Below are positions 1-64,000 of a DNA stretch of 64,000 bases, in pieces. The notes below the pieces were generated by a model, which had not been told where the DNA came from, ran no database searches, and saw only the letters and a program-made list of their open reading frames with translations. A program made the translations under genes and the position numbers. The stretch is from a virus. Lineage: Duplodnaviria; Caudoviricetes. The stretch is taken from IMG/VR virus record IMGVR_UViG_3300037067_016777, positions 192,001 through 256,000 of that record. One strand, 5' to 3'. Positions within the stretch are counted from its first letter, which is position 1; each line of letters starts with the position of its first letter.

Positions 1-197
1 TCCAGAAGATATTAGATACACAGCCGACCTTTGATAAGAATGAACTATTCAATTTGGCTCGTAAATATAAAATAAATGGGTTTGTTACTGAATATAACAG
101 ACTAGCATCCAGATTCAAGCAGTTTGTAGAGGTTGGCGATGATAAGGACAGCGAGCCAAGTGGGCAGGTCGAATGTGTCGACAGCGAAGAGCCATGA
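1..197 (+). CDS. 3' end of a CDS truncated by the window edge (function not assignable)
   Basis: Open frame from position 3 (QKILDTQPTFDKNELFNLARKY...) to TGA at 195-197. Confidence 0.5.
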   Translation, partial: QKILDTQPTFDKNELFNLARKYKINGFVTEYNRLASRFKQFVEVGDDKDSEPSGQVECVDSEEP

Positions 198-855
198 ACG
201 TAGAGTAGCCAAGCTATTGACTGAATGGTCTGGAAGGGAATTTCGGAGGCGGAGAGTTGAAGGTAGAGAGTCAGATACGGTCTTACGAGATTTAACTGGC
301 GATGTAGTACCTGCTGATGCTAAAAATCGGTGTCATTTCAATCTAGAAGCTAAAAAAGGTAAGGGCTTTAGTCTGACATCCCTTCTCGGCGGTTGTAAGA
401 CGTGTACTATGAGCGGGTGGTACCACCAGTCGACCTATGACGCCATTTTAGTATCCAAAGCTCTTGATCTTGATATTAAGCCGATGGTGTTTTTTAAGCC
501 CAACCCCAATCTTGATTGGATTGTATTTGATGCATCTGCTTTAGAGTTTTTGCGGCCAAAGCATATTCCGACAACAGATTTAACATGGCCTGCTTCGAAG
601 CGACTATGGTTTCCACATTTACTGTTCGACCATTATGCATATTGCGGAAGTATATCATTCAATATAAGCCACACCAAAAATAGGAAGAATAGGGTGATTG
701 TTCCATTACAGCTGGCACCATGCTTTATCTGCTCTTGGAATGATTTCGCCGCTAACATCAATCCAGACTCTTTCTTTTTTGGTGAATTATGGCATGCGGT
801 GGATGTGGAAACAGAAAACCAGTCAGAGTCGCAAGGTCGAATAAGCCTACTATAA
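133..855 (+). CDS. PD-(D/E)XK nuclease, Holliday junction resolvase-like
   Basis: HERRVAKLL...GDVV...NLEAKKG motif pattern; likely start ATG 139 after GAGG. Confidence 0.65.
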   Translation: MAMIRTASQVGRSNVSTAKSHERRVAKLLTEWSGREFRRRRVEGRESDTVLRDLTGDVVPADAKNRCHFNLEAKKGKGFSLTSLLGGCKTCTMSGWYHQSTYDAILVSKALDLDIKPMVFFKPNPNLDWIVFDASALEFLRPKHIPTTDLTWPASKRLWFPHLLFDHYAYCGSISFNISHTKNRKNRVIVPLQLAPCFICSWNDFAANINPDSFFFGELWHAVDVETENQSESQGRISLL

Positions 856-946
856 TTAAACAAATGCCTATAAGAAATCCAACTTTGCAAACAGCATCTC
901 AACAGATACGCACCCAACGCATAGGAGTAAGAAAGGCAAGAGTATA

Positions 947-1237
947 ATGGCGTGTGGTTCGTGTGGTGGTGCTGCAGCAAGAGCAATACAAAAGAGAGCC
1001 ATCGGAGAGCAGGCCAAGGCTAAACCCGTCTCGAAACCAACTCAAATTCCGAAAATACGCCCGACGTCAACAACGAGAATTGTTATCGCTGCACCTAATA
1101 CTGCAATAAAAATCAAGCAGCAATTAAAAGATTTGAAGAAATGCCCATTATGTGGATCGGCGTTATCTCCAATTATATCAGGCAGTGGTGCTAGAAATCG
1201 CAAAAAATGTACTCGTTGTAATCGGACATTTACATGA
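947..1237 (+). CDS. small Cys-rich / Zn-ribbon protein
   Basis: MACGSCGG N-terminus; CPLC...CTRC at C-terminus. Confidence 0.6.
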   Translation: MACGSCGGAAARAIQKRAIGEQAKAKPVSKPTQIPKIRPTSTTRIVIAAPNTAIKIKQQLKDLKKCPLCGSALSPIISGSGARNRKKCTRCNRTFT

Positions 1238-1770
1238 TAGAAATTATATCGATAATTGGTGCATGGCTGATTTGTGCTATAGCGGCTGAACGTGCTGCGG
1301 AAGCCATTACTACGTCAGTATTTTTCTCGCCATTAAGGCAGTTTTTAGCAAGAATTTCATTACTAGAAACTTATAGGCAAGTTGATGGGACTTGGCCATC
1401 GGTTAAGTATAGAGGTTGGATGTTTAGTCTAACTAAGACGATAGGAAGATGGCTCTCTGATTTAGTATCTTGCGGGTGGTGTACTAGTCTTTGGACGTCG
1501 TTGTTTTTCTCTTGCTTTCTTCCTGGGAAATGCCTATCGTACGAGGCTGGAGATAATCTGATAGTTAAAACGATAGCTCTTTGGGGACTCGCGAATTTCT
1601 ACCACGCTGTATTTAGACTTTTACACAATGGGCGTGTGGCAGCAGTCGACATAAATCTTCGGATAATCGATTCCGAATCTACAGAACATAACTACGGAGG
1701 CACTGATGGAGAGTTTGGAGAGAGAATTAGCCAGGAGAACACAATCGGAATTGAACCGCCAGAGGTTTGA
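1234..1770 (+). CDS. membrane protein, DUF1360-like
   Basis: Hydrophobic N-terminus, CGWCTSLW motif; ATGA overlap with upstream gene. Confidence 0.5.
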   Translation: MIEIISIIGAWLICAIAAERAAEAITTSVFFSPLRQFLARISLLETYRQVDGTWPSVKYRGWMFSLTKTIGRWLSDLVSCGWCTSLWTSLFFSCFLPGKCLSYEAGDNLIVKTIALWGLANFYHAVFRLLHNGRVAAVDINLRIIDSESTEHNYGGTDGEFGERISQENTIGIEPPEV

Positions 1771-2227
1771 GACTCCGACAATCAGGACCGCTTCCGATAT
1801 CAAGCGTGCACTGGCTCAATTAGAGCCAAATACTCGTCTTAATACTGATGATGTTGTATTAGCTGTAAATATGACGGGCACAGATACTGATAATCATAGC
1901 AAAAAATTTCATGTATCTGCCAAGACTAAGACCAACTCTGCTCGCGATATTTTGATTGAAGGTCTAAATGTAGTCAAGCGGCGTGAAGAAGAAATTGCTA
2001 AAATTTCTAACCAGCAATCAATAGTTGTCGTTAACGGTAAAGAAATGAAGTCTCCACCGGTAATATCTGAAGATACTTTTTTAGCTATTGATCCTATCAT
2101 TAGTAGGACGCTTGGTGGTTATCGCAGTGGTCATTTTATCCAGTGGGATCTAGTTGACGGTTTTACTTATAGATATGATATATACATCCATCGCTTGACT
2201 CGATTTAAAACAGAAGAGAAATCATGA
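1706..2227 (+). CDS. hypothetical protein
   Basis: 173-aa ORF with GGAGG RBS, in operon. Confidence 0.6.
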   Translation: MESLERELARRTQSELNRQRFETPTIRTASDIKRALAQLEPNTRLNTDDVVLAVNMTGTDTDNHSKKFHVSAKTKTNSARDILIEGLNVVKRREEEIAKISNQQSIVVVNGKEMKSPPVISEDTFLAIDPIISRTLGGYRSGHFIQWDLVDGFTYRYDIYIHRLTRFKTEEKS

Positions 2228-2532
2228 GAGAAATAGAACTGCCCCCATTGGCGACTTATAGAGCATTGGCGACTTGGACACCACGCTATGCTGATTTTGT
2301 CGTTTGGGCTGGTTGGTTTCGTGTTTGGTTTGGTTTAGTAAATGACTTTGATATCAAACACAACAAAGTGTCGATGATTTTTGATGGGACGCCGCGATTA
2401 TTGTTTACGATGACAGATGCTGAGATGAAGAAAAATGCGTATGTTTTTGATGTTGATTATGTACGTAATAATCAACGAGGTCGCTGGTATGTTGAGCAGA
2501 GTATAGATGGCAACACAATCTGGTATATCTAA
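2224..2532 (+). CDS. hypothetical protein
   Basis: ATGA-coupled ORF in operon. Confidence 0.6.
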   Translation: MREIELPPLATYRALATWTPRYADFVVWAGWFRVWFGLVNDFDIKHNKVSMIFDGTPRLLFTMTDAEMKKNAYVFDVDYVRNNQRGRWYVEQSIDGNTIWYI

Positions 2533-3091
2533 AATTGTCCCGGCTATGCTGCCACACCCTGAGCCGTTATCCAACACGGCTTTGGTTTCTAATATGTTGT
2601 GTTATATTGTTAAATATTACCAGAATATTGGTATTAGTTGCTTAATATCGCACAATAAAGATGATGTAGTTGTATTAATGGGCGATTGGAACGGAAATGT
2701 CATTGACCTAGGTGGTAAAGATCCTCTAGTCTTAATAGTGATTGATTTCTTGCAAAACCAAGCCAAGCGATTATTGGCTATTTCGAATGCAGCTGGCGTT
2801 AAGCAGGCCATTTATTATTTTGCTCTTGATACTGGGATACCGGTATTAGTTGATATTAGGCTAAGTTTGAATAAATTCCTTGGGCCTGGTATGATTAGAG
2901 ACGTGTTTGGTAAAACTTTTGATACGCAACAAATATTAAAAATAGATGTAATGTCTGAACAGCTTTTAGAGCAGATAAAGAATAGAGCTGGAAATTACAG
3001 CGGTGGAGTAATAATTAAACCGAGTAGATCTAGATTTATGGAAGTTAATGATAAACCAGTGCCACTTTATGTAGGAGTTTCATCATTCTGA
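2507..3091 (+). CDS. hypothetical protein
   Basis: 194-aa ORF in operon; no confident motif. Confidence 0.55.
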   Translation: MATQSGISKIVPAMLPHPEPLSNTALVSNMLCYIVKYYQNIGISCLISHNKDDVVVLMGDWNGNVIDLGGKDPLVLIVIDFLQNQAKRLLAISNAAGVKQAIYYFALDTGIPVLVDIRLSLNKFLGPGMIRDVFGKTFDTQQILKIDVMSEQLLEQIKNRAGNYSGGVIIKPSRSRFMEVNDKPVPLYVGVSSF

Positions 3092-3609
3092 TTTTAACAG
3101 CGGGGCTTCCTAAATCAGGTAAGAGTGAAGTTATAGATAGGCTTCCCAGAGGTGATCGTCAATGGCATATAATTAGACCGTCCGACTGGATACCGGAGAA
3201 TTTAGCAACGCTAGACAAAGAAACTCAACAATCGTACAATATTGGCTGTTGGTCTGTTGCATTAGATAAATGTAAAGAAGCTATTGCTGACATTAACCCA
3301 CGAGATATTATAGTATTAGATGCATGTAACTCGAAAAGCAATACGTTGGTGACTTTGATTGCCGACGCAAAGGCAGCATTGCATAATGTTGTTTTACTAT
3401 TTGTGCAATCTAATATGAATTTATGCTTGGCTAGAGATGCAAAACTAACTGATTCATTGCTTCGTTATTATACAGAAAGATTTAAAGTGTCATTGCCAAA
3501 ATATAAGAAACTATGCAATGCATTTTTAGTTGTGCGGAACAATGGAACATTTGAACAACTTGAAACTGAACTACATGACACTTGGAAGCAGCTGTGCCAG
3601 AGTATCTAA
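3085..3609 (+). CDS. P-loop kinase (AAA_33/PNK-kinase-like) with non-canonical start
   Basis: Frame is open from TAA 3052 through ILILTAGLPKSGKS (Walker A) ...IIVLDACN; AGGAG at 3073-3077 is followed only by ATC 3082/ATT 3085/CTG 3088. The ORF track reports only the 3' part from 3346. Confidence 0.7.
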   Translation: MLILTAGLPKSGKSEVIDRLPRGDRQWHIIRPSDWIPENLATLDKETQQSYNIGCWSVALDKCKEAIADINPRDIIVLDACNSKSNTLVTLIADAKAALHNVVLLFVQSNMNLCLARDAKLTDSLLRYYTERFKVSLPKYKKLCNAFLVVRNNGTFEQLETELHDTWKQLCQSI

Positions 3610-5408
3610 ATCCGCACCCACACGATTTATATTTAGTTGGGCCTAATGGCGATACAATACATATACGCAAGGGGCGTCGTGTAAGATTGCCAGATTTTTT
3701 TGATCGCTACGCTAATAAAGACGGAAAAGGATATTTAGTTAATGTGGATCAAATACCATCAGTACCACAGAAACGAGAAATCAAAACATCTCGACAAGCA
3801 GTTAGACCGGTTCAATTAAACAAACGCATAACAAAAGAAGTAAAACGGCAAATAGTAGGCCGTGTGAGAAGAAACGTTGATCTTGTTAGTTCTAAATCAT
3901 TCTCAAAGAGCGAGTTTGCAATTAGCGATGGTATTGGTATTGGGATTTTGACATATAATAGGTCAGAATCGTTGCATCGGTTAATAAGCTCTATTGTTAA
4001 GTACACAGATACATGCCGCACCACTATCTTTATTAGCGATGATGGTAGTACAGATCCAAACCAATTATCATACTTATCTGAGCTTGAATTACGTGGTGAT
4101 ATTGTAGTGCTTAGAAACAATCAGCAATTGGGAGTCGCTGGCAATAGCAATCGTTTGATGCGATGTTTGTCGAGATTCCCTAAGAAGATCTTACTAAACG
4201 ACGATGTTGAGATATTGAATAGTGGGTGGGAGCATTTTTATTTTCTTGCGATGCAGAGGACTGGTTTTCATCATTTTTGTTATCGACAACCTGGTGTGTA
4301 TGGCGCTGCTAAGGGTGTTAGTACTAATATCAATAATATAACCCTAAATGTCGTAGATAGCAAACCACACGGTGCTGTTATGGCATTCGATCATATTGCT
4401 TTTTCAAAAGTTGGTTATTTTGATGAACAATTTGGTCAATATGGCGTAGAGCATGTCGATTGGTCTGCTAGATTATCAGATAGTAGACTGCAACAACCAG
4501 GATTTTTTGATGTTGACGGATCTAGCTCTTACTTTTTAGTACATCCAGAACATTCATCTGTTGAAAATAGAGTTGAAAAATTTAAACATGCTAAATCAGT
4601 TTTGAGTGCTATTGGTGTTAGGCCGTCTTATGTGAGTGCTAGCGATGCAACTGTTGTTCCGCGTATTTCTTGCGTCATACCTTTCAGGGAAATCGATAGA
4701 AAAGGTTCGATAATTACCGTACTTAATAGTATTAGAGCACAACGATTTCCAGATATTGAAATCGTAATGGTTGAGGAAGATACTGTTTCTAAAATAGCTG
4801 ATGCAGAATGCGATCCTGCAAGGCATATTTTTATTGCTGGTCTTCCAGGTGCTGCATTTAATAAGAGCAAGGCTTGGAATGCTGGGGTTGCAGCTTGTAG
4901 CTGCGATATGCTTGTATTACACGATGCTGATACGTTGGCACCAAGTTGTTATTTTAAATCAGTGGCAAATGAATTGAGCGAGGTTGAATCTTGTCATCTT
5001 TGTAAGCAGATTTTTTATATTGGCTCGACAGAAACGCATAATATCAACGCTACTGGAACTATCGATCGCCCTAGATATGAGCATATGGTCGATTATTTTG
5101 AGGGTGGATCTATCGCATGTCGTAAAAAGGCTTATTGGAAAGTAGGTGGTTTTGTTGAAGAATTTGTTGGCTATGGTGTTGAAGATTGCGACTTTTATTT
5201 TAGGATATCTAAGGGAACTACTTGGAGAGAAAATCGCCATTTCGATTTATTGCATCTGCACCATGGCAGGGTTGAGAATTGGACGATGTATCACCAAAAA
5301 AACAAAGAGATAGGCGCTAAATTATCAGCACTATCCCTTGGTGATAGAATAGGAAGGCAGCGGCTGTTATTGACACAAAGTGGTAGAGGCCATTGTTTAG
5401 GTGAATAA
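3582..5408 (+). CDS. glycosyltransferase with two GT2 (GT-A) domains
   Basis: IGILTYNR...ISDDGS...LLNDDVE...GYFDEQFGQYGVEHVD and ISCVIPFR...LHDAD...GGFVEEFVGYGVEDCDF. Confidence 0.85.
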   Translation: MEAAVPEYLNPHPHDLYLVGPNGDTIHIRKGRRVRLPDFFDRYANKDGKGYLVNVDQIPSVPQKREIKTSRQAVRPVQLNKRITKEVKRQIVGRVRRNVDLVSSKSFSKSEFAISDGIGIGILTYNRSESLHRLISSIVKYTDTCRTTIFISDDGSTDPNQLSYLSELELRGDIVVLRNNQQLGVAGNSNRLMRCLSRFPKKILLNDDVEILNSGWEHFYFLAMQRTGFHHFCYRQPGVYGAAKGVSTNINNITLNVVDSKPHGAVMAFDHIAFSKVGYFDEQFGQYGVEHVDWSARLSDSRLQQPGFFDVDGSSSYFLVHPEHSSVENRVEKFKHAKSVLSAIGVRPSYVSASDATVVPRISCVIPFREIDRKGSIITVLNSIRAQRFPDIEIVMVEEDTVSKIADAECDPARHIFIAGLPGAAFNKSKAWNAGVAACSCDMLVLHDADTLAPSCYFKSVANELSEVESCHLCKQIFYIGSTETHNINATGTIDRPRYEHMVDYFEGGSIACRKKAYWKVGGFVEEFVGYGVEDCDFYFRISKGTTWRENRHFDLLHLHHGRVENWTMYHQKNKEIGAKLSALSLGDRIGRQRLLLTQSGRGHCLGE

Positions 5409-6371
5409 ATGCGAGTTTTATTTTGTAATCCGCCTGGCGGTGCCTTCACATTCATCACACAGGGTATGATTAATGCCTTACGTGATATTGGCTGTGCTGC
5501 CGAGCGTTGGGATGGTAAACGCGAAACTTGGGATCTATTTTCACCCGATGTTTATGTGGGATGCACAGGGCATCGGCAAAATCCGCCAAATACTCATCAG
5601 TGTAAAGTCGCTATCCATGTTAACCCGTATGGGCCGACAAAAATCGATCCGAACATCAATGAATCTCAAGGTGCTATCGATTGGGTAAAGTCGATAAAGC
5701 CAGATGCTGTTTTTGGATATGGGCATGAGTCTGACCGCCATTACTGGTCTTTTTGGGATAAAAATGGCATCCTGTGGGTTCCTATGGCGACTGCTGGCGA
5801 CGTTACAATATTTAATGTCGCTAATGGAGAGCATAGCAAGTATGATATTGGGTATGTTGGCGGGCGTTGGCCGTATAAGGCTAAGGACATAGATGCTTAC
5901 TTGTTTCCGGTTTTACGAGACACAACAATATCACACATGGTTCGTGGCTGGGGAACGTGGCCTGACAATTTATGCGGCGGGCCGATAACTGACAACGAGG
6001 TTCCGATATTATTAGCGAGCTGTAGGATAGCGCCATGTATTAGCGAACCACATACACTGGTCTATGGTATTGATCTTCCTGAGCGAGTGTTCAAATCTGC
6101 CCTAAGTGGTGCGGTTGTAATACACGATCCTGTCCCTAAATTAGATAGATACCTACCGCATATCATAATTGCCAGTAATCCAAAAGTGTTTCACTATGAG
6201 ATCAAAGGATTGCTGAAAGACCCTAGTTGGCTTCCTAAAATAGCACAACAACAACGCGATGATGTTTTGGAGGCGCACACTTATCATCACAGAATGGCAA
6301 CATTGATGTCGGCAATGGGTTTCAATGATACGGCATCTGCTTTATTATCAGCGGTATCGAGATTTAAATGA
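5409..6371 (+). CDS. GT-B glycosyltransferase (CgeB/Glyco_trans_1_2-like)
   Basis: YDIGYVGG, ERVFKSALSG, HTYHHRM C-terminal motifs. Confidence 0.7.
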   Translation: MRVLFCNPPGGAFTFITQGMINALRDIGCAAERWDGKRETWDLFSPDVYVGCTGHRQNPPNTHQCKVAIHVNPYGPTKIDPNINESQGAIDWVKSIKPDAVFGYGHESDRHYWSFWDKNGILWVPMATAGDVTIFNVANGEHSKYDIGYVGGRWPYKAKDIDAYLFPVLRDTTISHMVRGWGTWPDNLCGGPITDNEVPILLASCRIAPCISEPHTLVYGIDLPERVFKSALSGAVVIHDPVPKLDRYLPHIIIASNPKVFHYEIKGLLKDPSWLPKIAQQQRDDVLEAHTYHHRMATLMSAMGFNDTASALLSAVSRFK

Positions 6372-7327
6372 TTGCGATTGATTTCTCAATGCTTAGCCAA
6401 AATAGGCTGCCACGTTGTGCATATCAACTTGCTAATCTTGCGGAAATCGCTGATAGGATGCATTTGCCTATAAAGGTTGTTGTGAAAGATGGCCAATTAC
6501 AAGAGCATCATATACTACAACGTGTGAAGCATTTACTGTCGGACAATTATGATAACGTAAAGATATATATCGCGAAATCCGACACTTTCTTTTTTGATGA
6601 TAATTGGAAGAATATAGCTAATCTACCTGCGTTTAAAGTGTGTCTATGTTCATCAGATAGGATATTCCGAGAGAAAAGAATGCCATGGCAAGGCAGAATG
6701 GGTGGTCCAGTTCAAGATCGATGTGATCTATTTATGCCAGTCAATTGCTCGTCTGAGCTATTAAAAACATATAGTCATAAAACAATAACTGTTGCGCATC
6801 GGCCTTCGACGCAAGTTTTTGATCTGCTTGCGAAGAAAAAACTAGATCTAGCTTTTCTCGATGATAATATTCAAGTTATCAGAGATGCATTTAAATATGA
6901 CGTCATTGGTTTAGCTGGTTTTATGGGCCGGGCTGGTTATGGGGAGCGTATTAAGCTTGAGGGGATGCCAGATTGTGTGAATTTGAGCTTCATAGCGAAT
7001 GCATCAGCAGAACGATATTTGAAGTATTTACTCTCTTATAGGGCGTGTGTTGATCTGCGTGGTGCTGGCGATAAAAGTCTTCGTTTTGTTGAGGCGGTTT
7101 TATTTGGCCGAACTGTAATAGCAAAGCGGCAACAATCACCATATGACCCTCCGCTTGTTGATTGTTATAATACTATTTTAGTTGAGAATTGGGGCGATAT
7201 TGCTAAGAGGATAGATCTTGATTTGTGGAAAAGAGTTGCAGATCAAGCAACTAAAGATTATCTTAGCCATTGGTCACAATTAGCACAATTCAAAATGATT
7301 TTGAGGAGAGCGAAATGGTTAACGTAG
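6368..7327 (+). CDS. putative GT-B glycosyltransferase-like protein
   Basis: DLRGAGDKSLRFVEAVLFG motif; clustered with GTs. Confidence 0.5.
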   Translation: MIAIDFSMLSQNRLPRCAYQLANLAEIADRMHLPIKVVVKDGQLQEHHILQRVKHLLSDNYDNVKIYIAKSDTFFFDDNWKNIANLPAFKVCLCSSDRIFREKRMPWQGRMGGPVQDRCDLFMPVNCSSELLKTYSHKTITVAHRPSTQVFDLLAKKKLDLAFLDDNIQVIRDAFKYDVIGLAGFMGRAGYGERIKLEGMPDCVNLSFIANASAERYLKYLLSYRACVDLRGAGDKSLRFVEAVLFGRTVIAKRQQSPYDPPLVDCYNTILVENWGDIAKRIDLDLWKRVADQATKDYLSHWSQLAQFKMILRRAKWLT

Positions 7328-7614
7328 TTATAGAGTTTGACGATCAAAATAACGATAAGCTTTTTAGATTTATTATAAAGAATCAACCAGATGATTGTAT
7401 TTGGTTAGAAAAGGGTGATGAGATTGGATTCGATCTTGTTGAGTCTAAGGAATTCTTCTATGTTATAGTCTCTAGGAAAGCTTATTTAGTAGGGCAAACA
7501 TGTCCTTTCTATATAATCTGTCGTCCGCAGTGCTTTATTAATGCTGATGCTGCGTTAGTAGTATTAGAGAAATTTAAGGCACAATTTGGCGATGATTTAG
7601 TTCTCGATCCTTAA
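7315..7614 (+). CDS. hypothetical protein
   Basis: GAGGAG RBS before ATG 7315. Confidence 0.55.
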   Translation: MVNVVIEFDDQNNDKLFRFIIKNQPDDCIWLEKGDEIGFDLVESKEFFYVIVSRKAYLVGQTCPFYIICRPQCFINADAALVVLEKFKAQFGDDLVLDP

Positions 7615-7964
7615 ATATTTATGATTAAATTGTGATCTGGTTCGTATTCAAGTATCTCAATGTCGAAGCGAACAACGTCTTTTAGTTTCCTAGGAAAGGT
7701 TAATTCAATAGCCTTCCAACCCTTTGTGTCCATCCATTCGGCATCTCTCATTTTAATATCAACAACTCCGCACAACCATTCTTTGGGTAGGTTTTTTCTA
7801 ACAAATTTGCCAGCCAGAGTAGCTGTTTCGAACAATGGTACTACAGGGTAATCTTTACCTGCCTCCCACATTACTAGTATAGGTATCCATTTCTCAGAGC
7901 CACACTCGCTCTTTAATTCTTGCCTAGTCATATGCCCTTGAGTACAGAAAACAGCATACATCAT
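7611..7964 (-). CDS. hypothetical protein
   Basis: 117-aa ORF converging on upstream operon. Confidence 0.55.
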   Translation of the reverse strand: MMYAVFCTQGHMTRQELKSECGSEKWIPILVMWEAGKDYPVVPLFETATLAGKFVRKNLPKEWLCGVVDIKMRDAEWMDTKGWKAIELTFPRKLKDVVRFDIEILEYEPDHNLIINI

Positions 7965-8058
7965 AAACCTATTTAGAAATATTATGCGTGCAAAACTAAT
8001 ATGTGGGCAGAGAACAAATATTCAAATACAAGACTAAATTTCTTGAGGAGTTTAATTC

Positions 8059-8472
8059 ATGAGCGCTCAACCAGCCAATACCGCGATTTCGGTCTATCGT
8101 AATGTCCGAAGCTACCGGAAGGCCCTCCGTCATGAAGCTGTGGCGGCATTGACCAAGCGGCTTCGTCCGTTGATCATGAGTGTGCCTGGCGAGGAAATCC
8201 TGGTCGGTGTCTTGACCAGGGATACCGCTGTGCAGGATTTCAGCCCTTACTGCGGCGAAGCTCGCTTCGGCGCAGGTCGCGGCTTCCCAATCGTGGTCGG
8301 TCTGTACCAGGTCAAGACGTTCGCGACTGCCCAGGAGAACCTGCCGAGCATCGACTTCGCTTTCCAAATTGGTTCGGACATGTTCCTTACCAATGTTGCT
8401 GCTGGTCTCACTCGGGACCTTCAGGGCGATTTGCGAAACGACACGCTTGTTCCACCGGTCGCCTCGACTTAA
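8059..8472 (+). CDS. hypothetical protein, possibly highly expressed/structural
   Basis: GAGGAG RBS, visibly GC-rich third positions, followed by strong hairpin. Confidence 0.7.
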   Translation: MSAQPANTAISVYRNVRSYRKALRHEAVAALTKRLRPLIMSVPGEEILVGVLTRDTAVQDFSPYCGEARFGAGRGFPIVVGLYQVKTFATAQENLPSIDFAFQIGSDMFLTNVAAGLTRDLQGDLRNDTLVPPVAST

Positions 8473-8506
8473 TGCTTTCGATGGCATTATGAACGCTGCG
8501 TAAAAT

Positions 8507-8537
8507 GAAGCGGCGGCCTTTATGAGGCCGCCGCTTC
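8507..8537. terminator. intrinsic terminator-like hairpin between convergent genes
   Basis: 13-bp stem GAAGCGGCGGCCT / AGGCCGCCGCTTC with 5-nt loop. Confidence 0.8.
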
Positions 8538-8543
8538 TGTATT

Positions 8544-8852
8544 CTATTTTAACAAATCCATAATTTTGCGTTTTCTAGCTTCACATATTTCTCTTATCAA
8601 TATTGCGACAACTGGTTTAACCCCCCATACGTTGCCGGAATTAGAATGTTCATTGAGCACAGAAAAATATCCATCATAGCTATCACTTGAAGACATCTCT
8701 ACTCTGATAATTTCATCGTCGAAATAAAGGCTATCACCATTTGTCCTTGATGGGATTCCTGGGAACATCATACTCAGAGCAGCAGAGATTTTCTCGAATG
8801 ATCTCGCTCTGACTTCATCGTGTGTCATTTTTTCTCCTATACATGTGGCCAC
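8544..8852 (-). CDS. hypothetical protein
   Basis: ORF; probable start at internal Met after GGAG. Confidence 0.5.
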   Translation of the reverse strand: MATCIGEKMTHDEVRARSFEKISAALSMMFPGIPSRTNGDSLYFDDEIIRVEMSSSDSYDGYFSVLNEHSNSGNVWGVKPVVAILIREICEARKRKIMDLLK

Positions 8853-8921
8853 CTCAATTTAAATACACTTAAAAGAGTTTGCCCGCCAAAAATAATTTAT
8901 CCTATAACATTGGAGACAGAC

Positions 8922-9455
8922 ATGTCAGCTCTAGTGCCTTTCACTGCTTATTTTAGAACAATACCTGCACGTAATAAGAGTAAATGGGATTATATTAGAG
9001 ATTTGCAGCGTTTAGGAATAGCATTATATTCTGAGTTGGAATCTGTCTCGCAGATAACAATTCCAGAACCCGGTGGCGGACAAAATCAAATGAGCGGACA
9101 GTTCGGCAGCATCACGAACGGTGCTGGTGTACGCCCGCAAATTGGTAATAATCCATCACTGCTTATGATTGAGGGGTTTTATACTGCTGCTAGCAGCCCA
9201 AGTGCTCAGCCAGCGCCAGCACTTACGCTCATACACTCGAACGAAGTATTAACTGGACCGAGAGGGCCACGGCTATGGGACGGTACTACGGGCCAACCGA
9301 CAGCTGTAGTCGTAGCAGAAGTATCAACCCTTCGCGGTATTTTGAATACAGCCGCTTCTGCTATTGCAGATGATTCTGGTGGACATCCAGAGTTGTTTAG
9401 GTTAACTTACAAGAATATTATATATGGCGACGCGGGTCAGACATTCCCATCATAA
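8922..9455 (+). CDS. hypothetical protein (possibly virion)
   Basis: GGAG RBS before ATG 8922. Confidence 0.6.
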   Translation: MSALVPFTAYFRTIPARNKSKWDYIRDLQRLGIALYSELESVSQITIPEPGGGQNQMSGQFGSITNGAGVRPQIGNNPSLLMIEGFYTAASSPSAQPAPALTLIHSNEVLTGPRGPRLWDGTTGQPTAVVVAEVSTLRGILNTAASAIADDSGGHPELFRLTYKNIIYGDAGQTFPS

Positions 9456-9475
9456 TTATCTTGAGTAGATAAGCC

Positions 9476-10030
9476 ATGGATCTACGTGACTTATCTAAAT
9501 CGATGGTGTTATTCGAGAATCGCCATAAAATTATTGACTCTCTTGATAGTATATTGCAGCAGATTGGTGTTCCGGCCGATCTGATAGGAGGAGTAGCGTT
9601 AGGCTCGTATAATTATACTAGGAACACTGAAGATATCGACATACTAATTGATAGATCTGATTACGATAAAGTAGCGAATGTAATAATCAATAACGGTGGT
9701 AGTAGTTTGGGTAAGAATAATAAGTTCTATTTATCTGGCTATACTGTCCAAATCTGTTATAGTGGTCTTAAGGTTCGGCATACTACATTCAAGAAACCAT
9801 CTAACGCTGAACCTGGGTTGAAGGTAATAGGCTTACCACAATTGCTATTGATGAAGATTGAAGCCGGCATTAGTCAATTCAGACATCGTGCAGATTTTAT
9901 AGAGCTAGTTAAGAGGAATAACATTTCATTGCAATATTTAGAGGATCATGTTTTTGGCTCATTAGATAAGATGGCAAGAGCCCAAGCAATTGAATTATGG
10001 AAAAGGGCACAAAGCGAACTTGATGAATGA
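9476..10030 (+). CDS. Pol-beta-superfamily nucleotidyltransferase (AbiEii/MenT-like motif)
   Basis: LIGGVALGSYNYTRNTEDIDILID = GG..A....R.T.D.D motif. Confidence 0.75.
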   Translation: MDLRDLSKSMVLFENRHKIIDSLDSILQQIGVPADLIGGVALGSYNYTRNTEDIDILIDRSDYDKVANVIINNGGSSLGKNNKFYLSGYTVQICYSGLKVRHTTFKKPSNAEPGLKVIGLPQLLLMKIEAGISQFRHRADFIELVKRNNISLQYLEDHVFGSLDKMARAQAIELWKRAQSELDE

Positions 10031-10033
10031 TAT

Positions 10034-10105
10034 GCGGTCTTAGTGTAGTGGTAACACATCAAGCTACCAGCTTGATAACGGGAGTTCGATCCTCGCCAGG
10101 CCGCT
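10034..10105 (+). tRNA. tRNA-Gly, anticodon ACC, no encoded CCA
   Basis: Acceptor GCGGTCT/AGGCCGC, D-stem GTGT/ACAC, anticodon stem TCAAG/CTTGA with loop CTACCAG, TTCGA T-loop, U73 discriminator; one bulged G in T-stem. Confidence 0.85.
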
Positions 10106-11710
10106 TTAATTAATCTGTTTTATAAACCTAATAACTGGCATACCGTTTATTTTAATTAAACCAGCCGATTCGGCATATTCTTTTTCTGACATTCTTATTC
10201 GTTTCGCCTGATCCCACACAGTTTTCTTGTGATATCTGTGGCCATTGGCGTCGATATACCAATAGCTCGGTTTTGTTCGACCATCAAGAATCCATCCTGC
10301 AGCCTTGTATATAACTCCACTATGATTTGCTCCAACGTCTGCAAAAGAAATAAGACATTTGATGTTGTTTGGAATTAGATTGACAGAATGGGCTAAAAAC
10401 CAAGATGCGAAATTCTTCTTGTGGTAGCTTGGATGTATGCAAAATCTATCCAATTCTAATATTGATGTTGTTGGCAATTTTAATCGGTCCGCCGATTGCT
10501 TTCTTGTTACCGAATTGAAGCTAGTGCAGGCTATTAGCAAGTCGCCAACAAACGCACCTATTTTTAGTCCGCCTCTACTTTTTGATAGATAATGGTACTG
10601 ATTTAGGAAGGTGTTTGACTCTTCGGATTGTATTAGTCTGATTTCGACATTGTTAAAGTCAAAAATTTCTTGTTTTGGCTCGATGCTAAGAATCTTAGAT
10701 ATACGATCGCGAATGCAATTAATACCATAAAACTCATATTCATATATATAATGTAATTCATATTCTTTAGACAAATGTCTTTCCCAATAAGTGTGTTTTT
10801 GCTTATCTCGCAACTGTCTTTCTGGTCTCGAATGCCAGTAACTTCCTTGACACTCAATAAGTATTCTGCGGCCATTATATTCAAAGCCAATATCAAAAGT
10901 CCAAGGACCAAGTGCAATCTGTGTAGCATTGATATTATAGACATCCTTCAATATTGAAATAATAATTGTTTCTAATATTGAAGTTTTCGGTTGCTTTAAC
11001 TTGGCTATCGCCTGCTTTGACTGATACGAAGAGTTAGACCAAAGTTTTTTAGATGACTCAGATATTTTTTGGCGATATTCTTCATTTTCCCAAATCTTTT
11101 TCGATCGCTCTGATTGTTGAAAAGCGACGACTGGATCTTTAAACGCTAGTTTTATTGCATTAGATGTTTTTATGCGATATTGGCGATCTGCCCATAGCGC
11201 TTTAGTTCGTACTATATTGGCATTTTTAACTTCTGGCTTATTTAGTGCTTTCTTGACTGCAGCGGTATGTCGTTTCTTTATTTCTTCGTCCGTTCTACAT
11301 CTAGACAATGTTTCAACTGCTTTATTATGATCGTTTTCCCTTAACATCCTTTTCTTTTGAGACATAGACTGTTTTTTGCGATATTCTTCAGATTGCATAA
11401 TATAATTGCATTTTTCTCTGAAGAGTTTATTGCTATGTAGCTGTTGTGATGCGATTTGCATATTTTTAATAACTGACGGCTTTTTGCAAGACTTCTGAAT
11501 AGCAGCAGTTGTGCGCTGCCTGAACTCACTGTTCTGCCATTTTAATTTACACCCCTCAGATGGTGTTCTTGTCTGTATATTGAATTTTTTAAGCCATTTG
11601 CCTATACACCTGTTGCCGACACTGCATATTTCGGCTATCTCATTAATACTGAACATTTTTTGTTCGTAGTGTTCAGACAGCCAACCACGGTCCTGGTATA
11701 ATTTAGCCAT
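10106..11710 (-). CDS. homing-endonuclease-like protein: HTH + helical repeats + Vsr/DUF559-like nuclease + C-terminal Mom-like GNAT domain
   Basis: FDIG...IECQGSYWH...RDKQK nuclease motif; ELDRFC...ISFAD...SGVIYKAAGW resembles Mu Mom. Confidence 0.7.
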   Translation of the reverse strand: MAKLYQDRGWLSEHYEQKMFSINEIAEICSVGNRCIGKWLKKFNIQTRTPSEGCKLKWQNSEFRQRTTAAIQKSCKKPSVIKNMQIASQQLHSNKLFREKCNYIMQSEEYRKKQSMSQKKRMLRENDHNKAVETLSRCRTDEEIKKRHTAAVKKALNKPEVKNANIVRTKALWADRQYRIKTSNAIKLAFKDPVVAFQQSERSKKIWENEEYRQKISESSKKLWSNSSYQSKQAIAKLKQPKTSILETIIISILKDVYNINATQIALGPWTFDIGFEYNGRRILIECQGSYWHSRPERQLRDKQKHTYWERHLSKEYELHYIYEYEFYGINCIRDRISKILSIEPKQEIFDFNNVEIRLIQSEESNTFLNQYHYLSKSRGGLKIGAFVGDLLIACTSFNSVTRKQSADRLKLPTTSILELDRFCIHPSYHKKNFASWFLAHSVNLIPNNIKCLISFADVGANHSGVIYKAAGWILDGRTKPSYWYIDANGHRYHKKTVWDQAKRIRMSEKEYAESAGLIKINGMPVIRFIKQIN

Positions 11711-11732
11711 ACAAATATATTTGGGTGTTTGG

Positions 11733-11741
11733 TGCTATAAT
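11733..11741 (+). promoter_or_regulatory. candidate extended -10 promoter upstream of neck gene
   Basis: TGCTATAAT in the intergenic region. Confidence 0.35.
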
Positions 11742-11847
11742 GAATTGTTTAGTTTATTTACCTTTTGAGCTAAAAGCGGACGTAATGAAAAGATATGCAT
11801 CGCTGTGTTTGTGTGTTCGATGAAACGGTAAAAGAGGATTTGATGTT

Positions 11848-12555
11848 ATGGCTATTATCGGACCGAACGATTTGCCGGTGGTTTTGAAGCTGAACTCAGA
11901 TCCAATGAAGGCTTACTGTTTAGCTCAACTCGGCCACCCGGCAGTTGCCGTTGAAATCGAGGAAGCCCAATTTGAGATAGCATTGCGCGTTACGTGCGAT
12001 TTTATAGCCGGATATTTCCCAAGAGAACAAAAACTAAAACTATTTTATACTGAACCGTTGGTTGCAACATACCCAATGCCAGACGATGCTTATTGGATCC
12101 AAGAGGTCCAGTGGGATCCTGTCACGACTAGGATAGATGATGTGTTTGGAGCTGAGAGTTTCCTCTTTTGTGTTGCTGACAATCTTAAGATTCTTGATAA
12201 AGACAATAGATTGCAGCCTGTTTCAGATTGGAAGACGCATTGGAAAGCTAAAACTCCATTTGGTCGCCGAACGCTAAAGATTGTTAAGAGGAAGATCGAT
12301 AGAACAATGCCGAAAAGGCGATTATTCTATGGTAATGGAATGATAGAAGCTACAACTAGTCATGTGGTTAAAATTGGCGGTAAGTGGCGTGAATTCGGTG
12401 AAGTAAATATTGGCGACCGTGTGCACGGGGTCAAAGATATGTTTGGGATACAGAATGTCGAGTGTTTTGAATCAACAGATGCGATCTCAATCAGAGCAAA
12501 TGGTGCTGGATGCTATTTTGGTTGCACCGAAGGCGAGCCGATCGTTATACACTAG
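11848..12555 (+). CDS. neck protein (T4 gp13-like) N-terminal fragment fused to a Hint/intein domain
   Basis: YCLAQLGHPAVAVEIEEAQF is the gp13-type N-terminus; residue 108 onward CVADNLKIL...ATTSH...IGDRV...PIVIH-stop is a Hint domain. Confidence 0.8.
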   Translation: MAIIGPNDLPVVLKLNSDPMKAYCLAQLGHPAVAVEIEEAQFEIALRVTCDFIAGYFPREQKLKLFYTEPLVATYPMPDDAYWIQEVQWDPVTTRIDDVFGAESFLFCVADNLKILDKDNRLQPVSDWKTHWKAKTPFGRRTLKIVKRKIDRTMPKRRLFYGNGMIEATTSHVVKIGGKWREFGEVNIGDRVHGVKDMFGIQNVECFESTDAISIRANGAGCYFGCTEGEPIVIH

Positions 12556-13573
12556 ACATAAAGATTCCGCTGAGTTTGATCCAGTTAAATTCACTCCTAA
12601 AACAATCCATAATAAGAAATCAATAGACATCGATCGTCTTATAGATTTCTTCAAATCCGACCACACTCTTGGCGATTGTGCTATAGAGTTTAGATGCAGT
12701 ACTGCTACTATCAAGCGAAGATTAAGGGTTGCTGGTGTAGACACCTCGATCTATAACCATAGTCAGATCGCTGTCGACCGTTCTAAAAAAGTTCGTGCTG
12801 TCGTTCTGCCGCCAGACGAAGAGATTCGCCATATGCTGGTCGACCTAAATTTAGATACCAAAACTGTCGCCGAAGAGTTTGGTGTCCACTTCAATACCAT
12901 AAGGAACATATCTAGGCGACTTGGTATAGAGAAGAATAGGAAAGATGTGGCAAAATCGATGAGTGTTAGACACTTAAAGATGCATGGTTATAGACATCCA
13001 GCACAACGTCCGGACGTTTTAGCCAAAACGAGGAGATCCAGTGGTAGAGTAAAGTATAGCGATATTAACGGCCGCACTTTTTTGTTCCGTTCACTGCATG
13101 AGCTTGGATATGCGTTGCTGCTAGATAAACGTGGTGCGGAATGGCAATATGAAGAGATGCATGTGCGTTATATCGATATGTTGACGGGAAAGCAGCGGAT
13201 TTACGTTATCGATTTTACTGTGGAATCTAATGGGCTGGTTGAGTGGATTGAGGTAAAACCGAACAACAAGATGATACCGGACGACAAAAGAATATATGCC
13301 AGTAGGAGAGCAGAAGATGCTGGTGTCGTTTATCGCGGATTAGTCGAGGAAGAGAGGCTAGAACTATGGGAGCTGTTGAAATCTGGTTACCGTCAAGAAT
13401 TTATACAATTTATGTTCCTCGCACCTAATCGCAACGCAAAACAGATAAGTTATTGGTTTAGTAGTAGTAAAGATGCTACTGAATTCAAGCTTGATGGATG
13501 GCGTAGACATAATATGCGCGATTATGGAACAGCACTACACACAGTGGTTTTCAGGCGTATTGAACAATTATGA
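12410..13573 (+). CDS. HTH-containing TnsA-N-like PD-(D/E)XK endonuclease (homing-endonuclease candidate); true start uncertain
   Basis: Two HTH-like segments; FRSLHE...WQYEE...YVIDF...WIEVKP. Confidence 0.7.
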   Translation: MATVCTGSKICLGYRMSSVLNQQMRSQSEQMVLDAILVAPKASRSLYTRHKDSAEFDPVKFTPKTIHNKKSIDIDRLIDFFKSDHTLGDCAIEFRCSTATIKRRLRVAGVDTSIYNHSQIAVDRSKKVRAVVLPPDEEIRHMLVDLNLDTKTVAEEFGVHFNTIRNISRRLGIEKNRKDVAKSMSVRHLKMHGYRHPAQRPDVLAKTRRSSGRVKYSDINGRTFLFRSLHELGYALLLDKRGAEWQYEEMHVRYIDMLTGKQRIYVIDFTVESNGLVEWIEVKPNNKMIPDDKRIYASRRAEDAGVVYRGLVEEERLELWELLKSGYRQEFIQFMFLAPNRNAKQISYWFSSSKDATEFKLDGWRRHNMRDYGTALHTVVFRRIEQL

Positions 13574-14586
13574 TTGACAGAACACTTAAACAGTTTTTTA
13601 CACATGATTACGATTTACTTCTACCAATTCTGGTCTCTTATCCGATAAGAGAGCGGCTAGTTATTGATCCATTTGCTGGTGAGCAACATTTATTGCGGTT
13701 AGTAGATTGCGATAAGATTGCAGTTGATGTTGATGCATCTGTAAATCCAGACATTGTAGCTGACTCATTTAACGAGTTGCCAAAGTTTGAATCGTGTGCG
13801 GTTATAACAAACCCGCCATACGCTCATTGGCACATTTTGCAGCGCGAAAATCAGAGACTAGCGGAAGCTGTGATGCTCGCCGGATATGTTGATTTATATG
13901 AATATAGTATTAGGCGGGTGATCGATCAGTTAGGATTTTGCCCGATCTATGCAATCTTGCCAGAGAATTTTATTGCGTCTAGGACTACCAGACTAAGGCG
14001 TGAGTTGTATAAGCATATCAAAGTAGTTCAGATTCATACACGCTCGTTATGTGACGATACAGAACAGCCTACTGTTTTTGTAGTATTGACGCCGGAGGAG
14101 ATTGATGACACCGATTTGTGGATAGATGATAAATTTACAGCCAAGATTTTAATAACGGCAGACGGATTACAGCCGCGATTAGAGGCAATCGGTGACTATG
14201 TTGACTTTGGTATGAAACCTTGGCAAACAGAGGAACAACGCAATACTTCTATATTACTTAAGGCAACTGATGGTGGTTCTGAGAACAACCGTATTAGGCT
14301 GATGACAGTAGCGGAACAATTTCCGGGTCTACGTCATTTCCATAACAAAATTAGCGATAGAGCCTATATTCAAATAGTACCAAAGATAGAATTATCTGAT
14401 AGCCAAATTGAATTACTAAAAATGGCTTTTAATAGGTGGGTAGATAAGTGGAGGAGCGATACTTTTGGACTCGGCCTGACTTCATTTAGGAATAACTCTA
14501 ATGGATTCAGAAGGAAGAGACTAGATTTCAAATTGGCAAGATTAGTGCTAAATAACTTGATCGATAAGCTTCTGCCTCATCGCTGA
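13570..14586 (+). CDS. N6-adenine DNA methyltransferase (gamma-type motif order)
   Basis: QFFT, IDPFAG (motif I), TNPPY (motif IV), DLY. Confidence 0.85.
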   Translation: MIDRTLKQFFTHDYDLLLPILVSYPIRERLVIDPFAGEQHLLRLVDCDKIAVDVDASVNPDIVADSFNELPKFESCAVITNPPYAHWHILQRENQRLAEAVMLAGYVDLYEYSIRRVIDQLGFCPIYAILPENFIASRTTRLRRELYKHIKVVQIHTRSLCDDTEQPTVFVVLTPEEIDDTDLWIDDKFTAKILITADGLQPRLEAIGDYVDFGMKPWQTEEQRNTSILLKATDGGSENNRIRLMTVAEQFPGLRHFHNKISDRAYIQIVPKIELSDSQIELLKMAFNRWVDKWRSDTFGLGLTSFRNNSNGFRRKRLDFKLARLVLNNLIDKLLPHR

Positions 14587-15303
14587 CTCGCTTAATTCAG
14601 CCAACCGCGAGACATAGGCGTTCTGACACTGGTTAGCAGCATCAATCTTTGCTTGATCGACCTCGATACCATCACAAATAAATATGAATTTATCGTTAGG
14701 TTGTGCTTGAGCACACTGTTGCATACTTGTTTTTCTATCGCCCTGGGAACCGCCGTCTGAATCGCCATAGCGAAGATATAACCAAATTCGTTTATTTCCG
14801 AATATAATCACACCATCAGGTTTGGTTGGCAGTCCGCTGTCTTTTGGCTCTCCGATTTTTAGTTGACAGAATGGCGGCGACATTTTCGAGAACACGTTCC
14901 TGACAGCACCTTTTTGGTCGCTCGATTTTTTGTTGCCATTTGTAGATCGTTGGCTGTTATAGACTACAGTTACAACATGATGTCTGATTTGATCATAGGA
15001 TAAATTCAGAGATTCAAACTCCTTGATGATTTCGTCGTCAGAGATCGAATATCCATCTTTGCGTGCTTTTTGACAACTTGTTCCGTTCGAGCCCAGAGCC
15101 ACGAGCATAATATCTATAGCTTGTATCTGCGCTCTCGGGTCTGTTCTGTACTTCCCAAAGTACAGCATTGATGCAATAGTGTTAATCATTTTGGTGTCAT
15201 AAATTATTCTATATCTGTACCCCGGAGGGAAACCGATCGAAGTTAGGTCGATTGCAACCGCGCTAGCTGCTAATGCTGTAGCCTTACGTGCTTTCTGTGC
15301 CAT
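14548..15303 (-). CDS. putative type II restriction endonuclease
   Basis: TKPDG...YGDSDGGSQ...FIFICDG; convergent and overlapping with the MTase. Confidence 0.5.
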   Translation of the reverse strand: MAQKARKATALAASAVAIDLTSIGFPPGYRYRIIYDTKMINTIASMLYFGKYRTDPRAQIQAIDIMLVALGSNGTSCQKARKDGYSISDDEIIKEFESLNLSYDQIRHHVVTVVYNSQRSTNGNKKSSDQKGAVRNVFSKMSPPFCQLKIGEPKDSGLPTKPDGVIIFGNKRIWLYLRYGDSDGGSQGDRKTSMQQCAQAQPNDKFIFICDGIEVDQAKIDAANQCQNAYVSRLAELSESAMRQKLIDQVI

Positions 15304-15330
15304 GAGATTAAAGATAGAATGGAGGTTGTT

Positions 15331-16023
15331 ATGAGACTAATAATTGTACCGTTTGTAAGCGTGTCGGCCTTCTCTGATATAAATACTGGCGATCTATTCC
15401 TATCAGAGAAGGCTTATGAAGAGAAACAGGAATCTCTTATAAGGCATGAGCTAGCACATTTATATTCGAATGACCCCGACCACGGCAAAATGTGGTCCGA
15501 GTTAGCAGAGCAACCACTACCAACGGTCGACTTGTTTAAGAAGATGCGAAAGCGGCTTGGCATTCCACAACATATTGCTGCGAATATAGGCAATATTTCA
15601 GGCGTTCAAAACATACTCACAGATTATTATCTTTTACAAGCTTATCGCCGTTCTTCACAACAAATTCTTGGGACTATCGGACACTGGGAAGTTTTAAATG
15701 AAGGTGGTAGTGGCCCAACAAACCAGCTGATTCGATTATATCCAACACCAAAGGGCGCATTTCCGGTTGTGGTTGTTTATTATCCAACAATTACACATTT
15801 CAGAAGTCCCCAAGCGCGTATGCTGGCTTCCGAAATGCTGTTGGCTGAAACGAAAGTGATGGTCGGTGCTGCACGTAGAAAAATCGCTGGTATACCTATG
15901 CCAGACGGTGGTAGCCTAGCACTAGACGGCGAGGCATTAGTCGCAGAAGGAAAAGAAGAGAAAGCTGCCATCATAGAAAAGGCTATACATTTGGGAGAGC
16001 CTATGGGTTTTGTGAAAGCATGA
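15331..16023 (+). CDS. SprT-like HExxH metalloprotease domain fused to neck protein (gp13-like) C-terminal fragment
   Basis: GGAGG RBS; IRHELAHL...DHGKMW; then NIGNISG...IRLYPTP...GAARRKIAGIPMPDGGSLALDGEALVAEGKEEK (gp13-type C-terminus). Confidence 0.8.
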   Translation: MRLIIVPFVSVSAFSDINTGDLFLSEKAYEEKQESLIRHELAHLYSNDPDHGKMWSELAEQPLPTVDLFKKMRKRLGIPQHIAANIGNISGVQNILTDYYLLQAYRRSSQQILGTIGHWEVLNEGGSGPTNQLIRLYPTPKGAFPVVVVYYPTITHFRSPQARMLASEMLLAETKVMVGAARRKIAGIPMPDGGSLALDGEALVAEGKEEKAAIIEKAIHLGEPMGFVKA

Positions 16024-16029
16024 TTAAAA

Positions 16030-16251
16030 ATGCAGTTTATTACTCGTCATCTCGATTATGTTAATATAATCTCATCTTATAAGTCAGGAGTTGCGATATC
16101 TGACTTAGCTGAGCGGCATAGTGTTGGAATCCACATTATTTATAAGGTGCTAGAGAACTGCTGCGAACGTCCTCAAGTTGACGACTTGTCTGCTGTTTCG
16201 GTTCCACAAGACCGGCCTATCCGCAAAGGTAAATGGAATAGAACGAGTTAA
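16030..16251 (+). CDS. small HTH protein (possible endonuclease-gene remnant)
   Basis: YKSGVAISDLAERHSVGIHIIYKVL. Confidence 0.4.
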   Translation: MQFITRHLDYVNIISSYKSGVAISDLAERHSVGIHIIYKVLENCCERPQVDDLSAVSVPQDRPIRKGKWNRTS

Positions 16252-16316
16252 GGATAGATTTCTTGTTCCTCTAAACGTCGACATATCAAAGATATCGTAG
16301 AAAGTTGAGGTATCAA

Positions 16317-16508
16317 ATGAGTCCATTAAATAAAGTGTGTTTTACGGTTTGTATGGTTTCGATTGTCATTAGTGCATTACTAGGTTTAGCTATGATATGG
16401 ACCGATATTGATCCAGAAATAACATCAAAGACATTTCTGACTTTACTTATCTTTTTTGTAAGCTCAGCGGCAATTAGCGGCGTCAATGCATTTTTCAAGA
16501 GCAAGTAA
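16317..16508 (+). CDS. small two-TM membrane protein
   Basis: Two hydrophobic segments; GAGG RBS. Confidence 0.55.
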   Translation: MSPLNKVCFTVCMVSIVISALLGLAMIWTDIDPEITSKTFLTLLIFFVSSAAISGVNAFFKSK

Positions 16509-16510
16509 TA

Positions 16511-16783
16511 ATGCATTTATCTCTTTTAAATGAGTCGGGTCCGCAATTCGATATTCTCGAAAAGGGTAAGATAAATCTCACGGACGATGAGCGCGAGCGA
16601 GTTATGATCGCTAAGGCTGTTTGGCATTTTGGTTCTAACGGTAAGCCGAGTCCAGCCATTAAGAAAGCGATAGTGCGTGGTAAGACTTATTACTATTGCA
16701 ATACGCACCGTTGTTATCAATCTGCGAAGACTTTAGATGGTGCTATAAAGAAATTCTTTGATGTAGTGGAGCCTTCAAGTTAA
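16511..16783 (+). CDS. hypothetical protein (possible internal head protein)
   Basis: MHLSLLNE N-terminus. Confidence 0.55.
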   Translation: MHLSLLNESGPQFDILEKGKINLTDDERERVMIAKAVWHFGSNGKPSPAIKKAIVRGKTYYYCNTHRCYQSAKTLDGAIKKFFDVVEPSS

Positions 16784-16792
16784 ATCTACACT

Positions 16793-17638
16793 ATGCGACT
16801 TCATTTGTTATCAGAAGGAATTGTGGCATCGGAACTTGGTGATGTCACTAAATTAAAGAATTCATTAGCTAATCAATTAATGATTGCTCTTGAGCGGTTA
16901 GGTTTTCGTAAACCTAATATGAAACCAGCTGAGAATCCGACTGATGATGCGATTGTCTATATAGAGGCTGGACAAAACGCACTGACTAGGGAATCTCAAA
17001 CGATAGTGGTTACGATAGAAGACGATGATAGTGTAAGAATACAAATCCCAAGCGATATTAGTAGATCTGGTAAGAAGAATCTGGCTGAAATTTTGGGAAT
17101 AGATGATTTCTTTATTACCGGGTCAGTCGGAGAAGCTATTGCCAGGTTAAAGGCTATTAAGCGTAAAGCGGATCATCTAATACAAAAAAGCGGTTTGCGT
17201 GGCTCGTTATCTTCAGGCCATATAGGAGAAAGTGAAGAACCACCAGCTGTCGACTATACGGTCGGCGAATTTCAGGTAAATTCAACTAAAAACGGTAGAT
17301 TCTTATCAAGCCAGCTAGAACGTTTTTTAAATGCTAAAATGCCGAATTTGATAGTTTTAAGGCAATCTGTATGGGAGCCTAGGGCGCAAACTGGTTGGCT
17401 ATCTTGCGCAACTGTAATATATATGTGTCGTGGCACAACAAGTTTAAAACAACAGCTTAAGGAATTATTTGCTCAAGAGGACTATTTTGATTTTATACCG
17501 ACGCGCTATAAGACGATCGGCATAGCGTCTACTGTAGAAGAATTTCTTGGTTTATATGGTCACTATGAATTAAGCCCTACATGGACAAATATTATTAATA
17601 ATATGGCTGATAAGTTTGAGGCAGGAATGGTTGATTGA
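16793..17638 (+). CDS. hypothetical protein (possible internal head protein)
   Basis: MRLHLLSE N-terminus. Confidence 0.6.
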   Translation: MRLHLLSEGIVASELGDVTKLKNSLANQLMIALERLGFRKPNMKPAENPTDDAIVYIEAGQNALTRESQTIVVTIEDDDSVRIQIPSDISRSGKKNLAEILGIDDFFITGSVGEAIARLKAIKRKADHLIQKSGLRGSLSSGHIGESEEPPAVDYTVGEFQVNSTKNGRFLSSQLERFLNAKMPNLIVLRQSVWEPRAQTGWLSCATVIYMCRGTTSLKQQLKELFAQEDYFDFIPTRYKTIGIASTVEEFLGLYGHYELSPTWTNIINNMADKFEAGMVD

Positions 17639-17699
17639 TATTTTAGTAGTAGATGACTACAGGTTCGCATAAAATATATGGTGGCAGGGAGATGCTACC

Positions 17700-18221
17700 A
17701 TGCGACAAATCTATATAGCAAATAAACTTGAAGTGATAGGCCCTGATAGTGTTGCTATACCCGGATGCGAGCCCGAATCTTCCTTTTCAACTACAAGTCT
17801 TTCCTGGTTGCGTAATTGCAAGAGCACCTATGTGAAATTATCTATTGCACTAGCCGCTATTCCTGGGTCTACTATCGAGTGGCAAATAAATAATGGGCAG
17901 TCGAATGGAGCTACAAAGAAGTGGTTTGTATTGCCGCCATATTATCCTGGCTGTCCGTGTACTCCAATGCCAGATTACTATGCTATTCTTCGAAGCTTAG
18001 GCTCTTCAGATGAATTACCACCGACACAACCAGATTGTGCTGTGTTAGATCAGGGTTGGTGTCCGGCCAAGAACTTTAAAGAACAACTACCGCCACCGGT
18101 GAAACGCTATGTCCCAGAAGGTGAGATTTTCGGAATTACGCCATCATTATTATTTGGGCCGTACTATTATGGCAATGATCCACGAGACAGCCCAGCAGAT
18201 GATTTCCCTCTGACGATGTGA
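17700..18221 (+). CDS. hypothetical Pro/Cys-rich protein
   Basis: 173-aa ORF with GGGAG RBS. Confidence 0.55.
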   Translation: MRQIYIANKLEVIGPDSVAIPGCEPESSFSTTSLSWLRNCKSTYVKLSIALAAIPGSTIEWQINNGQSNGATKKWFVLPPYYPGCPCTPMPDYYAILRSLGSSDELPPTQPDCAVLDQGWCPAKNFKEQLPPPVKRYVPEGEIFGITPSLLFGPYYYGNDPRDSPADDFPLTM

Positions 18222-18228
18222 GTAGAAT

Positions 18229-18831
18229 ATGATTTATAATTTTAGTGGCATAAATGAGCAAGCAACAAGTACTCAAATAGATTTTCGTAGTGATGTGCAG
18301 CAGAATAATCCATTATATCAAGTACAAGATATAGATGCACCGGATATAGCGTTAGTTAAGAAAACAGCAATAGAGATGATTCAGGTTAATGGTGCTCTTG
18401 TTCGAGTCCATACTAGAACGGATAATATGGACCACGATAAAGTTTTTGATGAAGATACTGACCCAACATACTGGGCACCAATTAGTATCAAAGGATTCTT
18501 CGTACCAAATCCAATGGAATATGAATTGACTTTATGGGGTGTAGACTGCCCAAATAAACAAGAGATTGTATTTGCTCTTGAACAAGTAGTCGGTTTGAAG
18601 CCGAAGAGATTGTTTCGCCCAGGTGATTTAATAGAGCTACCGTTCGATTCTCAATCGCAACAGAAGCCTAAATACTTCATGATAGACAACGCATCTGAGG
18701 TGGGTAACTTCAGATATGTCTGGCTATATCTGAAGTGTGTGACTACACTTATAGTTGGCGATGTTAACTTGCGACCTGCTCAAGATGCTGTAGAGACAAT
18801 TGACGAGTATACCGACGAGATCGACGGATGA
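18229..18831 (+). CDS. head closure/neck protein (T4 gp14-like)
   Basis: EMIQVNG...KVFDEDTDPTY...RPGDLIELP pattern; position after neck gene. Confidence 0.65.
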   Translation: MIYNFSGINEQATSTQIDFRSDVQQNNPLYQVQDIDAPDIALVKKTAIEMIQVNGALVRVHTRTDNMDHDKVFDEDTDPTYWAPISIKGFFVPNPMEYELTLWGVDCPNKQEIVFALEQVVGLKPKRLFRPGDLIELPFDSQSQQKPKYFMIDNASEVGNFRYVWLYLKCVTTLIVGDVNLRPAQDAVETIDEYTDEIDG

Positions 18832-19183
18832 ACCTAATTTCTTGTGCTTTGCAACATCGAAAAAAGAATTTTCAAATCCGAGAGAATTGATTGGCCAAAT
18901 CGGCTTAGATTTGGAAGCTAAAGCCGGTAAGATAGGTAGTTTGTTTCGTGGGAATATACGTAAGGAGTTAGAAAAATTATCTGATAAAAAGAATATAATT
19001 ATATCAATAGAGCAGACAATCAATGGCTCTCTGATATCGTTAAAAATTGAGGATTGGGTTGATAAATTAGAGAAGGCAACAATAATAGAGGAATTCAAAG
19101 ATTTGATGGATCGCATCGGTGCTACTACTAGCGTCTGTTCTGGCGGATCTATCCCTGGTAGTTTAGTAGCACTTCTAAAATAG
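18800..19183 (+). CDS. hypothetical protein (start uncertain)
   Basis: ORF fills the gap between gp14- and gp15-like genes. Confidence 0.45.
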   Translation: MTSIPTRSTDEPNFLCFATSKKEFSNPRELIGQIGLDLEAKAGKIGSLFRGNIRKELEKLSDKKNIIISIEQTINGSLISLKIEDWVDKLEKATIIEEFKDLMDRIGATTSVCSGGSIPGSLVALLK

Positions 19184-19193
19184 GATAAATAAG

Positions 19194-20066
19194 ATGGCTA
19201 TCCATGAATTTACGCCACACGTTTTAGAGCGAGAGAGAACCTCTAATCCTGTTCCTGGCCCAGAACGCAATCCGCATATTGAGCTATATCCAGTGGGTGT
19301 AGCGCAGAGCAGCGATGTTCAAGGTGGCCGCTCTAGCATTTATGGCGAGACACTCGGCAGCCAGCCAGAGTTTATTCAAGAGTTCCTGATGCCGGGTTTT
19401 CACGCTCTTGACGAAGCGATGAAAACATATTGGTCTGGAATTAGAATACCAACTAAAGATGCCTACAGGTTTATGAGGGTTAAGATAGCTGGTGGCGATA
19501 AGAGTATTCTGATATGGCGTGATCAATTAAAAGAAGGACGAGTAAAATTTCCTGTTGCCTCTATTAGTCGGATCAGCCATGAATTCAATCCACAGAAGTT
19601 TAGTACGCCTGTGTTAGCGATGGCTCGCAGATATACTAGCAGTCGCATGGATCGAGTTGCTTTAATAAGGCGGCCAGTGCCTTTTTTGGTGAAATATACG
19701 CTCACAATATGGGCGTCTTATAAAGGTGAAGCCGATCACGCATTAGAACAGATTCTGCCACGATTCAATCCGTTAGCTGAATTCGTAATGTGTGATCAAC
19801 ACTTACGCGGTAGTGTACAGCTAAGATTTGAAGGGTCTGCCGACGCCAGCGAAAAGGAAGTTGGTTTTGATCAGAAAGCCAAAATACGATACGAATTTTC
19901 AATGACTGCTGAGGCTTGGCTGCCATTGCCAGAACTTATAGTTCCAACTATTCTTGGACACGCCACTGTGATTAAGGAATCTGCCACGAATGAATTATTA
20001 TCAATGGGACGAGGAGATACAACTAGACTGTTTTGTAAGCCTGACGTTGGTGGTTGGGATATTTGA
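19194..20066 (+). CDS. tail terminator / sheath stabiliser (T4 gp15-like)
   Basis: PVPFLVKYTLTIW...EQILPRFNP motif. Confidence 0.7.
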   Translation: MAIHEFTPHVLERERTSNPVPGPERNPHIELYPVGVAQSSDVQGGRSSIYGETLGSQPEFIQEFLMPGFHALDEAMKTYWSGIRIPTKDAYRFMRVKIAGGDKSILIWRDQLKEGRVKFPVASISRISHEFNPQKFSTPVLAMARRYTSSRMDRVALIRRPVPFLVKYTLTIWASYKGEADHALEQILPRFNPLAEFVMCDQHLRGSVQLRFEGSADASEKEVGFDQKAKIRYEFSMTAEAWLPLPELIVPTILGHATVIKESATNELLSMGRGDTTRLFCKPDVGGWDI

Positions 20067-20134
20067 GCGTTATGAATTATAATGTTTAAGATGTAGATAT
20101 ATGATTACTGTACTGTGATTGTAGTAGAGGATTT

Positions 20135-20383
20135 ATGAAACAACACAACAGAGAAACCAATTTTGTAGTGCAGATTTACAACTGTAGCACACAGATGATA
20201 CCGATTTCTGTGAGACCGCCAGGAGGCGATTTCTTTCTACATGAGCAGACAATTTACCTAAGGCGAGGTAAGACAGTCCGATTACCGAAGAGTTTCTTAA
20301 ACGATTCGCAGATTTCTAATTTGACCTCAAAACGGATGATAAGAATTCTGCATGATAGTGAGAAGGCCGCTATTAATAGTTAG
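20135..20383 (+). CDS. hypothetical protein
   Basis: GAGGA RBS, 82 aa. Confidence 0.55.
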   Translation: MKQHNRETNFVVQIYNCSTQMIPISVRPPGGDFFLHEQTIYLRRGKTVRLPKSFLNDSQISNLTSKRMIRILHDSEKAAINS

Positions 20384-20448
20384 CAGCTTATATCCATATA
20401 TCTCATCGCTATTAATAGTTAACGGCTTACATCCATATATATATCTCA
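20368..20448. repeat. imperfect tandem direct repeat, 39-bp period, each unit with palindrome CTATTAATAG
   Basis: CGCTATTAATAGTTAGCAGCTTATATCCATATATCTCA / CGCTATTAATAGTTAACGGCTTACATCCATATATATATCTCA. Confidence 0.85.
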
Positions 20449-20676
20449 GGATGTGCTATAAATTAAATCATATTATCCTGGCAAGTTATTGGTATATTGA
20501 TAGATGGTTTTGTGATGCATAAGAGAACACTACATAGGAGAGTAGTGAAGTAGACAATGGCCGAAAACGAGTTTGCAGAAGCGAAGGTTATATCAGGAAA
20601 TATAGTGGTGAAAAACTGTGTTATGTTTATTTAGGCAAATCTACCATAGTTTGATACTAGACAACGGAGATTAAAA

Positions 20677-23535
20677 ATGCCGACCTACCTTTCGCCGGGA
20701 GTTTATCCTAGGGAAATAGACCTTAGTGCAGTTACTGGCCAAACTGGGCCGCTTCGTGCGGCATTTGTTGGAACTGCCAAAAAAGGTCCTCTGAATACTC
20801 CAGTCTTTGTAAGTGGTGCTCAACAGGCTATCGACACATTCGGAGAGCCGTTTGTCGATAGTTATCTGATGTATGCAGTCCTCGCCTATTTGGAGGAAAG
20901 CAATCAAGCATATGTCATTCGGGTTGGTATTGAATGCCAAGATGGACAGCCTGTAGAATTAGGCGATGTTTGTATTGATACTTCTGGATCTCGGGTGAAC
21001 GGATGGGGTCGGATTCCAGTATTCACTGGTATCGATTACGGCAAATTACTTATGCGAGCTGTGTCGACAGCTTCGCCCGTTGTCTTTCATGATGCTGCTG
21101 TCGAGAACATAACGTTTACTGATGTTAGTGTGTCAGTTACTGATGGGCCAACCAGCGCAACATTGCAATTCACCGGCGAAACCGATCTAAGCGATAGCTA
21201 TACTGGTTGCACTGACGACACTTTTTCATTATTCATTACTGGCGCTTCAGACGATGGATACATGATAAAGGGAGCAACATTCCAGCTATTCCGCAGCCGC
21301 GATAATGCATTGATGGTTAGTGGTACTTTGGACGAGAAGGTAACGGGGGCTACGAGCACCAGTACTAATATTGTAATCGGTGACGGTCTTGAATGCAACA
21401 TTCTTGTTACTGATGGCCGCCTTGACACCAATGACGTATTCTCGTTCACAGCAAAACCGTACAACAGAGAGCTAGAAGTAGAGGTTGAGGGTGTTGGTGG
21501 CACTTATATTATGCCAGTTGCTACCTATACTTCAGCAGACACTCTAGTTGCCGCAATCAATCTGCTAATTGCAACTGAGGATTATGTTGCTGTTGCAGAT
21601 ACTGTTGCTAGTGTTGAATATCCAGAATTGCGTACGAAGGTTGCTGGGGATCGTATTCAGTTGATAGGATCATGTGCTTTTGCTTCTGAGGTTGGAGTGC
21701 AGCAATATGCTTATGACATTCCACGTAGTTATTTGTATGGCTCTGATGCTGAACCATTTTTCATCAACAGCCAAAGTAATCGTGTAGCAATCGACATAAT
21801 CCCAGCAGATAGAAGCGACACTATCAGTGTCGCTTTTACTATTCCTGTCGGAACGAATTTGTCAGCTACAACCATAGCAGCGGCCATTAATGGCAATGGG
21901 ACTTATGCTGGCGAGACATACTTTACATCATTTGCTATCACCGCTCCTGGCGATATTCCGCATGTTGTTGTTGTAACTTCAGATGGACATAGGCTTGATC
22001 AGCTCTATTTGAAGGCTAATTACTCCAACCTTAAGACATTGATGTTTGCCGAGGAAATCGGTGTACTTTCTCCTTACACGAAAGCATACCGTGGGTTTTC
22101 TGACAGTCGCGTGTCGCTGCCTGATACTGGTGAAATCACGCCATCTGTGCCGTTATCTTGCGAATTAGCTCCGAGCGGACCAGATTGTGCGCTCGACACA
22201 GCTTATTTCGCCAATATTGTCGGATGGTTTGTCGCATCGAGCGCTGGGACGTGGTTGGACGATTACACTCTGACGCTCTCACTGCAGACTCAAATTGCAG
22301 GCAATGCGGCTGCACGTTATCAGTTAACTATGACTGATCCAGACGGTGCTACTGCCGAGAGCATTCAAAATCTCAGTTTCGATAAGACTGACGATCGATA
22401 TATCGGTAATGTTTTGAATCCTGGCTCCGCTTACGGTGGAGTTAGTGGTAATGAGTTTATCAATTGGGAAGATCGGCCATCATTCTTAAATAATGATGAA
22501 CTTGATCCAAGTACCTACGAAGTTAGGCAGCCTGCACAGTTGTCGAAGCAGATGTTTGTTGGTGGTACTAATGGCATACCGGTAGATCCAGCATATTCGA
22601 GCGAATTGGATGCTGCGATTATTGGTAATGCACAAGATTCAAGCGGCATGTATGGTGTGCAGAACTCTGAGACTTATGACATTAATTTGCTGGTAGTTCC
22701 AGGGATGACATCTGGTGCGGTCATTGGCCAAGGATTGCAACTGTGTGAAAGTCGTGGCGATACCTTGTTTGTCGTCGATCCGCCGTTCGGTCTTCGCCCA
22801 CAGCAGGTTGTCGATTGGCATAATGGGATGTTGTTATCTGATCTTTCAGCTGCAATCAATAGCAGTTATGGTGCATTGTATTGGAGCTGGGTGAAGATTT
22901 ATGACCAGTTCAGCAAGCAATACATTTGGGTTCCACCATCTGGTCAGGTTGCTGGAGTTTTTGCTCGTACTTCCAATGTGGCAGAGCAATGGTATGCCCC
23001 TGCTGGTATCAATCGCGGAGTTTTGAATACAGCATTGGACGTTGAATACAACCCAAGCCAGGGAGAGCGTGATCTGTTGTATGGTAGTGGTAATGCTGTC
23101 AATCCATTGGTATCATTCCCGAAAGATGGTATCGTGGTTTTTGGGCAGCGAACACTGCAACGATCTACCACAGCACTAGATAGAGTAAATGTGCGGATGC
23201 TGTTAATTTACTTAAAGAAGAATCTGATTCAAACGCTCAGATCATTTGTGTTCGAGCCAAATGATGCTACTACTTGGGCGCAGGTCAGAACGCTAGTTAA
23301 TCCATTTTTGGCAGATATCCAAGCACGTCGTGGACTTGACGCTTACAACGTGGTTTGCGACGAGTCAAACAACACACCGGCGAGACGAGACCTTAACCAA
23401 TTGTGGGTATCGGTTTTCATTAAGCCGACGAGAACTATCGAATTCATCGTGCTTAATCTCGTTGTGATGCAGTCTTCAGCTTCCTTTAGTTCAGAGGAAA
23501 TCTTGGCTGCTGGTGGTGTCGTAGTAAGCGGGTGA
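20677..23535 (+). CDS. tail sheath protein (T4 gp18-like)
   Basis: YLSPGVYPREID, WYAPAGINRG, GQRTLQ, RVNVRML, FEPND, KPTRTIEFI. Confidence 0.95.
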   Translation: MPTYLSPGVYPREIDLSAVTGQTGPLRAAFVGTAKKGPLNTPVFVSGAQQAIDTFGEPFVDSYLMYAVLAYLEESNQAYVIRVGIECQDGQPVELGDVCIDTSGSRVNGWGRIPVFTGIDYGKLLMRAVSTASPVVFHDAAVENITFTDVSVSVTDGPTSATLQFTGETDLSDSYTGCTDDTFSLFITGASDDGYMIKGATFQLFRSRDNALMVSGTLDEKVTGATSTSTNIVIGDGLECNILVTDGRLDTNDVFSFTAKPYNRELEVEVEGVGGTYIMPVATYTSADTLVAAINLLIATEDYVAVADTVASVEYPELRTKVAGDRIQLIGSCAFASEVGVQQYAYDIPRSYLYGSDAEPFFINSQSNRVAIDIIPADRSDTISVAFTIPVGTNLSATTIAAAINGNGTYAGETYFTSFAITAPGDIPHVVVVTSDGHRLDQLYLKANYSNLKTLMFAEEIGVLSPYTKAYRGFSDSRVSLPDTGEITPSVPLSCELAPSGPDCALDTAYFANIVGWFVASSAGTWLDDYTLTLSLQTQIAGNAAARYQLTMTDPDGATAESIQNLSFDKTDDRYIGNVLNPGSAYGGVSGNEFINWEDRPSFLNNDELDPSTYEVRQPAQLSKQMFVGGTNGIPVDPAYSSELDAAIIGNAQDSSGMYGVQNSETYDINLLVVPGMTSGAVIGQGLQLCESRGDTLFVVDPPFGLRPQQVVDWHNGMLLSDLSAAINSSYGALYWSWVKIYDQFSKQYIWVPPSGQVAGVFARTSNVAEQWYAPAGINRGVLNTALDVEYNPSQGERDLLYGSGNAVNPLVSFPKDGIVVFGQRTLQRSTTALDRVNVRMLLIYLKKNLIQTLRSFVFEPNDATTWAQVRTLVNPFLADIQARRGLDAYNVVCDESNNTPARRDLNQLWVSVFIKPTRTIEFIVLNLVVMQSSASFSSEEILAAGGVVVSG

Positions 23536-23559
23536 CAGTCCGACGCGACGAATAGACGG

Positions 23560-23583
23560 GAGGGCCAGCTTTCGCTGGCCCTC
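23560..23583. terminator. terminator-like hairpin after sheath gene
   Basis: GAGGGCCAGC-TTTC-GCTGGCCCTC. Confidence 0.7.
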
Positions 23584-23609
23584 TTCGTATAAAGATATCA
23601 CACTTGATT

Positions 23610-23757
23610 TAGATAAGCATGGACGGCATCGGTCAAGTGGCTATATAAGTGGTTCACTAAAATTATCAATAATCTGTTGATGGTTTAGATAAGTGCGAAC
23701 AGCATCGGTTAAGTGGTTATCTACAAGTGGCTCGCCAAAAGTATCGATAATCTGCTG
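23610..23757 (-). repeat. tandem duplication (78-bp period) encoding a sheath-like peptide
   Basis: Copy 1 23686-23757 (QQIIDTFGEPLVDNHLTDAVRTYL); copy 2 23610-23679 with a 2-nt deletion. Confidence 0.85.
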
Positions 23758-24768
23758 ATTGCTTGTGATAACGATGTTGTTGTGTGGGCATCTACCATAG
23801 AGGCCCTTAGCTTTATTACAATTTGCACACAAAAGCTGCAAATAATCTGGATAATCATTAGCGATAATCCAACTAGCAGTTACCTGTTTAACCTCTTTGC
23901 GATGTTCGTTACCATCGTTGTTGATATGATCAAATTCTAAGAAGGCCCAATTAGACTCACCGCAGCAAACGCATTTACCACCGTAATGAGCAATAGCTTT
24001 TAATCGTATTTTGCGATTTTTGTTGTATGGTATAATATCTTTACAATGAGGACAAACTTTGTAATTAGCAACACCGCGATTACAATTCGCACACAATATT
24101 CTTAGATCAGTTGGGAATTTATGTCTTATTATCCAACTCATCATATGCATACCAACTAGACGTCGATGACGCTTGCCGTCGCCGTTAATGTGATCTACTT
24201 CTAAAAATTCGTAAGTTGTCTCACCACAGCATGCGCATTTTGCACCATAACGATCCAGAACTTTTTCACGGTCTCGACGCCATTTGCGTTTGCTAGCTTC
24301 TACGTGAATGTCGTTACATTTCTTACAGCGTATTGATTCGTCAACAGATAAGTCAACGCCACATACTATGCATTGATTTTTTGCTCTGCGGTCATTGTAT
24401 CGCTGCATAATAATCAACGTTTGATAAGCTGTATGGCTAGCACAATAAATCTTGCCTGGTAATGGTGCTTTGCCACATCTAGGGCATAATCCTTTTGCAA
24501 TCCAGCGCTTATCATGGACGATGCGTTCTCTTTTGCCTTTCTCTTTACACTTATCGCACATTTTGCCTTTTGTGATGTGCTTCCCACACAAGCAAACTCC
24601 TATGGCTTGTCTGGCTTTCCGAGCAGCCTTTCGTCTCTCGCTTTTCCTGGTCAGACATTTAGAGCACGACGACTTCTCCGAATCGCGAGGACCACCGCAC
24701 ATCAAACATAAGTTATTGGTGATACGGTGCTGACGCTGGAGAGGATATTCAGTTTTGCGATCTTTCAT
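23641..24768 (-). CDS. free-standing HNH endonuclease with Cys-rich repeats and two HNH domains
   Basis: CACCGE...LEVDHING...LCANCN occurs twice; multiple CxxC; AGGTG before ATG 24768. Confidence 0.8.
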   Translation of the reverse strand: MKDRKTEYPLQRQHRITNNLCLMCGGPRDSEKSSCSKCLTRKSERRKAARKARQAIGVCLCGKHITKGKMCDKCKEKGKRERIVHDKRWIAKGLCPRCGKAPLPGKIYCASHTAYQTLIIMQRYNDRRAKNQCIVCGVDLSVDESIRCKKCNDIHVEASKRKWRRDREKVLDRYGAKCACCGETTYEFLEVDHINGDGKRHRRLVGMHMMSWIIRHKFPTDLRILCANCNRGVANYKVCPHCKDIIPYNKNRKIRLKAIAHYGGKCVCCGESNWAFLEFDHINNDGNEHRKEVKQVTASWIIANDYPDYLQLLCANCNKAKGLYGRCPHNNIVITSNQQIIDTFGEPLVDNHLTDAVRTYLNHQQIIDNFSEPLI

Positions 24769-24888
24769 GACGCACCTATGGTGAAAATGAACGTCCAATG
24801 ATTAAATACATTTCCACAAACATTGAAATTATGACGAGGGTCTTGCCCATCAATTTGGTGGTCTAACCAACCTCGAAGGAGGGTCTTC

Positions 24889-25395
24889 GTGCCAGGCTTC
24901 AACATATGTGGTACAGGTAGCGGGCCAGCCTCCAATTTGGAGACTCGTAGAAAACATCGCTGGGTTTTTCGAACCCTTGGTGATATTAGCTCCGCAGCTT
25001 TGCTGGTCTTACAATCAGCATCGCGGCCGAACTTTAAGTTCGCAGAGCCAGAAATGCACCATGACCAGGAAGTAGCTTACTTCGCGGGTAAGCAGACCTG
25101 GGAGCCGGTGAGTATGAAGTGGTATGACGTTGAGCAAAGCCCAGATGTGTCAGATACAATCTACGTGTGGTTGAACACGGTTTGTGAATTGACCACGGCC
25201 ACTGTAGCTGCTCCATCTGTTTACAAGAAGCAAGCTACTTTGGAGATGATTGGTGCTTCTGGCAACACCACAGAGACTTGGACGATGTGTAATGCGTGGC
25301 CCAAGGAAGTGAACTGGGGTGACTTGGATTATACGGCGACTGATATCGTGACGATTGAAGCGACGTTGCGATATGATCGCGCTATGAAGAATTAG
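24889..25395 (+). CDS. major tail tube protein (T4 gp19-like)
   Basis: RPNFKF...AGKQTWEPV...NAWPKEVNWGDLDY...LRYD; GTG start with GGAGG. Confidence 0.9.
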   Translation: MPGFNICGTGSGPASNLETRRKHRWVFRTLGDISSAALLVLQSASRPNFKFAEPEMHHDQEVAYFAGKQTWEPVSMKWYDVEQSPDVSDTIYVWLNTVCELTTATVAAPSVYKKQATLEMIGASGNTTETWTMCNAWPKEVNWGDLDYTATDIVTIEATLRYDRAMKN

Positions 25396-25423
25396 TAATT
25401 GGTTCTTCGACGACAGAAATACC

Positions 25424-25470
25424 CGGCCCCACCACATCAAATCTAAAATGTGGTGGGGCCGATTTTATTT
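25424..25470 (+). terminator. intrinsic terminator after major tube gene
   Basis: 14-bp stem CGGCCCCACCACAT / ATGTGGTGGGGCCG followed by ATTTTATTT. Confidence 0.75.
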
Positions 25471-25482
25471 GGAGACACTCAA

Positions 25483-25998
25483 ATTCCAGGCTTCAATATC
25501 GGCGACGTCTATAGTTCTGAAGCACCAACAGCCAAGATCGAGTTGGCGCGCCAACATCGTTGGAAATTTGCGACCTTGGATCCATTGAAAGCAATACTAA
25601 TATATGCACATAAATCCGGCAGACCAAAAATAGAAATCGATAGGGCGACATTACATCATCAACAAGATTGTATTTATTTTCCTGGTAAACAGAAATGGTT
25701 GCCAATTGATATAACTTTCTATCACACAGTTGGCAGTACTGATTCTGCTTTTGAGATATATAAATGGTGGTCGACAAATGTTATAGATATTACTAAATCT
25801 GTGATTAGTTTGAAGAAACAAACATGTACCTTGGAATTGCTTGATGGCAATGACGCTGTAGTTTATAAATATATGATATATGGTTGTTGGCCGTCCAAAA
25901 TTACACCAGACGAACTAGATTATGCTTCGTCAAAGATTAGTGAAATCACATTTACGCTTGAAATGGATAAGGCAATTGAGCTACACGAGGAAGGGTAA
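25483..25998 (+). CDS. tail tube paralogue 2 (probable ATT start)
   Basis: GGAG 8 nt before ATT-CCA-GGC-TTC (xPGFNI aligns with MPGFNI of tube 1); PGKQKW...GCWPSKI...LDY. Confidence 0.8.
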   Translation: MPGFNIGDVYSSEAPTAKIELARQHRWKFATLDPLKAILIYAHKSGRPKIEIDRATLHHQQDCIYFPGKQKWLPIDITFYHTVGSTDSAFEIYKWWSTNVIDITKSVISLKKQTCTLELLDGNDAVVYKYMIYGCWPSKITPDELDYASSKISEITFTLEMDKAIELHEEG

Positions 25999-26003
25999 TC
26001 GAA

Positions 26004-26549
26004 ATTCCAGGATTTATTGTTGCAACTGATGTTGGTGCCGGAATTGCTGCCACAGAGAACAGCTTAAAACCTGTTTATCAATATACCTGGGAAATTTTTA
26101 ATCTGTTTGAAGATACACGCAACTTATTCCCAACAAAATTATTAGCTAAGGATGCTACATTACCAACATTTACTATCGCTAAAGATACGACAGATGGATC
26201 GTCTCTAGTCTATAAATATGCTGGGATGGTTACATGGGAAGATGTCAGGATTACTTTTTATGATGTTGTGGTTGATTCTTCTAATAGGGCGTCAGATATT
26301 ATTAAGAGCTGGCGCGAAAGAGTGTGGTCAGCCGATACAGGTCTTAAAAGTCCAACAGATTACAAAAAAGATTCTATTATAAAAGTATACAATTTAGATT
26401 TTACATCTGTGACAACATGGACTTTACACGGCAGTTGGCCGCAGATTGTCAAAGAGGGCGATTTGACATATACCGCAACAGAAGTGAAAGTCATTGAGGT
26501 TACTGTTGCGTATGATTGGGCCGATTCAATATCAACAGATGAAGAATAG
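26004..26549 (+). CDS. tail tube paralogue 3 (probable ATT start)
   Basis: ATT-CCA-GGA-TTT (xPGF); no ATG/GTG/TTG between in-frame TGA 25977 and 26226; AGMVTWEDV...GSWPQIVKEGDLTY...AYD. Confidence 0.8.
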   Translation: MPGFIVATDVGAGIAATENSLKPVYQYTWEIFNLFEDTRNLFPTKLLAKDATLPTFTIAKDTTDGSSLVYKYAGMVTWEDVRITFYDVVVDSSNRASDIIKSWRERVWSADTGLKSPTDYKKDSIIKVYNLDFTSVTTWTLHGSWPQIVKEGDLTYTATEVKVIEVTVAYDWADSISTDEE

Positions 26550-26613
26550 TATAGAAAATCTCTAATTTGGTAGATATAATCTAGGCAACATAAACTTGTT
26601 TCATAGGTGAATT

Positions 26614-27606
26614 ATGTCAGATCGCGTAGAAGAAGAAGTTCGTCTTACTAGTAGAGAAATCCAACAGCCGCAAGAAACTAAGATATTGACTGAAAAGCCA
26701 GTTTCCGAGCTATCTAAGTTGGTCGGTAATGCAACATCAGATATAGATATTGTTGATATTATTTCAAGAGCTTCGCCTGAGCAACTTATTCCATGGGAAG
26801 AGACGACTCTTCCTAGTAAGGGTTTATACTATGGTTGGTCGTCTGGTGTAGTATCTGTCAAGGCGTGGTCTGCAAAAGTCGATAAAATCTTAGCTACTGC
26901 GAGATTAGCACAGACTGGCCAATCAATTGACTATATGCTTCAAGAATGTTGCCGTTTCCCTGACGGTTTCGATATTCAAAATATGCTGGTTGGTGATCAG
27001 ATTTATTTATTATATTATCTTCGTGGCATTACACACGGTAATATTTATGAGTTTGCTTCAACCTGTCCAAACGAGCAATGCCAGCAAGCTGCTACTAATA
27101 CTGTTGATTTAAATGATCTTGTTTCTACTATTGTTTGGGCAGATGAATCATTGGGCAACGAGCCATTCAAGATTACATTGCCATATTTGAGCAAAACAAC
27201 GGAAAGAGAAATTACGGCATCGATTAGATTTCTGCGAGTACACGATGCTAACACTATCCAAAGAGCAAAAAAAGCGAAGAATATGTTAGTTGGTGGCTCA
27301 AGGGCTAAGATTAAGCCGCGAGAACGTGCTAGACAAATTGTAGATCATAGCCACGACGAAGTAGTACTAGACGATTTAGTGACACAAAATATCGAAACTG
27401 TAATTGTCGATATTATGGGTGTCAATGATAGATTTAAGATTAAAAATATTGTTAATAAAATGCACTCTACTGATATTGCTGTTATTAGAGAATGGTTATC
27501 TAATCATACTCCAAGTATTGAGACTACGATTGAGATACAATGCGCACATTGTAATGAATCTTATCGTACAATGCTACCAATTACAGAATCCTTTTTTCGT
27601 CCGTAG
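26614..27606 (+). CDS. baseplate hub assembly protein (T4 gp26-like)
   Basis: LPSKGLYY, LLYYLRGITHG, CPNEQC, CAHC...PITESFFRP. Confidence 0.7.
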   Translation: MSDRVEEEVRLTSREIQQPQETKILTEKPVSELSKLVGNATSDIDIVDIISRASPEQLIPWEETTLPSKGLYYGWSSGVVSVKAWSAKVDKILATARLAQTGQSIDYMLQECCRFPDGFDIQNMLVGDQIYLLYYLRGITHGNIYEFASTCPNEQCQQAATNTVDLNDLVSTIVWADESLGNEPFKITLPYLSKTTEREITASIRFLRVHDANTIQRAKKAKNMLVGGSRAKIKPRERARQIVDHSHDEVVLDDLVTQNIETVIVDIMGVNDRFKIKNIVNKMHSTDIAVIREWLSNHTPSIETTIEIQCAHCNESYRTMLPITESFFRP

Positions 27607-27637
27607 GTCCCACGAGCAATGCGAAAAGGAGTGGGAA

Positions 27638-27820
27638 ATGCTGATGGAACAGCAATTTGCATTGCGATGTGGAGTTGGCGGGACCGGAGAACTTACACTC
27701 TTCGAGCAAAACTCCATGACTGGTGAGGAACGTGCTTGGTGGTATAAGAAATTGGAAAGGACTGCAGAAGAGCGTAATAAAAAAGAATCTGCATCGACAC
27801 CAAGCCTACCGCATCACTAA
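27638..27820 (+). CDS. small gp51-like baseplate assembly protein
   Basis: AGGAG before ATG 27638; MTGEERAWW motif; follows gp26-like gene. Confidence 0.55.
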   Translation: MLMEQQFALRCGVGGTGELTLFEQNSMTGEERAWWYKKLERTAEERNKKESASTPSLPHH

Positions 27821-27876
27821 TAATCTGTCGGGGTCTCTACCCTAGCAAAGATATTGAAATAAGGTGAGGTGAATGC

Positions 27877-28752
27877 ATGGCCACATATCAACGAATTTCT
27901 GCTAGACGTGGTAATACAGTCCAGCTTGATACACGATTTTTACGTGGTGGTGTAGCAACTGCACCATACGCAATACGGAAAGTAGAAATATACAAGACAC
28001 AAATAATTCCATCGAATTTAATTGCTACGTTTGTCGTAGTTGATCCGTGCGATCCAAATTATCCATCTCCAGTCGAGTATATTAGAACGAATACTCCATG
28101 CGGGCCATGTGGAACAGAAGGAGAAGAAGGTGTAATTGTTCCTGGTGAATATAGATTATTGTTAGAGATACCAGCAGATGCAGCTGTTCCAGACATTTAC
28201 TATGACGTTTGGTATTATATGCCAACAAACCCCTGTGAAATGGAAGAATTTGCATCGTCGTGTATTGTCGATACTGCCGGTTGTGTTCAATATCCAGATC
28301 TTGATGATCCACTATTAAGCGGTCTTATAATACAGTCTTGTAATAGATTTTGGGTTTATTCAGACGATTGGGATGTTCAGGACGGTTTAACTGCAATTAG
28401 ACTTGGATTTGAGCCGCTTGATCAAAAATTCCAACAACCAGAACTTCGACCGTTAGAAATTGGCATTATGCCATTACCATTATATGATTACGATTTTAAC
28501 CTAGTTGCTCCAATTTTACCACAATTGACTGGCACTATTACAATCTCGACTGAAAATAACGAAATATTAGTAGAAGAATATCCACTTACTCTTGGATTGC
28601 GACAAGGATCGTACCGCTCTAACCCATATGTATTCCGTTATATGGTCGATTCGATGCAATTTCTAAAAGGAACTTACCAGTACAAAGTAACTGCAATACT
28701 GCCTGACGGAACAACTCGGACTAGCAAGACATTTATTTTAACGATATCATAG
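27877..28752 (+). CDS. hypothetical virion protein
   Basis: GAGGTG RBS; 291 aa within tail module. Confidence 0.6.
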   Translation: MATYQRISARRGNTVQLDTRFLRGGVATAPYAIRKVEIYKTQIIPSNLIATFVVVDPCDPNYPSPVEYIRTNTPCGPCGTEGEEGVIVPGEYRLLLEIPADAAVPDIYYDVWYYMPTNPCEMEEFASSCIVDTAGCVQYPDLDDPLLSGLIIQSCNRFWVYSDDWDVQDGLTAIRLGFEPLDQKFQQPELRPLEIGIMPLPLYDYDFNLVAPILPQLTGTITISTENNEILVEEYPLTLGLRQGSYRSNPYVFRYMVDSMQFLKGTYQYKVTAILPDGTTRTSKTFILTIS

Positions 28753-28754
28753 TT

Positions 28755-31493
28755 ATGACAACAAAAATCGGGCTAACAACATATATAGAAGTGATTCAAG
28801 TTACGCCATTAGTGAGTAGATTTAATATTAGTAATATTATATTAGGTGCTTCAAGATGGCAGAATCCAGGTAATCGTTTTGATGTGATGGGCGATGGTGT
28901 CGTTGATATTAATGACTACAATGCAATAGTTAATTATATTGCAAGTCATGGTAGTGGAGTACTACCAAAAAATAGAATTGCAAATCAACCTTATGTCGAT
29001 GTTAATGGAGATGGTAAGGTTGATAGTCAAGATATATCTCAAATATTAGCATATCTACAGAGCAAGAAATTAGTAGACAACACAATAACTGCAGAATATA
29101 ATATTTCTGATTTTAAGATTCAACGAGATCTTGTAGATCCTGCTGTAGTTGTGACTGTTAAGGATGTAGCTGCGTATAAAAACATATTTCCAACTAGTGA
29201 TTATTTGGTTTTTTTAAGAAATCTATCAACTAATGAATTAACTGAAACCACATACGCAACTGCCGTATCGAGTCGCGATAGTCTTGTGTTTATTGATAGT
29301 GATGTTATTGTGCCAGTGCATCCGTTTACTCCAGGATGTTATAACAATTCATGTGTTTTCAGACTTATACAATCTAGAATCGCAGCAAGTGAGATATTAC
29401 CGATCCGATTCAACAAGACAGCTGGCGCGACTGGTGTTTCAACAGCCGGTACTGGGCTACCTATGCCAGGCATGGATACGAGTGAGATGCCAGTGCCTAC
29501 AACGGTAACAGAAACAACGGCGACAGTAGTTGACACAATAGAAACGACTACAACTACAGCCAATAAGACGGATGTGGTAGCACCACCAGTTGTCTTACTT
29601 GATTTATTTCCATCTACATGTGCGATAATCGGCGAAATTAAATTAGTTGCTACATCTATGCATGGAGATAACAACTCAGGAGTTACAACTTGTACGGCAA
29701 AGATGACATCAAATACTGCACCATCGCCATATGTATCGAGTGCAGATAGTGAATATTTTATCAACAATCCGACATATCTTGGGCAGTACGTTTTTAAATC
29801 GTTCAACCATGGTTCTTTGCAAATCTCAACAAATCTTGATCCGACTACGCCAGATTTTTATCATTGGGTTGGCGGACCATATGAAATAAATTGGGCATTA
29901 TCTGGTGGCGACGATCCTTCTCGTATGGCTGGCTTTATAAGTCCGTCAACAATATCCGGCAGTTATATGATATGCTTAGAGGATGAAGGACCTCCTCGTG
30001 GATCTGTGTTCGATTCATGTGTGCTAGTGATACCACAATCAGATGGATCGTGTAAGTGTCTATGGAATGGCGAGTCAAATCACACATATACTCATAAACT
30101 GTATAGTCCTGATGGTAATATACTATTTGATCCGTTTCAGAGAGGAGATGTTTGGTATACTTGGGCTATAGCATCATCTTCTTGCCCAGCGTGGAAGGCG
30201 TTTAATAGAACAAATTCAAGTGAAACCGACATTTGGTCGAGTGCATCAATTAGCTTTCCACATTTTTTGCAATATGATTTTAGCAGTGCTGTAATCATAA
30301 ATAAGTATGCAATACAGGAACGCAATTCAGCAGATTATACGGGATTTCCGAAGAACTTTACGTTTCAAGGATCAAATGATAATATTAATTGGACGATATT
30401 AGATTCCAGGGTGAACGTTTCAGCTCCAGGGCCAGCTAGTTGGAGCCCTTACTTCACATTTAATAATGGAACAGCTTATCGTTATTATCGATTAAGCATA
30501 ACTGCTGTAGTTGGCAATATCAATAGAGCAGTTGTAGCTGAGCTTAAGTTAATCTGTGCTTCTATGGATGGGGCCGATAACAGTGCTACTAACGCTTGTA
30601 CTGCAATAATGGCATCAAATAATGTTCCGAGCCCAAACGCTACTAACGCAAGCAGCGAATACTATTCTGAATATCGATCTACTTATTATTCAGCATGGAA
30701 AGCATTCAATAAAACGAATCTTGGTGAATCCGATAGATGGATTAGTGCAGCGTCGATCGCACCGTGGTATGTTCAATATGATTTTGGTGCTGGAAATGCA
30801 ACGGCTATAAACAAGTACGCAATACAGGAACAGAATTATAGCGGCACTACAGTGGTAAATGGTGAAATCGTAAATGAACAGAATTATAATTGCGATAACG
30901 GATTTCCAAAGGATTTCTTGCTCCAAGGTTCTAATGATGCAAGCAACTGGACTACATTAGATACTCGGACTAGTATCGCGGCCCCCGGTATGAATAATTG
31001 GTCTGATTGGTTTACATTTGATAATGGCACATCATATCGTTATTATAGGGTTTATATCACTGCTATTAATGGACAGCTTCCTATGCCGATTGCCGGTGAA
31101 ACAACATCTGATTGTGTGATTACTGCCAGCAGCAATGCGACGATACGTAATGTTGTAATCACGCAATATAATGAAGATGAAAGGACCTCTACATTTGCGA
31201 CTACTGGGCATTCGCAAACAACGCTATATTCTAATCAAGATCTTTTAATTACTTTTAATGCGCACGACTATCAAGGTGTTTATACTGCTTCACTATGGCT
31301 TGATGGCATTAAAATTCCGATCACAACAGGACCGCAGGCTAATACGAGTATTGGCGGCATGGATTTTGGTGTAGCAATTGGGAAGCGTGCTTCTGGGACA
31401 CATACTTACACGATTATTGCTACGAATAACGATGGTTATTCGACGTCACCATCATATTCGTGTTGGTTTACTATATTACAGGGCGGAGCATGA
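28755..31493 (+). CDS. fibre/adhesin-like protein: dockerin-type EF-hand pair, Thr-rich linker, two F5/8C (discoidin)-like domains, Ig-like C-terminus
   Basis: WQNP..RFDVMGDG...DVNGDGKVD; FPKNFTFQGSNDNINWTILD...YRYYRL repeated twice. Confidence 0.75.
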   Translation: MTTKIGLTTYIEVIQVTPLVSRFNISNIILGASRWQNPGNRFDVMGDGVVDINDYNAIVNYIASHGSGVLPKNRIANQPYVDVNGDGKVDSQDISQILAYLQSKKLVDNTITAEYNISDFKIQRDLVDPAVVVTVKDVAAYKNIFPTSDYLVFLRNLSTNELTETTYATAVSSRDSLVFIDSDVIVPVHPFTPGCYNNSCVFRLIQSRIAASEILPIRFNKTAGATGVSTAGTGLPMPGMDTSEMPVPTTVTETTATVVDTIETTTTTANKTDVVAPPVVLLDLFPSTCAIIGEIKLVATSMHGDNNSGVTTCTAKMTSNTAPSPYVSSADSEYFINNPTYLGQYVFKSFNHGSLQISTNLDPTTPDFYHWVGGPYEINWALSGGDDPSRMAGFISPSTISGSYMICLEDEGPPRGSVFDSCVLVIPQSDGSCKCLWNGESNHTYTHKLYSPDGNILFDPFQRGDVWYTWAIASSSCPAWKAFNRTNSSETDIWSSASISFPHFLQYDFSSAVIINKYAIQERNSADYTGFPKNFTFQGSNDNINWTILDSRVNVSAPGPASWSPYFTFNNGTAYRYYRLSITAVVGNINRAVVAELKLICASMDGADNSATNACTAIMASNNVPSPNATNASSEYYSEYRSTYYSAWKAFNKTNLGESDRWISAASIAPWYVQYDFGAGNATAINKYAIQEQNYSGTTVVNGEIVNEQNYNCDNGFPKDFLLQGSNDASNWTTLDTRTSIAAPGMNNWSDWFTFDNGTSYRYYRVYITAINGQLPMPIAGETTSDCVITASSNATIRNVVITQYNEDERTSTFATTGHSQTTLYSNQDLLITFNAHDYQGVYTASLWLDGIKIPITTGPQANTSIGGMDFGVAIGKRASGTHTYTIIATNNDGYSTSPSYSCWFTILQGGA

Positions 31494-34372
31494 CATATAC
31501 AATATCATTTAATAATAGATATATGGTTACTGGGTTTGTAAATGCAAGCCTCCTACCCGGCACGCCATTTATTAATATGTGGGGTAATGTCACGGTTGCC
31601 AGTCTTCTAACAACAGATAAGAAGGGTGTCACAAGCAGAATTAGCAGGCGTTTGCAAAGCCAAAATCAAGACAACATATCTGTAGCTTACGATGAATCGA
31701 CATTAGATTCAATTTTAGCATTATTGCGTATTTGTCGTTGGCCTAATATTTCATATTATACGGCTTTTTCAAGCAACGCAAATACATCATATCCATGTAC
31801 AGTTACGAATCTTGAAACCAATCAATGGGTTTCTCAACCGATTGATATAGATATCGATCACACAATATTTACAACGCAATATGCTATTTGGTATACACAC
31901 CAACTAGAATATTCCGGTTTTCATATACCTCAAAATAGTGACATCTGGAGTGGCGGTTTGGTTTTAGGATCATCAGGCACAATGATCGATCTGGGCGAAT
32001 ATCTCACGCAAGATGTGATGTTCGGTGATGTCGATCAATATGTGCCAACTTATATTGAGAAATTAACTGTAGCGTTATCTATACCTGGTTATCAATATCT
32101 GCGTGCGCAAGGGTATACTACGCCATTTGTGAGAGCAGATATGCCTTATACGCTTGAATGGTTAAATGATTCGCCAGACGTTGTTGCCACTAAATTATAT
32201 TGTAGAGATCTTTGTTGTGCTGGTTGTGATGGTGTTTATCTTGGCAGCTTTGCGCCATCAGGATCATATGAAGTTGACGGCCATCCAAGAGGAACACAGC
32301 GTTTATGGGTTATTAAGGGTGTCAATAGTGTAGGCACTGTTATAACGCAGATGTGGTTCAGCGCTGTTCCGGTTTGTCCAAGAAGATTGACATATTTTGG
32401 CGAATTCATAGAAGACTGCAAACTTGCACCGTCTCCGCCGCCACCTCCGCCACCACCATCGCCAACTCCTCTACCACCGCCGCTTTCTCCATCAGTTAGT
32501 CCGTCACCATCACCATCGCCATCAGTATCTTCGTGGTTGTCGGCATCACCGTCGTTGTTGTCACCATCAGCAGCGTCTATATCTCCTTCATTGTTGTCGC
32601 CATCGGCAGCATCAATATCTCCTTCATTGTTGTCTCCTTCATTGTTGTCGCCTTCGTTATTATCGCCATCAGCAGCATCACCGTCAGCAGCATCACCATC
32701 GGCAGCATCACCATCGCCATCAGCAGCATCGCCATCAGCAGCATCTATATCTCCTTCATTGTTGTCGCCTTCGTTATTATCGCCATCACCGTCACTCTCA
32801 ACTCCGATTACACACGACGACCGATATCCAAGCATCTCTGACACAGTTGATGGTAGGTTTGTGATTGCATGGTCGCGGCATACATACGCATCAGCAACTA
32901 AAGACAATGTGACCATAATGGCACAAGTCTTTACCGCTGATAACGTAGCGGTTGGTCCAGCGTTCATAGTGCCAACTTATACTGGGACATATCTTGTAGA
33001 TTCAGATTGGTACCCACAACCTATCGATCTGACTGCTGTAGCAATAGCACGAGATGGGACATTTGTTGTTGTATGGCAGGGACCTAGTGACGATTTTGGT
33101 ACCGGTATTCATATGCGAATGTATAGTGCCACTGGTACTCCGCTCACTGGGCAAAATCGTGTTAATATTCTAGATGCTGCCTATTTCCGAGAGCCTTCGA
33201 TATCGATGCGTTATGATAAAACCTTCATCATAACCTGGCGCAAATCAATTACTGGATCTACATCTCCTAAGTATACTATCTGCGGCCAGAGATATACAGC
33301 AGCCGGTGTGAAAACTGGCGTTTCAAGCTTCCAAATCAATCAAGTTACCACTTCGTCTGTACTGAACACAGATGTCGGTGTAGCTGATGACGGCAGTTTT
33401 ATCGTTGTCTGGGATTACTACTCGTCTGCCGATAGCGGTTATGTTCCGATGGGACGTAGGTTTAACTCTTCTGGTACAGCATTGACCAATGAATTTAAAG
33501 TTAATGCAACTGGCTCGTATTATGCTGGAGTACAACAATTAGGCACACGACCGAGAGTGGCGGTAGCTCCTGGAGGGCGTTTCTCTGTCGTATGGCATGC
33601 AGATGTTACTACTGCCGTTACCAATATTTACTGCCAACTGTATTGGGCGGATTGTACTCCATATGGTAGTCAATTCCAGGTTAACGACGTTGCGTCATTA
33701 ATGGACAGATTATATCCAGATGTTGCGTGCGATCGCGACGGCAATTTCACTGTTGTATGGCAGATGTATGGCTATAGTACCAGCGGTTATGGTGAAATGC
33801 ACGATGATCCGATTACTCTTGATTATGGTATTTTCGGGCGACTGTTTGATGTAAATGGTGTTGCTAAAACTGGAGATCTCTATATAAATAACCCGAATTA
33901 TCCTGATGGCCGTGCTATTGGTGCCCAAACATTCCCGTCAGTTACACGTAGCGACGGTAGTGGTAAATTTGTGGCGGCTTGGGGTGGATATCAGGGTACG
34001 GCTCCATCTGGAGGCATACAGGGGGTTTGGCATTCAGATAAATGGTATCCAACTCCTTTGCCAACAGTCACATTCACTTTGACAGCGCCAACGTCAGGCT
34101 CTTATGTTGCAGGATCGATCGTACCTGCAACTTGGTGGGCGACCGGAATACAAGCAGGCTATACCGTCAATTTGGGTTATATAACCTCATCTGACTGGTC
34201 TGGCGTACAACATTGGATCTCAGTTGGTGAAATTTATGGATCGAACGGTTCGACTACTTGGAATTGGGACACAACAGGCGTTCCACCAGGAACGTATTAT
34301 ATGATTGGTTATGTTTGGAATGGTGGAACCGGAACTTATTCACATGTTGCGACGACGTTTAGAATCATATAA
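31490..34372 (+). CDS. fibre/adhesin-like protein with Ser/Pro-rich linker and beta-repeat domain
   Basis: Repeated VA..DG.FVVVW...G..FQVN units; SP-rich tract; ATGA overlap with upstream gene. Confidence 0.7.
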   Translation: MTYTISFNNRYMVTGFVNASLLPGTPFINMWGNVTVASLLTTDKKGVTSRISRRLQSQNQDNISVAYDESTLDSILALLRICRWPNISYYTAFSSNANTSYPCTVTNLETNQWVSQPIDIDIDHTIFTTQYAIWYTHQLEYSGFHIPQNSDIWSGGLVLGSSGTMIDLGEYLTQDVMFGDVDQYVPTYIEKLTVALSIPGYQYLRAQGYTTPFVRADMPYTLEWLNDSPDVVATKLYCRDLCCAGCDGVYLGSFAPSGSYEVDGHPRGTQRLWVIKGVNSVGTVITQMWFSAVPVCPRRLTYFGEFIEDCKLAPSPPPPPPPPSPTPLPPPLSPSVSPSPSPSPSVSSWLSASPSLLSPSAASISPSLLSPSAASISPSLLSPSLLSPSLLSPSAASPSAASPSAASPSPSAASPSAASISPSLLSPSLLSPSPSLSTPITHDDRYPSISDTVDGRFVIAWSRHTYASATKDNVTIMAQVFTADNVAVGPAFIVPTYTGTYLVDSDWYPQPIDLTAVAIARDGTFVVVWQGPSDDFGTGIHMRMYSATGTPLTGQNRVNILDAAYFREPSISMRYDKTFIITWRKSITGSTSPKYTICGQRYTAAGVKTGVSSFQINQVTTSSVLNTDVGVADDGSFIVVWDYYSSADSGYVPMGRRFNSSGTALTNEFKVNATGSYYAGVQQLGTRPRVAVAPGGRFSVVWHADVTTAVTNIYCQLYWADCTPYGSQFQVNDVASLMDRLYPDVACDRDGNFTVVWQMYGYSTSGYGEMHDDPITLDYGIFGRLFDVNGVAKTGDLYINNPNYPDGRAIGAQTFPSVTRSDGSGKFVAAWGGYQGTAPSGGIQGVWHSDKWYPTPLPTVTFTLTAPTSGSYVAGSIVPATWWATGIQAGYTVNLGYITSSDWSGVQHWISVGEIYGSNGSTTWNWDTTGVPPGTYYMIGYVWNGGTGTYSHVATTFRII
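32429..32803 (+). repeat. in-frame low-complexity repeats (poly-Pro, SPSLL, SPSAA units)
   Basis: Recurrent 15-bp units such as TCGCCATCAGCAGCA and TCTCCTTCATTGTTG. Confidence 0.9.
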
Positions 34373-34392
34373 TTCTTGGTATTTTATGGCTA

Positions 34393-35484
34393 ATGAACGT
34401 CCCAATACCGCCAGATAAGATAACTGCTTGGGTTTATAAATATTTTCCCGATTGTAAACCGAGGAAGGGCGGCGACGAGCTGCGTATCAATAATCCATTT
34501 GATGGTGATACTGGATATCATTTTAACGTAAGCATAATCAAGGCTTCCGTTCATGACTGGCGCGGAGATTCGTCGTGGGTTGGCTTCAATCCGAATACTG
34601 GTAAGCTGCAACATAGAACATTTATAAGATTTGTTCAGTTATATCTGACACAACAGCGTGGCAGATGCTCGTTTCCAGATGCTATTCAAGATGTTCTGGG
34701 AGCGTCTTCTGGTGCCCGTGCCTTATTTAAGTGGCAAAAAACACGTCTTTTGCCAGAAGAAAAGGAAGCTATATCTCTCGCTCTCCCAGAAGGTGCTACT
34801 GAATTTGGGCAATCACAACCGAAATTGGTAGCTGGACTGGTCGCATGGCTTGCCAGTCGTGGTGTTGATAGCAAGAAGATCAATAAATATAGAATAATGT
34901 ATAGTGGCCTGAGTGTTGTTTGGCCATATTTTGAGTACGATCAGATGGTATATTGGCAGAGTAGATCTCGTTTGAATAAGACCTTTCGATTTCCGCCAGA
35001 GAGTGTCGGAGTAACGAAAGGTCAATTCTTTTATGGGTTTGATCAAATAGAACCGGCTAGTTTTGTTATAATAGTGGAGTCTATTTTCAACTGCTTGACG
35101 CTAGAGGATCAGTGCCTGGCTTCTGGTGGAGCGTCGTTAACCGAGACACAAGTGAAGAAGATACGACTGCTCGGTCCGAAGGATGGAATAATTCTTGCAC
35201 CAGATAATGATAAAGCTGGTATTTCTAGTGTACTCCATAACGCGGCGTTATTGCAGCAGCTCAATTATAGAATCTTTTATGCTTTACCGCCGATTGTGAA
35301 GTTGTCAGACAATACTATGAGTAATGATTGGAATGACTTGGTAAAAGTCGCAGGTATAACAGAGATACGGAAAACTTTTGAAAAAAGTGTGAAGCCGTTT
35401 AACGCACAGCAGAAACTATACCTAGAGAATAGGTTGAAAAGTATGGGAGAAACAATTAAACCGCATCTTCTCAGCTATGGTTGA
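34393..35484 (+). CDS. DNA primase (TOPRIM, T4 gp61-like)
   Basis: YWQSR, IIVESIFN, LAPDNDKAG, NDWND. Confidence 0.8.
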   Translation: MNVPIPPDKITAWVYKYFPDCKPRKGGDELRINNPFDGDTGYHFNVSIIKASVHDWRGDSSWVGFNPNTGKLQHRTFIRFVQLYLTQQRGRCSFPDAIQDVLGASSGARALFKWQKTRLLPEEKEAISLALPEGATEFGQSQPKLVAGLVAWLASRGVDSKKINKYRIMYSGLSVVWPYFEYDQMVYWQSRSRLNKTFRFPPESVGVTKGQFFYGFDQIEPASFVIIVESIFNCLTLEDQCLASGGASLTETQVKKIRLLGPKDGIILAPDNDKAGISSVLHNAALLQQLNYRIFYALPPIVKLSDNTMSNDWNDLVKVAGITEIRKTFEKSVKPFNAQQKLYLENRLKSMGETIKPHLLSYG

Positions 35485-35549
35485 TCTTGGATGCTATCTG
35501 CTCTAGCAGCCAGCCGCTTATGTTTCCAGAGATCGTCAAGCTTCATAAA

Positions 35550-35912
35550 CTATCTTCTGCGCCAACTATCGATCATCCAAGTGCCAATAATAAGCGCCGA
35601 CAGAGTTTTAATGAATTTACCACCCATTTGTATTATGCTCAGCGGATGGTAATTTGGATTGGAGTGTTCCTCTAGAGCGGTATCTAGTTCCCTTGACATT
35701 TTTCTCCACACCGGATCTTTTGCTCTGTCGAGCCCTGTGAAGAATTCTATTTCGCGGTCAGTTTCTGCAGACAGGCGCACTATTTCGTGTTGACAGTCTA
35801 TTAATCTTTCTGGCGATAATTTGCCAGATTTGGCTTTTGCCTCCAACCTCCCAAGTCTGACAATAGACGCCACGTGACTCTTATACATCTTTCTGAGTTG
35901 CTCATACTTCAT
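35550..35912 (-). CDS. hypothetical protein
   Basis: AGGAG RBS, 120 aa. Confidence 0.55.
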   Translation of the reverse strand: MKYEQLRKMYKSHVASIVRLGRLEAKAKSGKLSPERLIDCQHEIVRLSAETDREIEFFTGLDRAKDPVWRKMSRELDTALEEHSNPNYHPLSIIQMGGKFIKTLSALIIGTWMIDSWRRR

Positions 35913-35958
35913 TATGGTGCTCCTATTATATCATAGCACCATAAAGCGACTTTCTGAA

Positions 35959-36228
35959 TTATTTTAGTGGATAATCCGAGAGAATAGTAACCTTCGTTTT
36001 TGTAAATTGTCTATACGCCATATTCCATGAACGTAGTTTTCGGAACCATACCATCTTCTCTGGCAGCGACATTCTTTTTAGTAATGGGAACGCCGCTCTT
36101 ATACGCGGAATCTCAGATTTATCCATTGCTGCATGCTTTAATAGAGCTAATCGCTTGCCGTCGTCGTCCAATAGCAGGAATAACGCTGGCTTCTTAGAAC
36201 GGTCATAATTGATAAATAATAGTCGCAT
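35959..36228 (-). CDS. hypothetical protein
   Basis: GAGG RBS, 89 aa. Confidence 0.55.
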   Translation of the reverse strand: MRLLFINYDRSKKPALFLLLDDDGKRLALLKHAAMDKSEIPRIRAAFPLLKRMSLPEKMVWFRKLRSWNMAYRQFTKTKVTILSDYPLK

Positions 36229-36340
36229 TTTTACCCTCGGTTGATAAGTGTATAACAGATTTCTGATAATCGAAGTACTTCATCCTGCAACTAGAATAGT
36301 ATATATGTTGACCCTCAAACATAGTAAGAGGAGTTTTTCT

Positions 36341-37729
36341 GTGGCTAGCAGCAATAACAAAAAGAGTAAACGTCTTGTTGAGGCTGGTATTCCACAAATA
36401 GGTGTATCTCCACTTGTTGTTGTAAAACTAATTTCGCCATCTGGTGGTTCGCCGGTTGATGTTGGTGGTAGCTGTATCAAATACGAATTTATCGCAATGC
36501 TCAATGGTGGTGAACAAGTAAGAGCGAAATTTCACGATCCATATTTTACAGTCTACAAAAATTTTGTCGGTAATGAATACTTTGACTATAGTCGCTCAGA
36601 AATATTTGCACCTGTAGAAATACAGAGTTTTATTCGTTGGAATGCTACTTCTGAAATGAAAACCGAATTACAGAATCATGCATTAGTAACAATGGCACCA
36701 TCTGGCCGTGTAAATGCATCTGAGATAGAATTTCTCGCGGTTGACTATCCCTCATATGTTCTTGTTGGTGGTGATGCTGGCGGTGCTAGCTATCAAGGCA
36801 ATATAGTATCTGTCATACAACAGGTGTTCGATAAATATAGTAAAAGTAGATGCGAACTTAAATTCAAGTGCAAGACGCAAGACAATAAATATAATAGATG
36901 GTGGCAACTTCGGATGGACCCGAAGACATTTATTATGTCTATATTAGACTGGTCTACAAGCTTATCTGATAGTAAAACGCGATGGCTGCTCTATGCCGAT
37001 GGAACCAATTTGACGATCACAGAGCAAGCTGCGATGATTTCAAAACATCGAGCTACATATGAGTGGAGAGGATATGGCGGAGATTCAGATAAAAGAACAG
37101 GAGATATACTTGAGTGGGAATTTATCGGCGATAATGCTTTGCAGATGATTCAGCATCAGGTAGTCACTAGCGGTATGTCGTCAATATCTGGTGAATATTT
37201 TGATCAATCTCAATATCGAGAAAAGAAAAATGTTGTGTTTGTTGGTGATAGACAAACAGATAAAAAACTCAAGCCTAAGGTCGATGCTGGCGGCGGTTTA
37301 TCGAGATCATATAACAAGCCGGCCACTAACGCCGATTTGCTAGATGATGGTTGTGTTGGATGGAGTGATATGGCATCGATACCAGAATTTTCAGCTGGCG
37401 ACATGGGTCTTAAATATCAAGATTTTATAGATGGTCAAGCACGAGGCATGTATCTTTCGTCTAGTTCCACTTTATTACGTATGCGATTTCGCGTGTTTGG
37501 TCATTACATATGGTCTGGCTCAGAAGGACTTGGAGTCGATACTATTTATATCACACTGACATCTTCTTTAGAAGGTGCTCCACCATATTTTGTGGCTGGT
37601 AATTGGATCGTTTACGGATTTCATCATATTTATACGCCTGGGAAATGGGTTACTGATTTATATTGTTATAGACTTGATAAAAACGCCGCAGCAAAAGAAG
37701 TCGGTAAAGGAGTCGGCAAAGGATCATAA
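36341..37729 (+). CDS. putative baseplate hub / tail protein (gp27/gpD-like)
   Basis: GAGGAG before GTG 36341; C-terminal FVAGNWIVYGFHHIY motif; precedes tape measure. Confidence 0.5.
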   Translation: MASSNNKKSKRLVEAGIPQIGVSPLVVVKLISPSGGSPVDVGGSCIKYEFIAMLNGGEQVRAKFHDPYFTVYKNFVGNEYFDYSRSEIFAPVEIQSFIRWNATSEMKTELQNHALVTMAPSGRVNASEIEFLAVDYPSYVLVGGDAGGASYQGNIVSVIQQVFDKYSKSRCELKFKCKTQDNKYNRWWQLRMDPKTFIMSILDWSTSLSDSKTRWLLYADGTNLTITEQAAMISKHRATYEWRGYGGDSDKRTGDILEWEFIGDNALQMIQHQVVTSGMSSISGEYFDQSQYREKKNVVFVGDRQTDKKLKPKVDAGGGLSRSYNKPATNADLLDDGCVGWSDMASIPEFSAGDMGLKYQDFIDGQARGMYLSSSSTLLRMRFRVFGHYIWSGSEGLGVDTIYITLTSSLEGAPPYFVAGNWIVYGFHHIYTPGKWVTDLYCYRLDKNAAAKEVGKGVGKGS

Positions 37730-40700
37730 TGGATGACATAAACAGTTATTTTTTGAATCTTGCATTCAATATCCATACTACGCAGGCTGTTGCTGGTTTG
37801 GGTGGTGTTTTGGACGCTATTACAAACATCCAGAAGAATTTGCAAGATGTCAGTACGATCTTGTCCGATAAAGTCGTTAAATCTTTAGCGACTGTACAGA
37901 AACAATTTGATAAAATAGCGCTTTCAAATGAAAAGATTGCTAAGTCGACTACGAAGCTTAGTGCTGACTTTAAGATAGCTAGCAAGACCATAACATCAAC
38001 ATTACAAAATTACCGAGACATAACCGAAGAACTAGAGAAACATGTTGAATCTAATGAGCTGTCAGCCGACGCTATAGACAGGCAGACTGCTAGTTGTGAT
38101 GAGTTTACGAAGGGTATATCTCAAAATGTCAGTATTGGGCAGCAAATTGCTGCTATATGGGGTAATGTTAGCGATGCAACCAAGAAAACTACAGAAGAAG
38201 GTGGAAAACATATAGGAATTGGGCAACAAATTGCCGCTGTTTGGAGTAATATTAGTAATACAACGAAGAAAACCACAGAAGAAGGAGAAAAACATACAGG
38301 AATTGCAAATTCTATTGCTGCCGCTTGGACTAAAGTGAGGAATGGAGTTGTAGATGTTGTCTTAAATTTTGCTTCTATGATGGTTGGCATTCAGGCAATT
38401 AAACAAACATTTACTAGTTTTGTCGATGAAGAGAACAAATTCAATACTGCCAATTATCGTTTATATGGTACACAAAAACAAATATTATCACTAGTCAACC
38501 AAACGACATCTAAGTTTAAGCTGATGGGCAAAGACGTTATGCCGGCATTTGTTGAGCTTGCTGGTACTATTCGCACTACTACAGATGAACTGGTACGAAT
38601 GGCTTTTGTAAATTCCAGTAATATACATCAACTAGGAGTTTCGCAGAAAGAACTAGCGAATTGGCAACGATCTATGAAGAGTAGCGGCTGGTCTTTAGAT
38701 GAGAGGACGATAGCTCTGAACAAAACCACTGAAGCAATGCAAAAATTTGGTTTCAGTGCTCAACAAGTTTCTGGCATATTGGGTCGACAAGCTAATAGTT
38801 CAATAAGATATAATATGATGTGGGGAAGCGCAAAGAAAGCTGTGCACGAATTTGAAAACACATTACAAGGAATGGCTAGTTTTACAAATGAACCTATTGC
38901 CGCCGTCGATCAAATGGGCGCTGATATAACAAAAGCTTTGTTGTCTACTGAGAAGGTTTTTTATCTAACTAGTCGCGGCATGTCTAAAGTCACCAATAGT
39001 ATGGCAAAAGAAGCGATTGCTGCTGGCGGGACTGCGCAATTACAGTTATTACAAACGAAAGCTGGTATGTCTGAGTTAGTGTCGGAGGCAGTTAAAGATA
39101 AAAAACGAATGGGTGGGGTGCTATCGACGGCTCAGGCAGATATTTGGGCTGATACGATTGGTGTTAGCACAGACACATTAGATATTTGGATGCGTCAAAC
39201 AGAAATGATTGATAAATATAACGCTACCATAAAAGACGCAAGTAAGAATTTGAATTTATTTCTTAGCACAGATGCAGAATTATCCAAATTTTTTAAGGCA
39301 CAAGATAAGGAAATAACTAAGGATATGAGCGCAATAGAGGAATTGAATTATCATTATGGGCGAGCTACTGCGACGATATCGTCCGCATTTGATACGATGT
39401 GGTCTGAACTTACAAGTGCACGCAAGGAATTCATGATTGCGATAGCGCCGGCAATTGTATGGCTTATAAAGGAAGTTCTTACGCCGATAGTCAATTATGT
39501 TGCGAAGATAATACGGTATGCCACTGCAGTAATAAAAGTATTTACACAAACATCAGATGCTATAAAAGAGCTTAACAAATCGGCAGAACCTACAGTTGGG
39601 TGGCTCAATTCATTTGGAAGTGCGATATCAGCAATATGGGCGCGTTTAAGTAAAGCTGCAAAGGCAGTTGCAGTACTTGCAGTTGGATTTGGTGCTCTAT
39701 TTGCGGTTTTTATTGGATCGGCAGTTGCTCTAGGTATGTGGTATGCATTTATGAGAATAACTAGGGTATCTGCGTTGTTATCAATAGCCGCAGCTGCACT
39801 AGCTGTTGGGTACAGCATATATAAAATAGCAGAAGCAATGAGAATGATGGCGACACCAGACATACTATATGGAGTTGCCGCGCTTGCAATAATGCTTGGT
39901 ATGTTTGGAGTGGCAGTTTTTGCTATGACTGCTTTGGCACCAGAGATTTGGTTGACTATTGCCGCTTTAGCTGCATTATCTATTGTTGCATATATAGTTT
40001 CTAAGGCGGCTTTGGGTATGTCGAAGGCATTTGACAGTGTTGTAGATAATGTCATTAGACTAACAGATAAAGTTTCAGCATCTGAACTTATAACAATTGG
40101 TGGCGCGTTAGTAGTATTTGGTGCTGAATTGACAGCCGCTGCGATAGCTATAGGCATTGGTGGCGCTGCGATGGCGATATCTGCAATTGCTCTTGGTCTA
40201 GGTATGGGCGGTCTTAGCGTTGCGATGTTTCTTCTCAGCGACAACGCTATATCTAAGATGAAGATACTCGGAGATGGAAAACTAGAAAGTTTTGGACGCG
40301 GTTTAGGTGTTTTAGCGTCTGGGGTTTCAGATTTTACTAGTGCTATGGGTTGGTGCATTGAGTTTCCTAAAGGTATGAAAGCATTGAATAGTGGTTTGTT
40401 ATCTCTATCTCAAATTGACTCAGTAACGATATCGTCTATAAAGTCTATAATATCAATATTTGACAATTTACAATCTTCGCTTAGTGATATTGCCAATGCA
40501 ATATATGAAGGTGGATATAAAATGATGCTAGGGTCGATATTGTTTCGATCGTCTATCGCAAACATAGCCGCTACTCTTAACGGTCTAAGTGCTGCTGCTG
40601 CAATGTCTGATAAGCTGATTCCAAGCATCAAGGGCTTGACTGACAATATGAGTCAATTACAATCAACCGATATTATAGGTGCATTTAGTAACCTTTTATT

Positions 40701-41121
40701 ATCTATACCTACTATCAATAGCGTTACCAATCAATTGTCGGACGCTATTCAAGTTGGTCAAGAAAAAATTAAACATCAAATAGATGAGCTGAAGGCTTCA
40801 TTTGTTGCTTTGCAATCGATGGCTGAAAGACTCGATGTGCCAATAGGTGCTGCTGAGACAACAACTAAAAAGAAAGTAGTAGCTGAAACTGTTTCTACTA
40901 TACAAGTCAAGACTGAAACTAGTGGAGGGGTATCTGCTCGCTGGCAGCAACAAGAAATGCAAATGAGACAGATAGAATTGATGCAAATCATAGCTGATAT
41001 TATCGGTGCATTTGGGAACGACAGAAATATTGGCACGATCAGGGGTCTACTAGAAGAACATTTACCCAAGCTGGGCGAACAACCATCAAAACTTGGTACC
41101 AGAATGAACAACTGGTCGTGA
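37729..41121 (+). CDS. tail tape measure protein
   Basis: 1130 aa, Ala-rich helical with hydrophobic central region; 28-aa repeats at 38134/38218/38302. Confidence 0.8.
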   Translation: MDDINSYFLNLAFNIHTTQAVAGLGGVLDAITNIQKNLQDVSTILSDKVVKSLATVQKQFDKIALSNEKIAKSTTKLSADFKIASKTITSTLQNYRDITEELEKHVESNELSADAIDRQTASCDEFTKGISQNVSIGQQIAAIWGNVSDATKKTTEEGGKHIGIGQQIAAVWSNISNTTKKTTEEGEKHTGIANSIAAAWTKVRNGVVDVVLNFASMMVGIQAIKQTFTSFVDEENKFNTANYRLYGTQKQILSLVNQTTSKFKLMGKDVMPAFVELAGTIRTTTDELVRMAFVNSSNIHQLGVSQKELANWQRSMKSSGWSLDERTIALNKTTEAMQKFGFSAQQVSGILGRQANSSIRYNMMWGSAKKAVHEFENTLQGMASFTNEPIAAVDQMGADITKALLSTEKVFYLTSRGMSKVTNSMAKEAIAAGGTAQLQLLQTKAGMSELVSEAVKDKKRMGGVLSTAQADIWADTIGVSTDTLDIWMRQTEMIDKYNATIKDASKNLNLFLSTDAELSKFFKAQDKEITKDMSAIEELNYHYGRATATISSAFDTMWSELTSARKEFMIAIAPAIVWLIKEVLTPIVNYVAKIIRYATAVIKVFTQTSDAIKELNKSAEPTVGWLNSFGSAISAIWARLSKAAKAVAVLAVGFGALFAVFIGSAVALGMWYAFMRITRVSALLSIAAAALAVGYSIYKIAEAMRMMATPDILYGVAALAIMLGMFGVAVFAMTALAPEIWLTIAALAALSIVAYIVSKAALGMSKAFDSVVDNVIRLTDKVSASELITIGGALVVFGAELTAAAIAIGIGGAAMAISAIALGLGMGGLSVAMFLLSDNAISKMKILGDGKLESFGRGLGVLASGVSDFTSAMGWCIEFPKGMKALNSGLLSLSQIDSVTISSIKSIISIFDNLQSSLSDIANAIYEGGYKMMLGSILFRSSIANIAATLNGLSAAAAMSDKLIPSIKGLTDNMSQLQSTDIIGAFSNLLLSIPTINSVTNQLSDAIQVGQEKIKHQIDELKASFVALQSMAERLDVPIGAAETTTKKKVVAETVSTIQVKTETSGGVSARWQQQEMQMRQIELMQIIADIIGAFGNDRNIGTIRGLLEEHLPKLGEQPSKLGTRMNNWS

Positions 41122-41122
41122 T

Positions 41123-41770
41123 ATGTCAGCCAATTTATTGCCAATTGATGCGAAATTAGCGGAGCTTGTTATATTCACTATTGGCGTTGAGAATGAATAT
41201 ATTAACAGCTCAAATGCGATAAAATTTCAATTCCCGCCCAAAATATTCAGTGACAATCGCTCAGGAACATGGCAAGAAACACAAGTACCTGGCGATCAGC
41301 CAACACAAATAATTGTAACATCGGGTGCTAGGAAATTTGCATTAGAGTGGACATATGTTATTGGTATGGCGGGATGGACAGTTGATGATGTTAAGCATCA
41401 AGTTCTTATGCTGCGTAATTACTACACAACTAGATATAATACTTCTACTCACTATATTGTTATGTTCAAGATGTGGAAACTTGGCGGATCTGAACCTATG
41501 TCTTGCAGGTTGTCAGATATCGATATTTCTTACGGTAAAGCTATATATGTGCCGAGTACTACGACTAGTGAAAATAGTACACCTGATTATGAAGAAGCTT
41601 TTCCAGTTGTTACGAACATAAAAGTCGGTATGCAGCTCTGGACACGAGGAAACGCAATATCATCTAAAACAAATGAAAAAACTGGTGTAGTAACAGCTGC
41701 ACCAGTTGTACCAACAGATAAGATTAATCTTGAAGGTTTAAAATCAGCAGTCCCGATAGATTGGCAATGA
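41123..41770 (+). CDS. tail tube initiator / baseplate protein
   Basis: FQFPPKI.SDNRSGTW...SGARKF pattern, directly after TMP. Confidence 0.55.
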   Translation: MSANLLPIDAKLAELVIFTIGVENEYINSSNAIKFQFPPKIFSDNRSGTWQETQVPGDQPTQIIVTSGARKFALEWTYVIGMAGWTVDDVKHQVLMLRNYYTTRYNTSTHYIVMFKMWKLGGSEPMSCRLSDIDISYGKAIYVPSTTTSENSTPDYEEAFPVVTNIKVGMQLWTRGNAISSKTNEKTGVVTAAPVVPTDKINLEGLKSAVPIDWQ

Positions 41771-41771
41771 G

Positions 41772-42077
41772 GTGATTATGAGCTCATATATATATTCGAG
41801 GTTTGATACAACTGATCAAGTGTTATATGACGGACATGAGACATATGGTAGATGGAATAGTCCGATTACTGAACAACTTTTGAATAGTCTTAGCTCATAT
41901 GTCGTTACTCAGTACGCTGGTAGGCCAGATCTGATAGCATATCAATTATATGGTAATTCATCATTTGATTGGCTGTTAATAGCTGTAAATAATGCTACAG
42001 AAGCACTAAATTGGCCAAGAGCCGGTACTACAATTCTTGTTCCGTCAGCATCATTAATCTCAAGTGAATTAATATGA
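41772..42077 (+). CDS. baseplate wedge protein (gp53/LysM-like)
   Basis: GRPDLIAYQLYG...WLLIAVNN...GTTILVP. Confidence 0.75.
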   Translation: MIMSSYIYSRFDTTDQVLYDGHETYGRWNSPITEQLLNSLSSYVVTQYAGRPDLIAYQLYGNSSFDWLLIAVNNATEALNWPRAGTTILVPSASLISSELI

Positions 42078-44230
42078 GTGATAATGCTACTATCAGCTTA
42101 GATCGCCTTTTGTCTAATCGCGAGCGTCCACTTAATCAGCGGTTTCCTGGGACGTATCGTGCTATTGTTGTAGAAACAAATGATCCGTTGAATATGCATA
42201 GGATTAGGTTTAAATGCCCAGAAATGCATGATTGGGATCTTAAGCCAGAAGAATGTCCGTGGGCTGTATCACAATTCGCGCTTGGTGGTAAAAATACTGG
42301 CTCGTGGGTGTCGCCATGCATTGGCGATTGGGTGTGGATAACCTTAGAAAAGCAGCACCCGTATGGTCCTATATGGACTGGCTTTTGTACTCCAACTAGA
42401 AGAGCATTTTATCCGTATCCCGCGATTTATAGCATAACGCCGTTACCAGTAGATCAAGAAGGTAATAAAAAGAAGTCGGTACCAAACGATTATAATAGTG
42501 ACTATCTACCAAAAGACTCTAGGCCGATGAGTAGTGGTTTGGTAGATCGATATGGTAGTATGGATATAGTTAGTTCTGTTGGATTTTTCCCTGCAGAACA
42601 TAAAGCAAAACCACCAGGTGCCGATAATGATCCTTTGCAATCACAGATAACTATTAATGCTGATGGGGAAGCTACACCTTATAAGCAGACATCTTTACCG
42701 CCAGAAATGAATAAACCGGACGGTAAATTCATGGTTAGGCTTAGTAAGTATGGTCATTTATTGTTGATGGGAGATCAAGGTTATCATTGGCAGACGTCTG
42801 ACACAACAACTACTGATAACGCTACAGGTAAAAGCACTACAACACAGTCAGAAGTAGGTGAATTCTATGGCGATGTCGACAAAGACAGTGAGTGGGAAAT
42901 AGCACGTTGGAAATATCTACAAAAGCTTATAAATGAAGATTCTGCTAGTGGCGCTGATCAGCGTAGGATGATGTCCTTGACTAGATATGGCCATAAAATG
43001 GAGATGCGTGATGTTGGATGGAATAAGACGCGTGATGGTGAGTACGGAGAACCGCGTGTAATATCTGATAGTACAAATGATGAGCGATGGATAAAGCATC
43101 GTACTAAAGGTGGTATGTTATTTCAAATGTCAGACATAGGATTCGATCCTGTTGATGACACTTTTGTTAAACGGAAACTGATAGACGAGGTTGGGACTAA
43201 GACTGAACAAGAGGACCAATATTGGAAAGGCGATGCACGATGGATGCGTGCAGTTACTCGGTACGGGATTAAACTCGTCTTAGACGATCGCGGATCTTCT
43301 ACAACAAAAGCTGATACTGAAGAAAATCCTCGTGGCTATGGAATATTATTAAAGGGCCGTCGTACACCTGGCGCTCAAGGCACTGAGGTTTCGGGTAATC
43401 CAAAGGGTTTCTTTTGGGAATTTAATGAAAAGGATCAAATCAACCAAAGCACTTGGGGTAGCCCGTTAGGGACGACAGTCCAGATCAACGACAAGCTCCA
43501 ATATTTTATGGTTGGAGCAAGACGATCATATCCAATGCCATGGCAAGGCATTAAAGCAAATGAATTCCTTGAGGATCCATTAGTTTCTGAAGATACTGAA
43601 TTTAATTCGCACCATCTTAAACTTGATCTCCATAACGAATATATTAGGTTAAAAACCGCTGGTGGACATGGTCCAGCACCGTGGGGAAACATAGTTAATC
43701 CTAGAGCGAAAGTTGGTATTCAACAGGGTTTAGAATGTAGAGATGGTAGCCTTGGAGAAGATCCGTGGACTGAATTAGTCGATATTGATGACCGTGGTTT
43801 GTGGTTTTCTGGCAAGGACGGATTAACAGTGTGCCGAGCTAAACAACAGCCGAATGCTGTTAAAATTTGTTGGTGGTTCGATGAGACAAAAAAGGAAATA
43901 GTTATAAAGAATTCTGAATCAGGAAAGATTCAGATAGTTTGTGGTGGTGATGTTGAGGTTATTGCACAGCAAGATGCGAAAGTTTATGCTAAACGCAATA
44001 TTTCAATGCGTAGTAATAATAAGATAACACTAATGGGTGGTAGTGGTCTGCTTGAGATAGATTCTAGTTTTATTAAAATCAATAAGGTATTACGATGGAA
44101 GGGATATCAATCATACATTCCAATACAACCACCAGATATTCCTGTTGTTGCAACCACACCACAATTGAGACCAACTAATCGTGGTACTAGGTACAACACA
44201 GATCTAGAACACAACAAAGATATTATATGA
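42074..44230 (+). CDS. baseplate central spike (gp5/VgrG-like)
   Basis: YRAIVVETNDPLNMHRIRFKCP...WA...PCIGDWVWI OB-fold; C-terminal beta-strand repeats. Confidence 0.8.
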   Translation: MSDNATISLDRLLSNRERPLNQRFPGTYRAIVVETNDPLNMHRIRFKCPEMHDWDLKPEECPWAVSQFALGGKNTGSWVSPCIGDWVWITLEKQHPYGPIWTGFCTPTRRAFYPYPAIYSITPLPVDQEGNKKKSVPNDYNSDYLPKDSRPMSSGLVDRYGSMDIVSSVGFFPAEHKAKPPGADNDPLQSQITINADGEATPYKQTSLPPEMNKPDGKFMVRLSKYGHLLLMGDQGYHWQTSDTTTTDNATGKSTTTQSEVGEFYGDVDKDSEWEIARWKYLQKLINEDSASGADQRRMMSLTRYGHKMEMRDVGWNKTRDGEYGEPRVISDSTNDERWIKHRTKGGMLFQMSDIGFDPVDDTFVKRKLIDEVGTKTEQEDQYWKGDARWMRAVTRYGIKLVLDDRGSSTTKADTEENPRGYGILLKGRRTPGAQGTEVSGNPKGFFWEFNEKDQINQSTWGSPLGTTVQINDKLQYFMVGARRSYPMPWQGIKANEFLEDPLVSEDTEFNSHHLKLDLHNEYIRLKTAGGHGPAPWGNIVNPRAKVGIQQGLECRDGSLGEDPWTELVDIDDRGLWFSGKDGLTVCRAKQQPNAVKICWWFDETKKEIVIKNSESGKIQIVCGGDVEVIAQQDAKVYAKRNISMRSNNKITLMGGSGLLEIDSSFIKINKVLRWKGYQSYIPIQPPDIPVVATTPQLRPTNRGTRYNTDLEHNKDII

Positions 44231-44934
44231 TTATAAGTTACCCAACAGCATTGTATTTATCAGTAGTCCCGCAAGTAGCGTCGGACGAAGGGAATGTGAC
44301 ATATACAATCAGTATGACAACTCCTCCGAACTCTGTCTTGACAGAGGTACAACTACCAGCGGCCATAGAGCGGCGACAGCGAGCGGCAATAGATACAACT
44401 AATCCAGAGGGGCAGAGAATCTATACAAATACTCTCTCTAGTGCGTCTATTATTGGATCTGATAAAAAACAATTCGAAGTTGGTCAGATATTAGAATTTG
44501 ATACTGCTAGTGAATCGACATTGCAACCTATGCTGGTTTCAAACGCATTAGAAGTCAGGCATGATACCAACATTTTAGATTTGTCTTCTCTTGGTATCTC
44601 TGAAGCTGACATTACGGCTATTTACGCCTCTGCAGATACTCAGTTTACTACTCTTAATGCACAATTAAGCGTTATTAGACAAGCTCGCATTGATACTGAA
44701 ACGGATATTGCCGAAAACCAAAAGAATCAGAATGAAACGAAAAAGGCTATTGCTGCGTTAGTGCAACTAGTACAATCCGACCCATCTCTGCAATCAGTGC
44801 TTGATTCATTACAAATTAAGTTAGTTGAACTTACTATTCAAGCAGACGCACTTGTTGCGATGGCGAATGAGCAAGCCAGTGCTGCCACTAATATAGAAAA
44901 CAAGATTTTGGCTGTAGCACAGATGGTGAGATAA
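44227..44934 (+). CDS. hypothetical coiled-coil protein in baseplate module
   Basis: ATGA-coupled; heptad-rich C-half. Confidence 0.6.
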   Translation: MIISYPTALYLSVVPQVASDEGNVTYTISMTTPPNSVLTEVQLPAAIERRQRAAIDTTNPEGQRIYTNTLSSASIIGSDKKQFEVGQILEFDTASESTLQPMLVSNALEVRHDTNILDLSSLGISEADITAIYASADTQFTTLNAQLSVIRQARIDTETDIAENQKNQNETKKAIAALVQLVQSDPSLQSVLDSLQIKLVELTIQADALVAMANEQASAATNIENKILAVAQMVR

Positions 44935-44935
44935 T

Positions 44936-45376
44936 ATGAGCAAAGCAATATATTATGGGTTCAATCCGCCGTTCAAATCGGCTGTGCAGAGTTCTATCAA
45001 TACGACCTCGAACACTAACCTAAATCGATATTGTGGCATATTGCCACGTCAATCTGATTTACGACTTGTCAAGAACGATGTATTGCAGTTATTGCTTACA
45101 TTGCCTGGAGAACGTGTACAAAGACCTACATTTGGAACATCTTTGCGATCAACAGTATTCGAGCCTATGACAGATAGAGTTATATCAGACTTGCGATCTA
45201 ATATACTTTCAGCACTCAGTGCTAATGAGCCAAGATTAATTAATGTTGACGTTCAACTAAAGACGATACCAGCAGACTTACAACTAAATGTTACTGTGAT
45301 GGGAAATATGAGTTATGATCCAACTGAGGAATTCTTATTGAACACGTCAATACCAGCGCCAGGAGTTGCGATATGA
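44936..45376 (+). CDS. baseplate wedge / sheath initiator (gp25-like)
   Basis: LLLTLPGERVQRPTFGTSL...VFEP...EPRL. Confidence 0.9.
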   Translation: MSKAIYYGFNPPFKSAVQSSINTTSNTNLNRYCGILPRQSDLRLVKNDVLQLLLTLPGERVQRPTFGTSLRSTVFEPMTDRVISDLRSNILSALSANEPRLINVDVQLKTIPADLQLNVTVMGNMSYDPTEEFLLNTSIPAPGVAI

Positions 45377-46992
45377 GTGAAGAATTAGAAAATACAGCTT
45401 TTAAGCTGCCGCTGTCGCCAGATGAATTCGATGTCATGCTGCCTCCGGCTAAGCTTAGACGTATTGATTTTAGTGCACTTGATTTCGATACATCAAGGCG
45501 TGCGATTATTGAGTATATTAGGACATATTACCCTGATGATTTTAATGACTGGGTTGCGCATAGTGGTATAATGATGCTAATAGAGACTCAGGCTAATAAC
45601 GTAGCTAAATTGAGTCTTAGATCTGATTTATTATCTAATGAGTCGTTTCTACCAACATGTCAGACTGAAACAGCTCTCATAGAGCATTTAGCACTTATTA
45701 ATCAAACAGTGAAATCGCAGACGCCAGCTGTAGTTGATATAGAAGTATCTGTGCAGTCGGCTTTAACAATAAATATCGATATTGACGCAGGCACTAGATT
45801 TAATATTACCGGCCCAGATGGAAAATCATTATACTATGAATTATTTCGCGCCCCTGGCGATTTTACTAGTAGCATTATTATACCAGCTGGTAAACGTGGT
45901 GTAATAGGATATGGAATTGAGGGGAAATTTGCTGGGCCGATAACTTTATATAGCCCTGGCGGAGCAAATCAGAAATATACTATCACAGCAGAAAATATTT
46001 TAGAAGAACCAATTTCGGTAGATGTTTATACCGGCGATATGCCATCATCGTGGATCGTCACAACTAATCCATTAGAAACTTATACAGCAGATGTAGAAGT
46101 TGTGAATGCTACGTTTTATGCCGATAGAGTTGATTTATTATTTGGCGATAATGTAAATGGTAAAGCACCACTCGCAGGTCAAGAAATTGTAGTAAATTAT
46201 CGTATTGGTGGTGGTGTTAGAGGCCGAATTGGGAGCTATACAATAAATGAATCGCGATCAGTGTCGTCGACTATGTTAAGCGCAACTGCACCAGTGCAAA
46301 TTACTTTCAGAAATCTAGAATCTAGTTCTGGTGGTACAGACAGAGAAACTTTAGCACAAGCTAAAAAGAGAGCACCGCGAGATTTTGCAGTAAGGGCGTT
46401 TGCTTCAGATAGACCAGCAAGTATTACAACGAGTTCTGATTATGCTCAAGTTGTTAGCAGCTTCGCTAGCCCAGTATATGGATCTGTGGCAAAAGCTGTC
46501 GCAACAATTCGCACCGACTTAAATGCTAATTTGGTAGAGTTATATATTCTAGCATATGGATCAGATGGACTAGTAACTCCAAGTTTAGGTTTAAAACAGG
46601 CTGTTAAGACATATGTTAGTCAATATAATGTATTAACAGATACCGTCAATGTTTTAGATGGTGCGATTAAATCAATTGCTATCAATATGACTGTTGTAGT
46701 TAATCGTAATGCCGATGCGTCAGTTGTTCGAACTAATGTGAACGCTGCATTAGATTCATTTTTCAATGTAGATAATAGAGAGTTGGGGCAGCCATTATAT
46801 GTATCGGATGTTATAGACACGGTATCAAATGTTGATGGAGTATCTTACGTCGATTTATTTAATCCTGCAAATAACATTTTGCAGACGAACGAACTTGCTG
46901 ATCCGAACAATACGACTGGTGTTGGAATAAACGAGATAATCGTAGAAGGAGAGCGAAGCGTGAAATTCTTCTACGAGAAATCGCGTGTTTAA
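45373..46992 (+). CDS. baseplate wedge protein (gp6/baseplate J-like)
   Basis: DFSALDFD, FGDNVNGKAP, YRIGGG.RG, GGTDRET. Confidence 0.85.
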   Translation: MSEELENTAFKLPLSPDEFDVMLPPAKLRRIDFSALDFDTSRRAIIEYIRTYYPDDFNDWVAHSGIMMLIETQANNVAKLSLRSDLLSNESFLPTCQTETALIEHLALINQTVKSQTPAVVDIEVSVQSALTINIDIDAGTRFNITGPDGKSLYYELFRAPGDFTSSIIIPAGKRGVIGYGIEGKFAGPITLYSPGGANQKYTITAENILEEPISVDVYTGDMPSSWIVTTNPLETYTADVEVVNATFYADRVDLLFGDNVNGKAPLAGQEIVVNYRIGGGVRGRIGSYTINESRSVSSTMLSATAPVQITFRNLESSSGGTDRETLAQAKKRAPRDFAVRAFASDRPASITTSSDYAQVVSSFASPVYGSVAKAVATIRTDLNANLVELYILAYGSDGLVTPSLGLKQAVKTYVSQYNVLTDTVNVLDGAIKSIAINMTVVVNRNADASVVRTNVNAALDSFFNVDNRELGQPLYVSDVIDTVSNVDGVSYVDLFNPANNILQTNELADPNNTTGVGINEIIVEGERSVKFFYEKSRV

Positions 46993-47006
46993 TAAAAAGA
47001 AACAAA

Positions 47007-47369
47007 ATGCATATACCAATTAGCCCTGTACAGGGCAAGCGCTGGGGTTCGACTCAAAGCATATTCTGTTTAAACGGCATAGACGTAAATAGATTATTAC
47101 CGCTTGCACGCGGTTTTTGTTCAGAGCATTGCCACGCCTGTAAATTCTCTCGATTTTTTGTGCTTCGAGGGAAAATGAAAATTACTATTTTTAGAGATGA
47201 TCTACTAGATGAAATAGTGCTAAATCCTAATATGTGTACTGACGTTCCACCAGGAGTATGGCATAAATTTGAGGCTCTGGAAGACTCTGATGTCATTGAG
47301 ATCTATTGGGTAGTACTGGACGATAACGATATTGAAAGACGAACGACCGGTGGGATTAATACCAACTAA
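47007..47369 (+). CDS. cupin-fold protein
   Basis: K.WG, SEHCH..K...F.VL.G, VPPGVWHKFEA. Confidence 0.75.
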   Translation: MHIPISPVQGKRWGSTQSIFCLNGIDVNRLLPLARGFCSEHCHACKFSRFFVLRGKMKITIFRDDLLDEIVLNPNMCTDVPPGVWHKFEALEDSDVIEIYWVVLDDNDIERRTTGGINTN

Positions 47370-47742
47370 TTCATGCAGTGAGCAGATTTTAGACGATAAA
47401 GTTATACCGTTATGGTTGATCGTATTTGATCAAGATCCAACTAAAGCATATCTTTGCACCACTAAAAATAAAGTATTGGCTTCTGTTGAAGGAGCGATTC
47501 GTGGTACATATGGCGATGAAGCAGATTTTCTAGCGCCACCAGTTATAAATCAAATAGATAAGACATGGGGACAATCATTTATTAGTTTGAAGTGTCCGCC
47601 TTCTCTTGATTTGTTTGTGCATAGATTAGAGATCGACAAACATAATCCGATAGGAAAGCTATTGTTGGAATGTTATGATGCACTGCCATATGATTCGCTA
47701 CGCACAAAAATAGCGAATCTATTTGTCGATTCAGCTAACTAG
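47332..47742 (+). CDS. hypothetical protein
   Basis: ORF in operon; start uncertain. Confidence 0.5.
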   Translation: MKDERPVGLIPTNSCSEQILDDKVIPLWLIVFDQDPTKAYLCTTKNKVLASVEGAIRGTYGDEADFLAPPVINQIDKTWGQSFISLKCPPSLDLFVHRLEIDKHNPIGKLLLECYDALPYDSLRTKIANLFVDSAN

Positions 47743-48032
47743 GCAGATAATTCTTCACCCATTTTGCGTTTTAGATCACGAAGGACTTGTGCTAGTAGTG
47801 TCGCTTGATCGTATATATGACCGTGGGTGTAGATGAACGGTGTAGTTGGGTTTTCTATATCTAAAACTATGGCGACTGCTACTGGTACTTTCGCTTCTTC
47901 ACAGGCTATGCGGAATTTAGTCATAAAAAAGTCAAATCGCTGTTCAAACTCTACCCGTGCATCTTTTTGTGGTGCTGCATCCAACATAGTTTCTTGGGGC
48001 TTTTTAATATTGGTTTTCTCTGTTTTTGCCAT
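47739..48032 (-). CDS. hypothetical protein
   Basis: 97-aa ORF. Confidence 0.5.
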   Translation of the reverse strand: MAKTEKTNIKKPQETMLDAAPQKDARVEFEQRFDFFMTKFRIACEEAKVPVAVAIVLDIENPTTPFIYTHGHIYDQATLLAQVLRDLKRKMGEELSA

Positions 48033-48071
48033 GAGTGTCTTCTTGTATTAGAGTGTGTTATGAGGTAACAA

Positions 48072-48746
48072 ATGACTCAAATACTAGAGACCCCGATGAC
48101 TGCATTGTGTACTTGGAAATGGTGTCAAGAAGCATTTGCGCAGCATGGGATAAAACTTACATTCCCAAAAAATACGAATCCACAGAAAACATACCAATGG
48201 CGCTATGTTACAAGATTAGCACACAAGATAGACGAATGGGGCTTAGATAGATCGACAGCAAAGGCATTTATTAATTTCGCTGTTGGTTATGTTAAGGAAA
48301 AGAAACTATTGCATAAAGGTATGTCAGTATTCTTTCAAAACAATATGATGGATGTGTGTTACGATCGTATGCGAAAGCATTCTACTACTGTTTGCAGTAA
48401 AATAGTACGGTTCCAAAAAGTACATGAATTTGTCACTGTAAAATATCATAACAAATCAAAGACTGCTATACTTCTCAATCGCGAATCATTTGATAAGATG
48501 CGCAACATTGTTATATGGCATAGAACAGGCGATATTACTGAACAATATTTAGCATTATCTGCTGCGTGCACTGAAGCTTTATCAAAGCTAGCAATAGTCG
48601 CGCCACACGAACGCATCTTACTACCGACAGAATCAGAGTTGTACTGTTTAGCTATCAATCTTACGAAAGATGGCGACTTCCGCTCAAAAGCAAAAGCAAT
48701 ATTAGGTAATGATTGGAGAATGACGCTGTGCCAACAACAACGATAG
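48072..48746 (+). CDS. hypothetical protein
   Basis: GAGG RBS, 224 aa. Confidence 0.6.
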   Translation: MTQILETPMTALCTWKWCQEAFAQHGIKLTFPKNTNPQKTYQWRYVTRLAHKIDEWGLDRSTAKAFINFAVGYVKEKKLLHKGMSVFFQNNMMDVCYDRMRKHSTTVCSKIVRFQKVHEFVTVKYHNKSKTAILLNRESFDKMRNIVIWHRTGDITEQYLALSAACTEALSKLAIVAPHERILLPTESELYCLAINLTKDGDFRSKAKAILGNDWRMTLCQQQR

Positions 48747-51700
48747 CAAAACCGACACCAAAATCTTACAAGAATCCAGTTTCGAAAAATGGACGCAAGA
48801 CAGTAAATGATGATTCACCGTTCAAATTAGACCCGGCGTTCATAACGAAATTCACAGGCAAAAAGCCTAATTTTGGATATAATGGTCTTGGTGAATTCGT
48901 TTTCTATCGAACATATTCGCGTCTCAAAGAAGACGGTACTAAGGAGACGTTTGTCGACATGCTGCAACGTGTCGTCGAAGGGTGTTACGAAATTCAGCGC
49001 GTATGGTGCAGCAAGAGTAAGAACGACAAGAATAAGAACAAGAACAAGAGCGATAGTGAGAGCGAGAACGACAAAGAAGAAAACATCGCTTTCGGTGGTA
49101 TGGCATTACCATGGACGCGATCAAAAGCCCAGAAGTCCGCACAAGAAATGTTCCAACGCATGTGGGACTTCAAGTTCCTGCCTCCTGGCCGTGGCCTATG
49201 GGTGATGGGCACACCGCATATGTGGAAGCTCGGTAGTGCATCGTTGAATAATTGCGGTTTCTGCAGTACCGCAAGTATTGATGAAGATCCAGCATGGCCA
49301 TTTTGCTTTGTTATGGATATGTCAATGCTTGGCGTTGGCGTTGGCTTCGACACACGCGGTGCAAACAAAATCACAGTTGTGAAACCGCACGACATAGATA
49401 CTCCATGGGAGATCGAAGATTCACGTGAAGGTTGGGTTGATTCATTACGAGCGTTGATTGAATCATTCACAAACCGCCCAGAACTTGGAACAATTAAGTT
49501 CGATTATTCTCTTGTGCGGCCTGCTGGGGCTGAGATCAAGGGATTTGGTGGTAAGGCTAGCGGGCCTGATACCTTACACGATTTACACAAGATGGTCGCG
49601 CACCATTTTACTAATATCCTAAGACGCAAGAGCCAGCTTCTGACTAGCGTTGATATTGTCGACTTTATGAATTTTATCGGCAGATGCGTAGTTGCTGGTA
49701 ATGTTCGTAGATCGAGCGAGATTGCATTAGGCGATCCTGCTGATTGGGATTATATGACGATGAAGGATAAGACTCTCCATAGCGAGCAGTTGATGTCTCA
49801 TCGTTGGGCGTCAAATAATTCGATTTTTGCTATGGTTGGAATGGACTACCACAACGTAGCAAAGCAGATTGCTGAGAATGGTGAACCTGGATGCTTATGG
49901 CTCGACAATGTGCAGAATTTTGGTCGTATGGTCGACGGTCGCCAAGAAGGTATCGACAAAAGAGCACTTGGGACAAACCCATGTTTTGCTGGCAATATGC
50001 GATTAATGACAGCCGAGGGTTATGTGCCATTTGGGGACCTTTGGTACTCTGGCCGACAACAGGAATACTCTAGTCTTGGTAAGAATCCGCTTGAAACCTA
50101 TGGGAAGATGCAGGTTGTAAATCGGAATGGTTTGGTCCCAGCAACTAATATATATCGGACCGGTACTGATATTGATTTATTCCGCGTAGGGTTCAGTGAT
50201 GGATCTAGCATTGACGCAACAGCGACACATGAATTCATTACTTTAACACGACGACGCTTGCACAAAAAGATGCATTATGGTGAGCGGCGGACATTCTTAC
50301 GCGATTTGAAAGTCGGAGATATGATTCCACTGAATCATACAGTTCACTTTGGGACTTTCCACGATCCCGCTTATGGTGAACTAGCAGGCTGGACGATTGG
50401 AGACGGATCATTATCTCCACAACAAGACGGCCAATTGCGTGGAAAGTGCACTTGTTATGAAGATGACATTAATACTGTGCTGCCAAGACTTAGAGGGTTG
50501 ATGTTCGAGCTTTATGCAGCACATAACAAGTCCACAAACCAATCGCCAGCATATGTTGGGTGGCATCGAGAGCAAGAACATTTCGATCACGAAGAAGAAA
50601 CAATAGGTTCTAATGTTCTTGGTCGTTTGTTGAGGGCTGACGGTATTGACGTGGGTGCTAAACATGCCGTTCCACGCTCGATCTGGCGTGGTACCCGCGA
50701 GACGATAGCAGCATTCCTACGTGGCTTTGCGTCTGCTGACGGATATGTACAAATTTCAGACAATGGTACGATAGCGGCTAGAATTTGGCAAGCCAACCAG
50801 TTGCTCTTACTCGACTGCCGTCTCTTGTTATCGCAATTTGGTATTGCTAGCTCTGTCAAGTTCCGCAAAGAAGCAGGGCAACAATTGATGAATGATGGCA
50901 ATGGCGGCAAGAAGTTTTATAATTGTAAGGCTGGATATGAATTGATAATTTCTGGCCATAAGCAAGTTGCTGCGTTTCTCGATCAAATCGGGTTTATTCA
51001 GCCTGAGAAAATGGTCGAAGCGCGAAAATGGTTAGCGGAGCACCACGGTTCGAACAATTCGGATACTGGTCGATATGTGCACGTCAAATCGATCGAGCCA
51101 ATCGGCAAGGGTGATACTTATTGCTTGACTGAACCTAGCAATCACCAAATAGTGGTTGAGGGCTATCAAGTAGGCAATTGCGGTGAACAGTCGTTGGAAG
51201 ACGCCGAGCTCTGTTGCTTGTGTGAGACATTCCCTGCTCATCATGAAGATGCCGAAGACTACCATCGTACGCTGAAATTCGCATACTTATATGCCAAGAC
51301 AGTCACACTGCTGCCGACGCATTGCAAGAAGACCAATGCGGTATTACTACGCAATAGACGTATCGGCTTATCGCAGAGCGGAATCATTCAAGCATTCGCT
51401 AAGTTTGGCCGCCGCAAGGTTCTCACCGATTTCTGCGGCAGAGGGTATGAAGTCGTTTGCAAATGGGACGAAATCTACTCTGAGTGGTTGTGTGTGAGCA
51501 AATCGCTCAAACGCACTAGTGTTAAGCCGAGTGGCTCGGTATCATTATTGGCCGGTGCTACTGCTGGTATCCATTTTACAATCGCACCAACGCGATCGTA
51601 TTGGCGTAATGTCCGTGTTTCCAGCGAGAGTGCACTGCTCAAGGCGGTTATCGAAGCAGGGTATCATGTCGAAGAGTGCATCACAGACAACAAGACCAGC

Positions 51701-52069
51701 ATCGTGCGTTTTGGTGTATCAGAACCAGACATCCCATCGGTGTGCGAAATTTCGATCTGGCAGCAGATGAAGAATGCTGTTGATTATCAACGATATTGGG
51801 CCGACAATCAGATATCATGCACAATCCAATTCAGGCCAGAAGAAGCGAAGGATTTGCCATACGTCTTGGAAGAGTTCGATGATGAATTAAAGGGTATTAG
51901 TTTCTTGCCTTATCTCGATCATGGCTTTCCACAAGCACCATATCAACCAGCGACAGCAACAGAAGTGATAGCATATAATTCGAAGTTGAAGCCGCTTAAC
52001 TTCGATAAATACTTTATGGAAGATGCTGTCGGGACGAAATTCTGCGATGGCGACGTTTGCCAAATTTAA
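48713..52069 (+). CDS. nrdJ: class II (B12-dependent) ribonucleotide reductase, intein-containing
   Basis: RTYSR, PPGRGLW, LNNC, VVAGNVRRS, TNP[intein]CGEQ.L, TSVKPSGSVSLL. Confidence 0.92.
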   Translation: MENDAVPTTTIAKPTPKSYKNPVSKNGRKTVNDDSPFKLDPAFITKFTGKKPNFGYNGLGEFVFYRTYSRLKEDGTKETFVDMLQRVVEGCYEIQRVWCSKSKNDKNKNKNKSDSESENDKEENIAFGGMALPWTRSKAQKSAQEMFQRMWDFKFLPPGRGLWVMGTPHMWKLGSASLNNCGFCSTASIDEDPAWPFCFVMDMSMLGVGVGFDTRGANKITVVKPHDIDTPWEIEDSREGWVDSLRALIESFTNRPELGTIKFDYSLVRPAGAEIKGFGGKASGPDTLHDLHKMVAHHFTNILRRKSQLLTSVDIVDFMNFIGRCVVAGNVRRSSEIALGDPADWDYMTMKDKTLHSEQLMSHRWASNNSIFAMVGMDYHNVAKQIAENGEPGCLWLDNVQNFGRMVDGRQEGIDKRALGTNPCFAGNMRLMTAEGYVPFGDLWYSGRQQEYSSLGKNPLETYGKMQVVNRNGLVPATNIYRTGTDIDLFRVGFSDGSSIDATATHEFITLTRRRLHKKMHYGERRTFLRDLKVGDMIPLNHTVHFGTFHDPAYGELAGWTIGDGSLSPQQDGQLRGKCTCYEDDINTVLPRLRGLMFELYAAHNKSTNQSPAYVGWHREQEHFDHEEETIGSNVLGRLLRADGIDVGAKHAVPRSIWRGTRETIAAFLRGFASADGYVQISDNGTIAARIWQANQLLLLDCRLLLSQFGIASSVKFRKEAGQQLMNDGNGGKKFYNCKAGYELIISGHKQVAAFLDQIGFIQPEKMVEARKWLAEHHGSNNSDTGRYVHVKSIEPIGKGDTYCLTEPSNHQIVVEGYQVGNCGEQSLEDAELCCLCETFPAHHEDAEDYHRTLKFAYLYAKTVTLLPTHCKKTNAVLLRNRRIGLSQSGIIQAFAKFGRRKVLTDFCGRGYEVVCKWDEIYSEWLCVSKSLKRTSVKPSGSVSLLAGATAGIHFTIAPTRSYWRNVRVSSESALLKAVIEAGYHVEECITDNKTSIVRFGVSEPDIPSVCEISIWQQMKNAVDYQRYWADNQISCTIQFRPEEAKDLPYVLEEFDDELKGISFLPYLDHGFPQAPYQPATATEVIAYNSKLKPLNFDKYFMEDAVGTKFCDGDVCQI
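49982..51178 (+). mobile_element. LAGLIDADG intein in NrdJ (399 aa)
   Basis: TNP|CFAGNMRL...ATATH...LAGWTIGDG...FLRGFASADG...YQVGN|CGEQ. Confidence 0.9.
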
Positions 52070-52239
52070 TGACTTCTAAAGATAAAGAATCGCTAATCGA
52101 GTTAATAACTTGGTATAGAGGTGAATACCATCAGATAGATTGTAACCATAGCGAGCTAATTGAGAAAATTAGAGCAACCGATGATGATAAGTTGCTACAT
52201 ATATACGAGAAGATTGTTGATGGTTGGTTTGATTATTAG
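52057..52239 (+). CDS. small hypothetical protein
   Basis: Short ORF; probable ATG at 52069 overlapping nrdJ stop. Confidence 0.45.
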   Translation: MPNLMTSKDKESLIELITWYRGEYHQIDCNHSELIEKIRATDDDKLLHIYEKIVDGWFDY

Positions 52240-55235
52240 AATAGTTTCATCTGCCCTGGCAAATCTTTAGTCTTTTTCGGTTTTGGTCGATGAAACCGAG
52301 ATTTGATGAACTTCTCGCCCTCGACACTACCGTCGCGAAATATGACTTTAGAGACATAACCAGCCGCCACAGCAGCTTTAAATCGCTTACGCGAATGTGC
52401 ATAGAGATATTTGTTGCATAAGAAATAAATATCGAATATTCTGGCACTGCCCTTTTGATTAATTCTGGCCGCTCTGGCCACACGCTGTTTGAATTCTGAT
52501 GCTAGCTTTCCACCAGTTGCTAATATCAAATTCTCACAACCGCCTTTTAGATCTAGTCCACGCCGGACGTTTTTGCCTCCAATTAACACTTTTAGTTTGC
52601 GGGATTCAAATGCTTGTAATATCTCTGGTCTTCTTTTCCTCGATGTTTTACCGTGGATGAATTCTGAATCTGGGATTAGACGCTGTAGAGCGTATCCGAG
52701 GTCGTCGCGTTCGACAAGAATTAGAGTACCCTCATCAGTGAATCGTTTGCATAATGCAGCGATGAAACGATGAAACTTGTCGTTATGAACCATCATTTCA
52801 TCGACCGCTATATCAAACGCAGAAGCATCATCCTTATTACTGCCTTCACCGAAAGCTAAAGCAAAGTATTCTATCGGAACAATTAGACCAGTCTTCTCAA
52901 CACTCTCTCTGTCTTGAGAATAGATGACAGATCCAAGATGTTCTTGTAGAACTAAATTTTCTACTGGTTTATCTGCATCATAGGGTGTACCAGTCATACC
53001 ATAGCGTCTTCGGCCTTTGAACCAATATTTAAATAGATTTTTATATGTTGATGAAGTAGCTAGATCACAATTATGTACAAGTAGACCATTTGCTTCAAAA
53101 CTTTCTGAATTTTTAACAGTGAAGTCAATCAGTCTGCATTTTTTACTATTCTTGACACTAACAACTTTCTCAACAGCGAAACTGTCTAAGCTAACATCTA
53201 CAATTGGTATTTTGAGTTTCTCTATTATACTAGTAGTATAATTTCTCCATAGTTGATTATCGCCTTTTTTGATAGTGTACCAAGTAACTATTAGTGTTCG
53301 GCCAGCATGTTTGCTTACTTTTTCATATGATATACCAAGTTGATTTTTTGCGTCTGTGTACGAATTGATTTGTACAGATTGGCAAAATCGATTTATTTTA
53401 TTTTGCCAATCAATCAAACGTTTTAAGCTGACATTATTGCGGTGATCTATTTGCTTTATTCCAAGTATCGAATATAATTTGTGCTTCTTTATTCCAGATT
53501 CAAGCCATCTATCAACATACTGCCCGTAGTTGATATATCGTTCGCTGTCTTTTATATTGTTATAACAAGTTTCTATTCTTTTTTGTTTTCGTGCGAAGCC
53601 AAATCCAATTCTATCTCTGAATTTTATGAAATTTTCGCCAACTATTAGTAGTCTATATAATGTTTTGTGTTTTTTGTTTGTGCGTTTATTACCAATATAA
53701 ATAGACGAACCTATTCCAATATAACTTAACAAAGACTGTATCAACTGTACTATTGGTAGATCTATACTACCAAAAATTGCCTTATCTCTGTACCCAGAAC
53801 CTTCTGAATCTAGCAGTCCTCTTATCAAGTTTATAGCTGCATTAGTATCTGGTATAACAAAGCCTGGGTGCATATAGCCCATTTTGCGACCTGGGCTAAA
53901 TCCTAGCGATTTCAGCCAATCACATAATTCTTCTGATTTAATCCGAAGCGTAAGATCGCCACGCTTGTTTTCGCGTTCTAATATAGACCCACGCCAAACG
54001 TTTGTAATAGCGGCAGCGATATTTGACCAGTCTTTTTTATCCTTTCGCACTGCAAATCTGATGCTTGTGTTGCTCAGGAAATGACCATCTCCAATAAACA
54101 AACCGAGATGATACCACTTATTCCTTGAATTGATATTGTGTTTTTTATGGTTTATCGAGCCTCTGCTTGTGAGAAGTAAATCTCCACATTGTAAATCTCC
54201 GGCATGTGCGTCTCTCCTAAAACCATCAAATGTTGCTATTGGATGATTATCAGAGCAGATTAACTTACGACCAACGTTGGTAGTAATTTCTATTGCTTGG
54301 CCATTTTTCGCATGTGTCGCAATTATTGGAAATGTTTTTGAGCCGACTTTAGCCTTTACGATAACACCAGAAGAAACTAAATTGTATAATGTTTTGGCTG
54401 GCATTACTCCTAGATCTGTACCTATCCAGGTATCTTCATGTACGCATTCATCAACCAATAACATTTCACAAGCGCCAATTAATTTATGTAACGCTTCTGC
54501 TTTCTTGGCTCTGCTGCGAAATGCCTTGATTTTTATCTCGTAATTTTTAAGTGCTTTTTCGAATTTCTTTTTAGCAGTCCCCGATTTACTATCTTTGAAG
54601 TTTTCTTGTAGTGGTTTTTCTGGTTTTTGTTTTGGTTTGACAAGTGATTGAATTGAGCCGATGATAATTAATTGCCCGTTTGGCATTTTACCAGCATAAA
54701 ACAATCCTGGCTCTGAGCAGACATCTCGTAGATGTAATCTCTGTTTTAGTTGCTCTATAACTTGGATCTGCTCAGCAATAATTGCTGTCGGGCATGGTAA
54801 TGCTTTACAAATACCAGTTATTAGTTCGCCCTTTCCGCCGCCCATAGTGACATTTATAATCCCTACTTCTGTCCTATAAATTGTTTTGATAGCGTCGATT
54901 TGGAATGGTTTTAATTTGATGCCGGGCAAGAAATCTTCATCGATTAATGATATATCGATAGGTTTGTATTTTGTTTTTGGGCGCTTGTCCTGGACCGCTA
55001 ACGCTAAATCCTTTTCTTTACATAACGCACGCAGCTCGCCAAGAAACGGCCTAGCTAGCGTTTTGTTGGCTATATTGAATTTATGGTATATCCCATCCCA
55101 AGCTGATCCACCGCTACAATCGATAAACCGGGCATTTGGTCGAGATGCACTGAATCGCTTATCTATTATTTCTTCTTCCCATACGGTCAGATTGGATAAT
55201 TGTATAGTTTTATTAGTTAATATCGTTGCAATCAT
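52236..55235 (-). CDS. uvsW: SF2 helicase (UvsW-like), intein-containing
   Basis: TMGGGKG, VDE[intein]CD, GMTGTP, RGLDL, QRVARAAR. Confidence 0.8.
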   Translation of the reverse strand: MIATILTNKTIQLSNLTVWEEEIIDKRFSASRPNARFIDCSGGSAWDGIYHKFNIANKTLARPFLGELRALCKEKDLALAVQDKRPKTKYKPIDISLIDEDFLPGIKLKPFQIDAIKTIYRTEVGIINVTMGGGKGELITGICKALPCPTAIIAEQIQVIEQLKQRLHLRDVCSEPGLFYAGKMPNGQLIIIGSIQSLVKPKQKPEKPLQENFKDSKSGTAKKKFEKALKNYEIKIKAFRSRAKKAEALHKLIGACEMLLVDECVHEDTWIGTDLGVMPAKTLYNLVSSGVIVKAKVGSKTFPIIATHAKNGQAIEITTNVGRKLICSDNHPIATFDGFRRDAHAGDLQCGDLLLTSRGSINHKKHNINSRNKWYHLGLFIGDGHFLSNTSIRFAVRKDKKDWSNIAAAITNVWRGSILERENKRGDLTLRIKSEELCDWLKSLGFSPGRKMGYMHPGFVIPDTNAAINLIRGLLDSEGSGYRDKAIFGSIDLPIVQLIQSLLSYIGIGSSIYIGNKRTNKKHKTLYRLLIVGENFIKFRDRIGFGFARKQKRIETCYNNIKDSERYINYGQYVDRWLESGIKKHKLYSILGIKQIDHRNNVSLKRLIDWQNKINRFCQSVQINSYTDAKNQLGISYEKVSKHAGRTLIVTWYTIKKGDNQLWRNYTTSIIEKLKIPIVDVSLDSFAVEKVVSVKNSKKCRLIDFTVKNSESFEANGLLVHNCDLATSSTYKNLFKYWFKGRRRYGMTGTPYDADKPVENLVLQEHLGSVIYSQDRESVEKTGLIVPIEYFALAFGEGSNKDDASAFDIAVDEMMVHNDKFHRFIAALCKRFTDEGTLILVERDDLGYALQRLIPDSEFIHGKTSRKRRPEILQAFESRKLKVLIGGKNVRRGLDLKGGCENLILATGGKLASEFKQRVARAARINQKGSARIFDIYFLCNKYLYAHSRKRFKAAVAAGYVSKVIFRDGSVEGEKFIKSRFHRPKPKKTKDLPGQMKLF
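53070..54446 (-). mobile_element. LAGLIDADG intein in helicase motif II (459 aa)
   Basis: LVDE|CVHEDTWI...CSDNH...LGLFIGDG...LIRGLLDSEG...ANGLLVHN|CDLA. Confidence 0.9.
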
Positions 55236-55255
55236 ATAAATGAATTACTATTATT

Positions 55256-55744
55256 TTAGAATAGTTTTCTGCCGATAAATTGCTGCACTAAATCGATATC
55301 TTCAGCGTGCATTGTTTCGTGTGGGTCATATACAGTTCTAAATTTCCCCTTCGGTAGATAAAATCTATTAGCTATATACTCTAAACCGTCTGCGAGTGGA
55401 GTGTCATCGCCATGGAGAATTACCCAGCCATACTTATCTTTAGATATTCTACCGCGTGGCAATCCTTGATAGGCTTGTGAGATATCGAATGGTGCTTTAC
55501 TATCATTCATATTCAATAAAGTTGAACACCATTTTTCCCATATTTCTTTATGCCACGCTGCGCCATCGAATTCCTCGTCGAAGAAAGCCGAAAGACGCCA
55601 GTCATTTTTTGCCGGGCACCACCAATAAATGCCTGTTTTAGGCTCTCGTGATTCTTTAAGTATCTGGCTCTGCATATCGAGGCGTATAGATTCGCGCATG
55701 CCAATATTATCTGGATACTTGACATTTAATTCATTTAAGTGCAT
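55256..55744 (-). CDS. hypothetical protein (possible internal head protein)
   Basis: Probable start MHLNELN at 55744; LPRGRI motif. Confidence 0.55.
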   Translation of the reverse strand: MHLNELNVKYPDNIGMRESIRLDMQSQILKESREPKTGIYWWCPAKNDWRLSAFFDEEFDGAAWHKEIWEKWCSTLLNMNDSKAPFDISQAYQGLPRGRISKDKYGWVILHGDDTPLADGLEYIANRFYLPKGKFRTVYDPHETMHAEDIDLVQQFIGRKLF

Positions 55745-55811
55745 ATAGTTCCTGTCTCTACTAATAAAATACAGTTGGTGTTTGTAAGTAAATATTTTCG
55801 GAGGGCTGATT

Positions 55812-56852
55812 ATGCTAATTGAAGAAGATCTCGACATTACAGATTTAGAGGAATTATCTGAATTCCAAACAGAGGATATAGAAACAGAGGATGTTCTGCC
55901 TGATGACCCTGGTCTGCTTTCAAAGAAACATTATTTTATCAACGAGATAGTAGAAGACCGACTACGACGATATATTTGGACAAATTGTACTGATGTTGCT
56001 ATACGAGATTCTATAATGACTCACGCACCAGAGCTGATAAAGCAGATCATACGTAAGCAGAATCTGCATATGATTTATCCTGGCCAGGAAGAGTCTGCTT
56101 TTGGCGATTTAGTCCAAACAGCATGGGTTCAAGTTGAACGAACACTATATAAATTCAGAGCAAAACCGCATTGTAGGGTATGCTATAATCCAGATAGACC
56201 AGTTAGCTCGGCTTTATACCTACCGGCCGAATCAGAATATGGTATTATTACTTTTGATGAATTATTCGATCCAAAATATAATCCTCCAGGTAGTAAGAAA
56301 CTTGTTATTTGTCGAAATGGTAGAAATCCACCAAAATGCCCATATTGCGGGGCTGTTTTGAGTGCACACCCAGATGTTGAACCAAAGCAAGGTACATTTG
56401 GCGGCTCAGTGACGGTCTTATACAGAGGAAATTCTAAAGTTTTTAACATGTGGTCTCAGGTCAGCCGTACCGTAATTTTGGCTTTTGTGAAGAAGGAGGG
56501 GCGCGACAGGAAGAATGCCACTGCGTACAAGGATCATCTCTGTAGTGCGACTAAAGTCGATGAGGATCGTCTAAAGAGATTCTTCTTGGAGGTATCGCAA
56601 CTTTGCAAACATAATAAAGATCACATGAGATGCGTAGAGGCGTTATACCATGTGATTAAGAAAGACGACAAACCATATGATGGGTTAATTGGAAAATTGG
56701 TGGAGCATTCAGGATTATCACGCATTCAAGTCAATAGTTTTATTAGATTGATAAGGCTTCGCAGTCATGAATTCACCGATTCTCCGCTTAGCCACGAGAG
56801 CGAACACGATAAGCAGTTGAAGAAACAATTCCTTTGTCAAGGTGAAGAATAA
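55812..56852 (+). CDS. late-transcription sigma factor (T4 gp55-like) with Zn-finger insertion
   Basis: HYFIN, DLVQTAW...LYKF, KVFNMWSQVSRTVILAFVKKE; CRVC/CPYC insert. Confidence 0.6.
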   Translation: MLIEEDLDITDLEELSEFQTEDIETEDVLPDDPGLLSKKHYFINEIVEDRLRRYIWTNCTDVAIRDSIMTHAPELIKQIIRKQNLHMIYPGQEESAFGDLVQTAWVQVERTLYKFRAKPHCRVCYNPDRPVSSALYLPAESEYGIITFDELFDPKYNPPGSKKLVICRNGRNPPKCPYCGAVLSAHPDVEPKQGTFGGSVTVLYRGNSKVFNMWSQVSRTVILAFVKKEGRDRKNATAYKDHLCSATKVDEDRLKRFFLEVSQLCKHNKDHMRCVEALYHVIKKDDKPYDGLIGKLVEHSGLSRIQVNSFIRLIRLRSHEFTDSPLSHESEHDKQLKKQFLCQGEE

Positions 56853-56854
56853 TT

Positions 56855-57916
56855 ATGCCAAACTTTGCATCGCCATTTTCGGAGCCTCTGAATGGCAGGA
56901 AATTGACTACTGAAGAGCTTATCAGGGCTATTCGTTTCGTTATAGCCGCTGAATATGAAGCGGCACAGATGTATATGCAAGTTGTCGAGGCAACAGACAA
57001 TGAACTTGTCAAGAAAGTACTGACGAGTGTGACTGATGAAGAGCGTGTACATGCCGGTGAATTCCTTAAAGTACTACACGAACTCGCACCAGATGAAGCA
57101 GAACACTATAAAGAGGGTGAGAAGGAAGTCAAGAAAGAAACGAAATCGGTAAGTGAAAGTGTTGAGATAAAACCAATTAAGGTATCGATAACAGAAAATC
57201 CAAATGGTGTCAGTGGGTCAGTGTTGGTTGTTTATGATGGTAAGACACACAGGGCTAATTGGCGGCAGGATGAGACGTTGAGTAGAGTTGTTGGAGATGA
57301 ATATTTATTGAAAGCTGTAATGACTGCTTGGGAAGGTGTGAATGAGTTCTCCTTGACTGAAAGAGAGCTTGAGCAACGTGGTGGTGGTTGGTGGTCTCCA
57401 AGGCCAGTAGTGGAATCGGCTGAGACATCCAAAGATAACTGCCCTATCTGTAATGAAAAGCCAGTTTCTCGATGCCGATGTGGCAATATCATCAAGCATA
57501 CCGCCGAGGATCTCGAAAGAGGTCACGGGTTGCGTTGCCCTAATGGACATATCTGGTCTTACCAAACTACAGATAATAAACTGCTTCTTGGTGTTGATCT
57601 TAATATGTGCTGTGATGCAACGCCTGTTAGTGAATCAGTCAAGAATATATTGCGGATGATTGATGAGAAAACGATAACTGTCGATGATTTCAATCGGTTT
57701 ATTATGGAGACGAGCCCGACAAGCATTAATAAGCGAGTACAAAGACAATTACGGCCGGCTAGGATAGGCCCGCAAGTCTCAAATCCAGAACAAAAGGTCG
57801 ACAATAAAACAGACCACGAACCAGCAGATCATAATGATCCTACCACTACATCGCGTGGTAGGCGTGCGCTGCGCAAGCAAATTAAACAAAATAAGACACA
57901 CCCAGAACAATTTTAA
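56855..57916 (+). CDS. ferritin/rubrerythrin-like domain fused to unknown and Cys-rich domains
   Basis: RAIRFVIAAEYEA..MY...DEERVHAGEF. Confidence 0.75.
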   Translation: MPNFASPFSEPLNGRKLTTEELIRAIRFVIAAEYEAAQMYMQVVEATDNELVKKVLTSVTDEERVHAGEFLKVLHELAPDEAEHYKEGEKEVKKETKSVSESVEIKPIKVSITENPNGVSGSVLVVYDGKTHRANWRQDETLSRVVGDEYLLKAVMTAWEGVNEFSLTERELEQRGGGWWSPRPVVESAETSKDNCPICNEKPVSRCRCGNIIKHTAEDLERGHGLRCPNGHIWSYQTTDNKLLLGVDLNMCCDATPVSESVKNILRMIDEKTITVDDFNRFIMETSPTSINKRVQRQLRPARIGPQVSNPEQKVDNKTDHEPADHNDPTTTSRGRRALRKQIKQNKTHPEQF

Positions 57917-57928
57917 TATAGAAATTCT

Positions 57929-58486
57929 ATGTCCGAAGAAGACCAAGTGCAGTCTGAAGATGATGAATTACAATCGTTATTATCAGAATTAACAACTGGC
58001 GATACTACGTTGAACGATACTATCCAAGAAGATATTCCTAATATTGATATACCTGTTGTTCCAGATCCTGAATTTAGCGAACTAACGACAGATTTAGAGC
58101 AGGCCGAGCCACCCAATCTATTAATAGAATCCACTACGACAAATGTTTCCGATCTTAAGGAGATTGTTGAGAAATTTGATCATGATTACGGTGAGGTTCA
58201 AGCCAACCTCAAAAAAGATCGCACTAAGATTGATACAGTTATAGATATTTTGTTGCAACGAGTTAGAGCCCACAACGATGCTGAAACAGACACGATGTCG
58301 TTAGTTAAGGCTCTCGATGTTTTATCTAATACTAACGGTCACTCTATAAAATTGCTTGACTCACGCTCGAAATTACTATCTGCTACTAAAATCGCTATCA
58401 CCGCTAATCAGACTAATGTTAATATTGGTGGTAGCGATGGCGATTGGGCTAAGATATTAAATCAACCGCCAGAGGAAGATGAATAA
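57929..58486 (+). CDS. putative terminase small subunit
   Basis: Helical protein overlapping the TerL start; NQTNVNIG near C-terminus; call is mostly positional. Confidence 0.45.
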   Translation: MSEEDQVQSEDDELQSLLSELTTGDTTLNDTIQEDIPNIDIPVVPDPEFSELTTDLEQAEPPNLLIESTTTNVSDLKEIVEKFDHDYGEVQANLKKDRTKIDTVIDILLQRVRAHNDAETDTMSLVKALDVLSNTNGHSIKLLDSRSKLLSATKIAITANQTNVNIGGSDGDWAKILNQPPEEDE

Positions 58487-60420
58487 TGGGCTTGACTGCC
58501 ACACAGGGCGAAATTGTGCGCCGTTGTCAGAAGTCAACCCTGTTCTTTCTTAGAAATTTTGGAAAGACTAAACACCCGACTGCTGGCATATTGCCGTTTA
58601 ATCCATTTAAATATCAAGCCAGAGCATTAGGTGCTTTCCGTAAGCATAGATTTAACATATTTAAGAAGTCGCGGCAAACTGGTGCAAGCAAAATAGCTGG
58701 TGCGTTTGCATTATGGTTTGCAATGTTTTTCGGCAATAAAACGGTTCTGATAGTATCTAGGACTGACGAGGATGCTATCAATTTTCTGCGTGAAAACATA
58801 ATATTTCTTTTTCGCAATCTTCCGCAATGGATGCAGAATGCTTGTAAGCCGATTAAAGAAAATGAGCATGAAATACAATTTCAGAATGGCTCTCGCATTC
58901 GTTCTTTAACATCTCACCCTGACGTATTACGATCAAATGCGTCTTCTTTGAATATTATCGACGAAGCTGCATTTATTAGAGATATGGGTGTGATGTGGGC
59001 AGCAGGCCAGCCGACTTTGATCCATGGTGGTAGTGTTATAGTAGTTTCAACAACATGCGGTGTTGGTGGTTGGTATTGGAGTACCTGGACAGATGCTGTA
59101 GCCGGACTAAATAACTTCAATCCTATCAATATTGATTGGTGGGATATGGATTGGGAAATACGTTATCGCGATGATATGACAGGAGAGATAAAGGTTATCG
59201 CTCCTACTGAAGGTCTCCGTGATTGTGTAACTCCTGACGAAATAGAAAAATATGGTCCAAAATGGTCTCCATGGCTTGAAGATCAATATCGTCAACTACA
59301 AGAACGCGGTGAAACATGGAAGTTTAGACAAGAAATATTGGCAGAGTTTGTCGGATCTGGTAATACTATCATCGATCGTAGTGTCTTAGCATATTTGCAG
59401 ACACTCGTTAACGACGATTTTAAACGTGTTAAAGGATTGCAGCCATATCTTCATCCGGTAAAGAACGAACACATTAAAGTTAATTTCAATGGTGATAAAA
59501 GAGAGCTAGATAAAGATGAGGGGTTATGGGTATGGAGGCCGCCCGCTCACGGGAAACGCCCAACATATCAAGGAAAGCGATTGATAGATCCAGGCGAACA
59601 ACCACATCGCTATTCGATTGGGATTGATATTGCAACTGGCAAAGGTCGCGATTACTTCGGGTTAGAAGTTCTCGACATCGATGCTCAAGAGCAAGCAGCA
59701 GAAATGATGATACGCTGCTTGCCGAAGCAATTTAAGCTTTTGGCGGATTATATAGGACGATGGTATAATAATGCTTTAATGGTTGTCGAGCGTAATAATG
59801 GTGGCGATGCTTTTATTGATGATATGCGATACGATCTAATGTATCCAAACTTGTGGCGTAAGAAGGACATAAACGATAGACCGAAAAAGAGCTCATCTAC
59901 AGGCGGTTCTATAAAACTAGCTGAATATGGCTTCTATACCGGGCAAGCGTCAAAGCCAACATTAAATAAGGCATTAATTGATTATTTACAACCGCAAGGT
60001 GGATATAAGATTTATAGCCATCGATTAATGAAGCAGCTACAAATTTATGTCCGCAAGAAAGACCGTGCTGGACGTGATACAGATAAAACGGAAGCTGAGG
60101 ATGGTCCTGGCAATCATGACGACTTAGTTATCGGTCTTGGTTTAGCCTGTATCGGCATTAATGACGCAGCGGTACAGATGATTGGAGGATTGATTCCATT
60201 TCAAGAATCAATGCAGGCCGATTTGGGCATCTCAGATAGTAGCAATAGTACTAAATTCGATCCGACTGTATTGTCGCCAATATCTGGCTACGTAGAGATG
60301 TCACCTGATGTTAGTATATCAGGTGAGGTTCTTAGATTTGCAGAGCAATTAGGCGCTTTACCGATAAGCATGGAAAATATGCCGCCTGTATCCAATAAGC
60401 GGCATACACTTATTATTTGA
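58486..60420 (+). CDS. terL: terminase large subunit (T4 gp17-like)
   Basis: KSRQTGAS, IIDEAAF, VSTTCG, GIDIATG.G.D, VERNN.G, HDDLV. Confidence 0.95.
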   Translation: MGLTATQGEIVRRCQKSTLFFLRNFGKTKHPTAGILPFNPFKYQARALGAFRKHRFNIFKKSRQTGASKIAGAFALWFAMFFGNKTVLIVSRTDEDAINFLRENIIFLFRNLPQWMQNACKPIKENEHEIQFQNGSRIRSLTSHPDVLRSNASSLNIIDEAAFIRDMGVMWAAGQPTLIHGGSVIVVSTTCGVGGWYWSTWTDAVAGLNNFNPINIDWWDMDWEIRYRDDMTGEIKVIAPTEGLRDCVTPDEIEKYGPKWSPWLEDQYRQLQERGETWKFRQEILAEFVGSGNTIIDRSVLAYLQTLVNDDFKRVKGLQPYLHPVKNEHIKVNFNGDKRELDKDEGLWVWRPPAHGKRPTYQGKRLIDPGEQPHRYSIGIDIATGKGRDYFGLEVLDIDAQEQAAEMMIRCLPKQFKLLADYIGRWYNNALMVVERNNGGDAFIDDMRYDLMYPNLWRKKDINDRPKKSSSTGGSIKLAEYGFYTGQASKPTLNKALIDYLQPQGGYKIYSHRLMKQLQIYVRKKDRAGRDTDKTEAEDGPGNHDDLVIGLGLACIGINDAAVQMIGGLIPFQESMQADLGISDSSNSTKFDPTVLSPISGYVEMSPDVSISGEVLRFAEQLGALPISMENMPPVSNKRHTLII

Positions 60421-60455
60421 CATTCTGCCTCTAAAAGATATTTTAGAGGTGCAAC

Positions 60456-61370
60456 ATGCCAACTTTATTTAATTTACCACCATATGTTGTTGATAAGGCT
60501 AATTTAGATGTTATGAATTGGGGTATGGCTTTTGAGGGTATCTCTGATATTTGGAAGATAACGAAAGGTCAAAATGTAAAAGTCGCCATATTAGATACTG
60601 GCGTAGCACAGCGACATCAAGATTTAGCTGGTGCTATCGCACAAAGTATCGACTTTACAGGAAGTAAGAACGGTGTTGAAGATCGAGTCGGCCATGGGAC
60701 ATTTTGTGCAGGAATTATTGGTGCACGTCAGAATAAATTTGGAGTTGTTGGTGTTGCACCAGAGTGTCAACTGTTGGTTTGTAAGGTTGCGGCAGATAAT
60801 AAATCGTGTTATGATCAAGCTGTTATTAATGGCCTAAATTGGGCTGCAGCACAGGATGCCGATGTAATCTCGATGAGCATTGGTACGCCAATATCGACAA
60901 ACGAACTTCACAATGCGATTATTACAGCCTCACAAAAGACTATTATTGTATGTGCAGCGGGCAATAATGGACCAGCACTAGACTCTGTTAATTATCCTGC
61001 ACGATATATAGAAACTATTAGCGTTGGTGCTATCGATCGCAATAAGCATGTTCCCAATTATTCATCTCGTGGAGATCGCGTCGATATCGTAGCACCCGGC
61101 GATCAAATAGTCTCATGCTGGCCGCCGAATAATATGGCTATGTTAAGTGGGACAAGTATGGCCTGTCCATTTGTAGCTGGCATCATAGGATTAATGATTG
61201 CTGTTCGAAAGAAAGACGGTAGGACTGAAATGAACAGAAATGAGATAGTTAGTTTGCTATCAGAATCTACGATTGATATAGGTCCACCTGGCAGAGATAA
61301 TATGAGCGGATTTGGATTAATTAATCCAATGCTGCTATTACGTGAATCTGTGGAACATTATCCAAAGTAA
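60456..61370 (+). CDS. subtilisin-family (S8) serine protease
   Basis: ILDTG, GHGTFCAG, AAGN, SGTSMACP. Confidence 0.92.
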   Translation: MPTLFNLPPYVVDKANLDVMNWGMAFEGISDIWKITKGQNVKVAILDTGVAQRHQDLAGAIAQSIDFTGSKNGVEDRVGHGTFCAGIIGARQNKFGVVGVAPECQLLVCKVAADNKSCYDQAVINGLNWAAAQDADVISMSIGTPISTNELHNAIITASQKTIIVCAAGNNGPALDSVNYPARYIETISVGAIDRNKHVPNYSSRGDRVDIVAPGDQIVSCWPPNNMAMLSGTSMACPFVAGIIGLMIAVRKKDGRTEMNRNEIVSLLSESTIDIGPPGRDNMSGFGLINPMLLLRESVEHYPK

Positions 61371-61393
61371 CAACTAATTATAATAATATATTC

Positions 61394-62833
61394 CTAAAGC
61401 TGTTTAATAAAGCACAGTTTTTCACCGCCATACTTTCTAGCATACCCATATTTCTCGGCAAACTCATATTCAGTCATTTTAAGACTTATAGCCCTACCGT
61501 AGAGTGTACGTTTATGCATCACATATCCTTTCAGATCAACATACCAATAGTCAGCTGGCACAGAATGGTGTAGTGCGAAATTACTTGCTTTATAAATCGT
61601 TCCGATATGTCCAACCGTTGTATCGGCATATGCGATTACAAGTTTGCAATCAGCGAATTTTAATGCTCTACTTATTATCCAGGTTGCGAAGTTATCTTTA
61701 TGATATGACGGATGAATACATAATCTAGACAATTCGCGAACTTCTTCGTCTTGCAATCCGAACTGTCCCGCTGTATTCTGGCGTAGTGGAGGACTGAAGA
61801 CAACTACAGCAATCAATTCATCATTCAAAAAAGCACCTATCGATCTTCCACCACGCCCTTTTCCGATATAATGATATAATATTAAGAAATCTGTAGCATT
61901 TGCAGCGCTGATTTCCTTGATTTGTACGTCGTTAAAATTAAATTCCTTTGTTTCTATACCGATTCCAAGCTTCAATTTAAGACGGTCTAGAACTCGGTCT
62001 TTACAATAGAATTCATGCTCCCAAACATACATTATTTCATATTCTGGAAAATAACGAGAAATATAAGTGAATTTAGCTTTGTCATTTCGAGAAGATTTTG
62101 GTAAAGCATGCCAGTAATCTCCTTGGCACTCAACTAATATACTTTTACGATTTACTCCGGGTATCAGACAATCGAAAACATAATATCCTATCTGTGTCCG
62201 TTCACTTTCTTTAAAATATTCAACACCGAGATCGTCTAGGAATTTATAAAGCATATGTTGAATATACGATATTTTGCCAGACTGGGCAGATCTCGCAATT
62301 GCCATTTTAGTGCGATATTCATCATTTTTCCAGGCGCGACGAGCACCAGCTGCGCATAATGCTTTTACATCATCTGAATTCATTATTTTGTGGTGTAATG
62401 CTTTTAATTCTGGATTCTTCCAGTTTTTAATTGATATTTTTCTCAATTTCTCTCTTGCTGCTGTATCTGTATATCTCGCTCTTAATATTGATGATACGTC
62501 TACACTTTTCATTCCTTCTTTTGTAGCGTCTTTTTGTTTGGCTTTGAATTTTTCATCTTTTAGTAAAATCGCAGTACTAATGACCCTTTCTGTACGATAA
62601 GTATCATTTTCCCATTGTTTTTTCATACGACTAGATATTATATCTGATTCCAACTTCTTTACACATGACTGGCACAACCAAGGCATCTGATTATCGATCA
62701 CTGCACTTTTAACTCTTATAATAATAGATCGTGGTTTCTGACAGGTATCGCAGCGACAGATAACCTTTGGGCGCTTGCTGTTTGGTATGCTTGAATAACC
62801 AAATTCTTGTTCTGTCTTTGTCCAGTCAATCAT
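61394..62833 (-). CDS. homing-endonuclease-like protein: Zn-ribbon + helical repeats + Vsr/DUF559-like nuclease + Mom-like GNAT domain
   Basis: FDC...VECQGDYWH...NDKAK; ELSRLC...IAYAD...GTIYKASNF; paralogue of 10106-11710. Confidence 0.7.
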   Translation of the reverse strand: MIDWTKTEQEFGYSSIPNSKRPKVICRCDTCQKPRSIIIRVKSAVIDNQMPWLCQSCVKKLESDIISSRMKKQWENDTYRTERVISTAILLKDEKFKAKQKDATKEGMKSVDVSSILRARYTDTAAREKLRKISIKNWKNPELKALHHKIMNSDDVKALCAAGARRAWKNDEYRTKMAIARSAQSGKISYIQHMLYKFLDDLGVEYFKESERTQIGYYVFDCLIPGVNRKSILVECQGDYWHALPKSSRNDKAKFTYISRYFPEYEIMYVWEHEFYCKDRVLDRLKLKLGIGIETKEFNFNDVQIKEISAANATDFLILYHYIGKGRGGRSIGAFLNDELIAVVVFSPPLRQNTAGQFGLQDEEVRELSRLCIHPSYHKDNFATWIISRALKFADCKLVIAYADTTVGHIGTIYKASNFALHHSVPADYWYVDLKGYVMHKRTLYGRAISLKMTEYEFAEKYGYARKYGGEKLCFIKQL

Positions 62834-62907
62834 TTTACTAGTAGATATATAGTGCTGTTGAATAGATCCACATTAAAAAATACTGTAAATTATACTATAG
62901 GTTGATT

Positions 62908-64000
62908 ATGCCTGCAAATTGGTTGGTGTGGGATCGAATCAGGGAGTTTACCCGTTCTAACCGTATCTATCAGCAAGAACGGATATTACAGGATCAATCT
63001 TCTATAGATAAACTTGCTGTAGGTGGGGATTTTCTAGACTTCTCTTCGCAAAATGCAATTCTCCAGCAAACGAACCTACAGATTAATCGTTTGGAGAGAT
63101 ATAAAGATTATGAGCAGATGGATCAGACAGGTGAGATCAGCTTAGCACTTGATTTATACTCAGATGAGTGTTCACTTATCGACCCAGAGTACAAGCATGG
63201 TTTAATTATCCGAGCCGCTAATAGGAGGATAAAGGAGGATTTAGAGGAATTATTCTTTGATACATTGTTGATTGATAGATGGTTAAGGCCAGCGTCAAGA
63301 TACCTTTGTAAATTCGGTGATGCTGCATTCGAAGTTGTTACCGATAGAAACCGTACTGGTGTTTCATCATTGCGGTTTATGAATATTTATAATTTTACTC
63401 GCATCGAGACGCGATTCGGCGATTTGGTGGGATTCTTTTATCAAGACGAGATGTATCCAGAGCCTGTGTTTATGCATCCTTGGTCCTGTATGCATATGCG
63501 TCTGACGAATTTCGAATCTGTCTATGCTCCATATGGTCGAGCTGTTATCGATGGCTCCCGAAAACCGTTTAAACAGCTACGGTTGATGGAAGATGCTTCG
63601 CTGATCTATCGCATTACGAGAGGACCAGAGAAACGCAAATACAAGATTCCAGTAGGAATGATTCCTCCGAAGGAAGTTCCTGAATATTTGATGAGCATCG
63701 CTAGGATGTTCAAGCGTCAGCGATTTTACAATCCAACTACCGGCACATTCGATGAACGGTTCTCCCCAATCGTCCAAGAAGACGATTTCTTCTTACCTAT
63801 GCGGCCAGACGGTACTGGGCCAGATATTGAAGTTCTCCCTGGTGGCGAGAATATGGATAAGATCTCTGATATCGAGTACTTTAAGAAGAAAATGATTTCT
63901 CCTTTGAAGATACCGTTCGCCCGCGTTGGTATTGGTGAAGGTGCTGGAGAACCGAATGAAAAATCATTAGCTCAATCTGATGCTGAATTTGCTAAAGCTG
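62908..64000 (+). CDS. portal protein (T4 gp20-like), truncated by window end
   Basis: ATG 62908; RYKDYEQMD, KQLRLMEDASLIYRITRGPEKR, EDDFFLP, LPGGENM..I.DIEYF. Confidence 0.93.
   Translation, partial: MPANWLVWDRIREFTRSNRIYQQERILQDQSSIDKLAVGGDFLDFSSQNAILQQTNLQINRLERYKDYEQMDQTGEISLALDLYSDECSLIDPEYKHGLIIRAANRRIKEDLEELFFDTLLIDRWLRPASRYLCKFGDAAFEVVTDRNRTGVSSLRFMNIYNFTRIETRFGDLVGFFYQDEMYPEPVFMHPWSCMHMRLTNFESVYAPYGRAVIDGSRKPFKQLRLMEDASLIYRITRGPEKRKYKIPVGMIPPKEVPEYLMSIARMFKRQRFYNPTTGTFDERFSPIVQEDDFFLPMRPDGTGPDIEVLPGGENMDKISDIEYFKKKMISPLKIPFARVGIGEGAGEPNEKSLAQSDAEFAKA

Follow-up and report, generated by a model that had tools for sequence, protein, structure and literature searches.

A mobile element that splits a T4 gp13-type neck gene in a giant phage may equip both halves with self-removing catalytic tags

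The 269-kb record of an uncultured giant phage (estimated to be 74% complete) contains a neck protein gene of the T4 gp13 type (Pfam PF26809, Phage_T4_gp13) that is split precisely at the Phe107/Asn108 boundary, with an intein-type Hint domain fused to the N-terminal half and a zincin leader fused to the C-terminal half. We conclude, from sequence comparisons and predicted structures, that the locus is a mobile gene-fracturing element whose two tags would be catalytic and self-removing. If the mechanism proposed below holds, a two-enzyme trans-ligation would let a mobile element break an essential neck gene and yet restore its protein; a description of such a Hint/zincin layout as rebuilding one protein from two genes was not found in the literature. 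Coordinates are those of the window, the 64,000-nucleotide stretch of the record that was analyzed (Table 1).

Table 1. Features of the split neck gene and of the element inserted in it (window coordinates)
Feature	Position	Strand	Evidence
N-half of T4 gp13-like neck protein, residues 1–107, ending DVFGAESFLF	11848..12168	+	98% identity to residues 1–107 of intact P0003
Whole inserted element, 3414 bp: Hint, endonuclease, methyltransferase, restriction-enzyme candidate, zincin leader	12169..15582	+	Not present in six intact alleles
Hint (intein-type) domain, 128 aa, in frame after Phe107	12169..12555	+	AF2, VIA, profile match, conservation
Free-standing HTH + TnsA-like PD-(D/E)xK endonuclease	12500..13573	+	Pfam Tn7_TnsA-like_N E 4.9e-5, under cutoff
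DNA methyltransferase, extra cargo	13570..14586	+	phrog_18657 'DNA methyltransferase' E 9.5e-16; Pfam Eco57I weak
251-aa ORF, candidate DpnII/BanI-like type II restriction endonuclease, extra cargo	14548..15303	-	Atlas features and structure only
Zincin leader, 84 aa, minigluzincin/SprT-like, HELAH-x7-H	15331..15582	+	RBS GGAGG 15321–15325; profile and structure matches
C-half of gp13-like neck protein, 146 aa, NIGNISGVQ to C-terminus	15583..16023	+	93% identity to intact P0003; PF26809

The two pieces are ORF1 (11848–12555, 235 aa) and ORF2 (15319–16023), the latter open from ATG 15319 with a likely true start at ATG 15331, just after the GGAGG. Intact homologs of 253–260 aa are continuous over the break (GAESFLF/NIGNISG). 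In a DNA alignment with six intact relatives, window 11847–12168 corresponds to locus 5000–5321 and window 15583–16005 to locus 5322–5744; position 12168 thus adjoins 15583 directly in the intact alleles, which delimits the insert exactly, and its deletion gives an in-frame 253-aa protein. The sequence-only reading had described the gene as lying in two pieces, had placed the junction at FLF/NIGN and had noted the restored frame; all of this proved exact at both the protein and the DNA level. Both halves are collinear with intact alleles in their DNA (the N-half with L012–L025), a gp15-like sheath stabilizer and the tail sheath are encoded downstream, and the C-half matches T4 gp13 in 9lu6 and 9mkb with a Foldseek probability of 1.0. 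The break falls where gp13 is most conserved and, in AF2 models, between two predicted helices; the isolated neck halves are poorly predicted (pLDDT 40–55).

That the split gene is an artefact, a decaying pseudogene with an intact backup, or a gene repaired as nucleic acid by RNA splicing or DNA excision is highly improbable. Positions 11055–15801 recur without any mismatch in a 4747-bp Logan contig that was assembled independently, although perhaps from the source sample itself. The N-half/Hint junction is also spanned by a contig of another study, and related phages carry the same layout by the dozen in independent assemblies; misassembly is very unlikely. With the record about 74% complete a second copy elsewhere is conceivable, but none of any neck piece was found in the 269 kb, and the halves are not decaying: as the sequence-only reading had suggested checking, selection on both is strongly purifying (dN 0.02–0.09 for the N-half and 0.06–0.09 for the C-half, dS saturated). 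An Rfam search of the locus for an intron returned none, and the cargo includes no recombinase. In one phage (P0194/P0078), the halves lie more than 9 kb from each other, the C-half having no N-half within 9 kb upstream, and reconstitution, if any, would therefore act in trans at the protein level.

The 107 neck residues of piece 1 are followed, as first described, by a Hint domain that ends IVIH-TAG, the last residue being His with no terminal Asn. This domain (protein residues 108–235) is modeled by AF2 with pLDDT 90–95, and VIA returns Z scores of 17.1 for BIL2, its best structural match, 17.0 for the gp41-1 intein, 16.4 for a C. thermocellum BIL and 16.3 for Hedgehog; its profile matches Prp8 inteins with E 1.7e-4. 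Superposed on BIL2, gp41-1, Ssp DnaB and Mtu RecA, the domain has Cys108 at intein residue 1 and its final His235 at the penultimate His of the inteins, and thus lacks the terminal Asn alone. The motifs comprise Cys1 (codon TGT), a block B T-x-x-H (TTSH in this phage, against a family consensus of T-x-N-H) and a block-F-like GCYF. Across about 60 Hints the nucleophile (49 Cys and 11 Ser among the rows counted, conservation being scored in 60 sequences), the block B T-x-N-H, the Cys of GC(Y/F)Y and the terminal His vary little or not at all, and all but one end in His-stop, the exception being His-Gly. The two Hint lineages are 18–27% identical to each other and share the catalytic residues. 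Purifying selection on the Hint is also strong (omega 0.066 against L027).

Piece 2 has no C-intein and its +1 residue is Asn, both as previously noted, which makes canonical trans-splicing impossible since Cys, Ser or Thr would be needed there. The reported RBS and 84-aa HExxH domain were likewise found, and the domain ends GIPQHIAA immediately before Asn108. Its original label, SprT-like protease, held as far as the zincin fold is concerned; the SprT-like Pfam score is under the family cutoff, and the leader seems best described as minigluzincin-like (proabylysin/selecase). Its profile matches proabylysin 4jiu (E 6e-4) and selecase, and comparison with 4jiu gives a Foldseek E of 3e-3 with probability 1.0 and a VIA Z of 6.7. 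The AF2 model (pLDDT 80–92) has a predicted β-strand at residues 86–90 that spans the junction. Among 62 leaders, which are 23–57% identical, P11 and the H, E, H and H of HExxH-x7-H are invariant, and every one abuts Asn108, mostly with I-A-A just before it. Against 1.84 billion representatives the leader has nine matches with E < 1e-10, each of them a gp13 C-half leader or a fragment of one. The C-terminal tail of proabylysin occupies its own active-site cleft, with the final residue in contact with the zinc (PMC5557861); by analogy, such an arrangement would be expected if the leader end is cleaved in cis.

Of the three cargo genes first named, the endonuclease and the methyltransferase were substantiated, and the restriction enzyme is a lead only. 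The endonuclease ORF is open from 12410, has a probable start at ATG 12500 and overlaps the 3′ end of the Hint; a copy in L009 scores 27.1 bits against the Tn7_TnsA-like_N cutoff of 26.5, and the enzyme is likely to be the homing enzyme of the element. The 251-aa ORF has Atlas feature scores of 0.93–0.95 to DpnII-like clusters and structural TM scores of 0.53–0.64, with zero matches in Pfam, PHROG and NCBIfam. Cargo differs among elements around the TnsA-like endonuclease as a common core. The minimal element, in L006 and L009, comprises the Hint, a 333-aa endonuclease homolog as sole cargo and the leader, and only about 1 kb separates the two pieces in L037.

The two-tag architecture recurs in at least 59 N-half–Hint proteins and at least 62 zincin–C-half proteins, in two deeply diverged lineages. 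The module appears confined to gp13 rather than being a general system. Split alleles are interspersed with intact alleles in the gene tree; judged by its distribution, the element is clearly mobile, having been gained and lost among close relatives. At loci with DNA, Hint type and leader type always co-occur, and there is no sign that the two domains touch.

In the proposed mechanism, a homing-endonuclease element would fracture the essential gp13-type gene at Phe107/Asn108 and bring with it a protein-level repair kit. The N-piece would be translated as N-half–Hint and the C-piece as zincin leader–C-half. The Hint would carry out an N–S (or N–O) acyl shift at Phe107–Cys/Ser108, making Phe107 an activated (thio)ester, and the minigluzincin-like leader would cleave itself off at Ala/Asn108, exposing the exact native α-amine, which methionine aminopeptidase would be unable to do before Asn. 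Once the neck halves had co-folded, the Asn108 amine would attack the Phe107 (thio)ester, freeing the Hint and regenerating the native Phe-Asn peptide bond. A precedent, by analogy, is Tetrahymena BUBL, in which an amine captures the thioester made by the BIL2 Hint and an isopeptide bond results (PMC8616854). Self-removal of both tags had been proposed in the sequence-only reading. Retention of the catalytic residues in about 60 Hints and 62 leaders argues that the tags are active and self-removing rather than dead docking stubs, and we consider this probable; the chemical steps (acyl shift, leader cleavage, and ligation as opposed to noncovalent assembly) are ones that we infer. The complete series of steps through to covalent ligation is favored over a nicked, noncovalent product, tentatively and at somewhat less than even chances.

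Several points weigh against ligation. The +1 residue is not Cys, Ser or Thr, uncatalyzed (thio)ester aminolysis is slow, the 11 Ser1 variants would give less reactive oxyesters, and the Hint could serve to hold the N-half for a time before being removed by hydrolysis. Because the break lies between predicted helices, a nick might be tolerated and noncovalent assembly could suffice. Both tags would then still remove themselves, leaving residues 1–107 and 108–253 as a nicked, functional neck protein; until the halves come together, the tags would chiefly hold them or keep them soluble, or control when they are released. This alternative, which we regard as somewhat less likely than ligation, shares the structural and conservation evidence with ligation, has a parallel in Aeh1 NrdA-a/NrdA-b, which works noncovalently with element-derived tails (PMC3045599), and is consistent with the low pLDDT of the isolated halves, as if each needed a partner or holder. 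However, the TGT codon of Cys108 is one step from TGA, which would give the same N-half as Hint hydrolysis without a 128-aa catalytic domain, yet catalytically intact Hints are kept in both deeply diverged lineages (omega about 0.07) and stop-only alleles were not found, which suggests, by inference, that the activated (thio)ester is put to productive use. The lack of such alleles rests on an IMG/VR scan, with five N-half–Hint genes, about 45 intact genes and no true gp13 N-half stopping right after FLF (three pattern matches were chance), and on the similar share of split alleles in the N-half and C-half lists. Nor would the invariant terminal His and block-F Cys have a role in plain hydrolysis.

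Alternatively, the tags might stay on the halves and serve for docking or as decoration, or the zincin might act in the virion as a protease on some other substrate; the neck would then have to tolerate both domains. Extra domains on neck proteins are conceivable; this is nonetheless improbable, given that catalytic residues, beyond the fold alone, are invariant in both domains and that two bulky appendages would be hard to accommodate in the most conserved gp13 segment. Less probable still is transfer of the N-half by the Hint to another nucleophile (a small molecule, or a Lys of a different protein of the neck, portal or tail), with the processed C-half associating separately. BIL2 makes isopeptide bonds to lysines, and the Hedgehog Hint uses cholesterol as its acceptor. 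Against this, intact alleles function without any such cross-link, and Phe107 natively adjoins Asn108, the very residue whose amine the leader would free, so that Asn108 is the parsimonious acceptor.

In known fractured genes (Dassa et al. 2009, PMC2677866), the gene of a free-standing homing endonuclease lies between the two halves of a split intein. The neck locus resembles these in that a conserved phage gene is broken in frame with Hint-derived sequence at the break and a free-standing endonuclease between the pieces, in the regulatory signals that the insert brings, and in a patchy, mobile-looking spread among related phages. It differs in that the Hint is unsplit, with its entire fold on the N-piece and no terminal Asn, and that a zincin protease leader takes the place of the C-intein; moreover, the interrupted gene encodes a structural component of the virion instead of an enzyme of DNA metabolism, and the endonuclease belongs to the TnsA-like kind and is neither Vsr-like nor GIY-YIG. 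With BIL domains, BUBL BIL2 and Hedgehog, the phage Hint shares the fold, the N-terminal Cys/Ser, the block B His and the absence of a +1 splice nucleophile. In contrast to these, it sits at the extreme C-terminus of half a split structural gene within a homing element, and its presumed acceptor is a second gene product after protease processing; it also stops at the penultimate His, whereas BIL2 retains Asn143.

Like the minigluzincins (proabylysin 4jiu, projannalysin, selecase MJ1213) and SprT/Wss1/Spartan, the leader is a minimal zincin of ∼85–100 residues with HExxH and a downstream His, but this putative protease is an N-terminal leader fused to a neck fragment and part of a mobile element. 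Insertion of an endonuclease also splits an essential gene in Aeromonas phage Aeh1, where mobE interrupts nrdA and element-derived tails on both fragments are required (Crona et al. 2011, PMC3045599); the Aeh1 tails are short peptides that mediate interaction and lack catalytic motifs, whereas conserved enzyme domains meet the exact junction here. The same conserved core of gp13 is occupied by canonical mini-inteins in P0210 (NIGNI/SGVQ, in a protein that also has a zincin leader) and P0147 (YRKF/SQK). In contrast to the Hint of the split allele, these are contiguous, have a C-terminal Asn and a +1 Ser that make conventional splicing possible, and lie 5 and 24 residues downstream.

The neck gene is broken cleanly between Phe107 and Asn108. 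Six intact alleles align contiguously with the window across the break (DNA alignment: 11847-12168 with positions 5000-5321, 15583-16005 with 5322-5744), so the insert can be delimited exactly. Intact homologs of 253-260 residues likewise run unbroken through ...DDVFGAESFLF-NIGNISG..., confirming the FLF/NIGN junction proposed in the sequence-only reading; one of these, P0003, shares 98% identity with the N-half and 93% with the C-half. Asn108 opens the C-extein of split alleles, and almost every intact allele has Asn there too. Coordinates and domains of both open reading frames, ORF1 (neck N-half and Hint domain) and ORF2 (zincin leader and neck C-half), bear out the split gene as it had been described. 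The true ORF2 start is probably the ATG at 15331, since GGAGG lies five bases upstream and homologs begin M-[KR]-I/L-x-I-x-P-F; this yields the 84-residue leader of the earlier reading.

Features in and around the split neck gene, in window positions
Feature	Position	Remarks
Second insertion	10013-11846	Directly upstream of neck gene
tRNA-Gly	10034-10105	Anticodon ACC; in second insertion
ORF1	11848-12555	235 aa
Insert	12169-15582	3414 bp
Endonuclease frame open inside Hint gene 3' end	12410-12555	146 nt; probable start 12500
Apparent convergent restriction-modification pair	13570-15303	Cargo
ORF2	15319-16023	Probable start ATG 15331
GGAGG	15321-15325	Upstream of ORF2 start
Strain-level indel	16154-16238	In small ORFs just downstream of neck gene
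gp15-like sheath stabilizer	19194-20066	Downstream of neck gene
Tail sheath	20677-23535	952 aa
Baseplate hub	26614-27606

The region around the split gene encodes T4-type virion genes. Its closest cultured relatives are approximately 31-41% identical, limited to the C-terminal third to half of the sheath, and near-identical DNA is present in groundwater and landfill metagenomes. In tblastn searches of 50,697 phage records, ORF1 had no match and ORF2 a single weak one, in an uncultured 595-kb phage. The C-terminal 150 residues of ORF2 retrieved 311 homologs with PF26809 (Phage_T4_gp13); precomputed matches to this family cover ORF2 and nearly all homologs, and a local Pfam scan reported it for neither ORF. 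The ORF2 model matches T4 gp13 chains 9lu6_A and 9mkb (Foldseek probability 1.0, E 0.02-0.2), with a modest VIA structural likeness to gp13 (Z 6.4 over 69 residues). Contigs of two runs (X1, X4) have a 10-base stretch in place of 83 bases of the window shortly after the neck gene.

The Hint domain (ORF1 residues 108-235) was modeled by AF2 from a 58-sequence alignment with pLDDT of 90-95, and is placed firmly among Hint domains by Foldseek and VIA-align. VIA Z scores are 17.1 for BIL2 (the Hint of Tetrahymena BUBL), 17.0 for the gp41-1 intein, 16.8 for the Ssp DnaB mini-intein, 16.6 for the Mtu RecA intein, and 16.3 for Hedgehog. Pfam PT-HINT and Intein_splicing give no score on ORF1, for which Pfam, PHROG, and NCBIfam return nothing. 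In the VIA alignment, Cys108 superposes on intein residue 1, and the last residue, His235, pairs with the penultimate His of BIL2 (142, its Asn being 143), gp41-1 (124), Ssp DnaB (153), and RecA (439). The aligned ranges thus indicate that residues 108-235 model a whole splicing domain without its terminal Asn, rather than an N-intein fragment; a C-terminal Asn, Gln, or Asp for cyclization is absent.

The residue following FLF is Cys in 49 Hint-bearing proteins and Ser in 11, and all such proteins end in ...[LIVM]x-His-stop except one ending His-Gly. Five more Hint-bearing genes from IMG/VR share the N-terminal residue and terminal His pattern. Across 60 Hint sequences, the Cys/Ser nucleophile and the T-x-N-H are retained; the block B His is His172 in ORF1. 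Two lineages can be distinguished (C-x-S-x-E-F-K-I...G-E-P-I-L-I-H versus [CS]-W-x-G-G-T...K-E-F-Y-L-V-H), which are 18-27% identical to each other and have in common the nucleophile, P37, G39, block B T-x-N-H, GC[YF]Y, and the terminal His. Comparison with the split relative L027 (dN 0.086, dS 1.3, omega 0.066) indicates purifying selection on the Hint. The invariant terminal His has no following Asn to assist it. The Cys of the block-F-like GC[YF]Y, Cys222 in ORF1, is nearly invariant and its role is not obvious, its position in inteins usually being occupied by His. Either residue could serve the aminolysis proposed below.

A profile built from 62 leaders matches proabylysin 4jiu (E 6e-4), 4qhj (E 1.8e-3), selecase/projannalysin and, more weakly, Wss1. 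The AF2 model of ORF2 (pLDDT 80-92 for residues 1-90) has 4jiu as its top Foldseek match (probability 1.0; VIA Z 6.7 over 72 residues). Pfam SprT-like (PF10263) scores 13.2 bits on the leader, under its gathering cutoff of 25.6, and 17-20 bits on the relatives P0213 and P0217. Leader identities range from 23% to 57%, and the sole positions invariant among the 62 are P11, the H-E-x-x-H, and a His seven residues on. Without exception the leaders abut Asn108, mostly as ...G-I-x-x-x-I-A-A then N and, in the second lineage, as ...L-A-[LF] then N; a β-strand in the AF2 model (residues 86-90) spans this junction. As the sequence-only reading had it, piece 2 carries no C-intein and has Asn at +1, the leader being a zincin fold without an intein block. 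A hidden C-intein was rejected for the leader, which has no conserved His-Asn, the piece-1 Hint being already complete.

The Hint and zincin split is a recurrent family rather than an accident. At least 63 of the best 120 C-half homologs have a zincin leader and approximately 50 are intact, and the Hint is found on 59 of the best 120 N-half homologs. Hint and leader lineages are always paired at the loci where both pieces are readable or lie on one contig (the window, L002, L003, L006, L009, L010/L011, and the P0146/P0014 and P0139/P0027 contigs). Both halves are under purifying selection relative to intact alleles (dN 0.02-0.09, dS saturated). The same architecture was found in dozens of gp13 relatives; in other genes it was not seen with the leader profile. 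Among 1.84 billion representative proteins, all nine profile matches below E 1e-10 are gp13 C-half leaders or leader fragments, the weaker matches are ordinary stand-alone SprT-like proteins, and no Hint/zincin pair splitting another gene was found.

A quick maximum-likelihood tree built from 117 C-halves mixes split with intact alleles throughout; its well-supported branches force at least eight changes between the two states, and one intact and one split protein have C-halves identical over the 150 residues compared. Judged from these sequences the element is mobile, with the pattern of a homing element aimed at the most conserved segment of gp13. Its cargo ranges from one 333-residue HTH/TnsA-like endonuclease, which overlaps or abuts both flanking genes (L006, L009), through a 484-residue HTH/TnsA-like gene on the opposite strand (L002), a DUF723 protein (one contig), and the 357-residue endonuclease, methyltransferase, and DpnII-like candidate of the window, to six genes (L003). 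In the P0194/P0078 phage, the 9 kb preceding the C-half (L010) are free of any N-half, and gene calls in the 5 kb following the N-half (L011) include no gp13 C-half. Because these halves are non-adjacent, reconstitution must act in trans at the protein level. The L011 gene is followed by a 568-residue DNA_pol3_alpha fragment gene, possibly itself a split dnaE, and the L010 gene has a different neighborhood.

Endonuclease and Hint genes overlap in L006 (46 nt) and L027 (approximately 50 nt) as they do in the window, suggesting that translation of the homing enzyme is coupled to that of the Hint. The apparent restriction-modification pair consists of a methyltransferase (phrog_18657) and a 251-residue ORF, a candidate resembling DpnII/BanI-type endonucleases (Atlas features 0.93-0.95, structure TM 0.53-0.64); the pair is absent from the minimal elements L006 and L009. 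The P0027 contig has another HTH/TnsA-like endonuclease gene directly 3' of the split neck gene (genes at 9735-10748), suggesting that several homing-type nucleases cluster around gp13. The second insertion of the window also holds a 534-residue minus-strand gene combining HTH, PD-(D/E)xK (REase_MTES_1575-like), and Mom-like (Pfam Mom, E 6e-20) parts. Intact relatives L012-L025 lack this block, their DNA picking up again at 11847, and in L002 and L006 a similar Mom-fusion gene sits shortly before the N-half. Canonical mini-inteins occur in the gp13 core of P0147 (...YRKF/SQK...) and of P0210 (NIGNI/SGVQ), which carries a zincin leader besides. These two additional sites make gp13 a hot spot for Hint-type elements; the P0147 intein, 24 residues downstream, was discarded as a marker of the same site. 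Upstream of the neck gene in L009, a 984-residue glycosyltransferase gene (1-1426) has faint Intein_splicing and LAGLIDADG matches and may hold a canonical intein.

Cys or Ser at position 1, with the Thr and His of block B, are the Hint requirements for an N-S or N-O acyl shift in established intein and Hedgehog chemistry. Architecture, folds, residues, selection, and mobility are read from the data; the chemistry, comprising acyl shift, leader cleavage, and ligation, we infer. The Asn-less Hint would activate Phe107 of the first gene product as a (thio)ester. The zincin leader would cut itself off in cis at Ala/Asn108, unmasking the Asn108 α-amine, which would attack the Phe107 (thio)ester and rebuild a native peptide bond without Cys, Ser, or Thr. 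Canonical splicing is excluded by the missing terminal Asn and the Asn at +1. Cis-cleavage at Ala/Asn108 is suggested by the unchanging zincin site and by its location on a leader whose end always coincides with the native junction. MetAP is unable to remove an initiator Met before Asn, so a dedicated protease would be sensible. In proabylysin, as described in PMC5557861, the C-terminal tail lies in the enzyme's own cleft with its last residue touching the zinc, a geometry that, with the modeled strand 86-90, would fit cis-cleavage by analogy.

That the break is an artefact, or is repaired at the nucleic-acid level, is very improbable. An independently built 4747-bp Logan contig, from a run that may be the source sample, matches 11055-15801 without difference, and a contig from a different study bridges the N-half/Hint junction, in agreement with the window and against the misassembly that had been considered. 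No contig joining 12168 to 15583 was seen among those from sequencing runs, by which its absence is not proven. An Rfam scan of 11000-17000 returned two sub-threshold chance matches only and no intron. The linear 269-kb IMG/VR record, of which the window is bases 192001-256000 and which is estimated to be 74% complete, contains no further N-half, Hint, or leader that would betray an intact copy elsewhere.

A scarless but nicked assembly of the two halves is held somewhat less likely than ligation. Hydrolysis of the Phe107 ester would give the same product as a stop at 108, and the Cys108 codon, TGT, is one step from TGA; yet two ancient lineages have kept the Hint and its catalytic residues. 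A pattern scan of IMG/VR, where approximately 45 intact and five Hint alleles were seen, found no gp13 N-half stopping after FLF: the three FLF-stop matches were all chance, outside gp13, and three of eight FLF-Cys matches were also chance. Hint persistence and the lack of an FLF-stop allele argue that the Phe107 ester is used productively. Its transfer to another acceptor is decidedly improbable, the leader-exposed Asn108 α-amine being the best-fitting one, and retention of both tags on the halves is only a little less so. In BIL2, to which the Hint here has its best structural match, an amine is documented to resolve the thioester (PMC8616854). From this precedent and the stop-codon argument, trans-ligation is favored over nicked assembly, and the full chain of steps ending in trans-ligation is our tentatively preferred reading. 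It is possible, though held slightly more loosely, that such two-enzyme trans-ligation allows a homing element to reside where an essential virion gene is most conserved.

For a selfish element to occupy an essential gene, the product of that gene must be restored. The restoration routes known to us are RNA splicing, contiguous or split intein splicing, and non-covalent tails. This locus and at least 60 relatives would represent a fourth design, built on two unrelated, putatively self-processing enzymes that are both under selection. Fracture by a Hint-bearing homing element is known; ligation, if demonstrated, would be categorically new. Ligated halves would mean that proteins can be joined tracelessly at a junction without Cys, a matter of relevance to protein engineers, given that current intein and NCL methods, to our knowledge, need Cys, Ser, or Thr. 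Halves that stay separate would still add a new case of fragments matured without scars, and would offer a candidate natural substrate for the poorly understood minigluzincin-type proteases. The system is small, comprising two ORFs of approximately 230 residues.

This design was not found described in full-text literature on inteins or Hint domains with metallopeptidases or SprT and split genes or homing endonucleases. Among published arrangements, the nearest is the fractured gene reported by Dassa et al. 2009 (PMC2677866), in which a split intein is combined with a free-standing endonuclease. The neck gene is similarly broken with an endonuclease between its pieces, the TnsA-like enzyme being the sole cargo in L006 and L009. 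However, it lacks complementary intein halves, a whole Hint being present on piece 1, and piece 2 has no +1 nucleophile (Cys, Ser, or Thr). As in inteins, the Hint fold (Z 16-17 to many) has an N-terminal Cys/Ser nucleophile and block B T-x-x-H; unlike splicing-competent inteins, it has no C-terminal Asn and is paired with Asn at +1. In predicted fold and residues it would fit an autoprocessing Hint of BIL/Hedgehog type. In the genes-in-pieces of Aeh1 nrdA (Crona et al. 2011, PMC3045599) the tails are non-catalytic, in contrast to the enzyme tags here. The leader resembles minigluzincins in placing HExxH and a third zinc ligand on a minimal α/β zincin fold, and is a putative protease.
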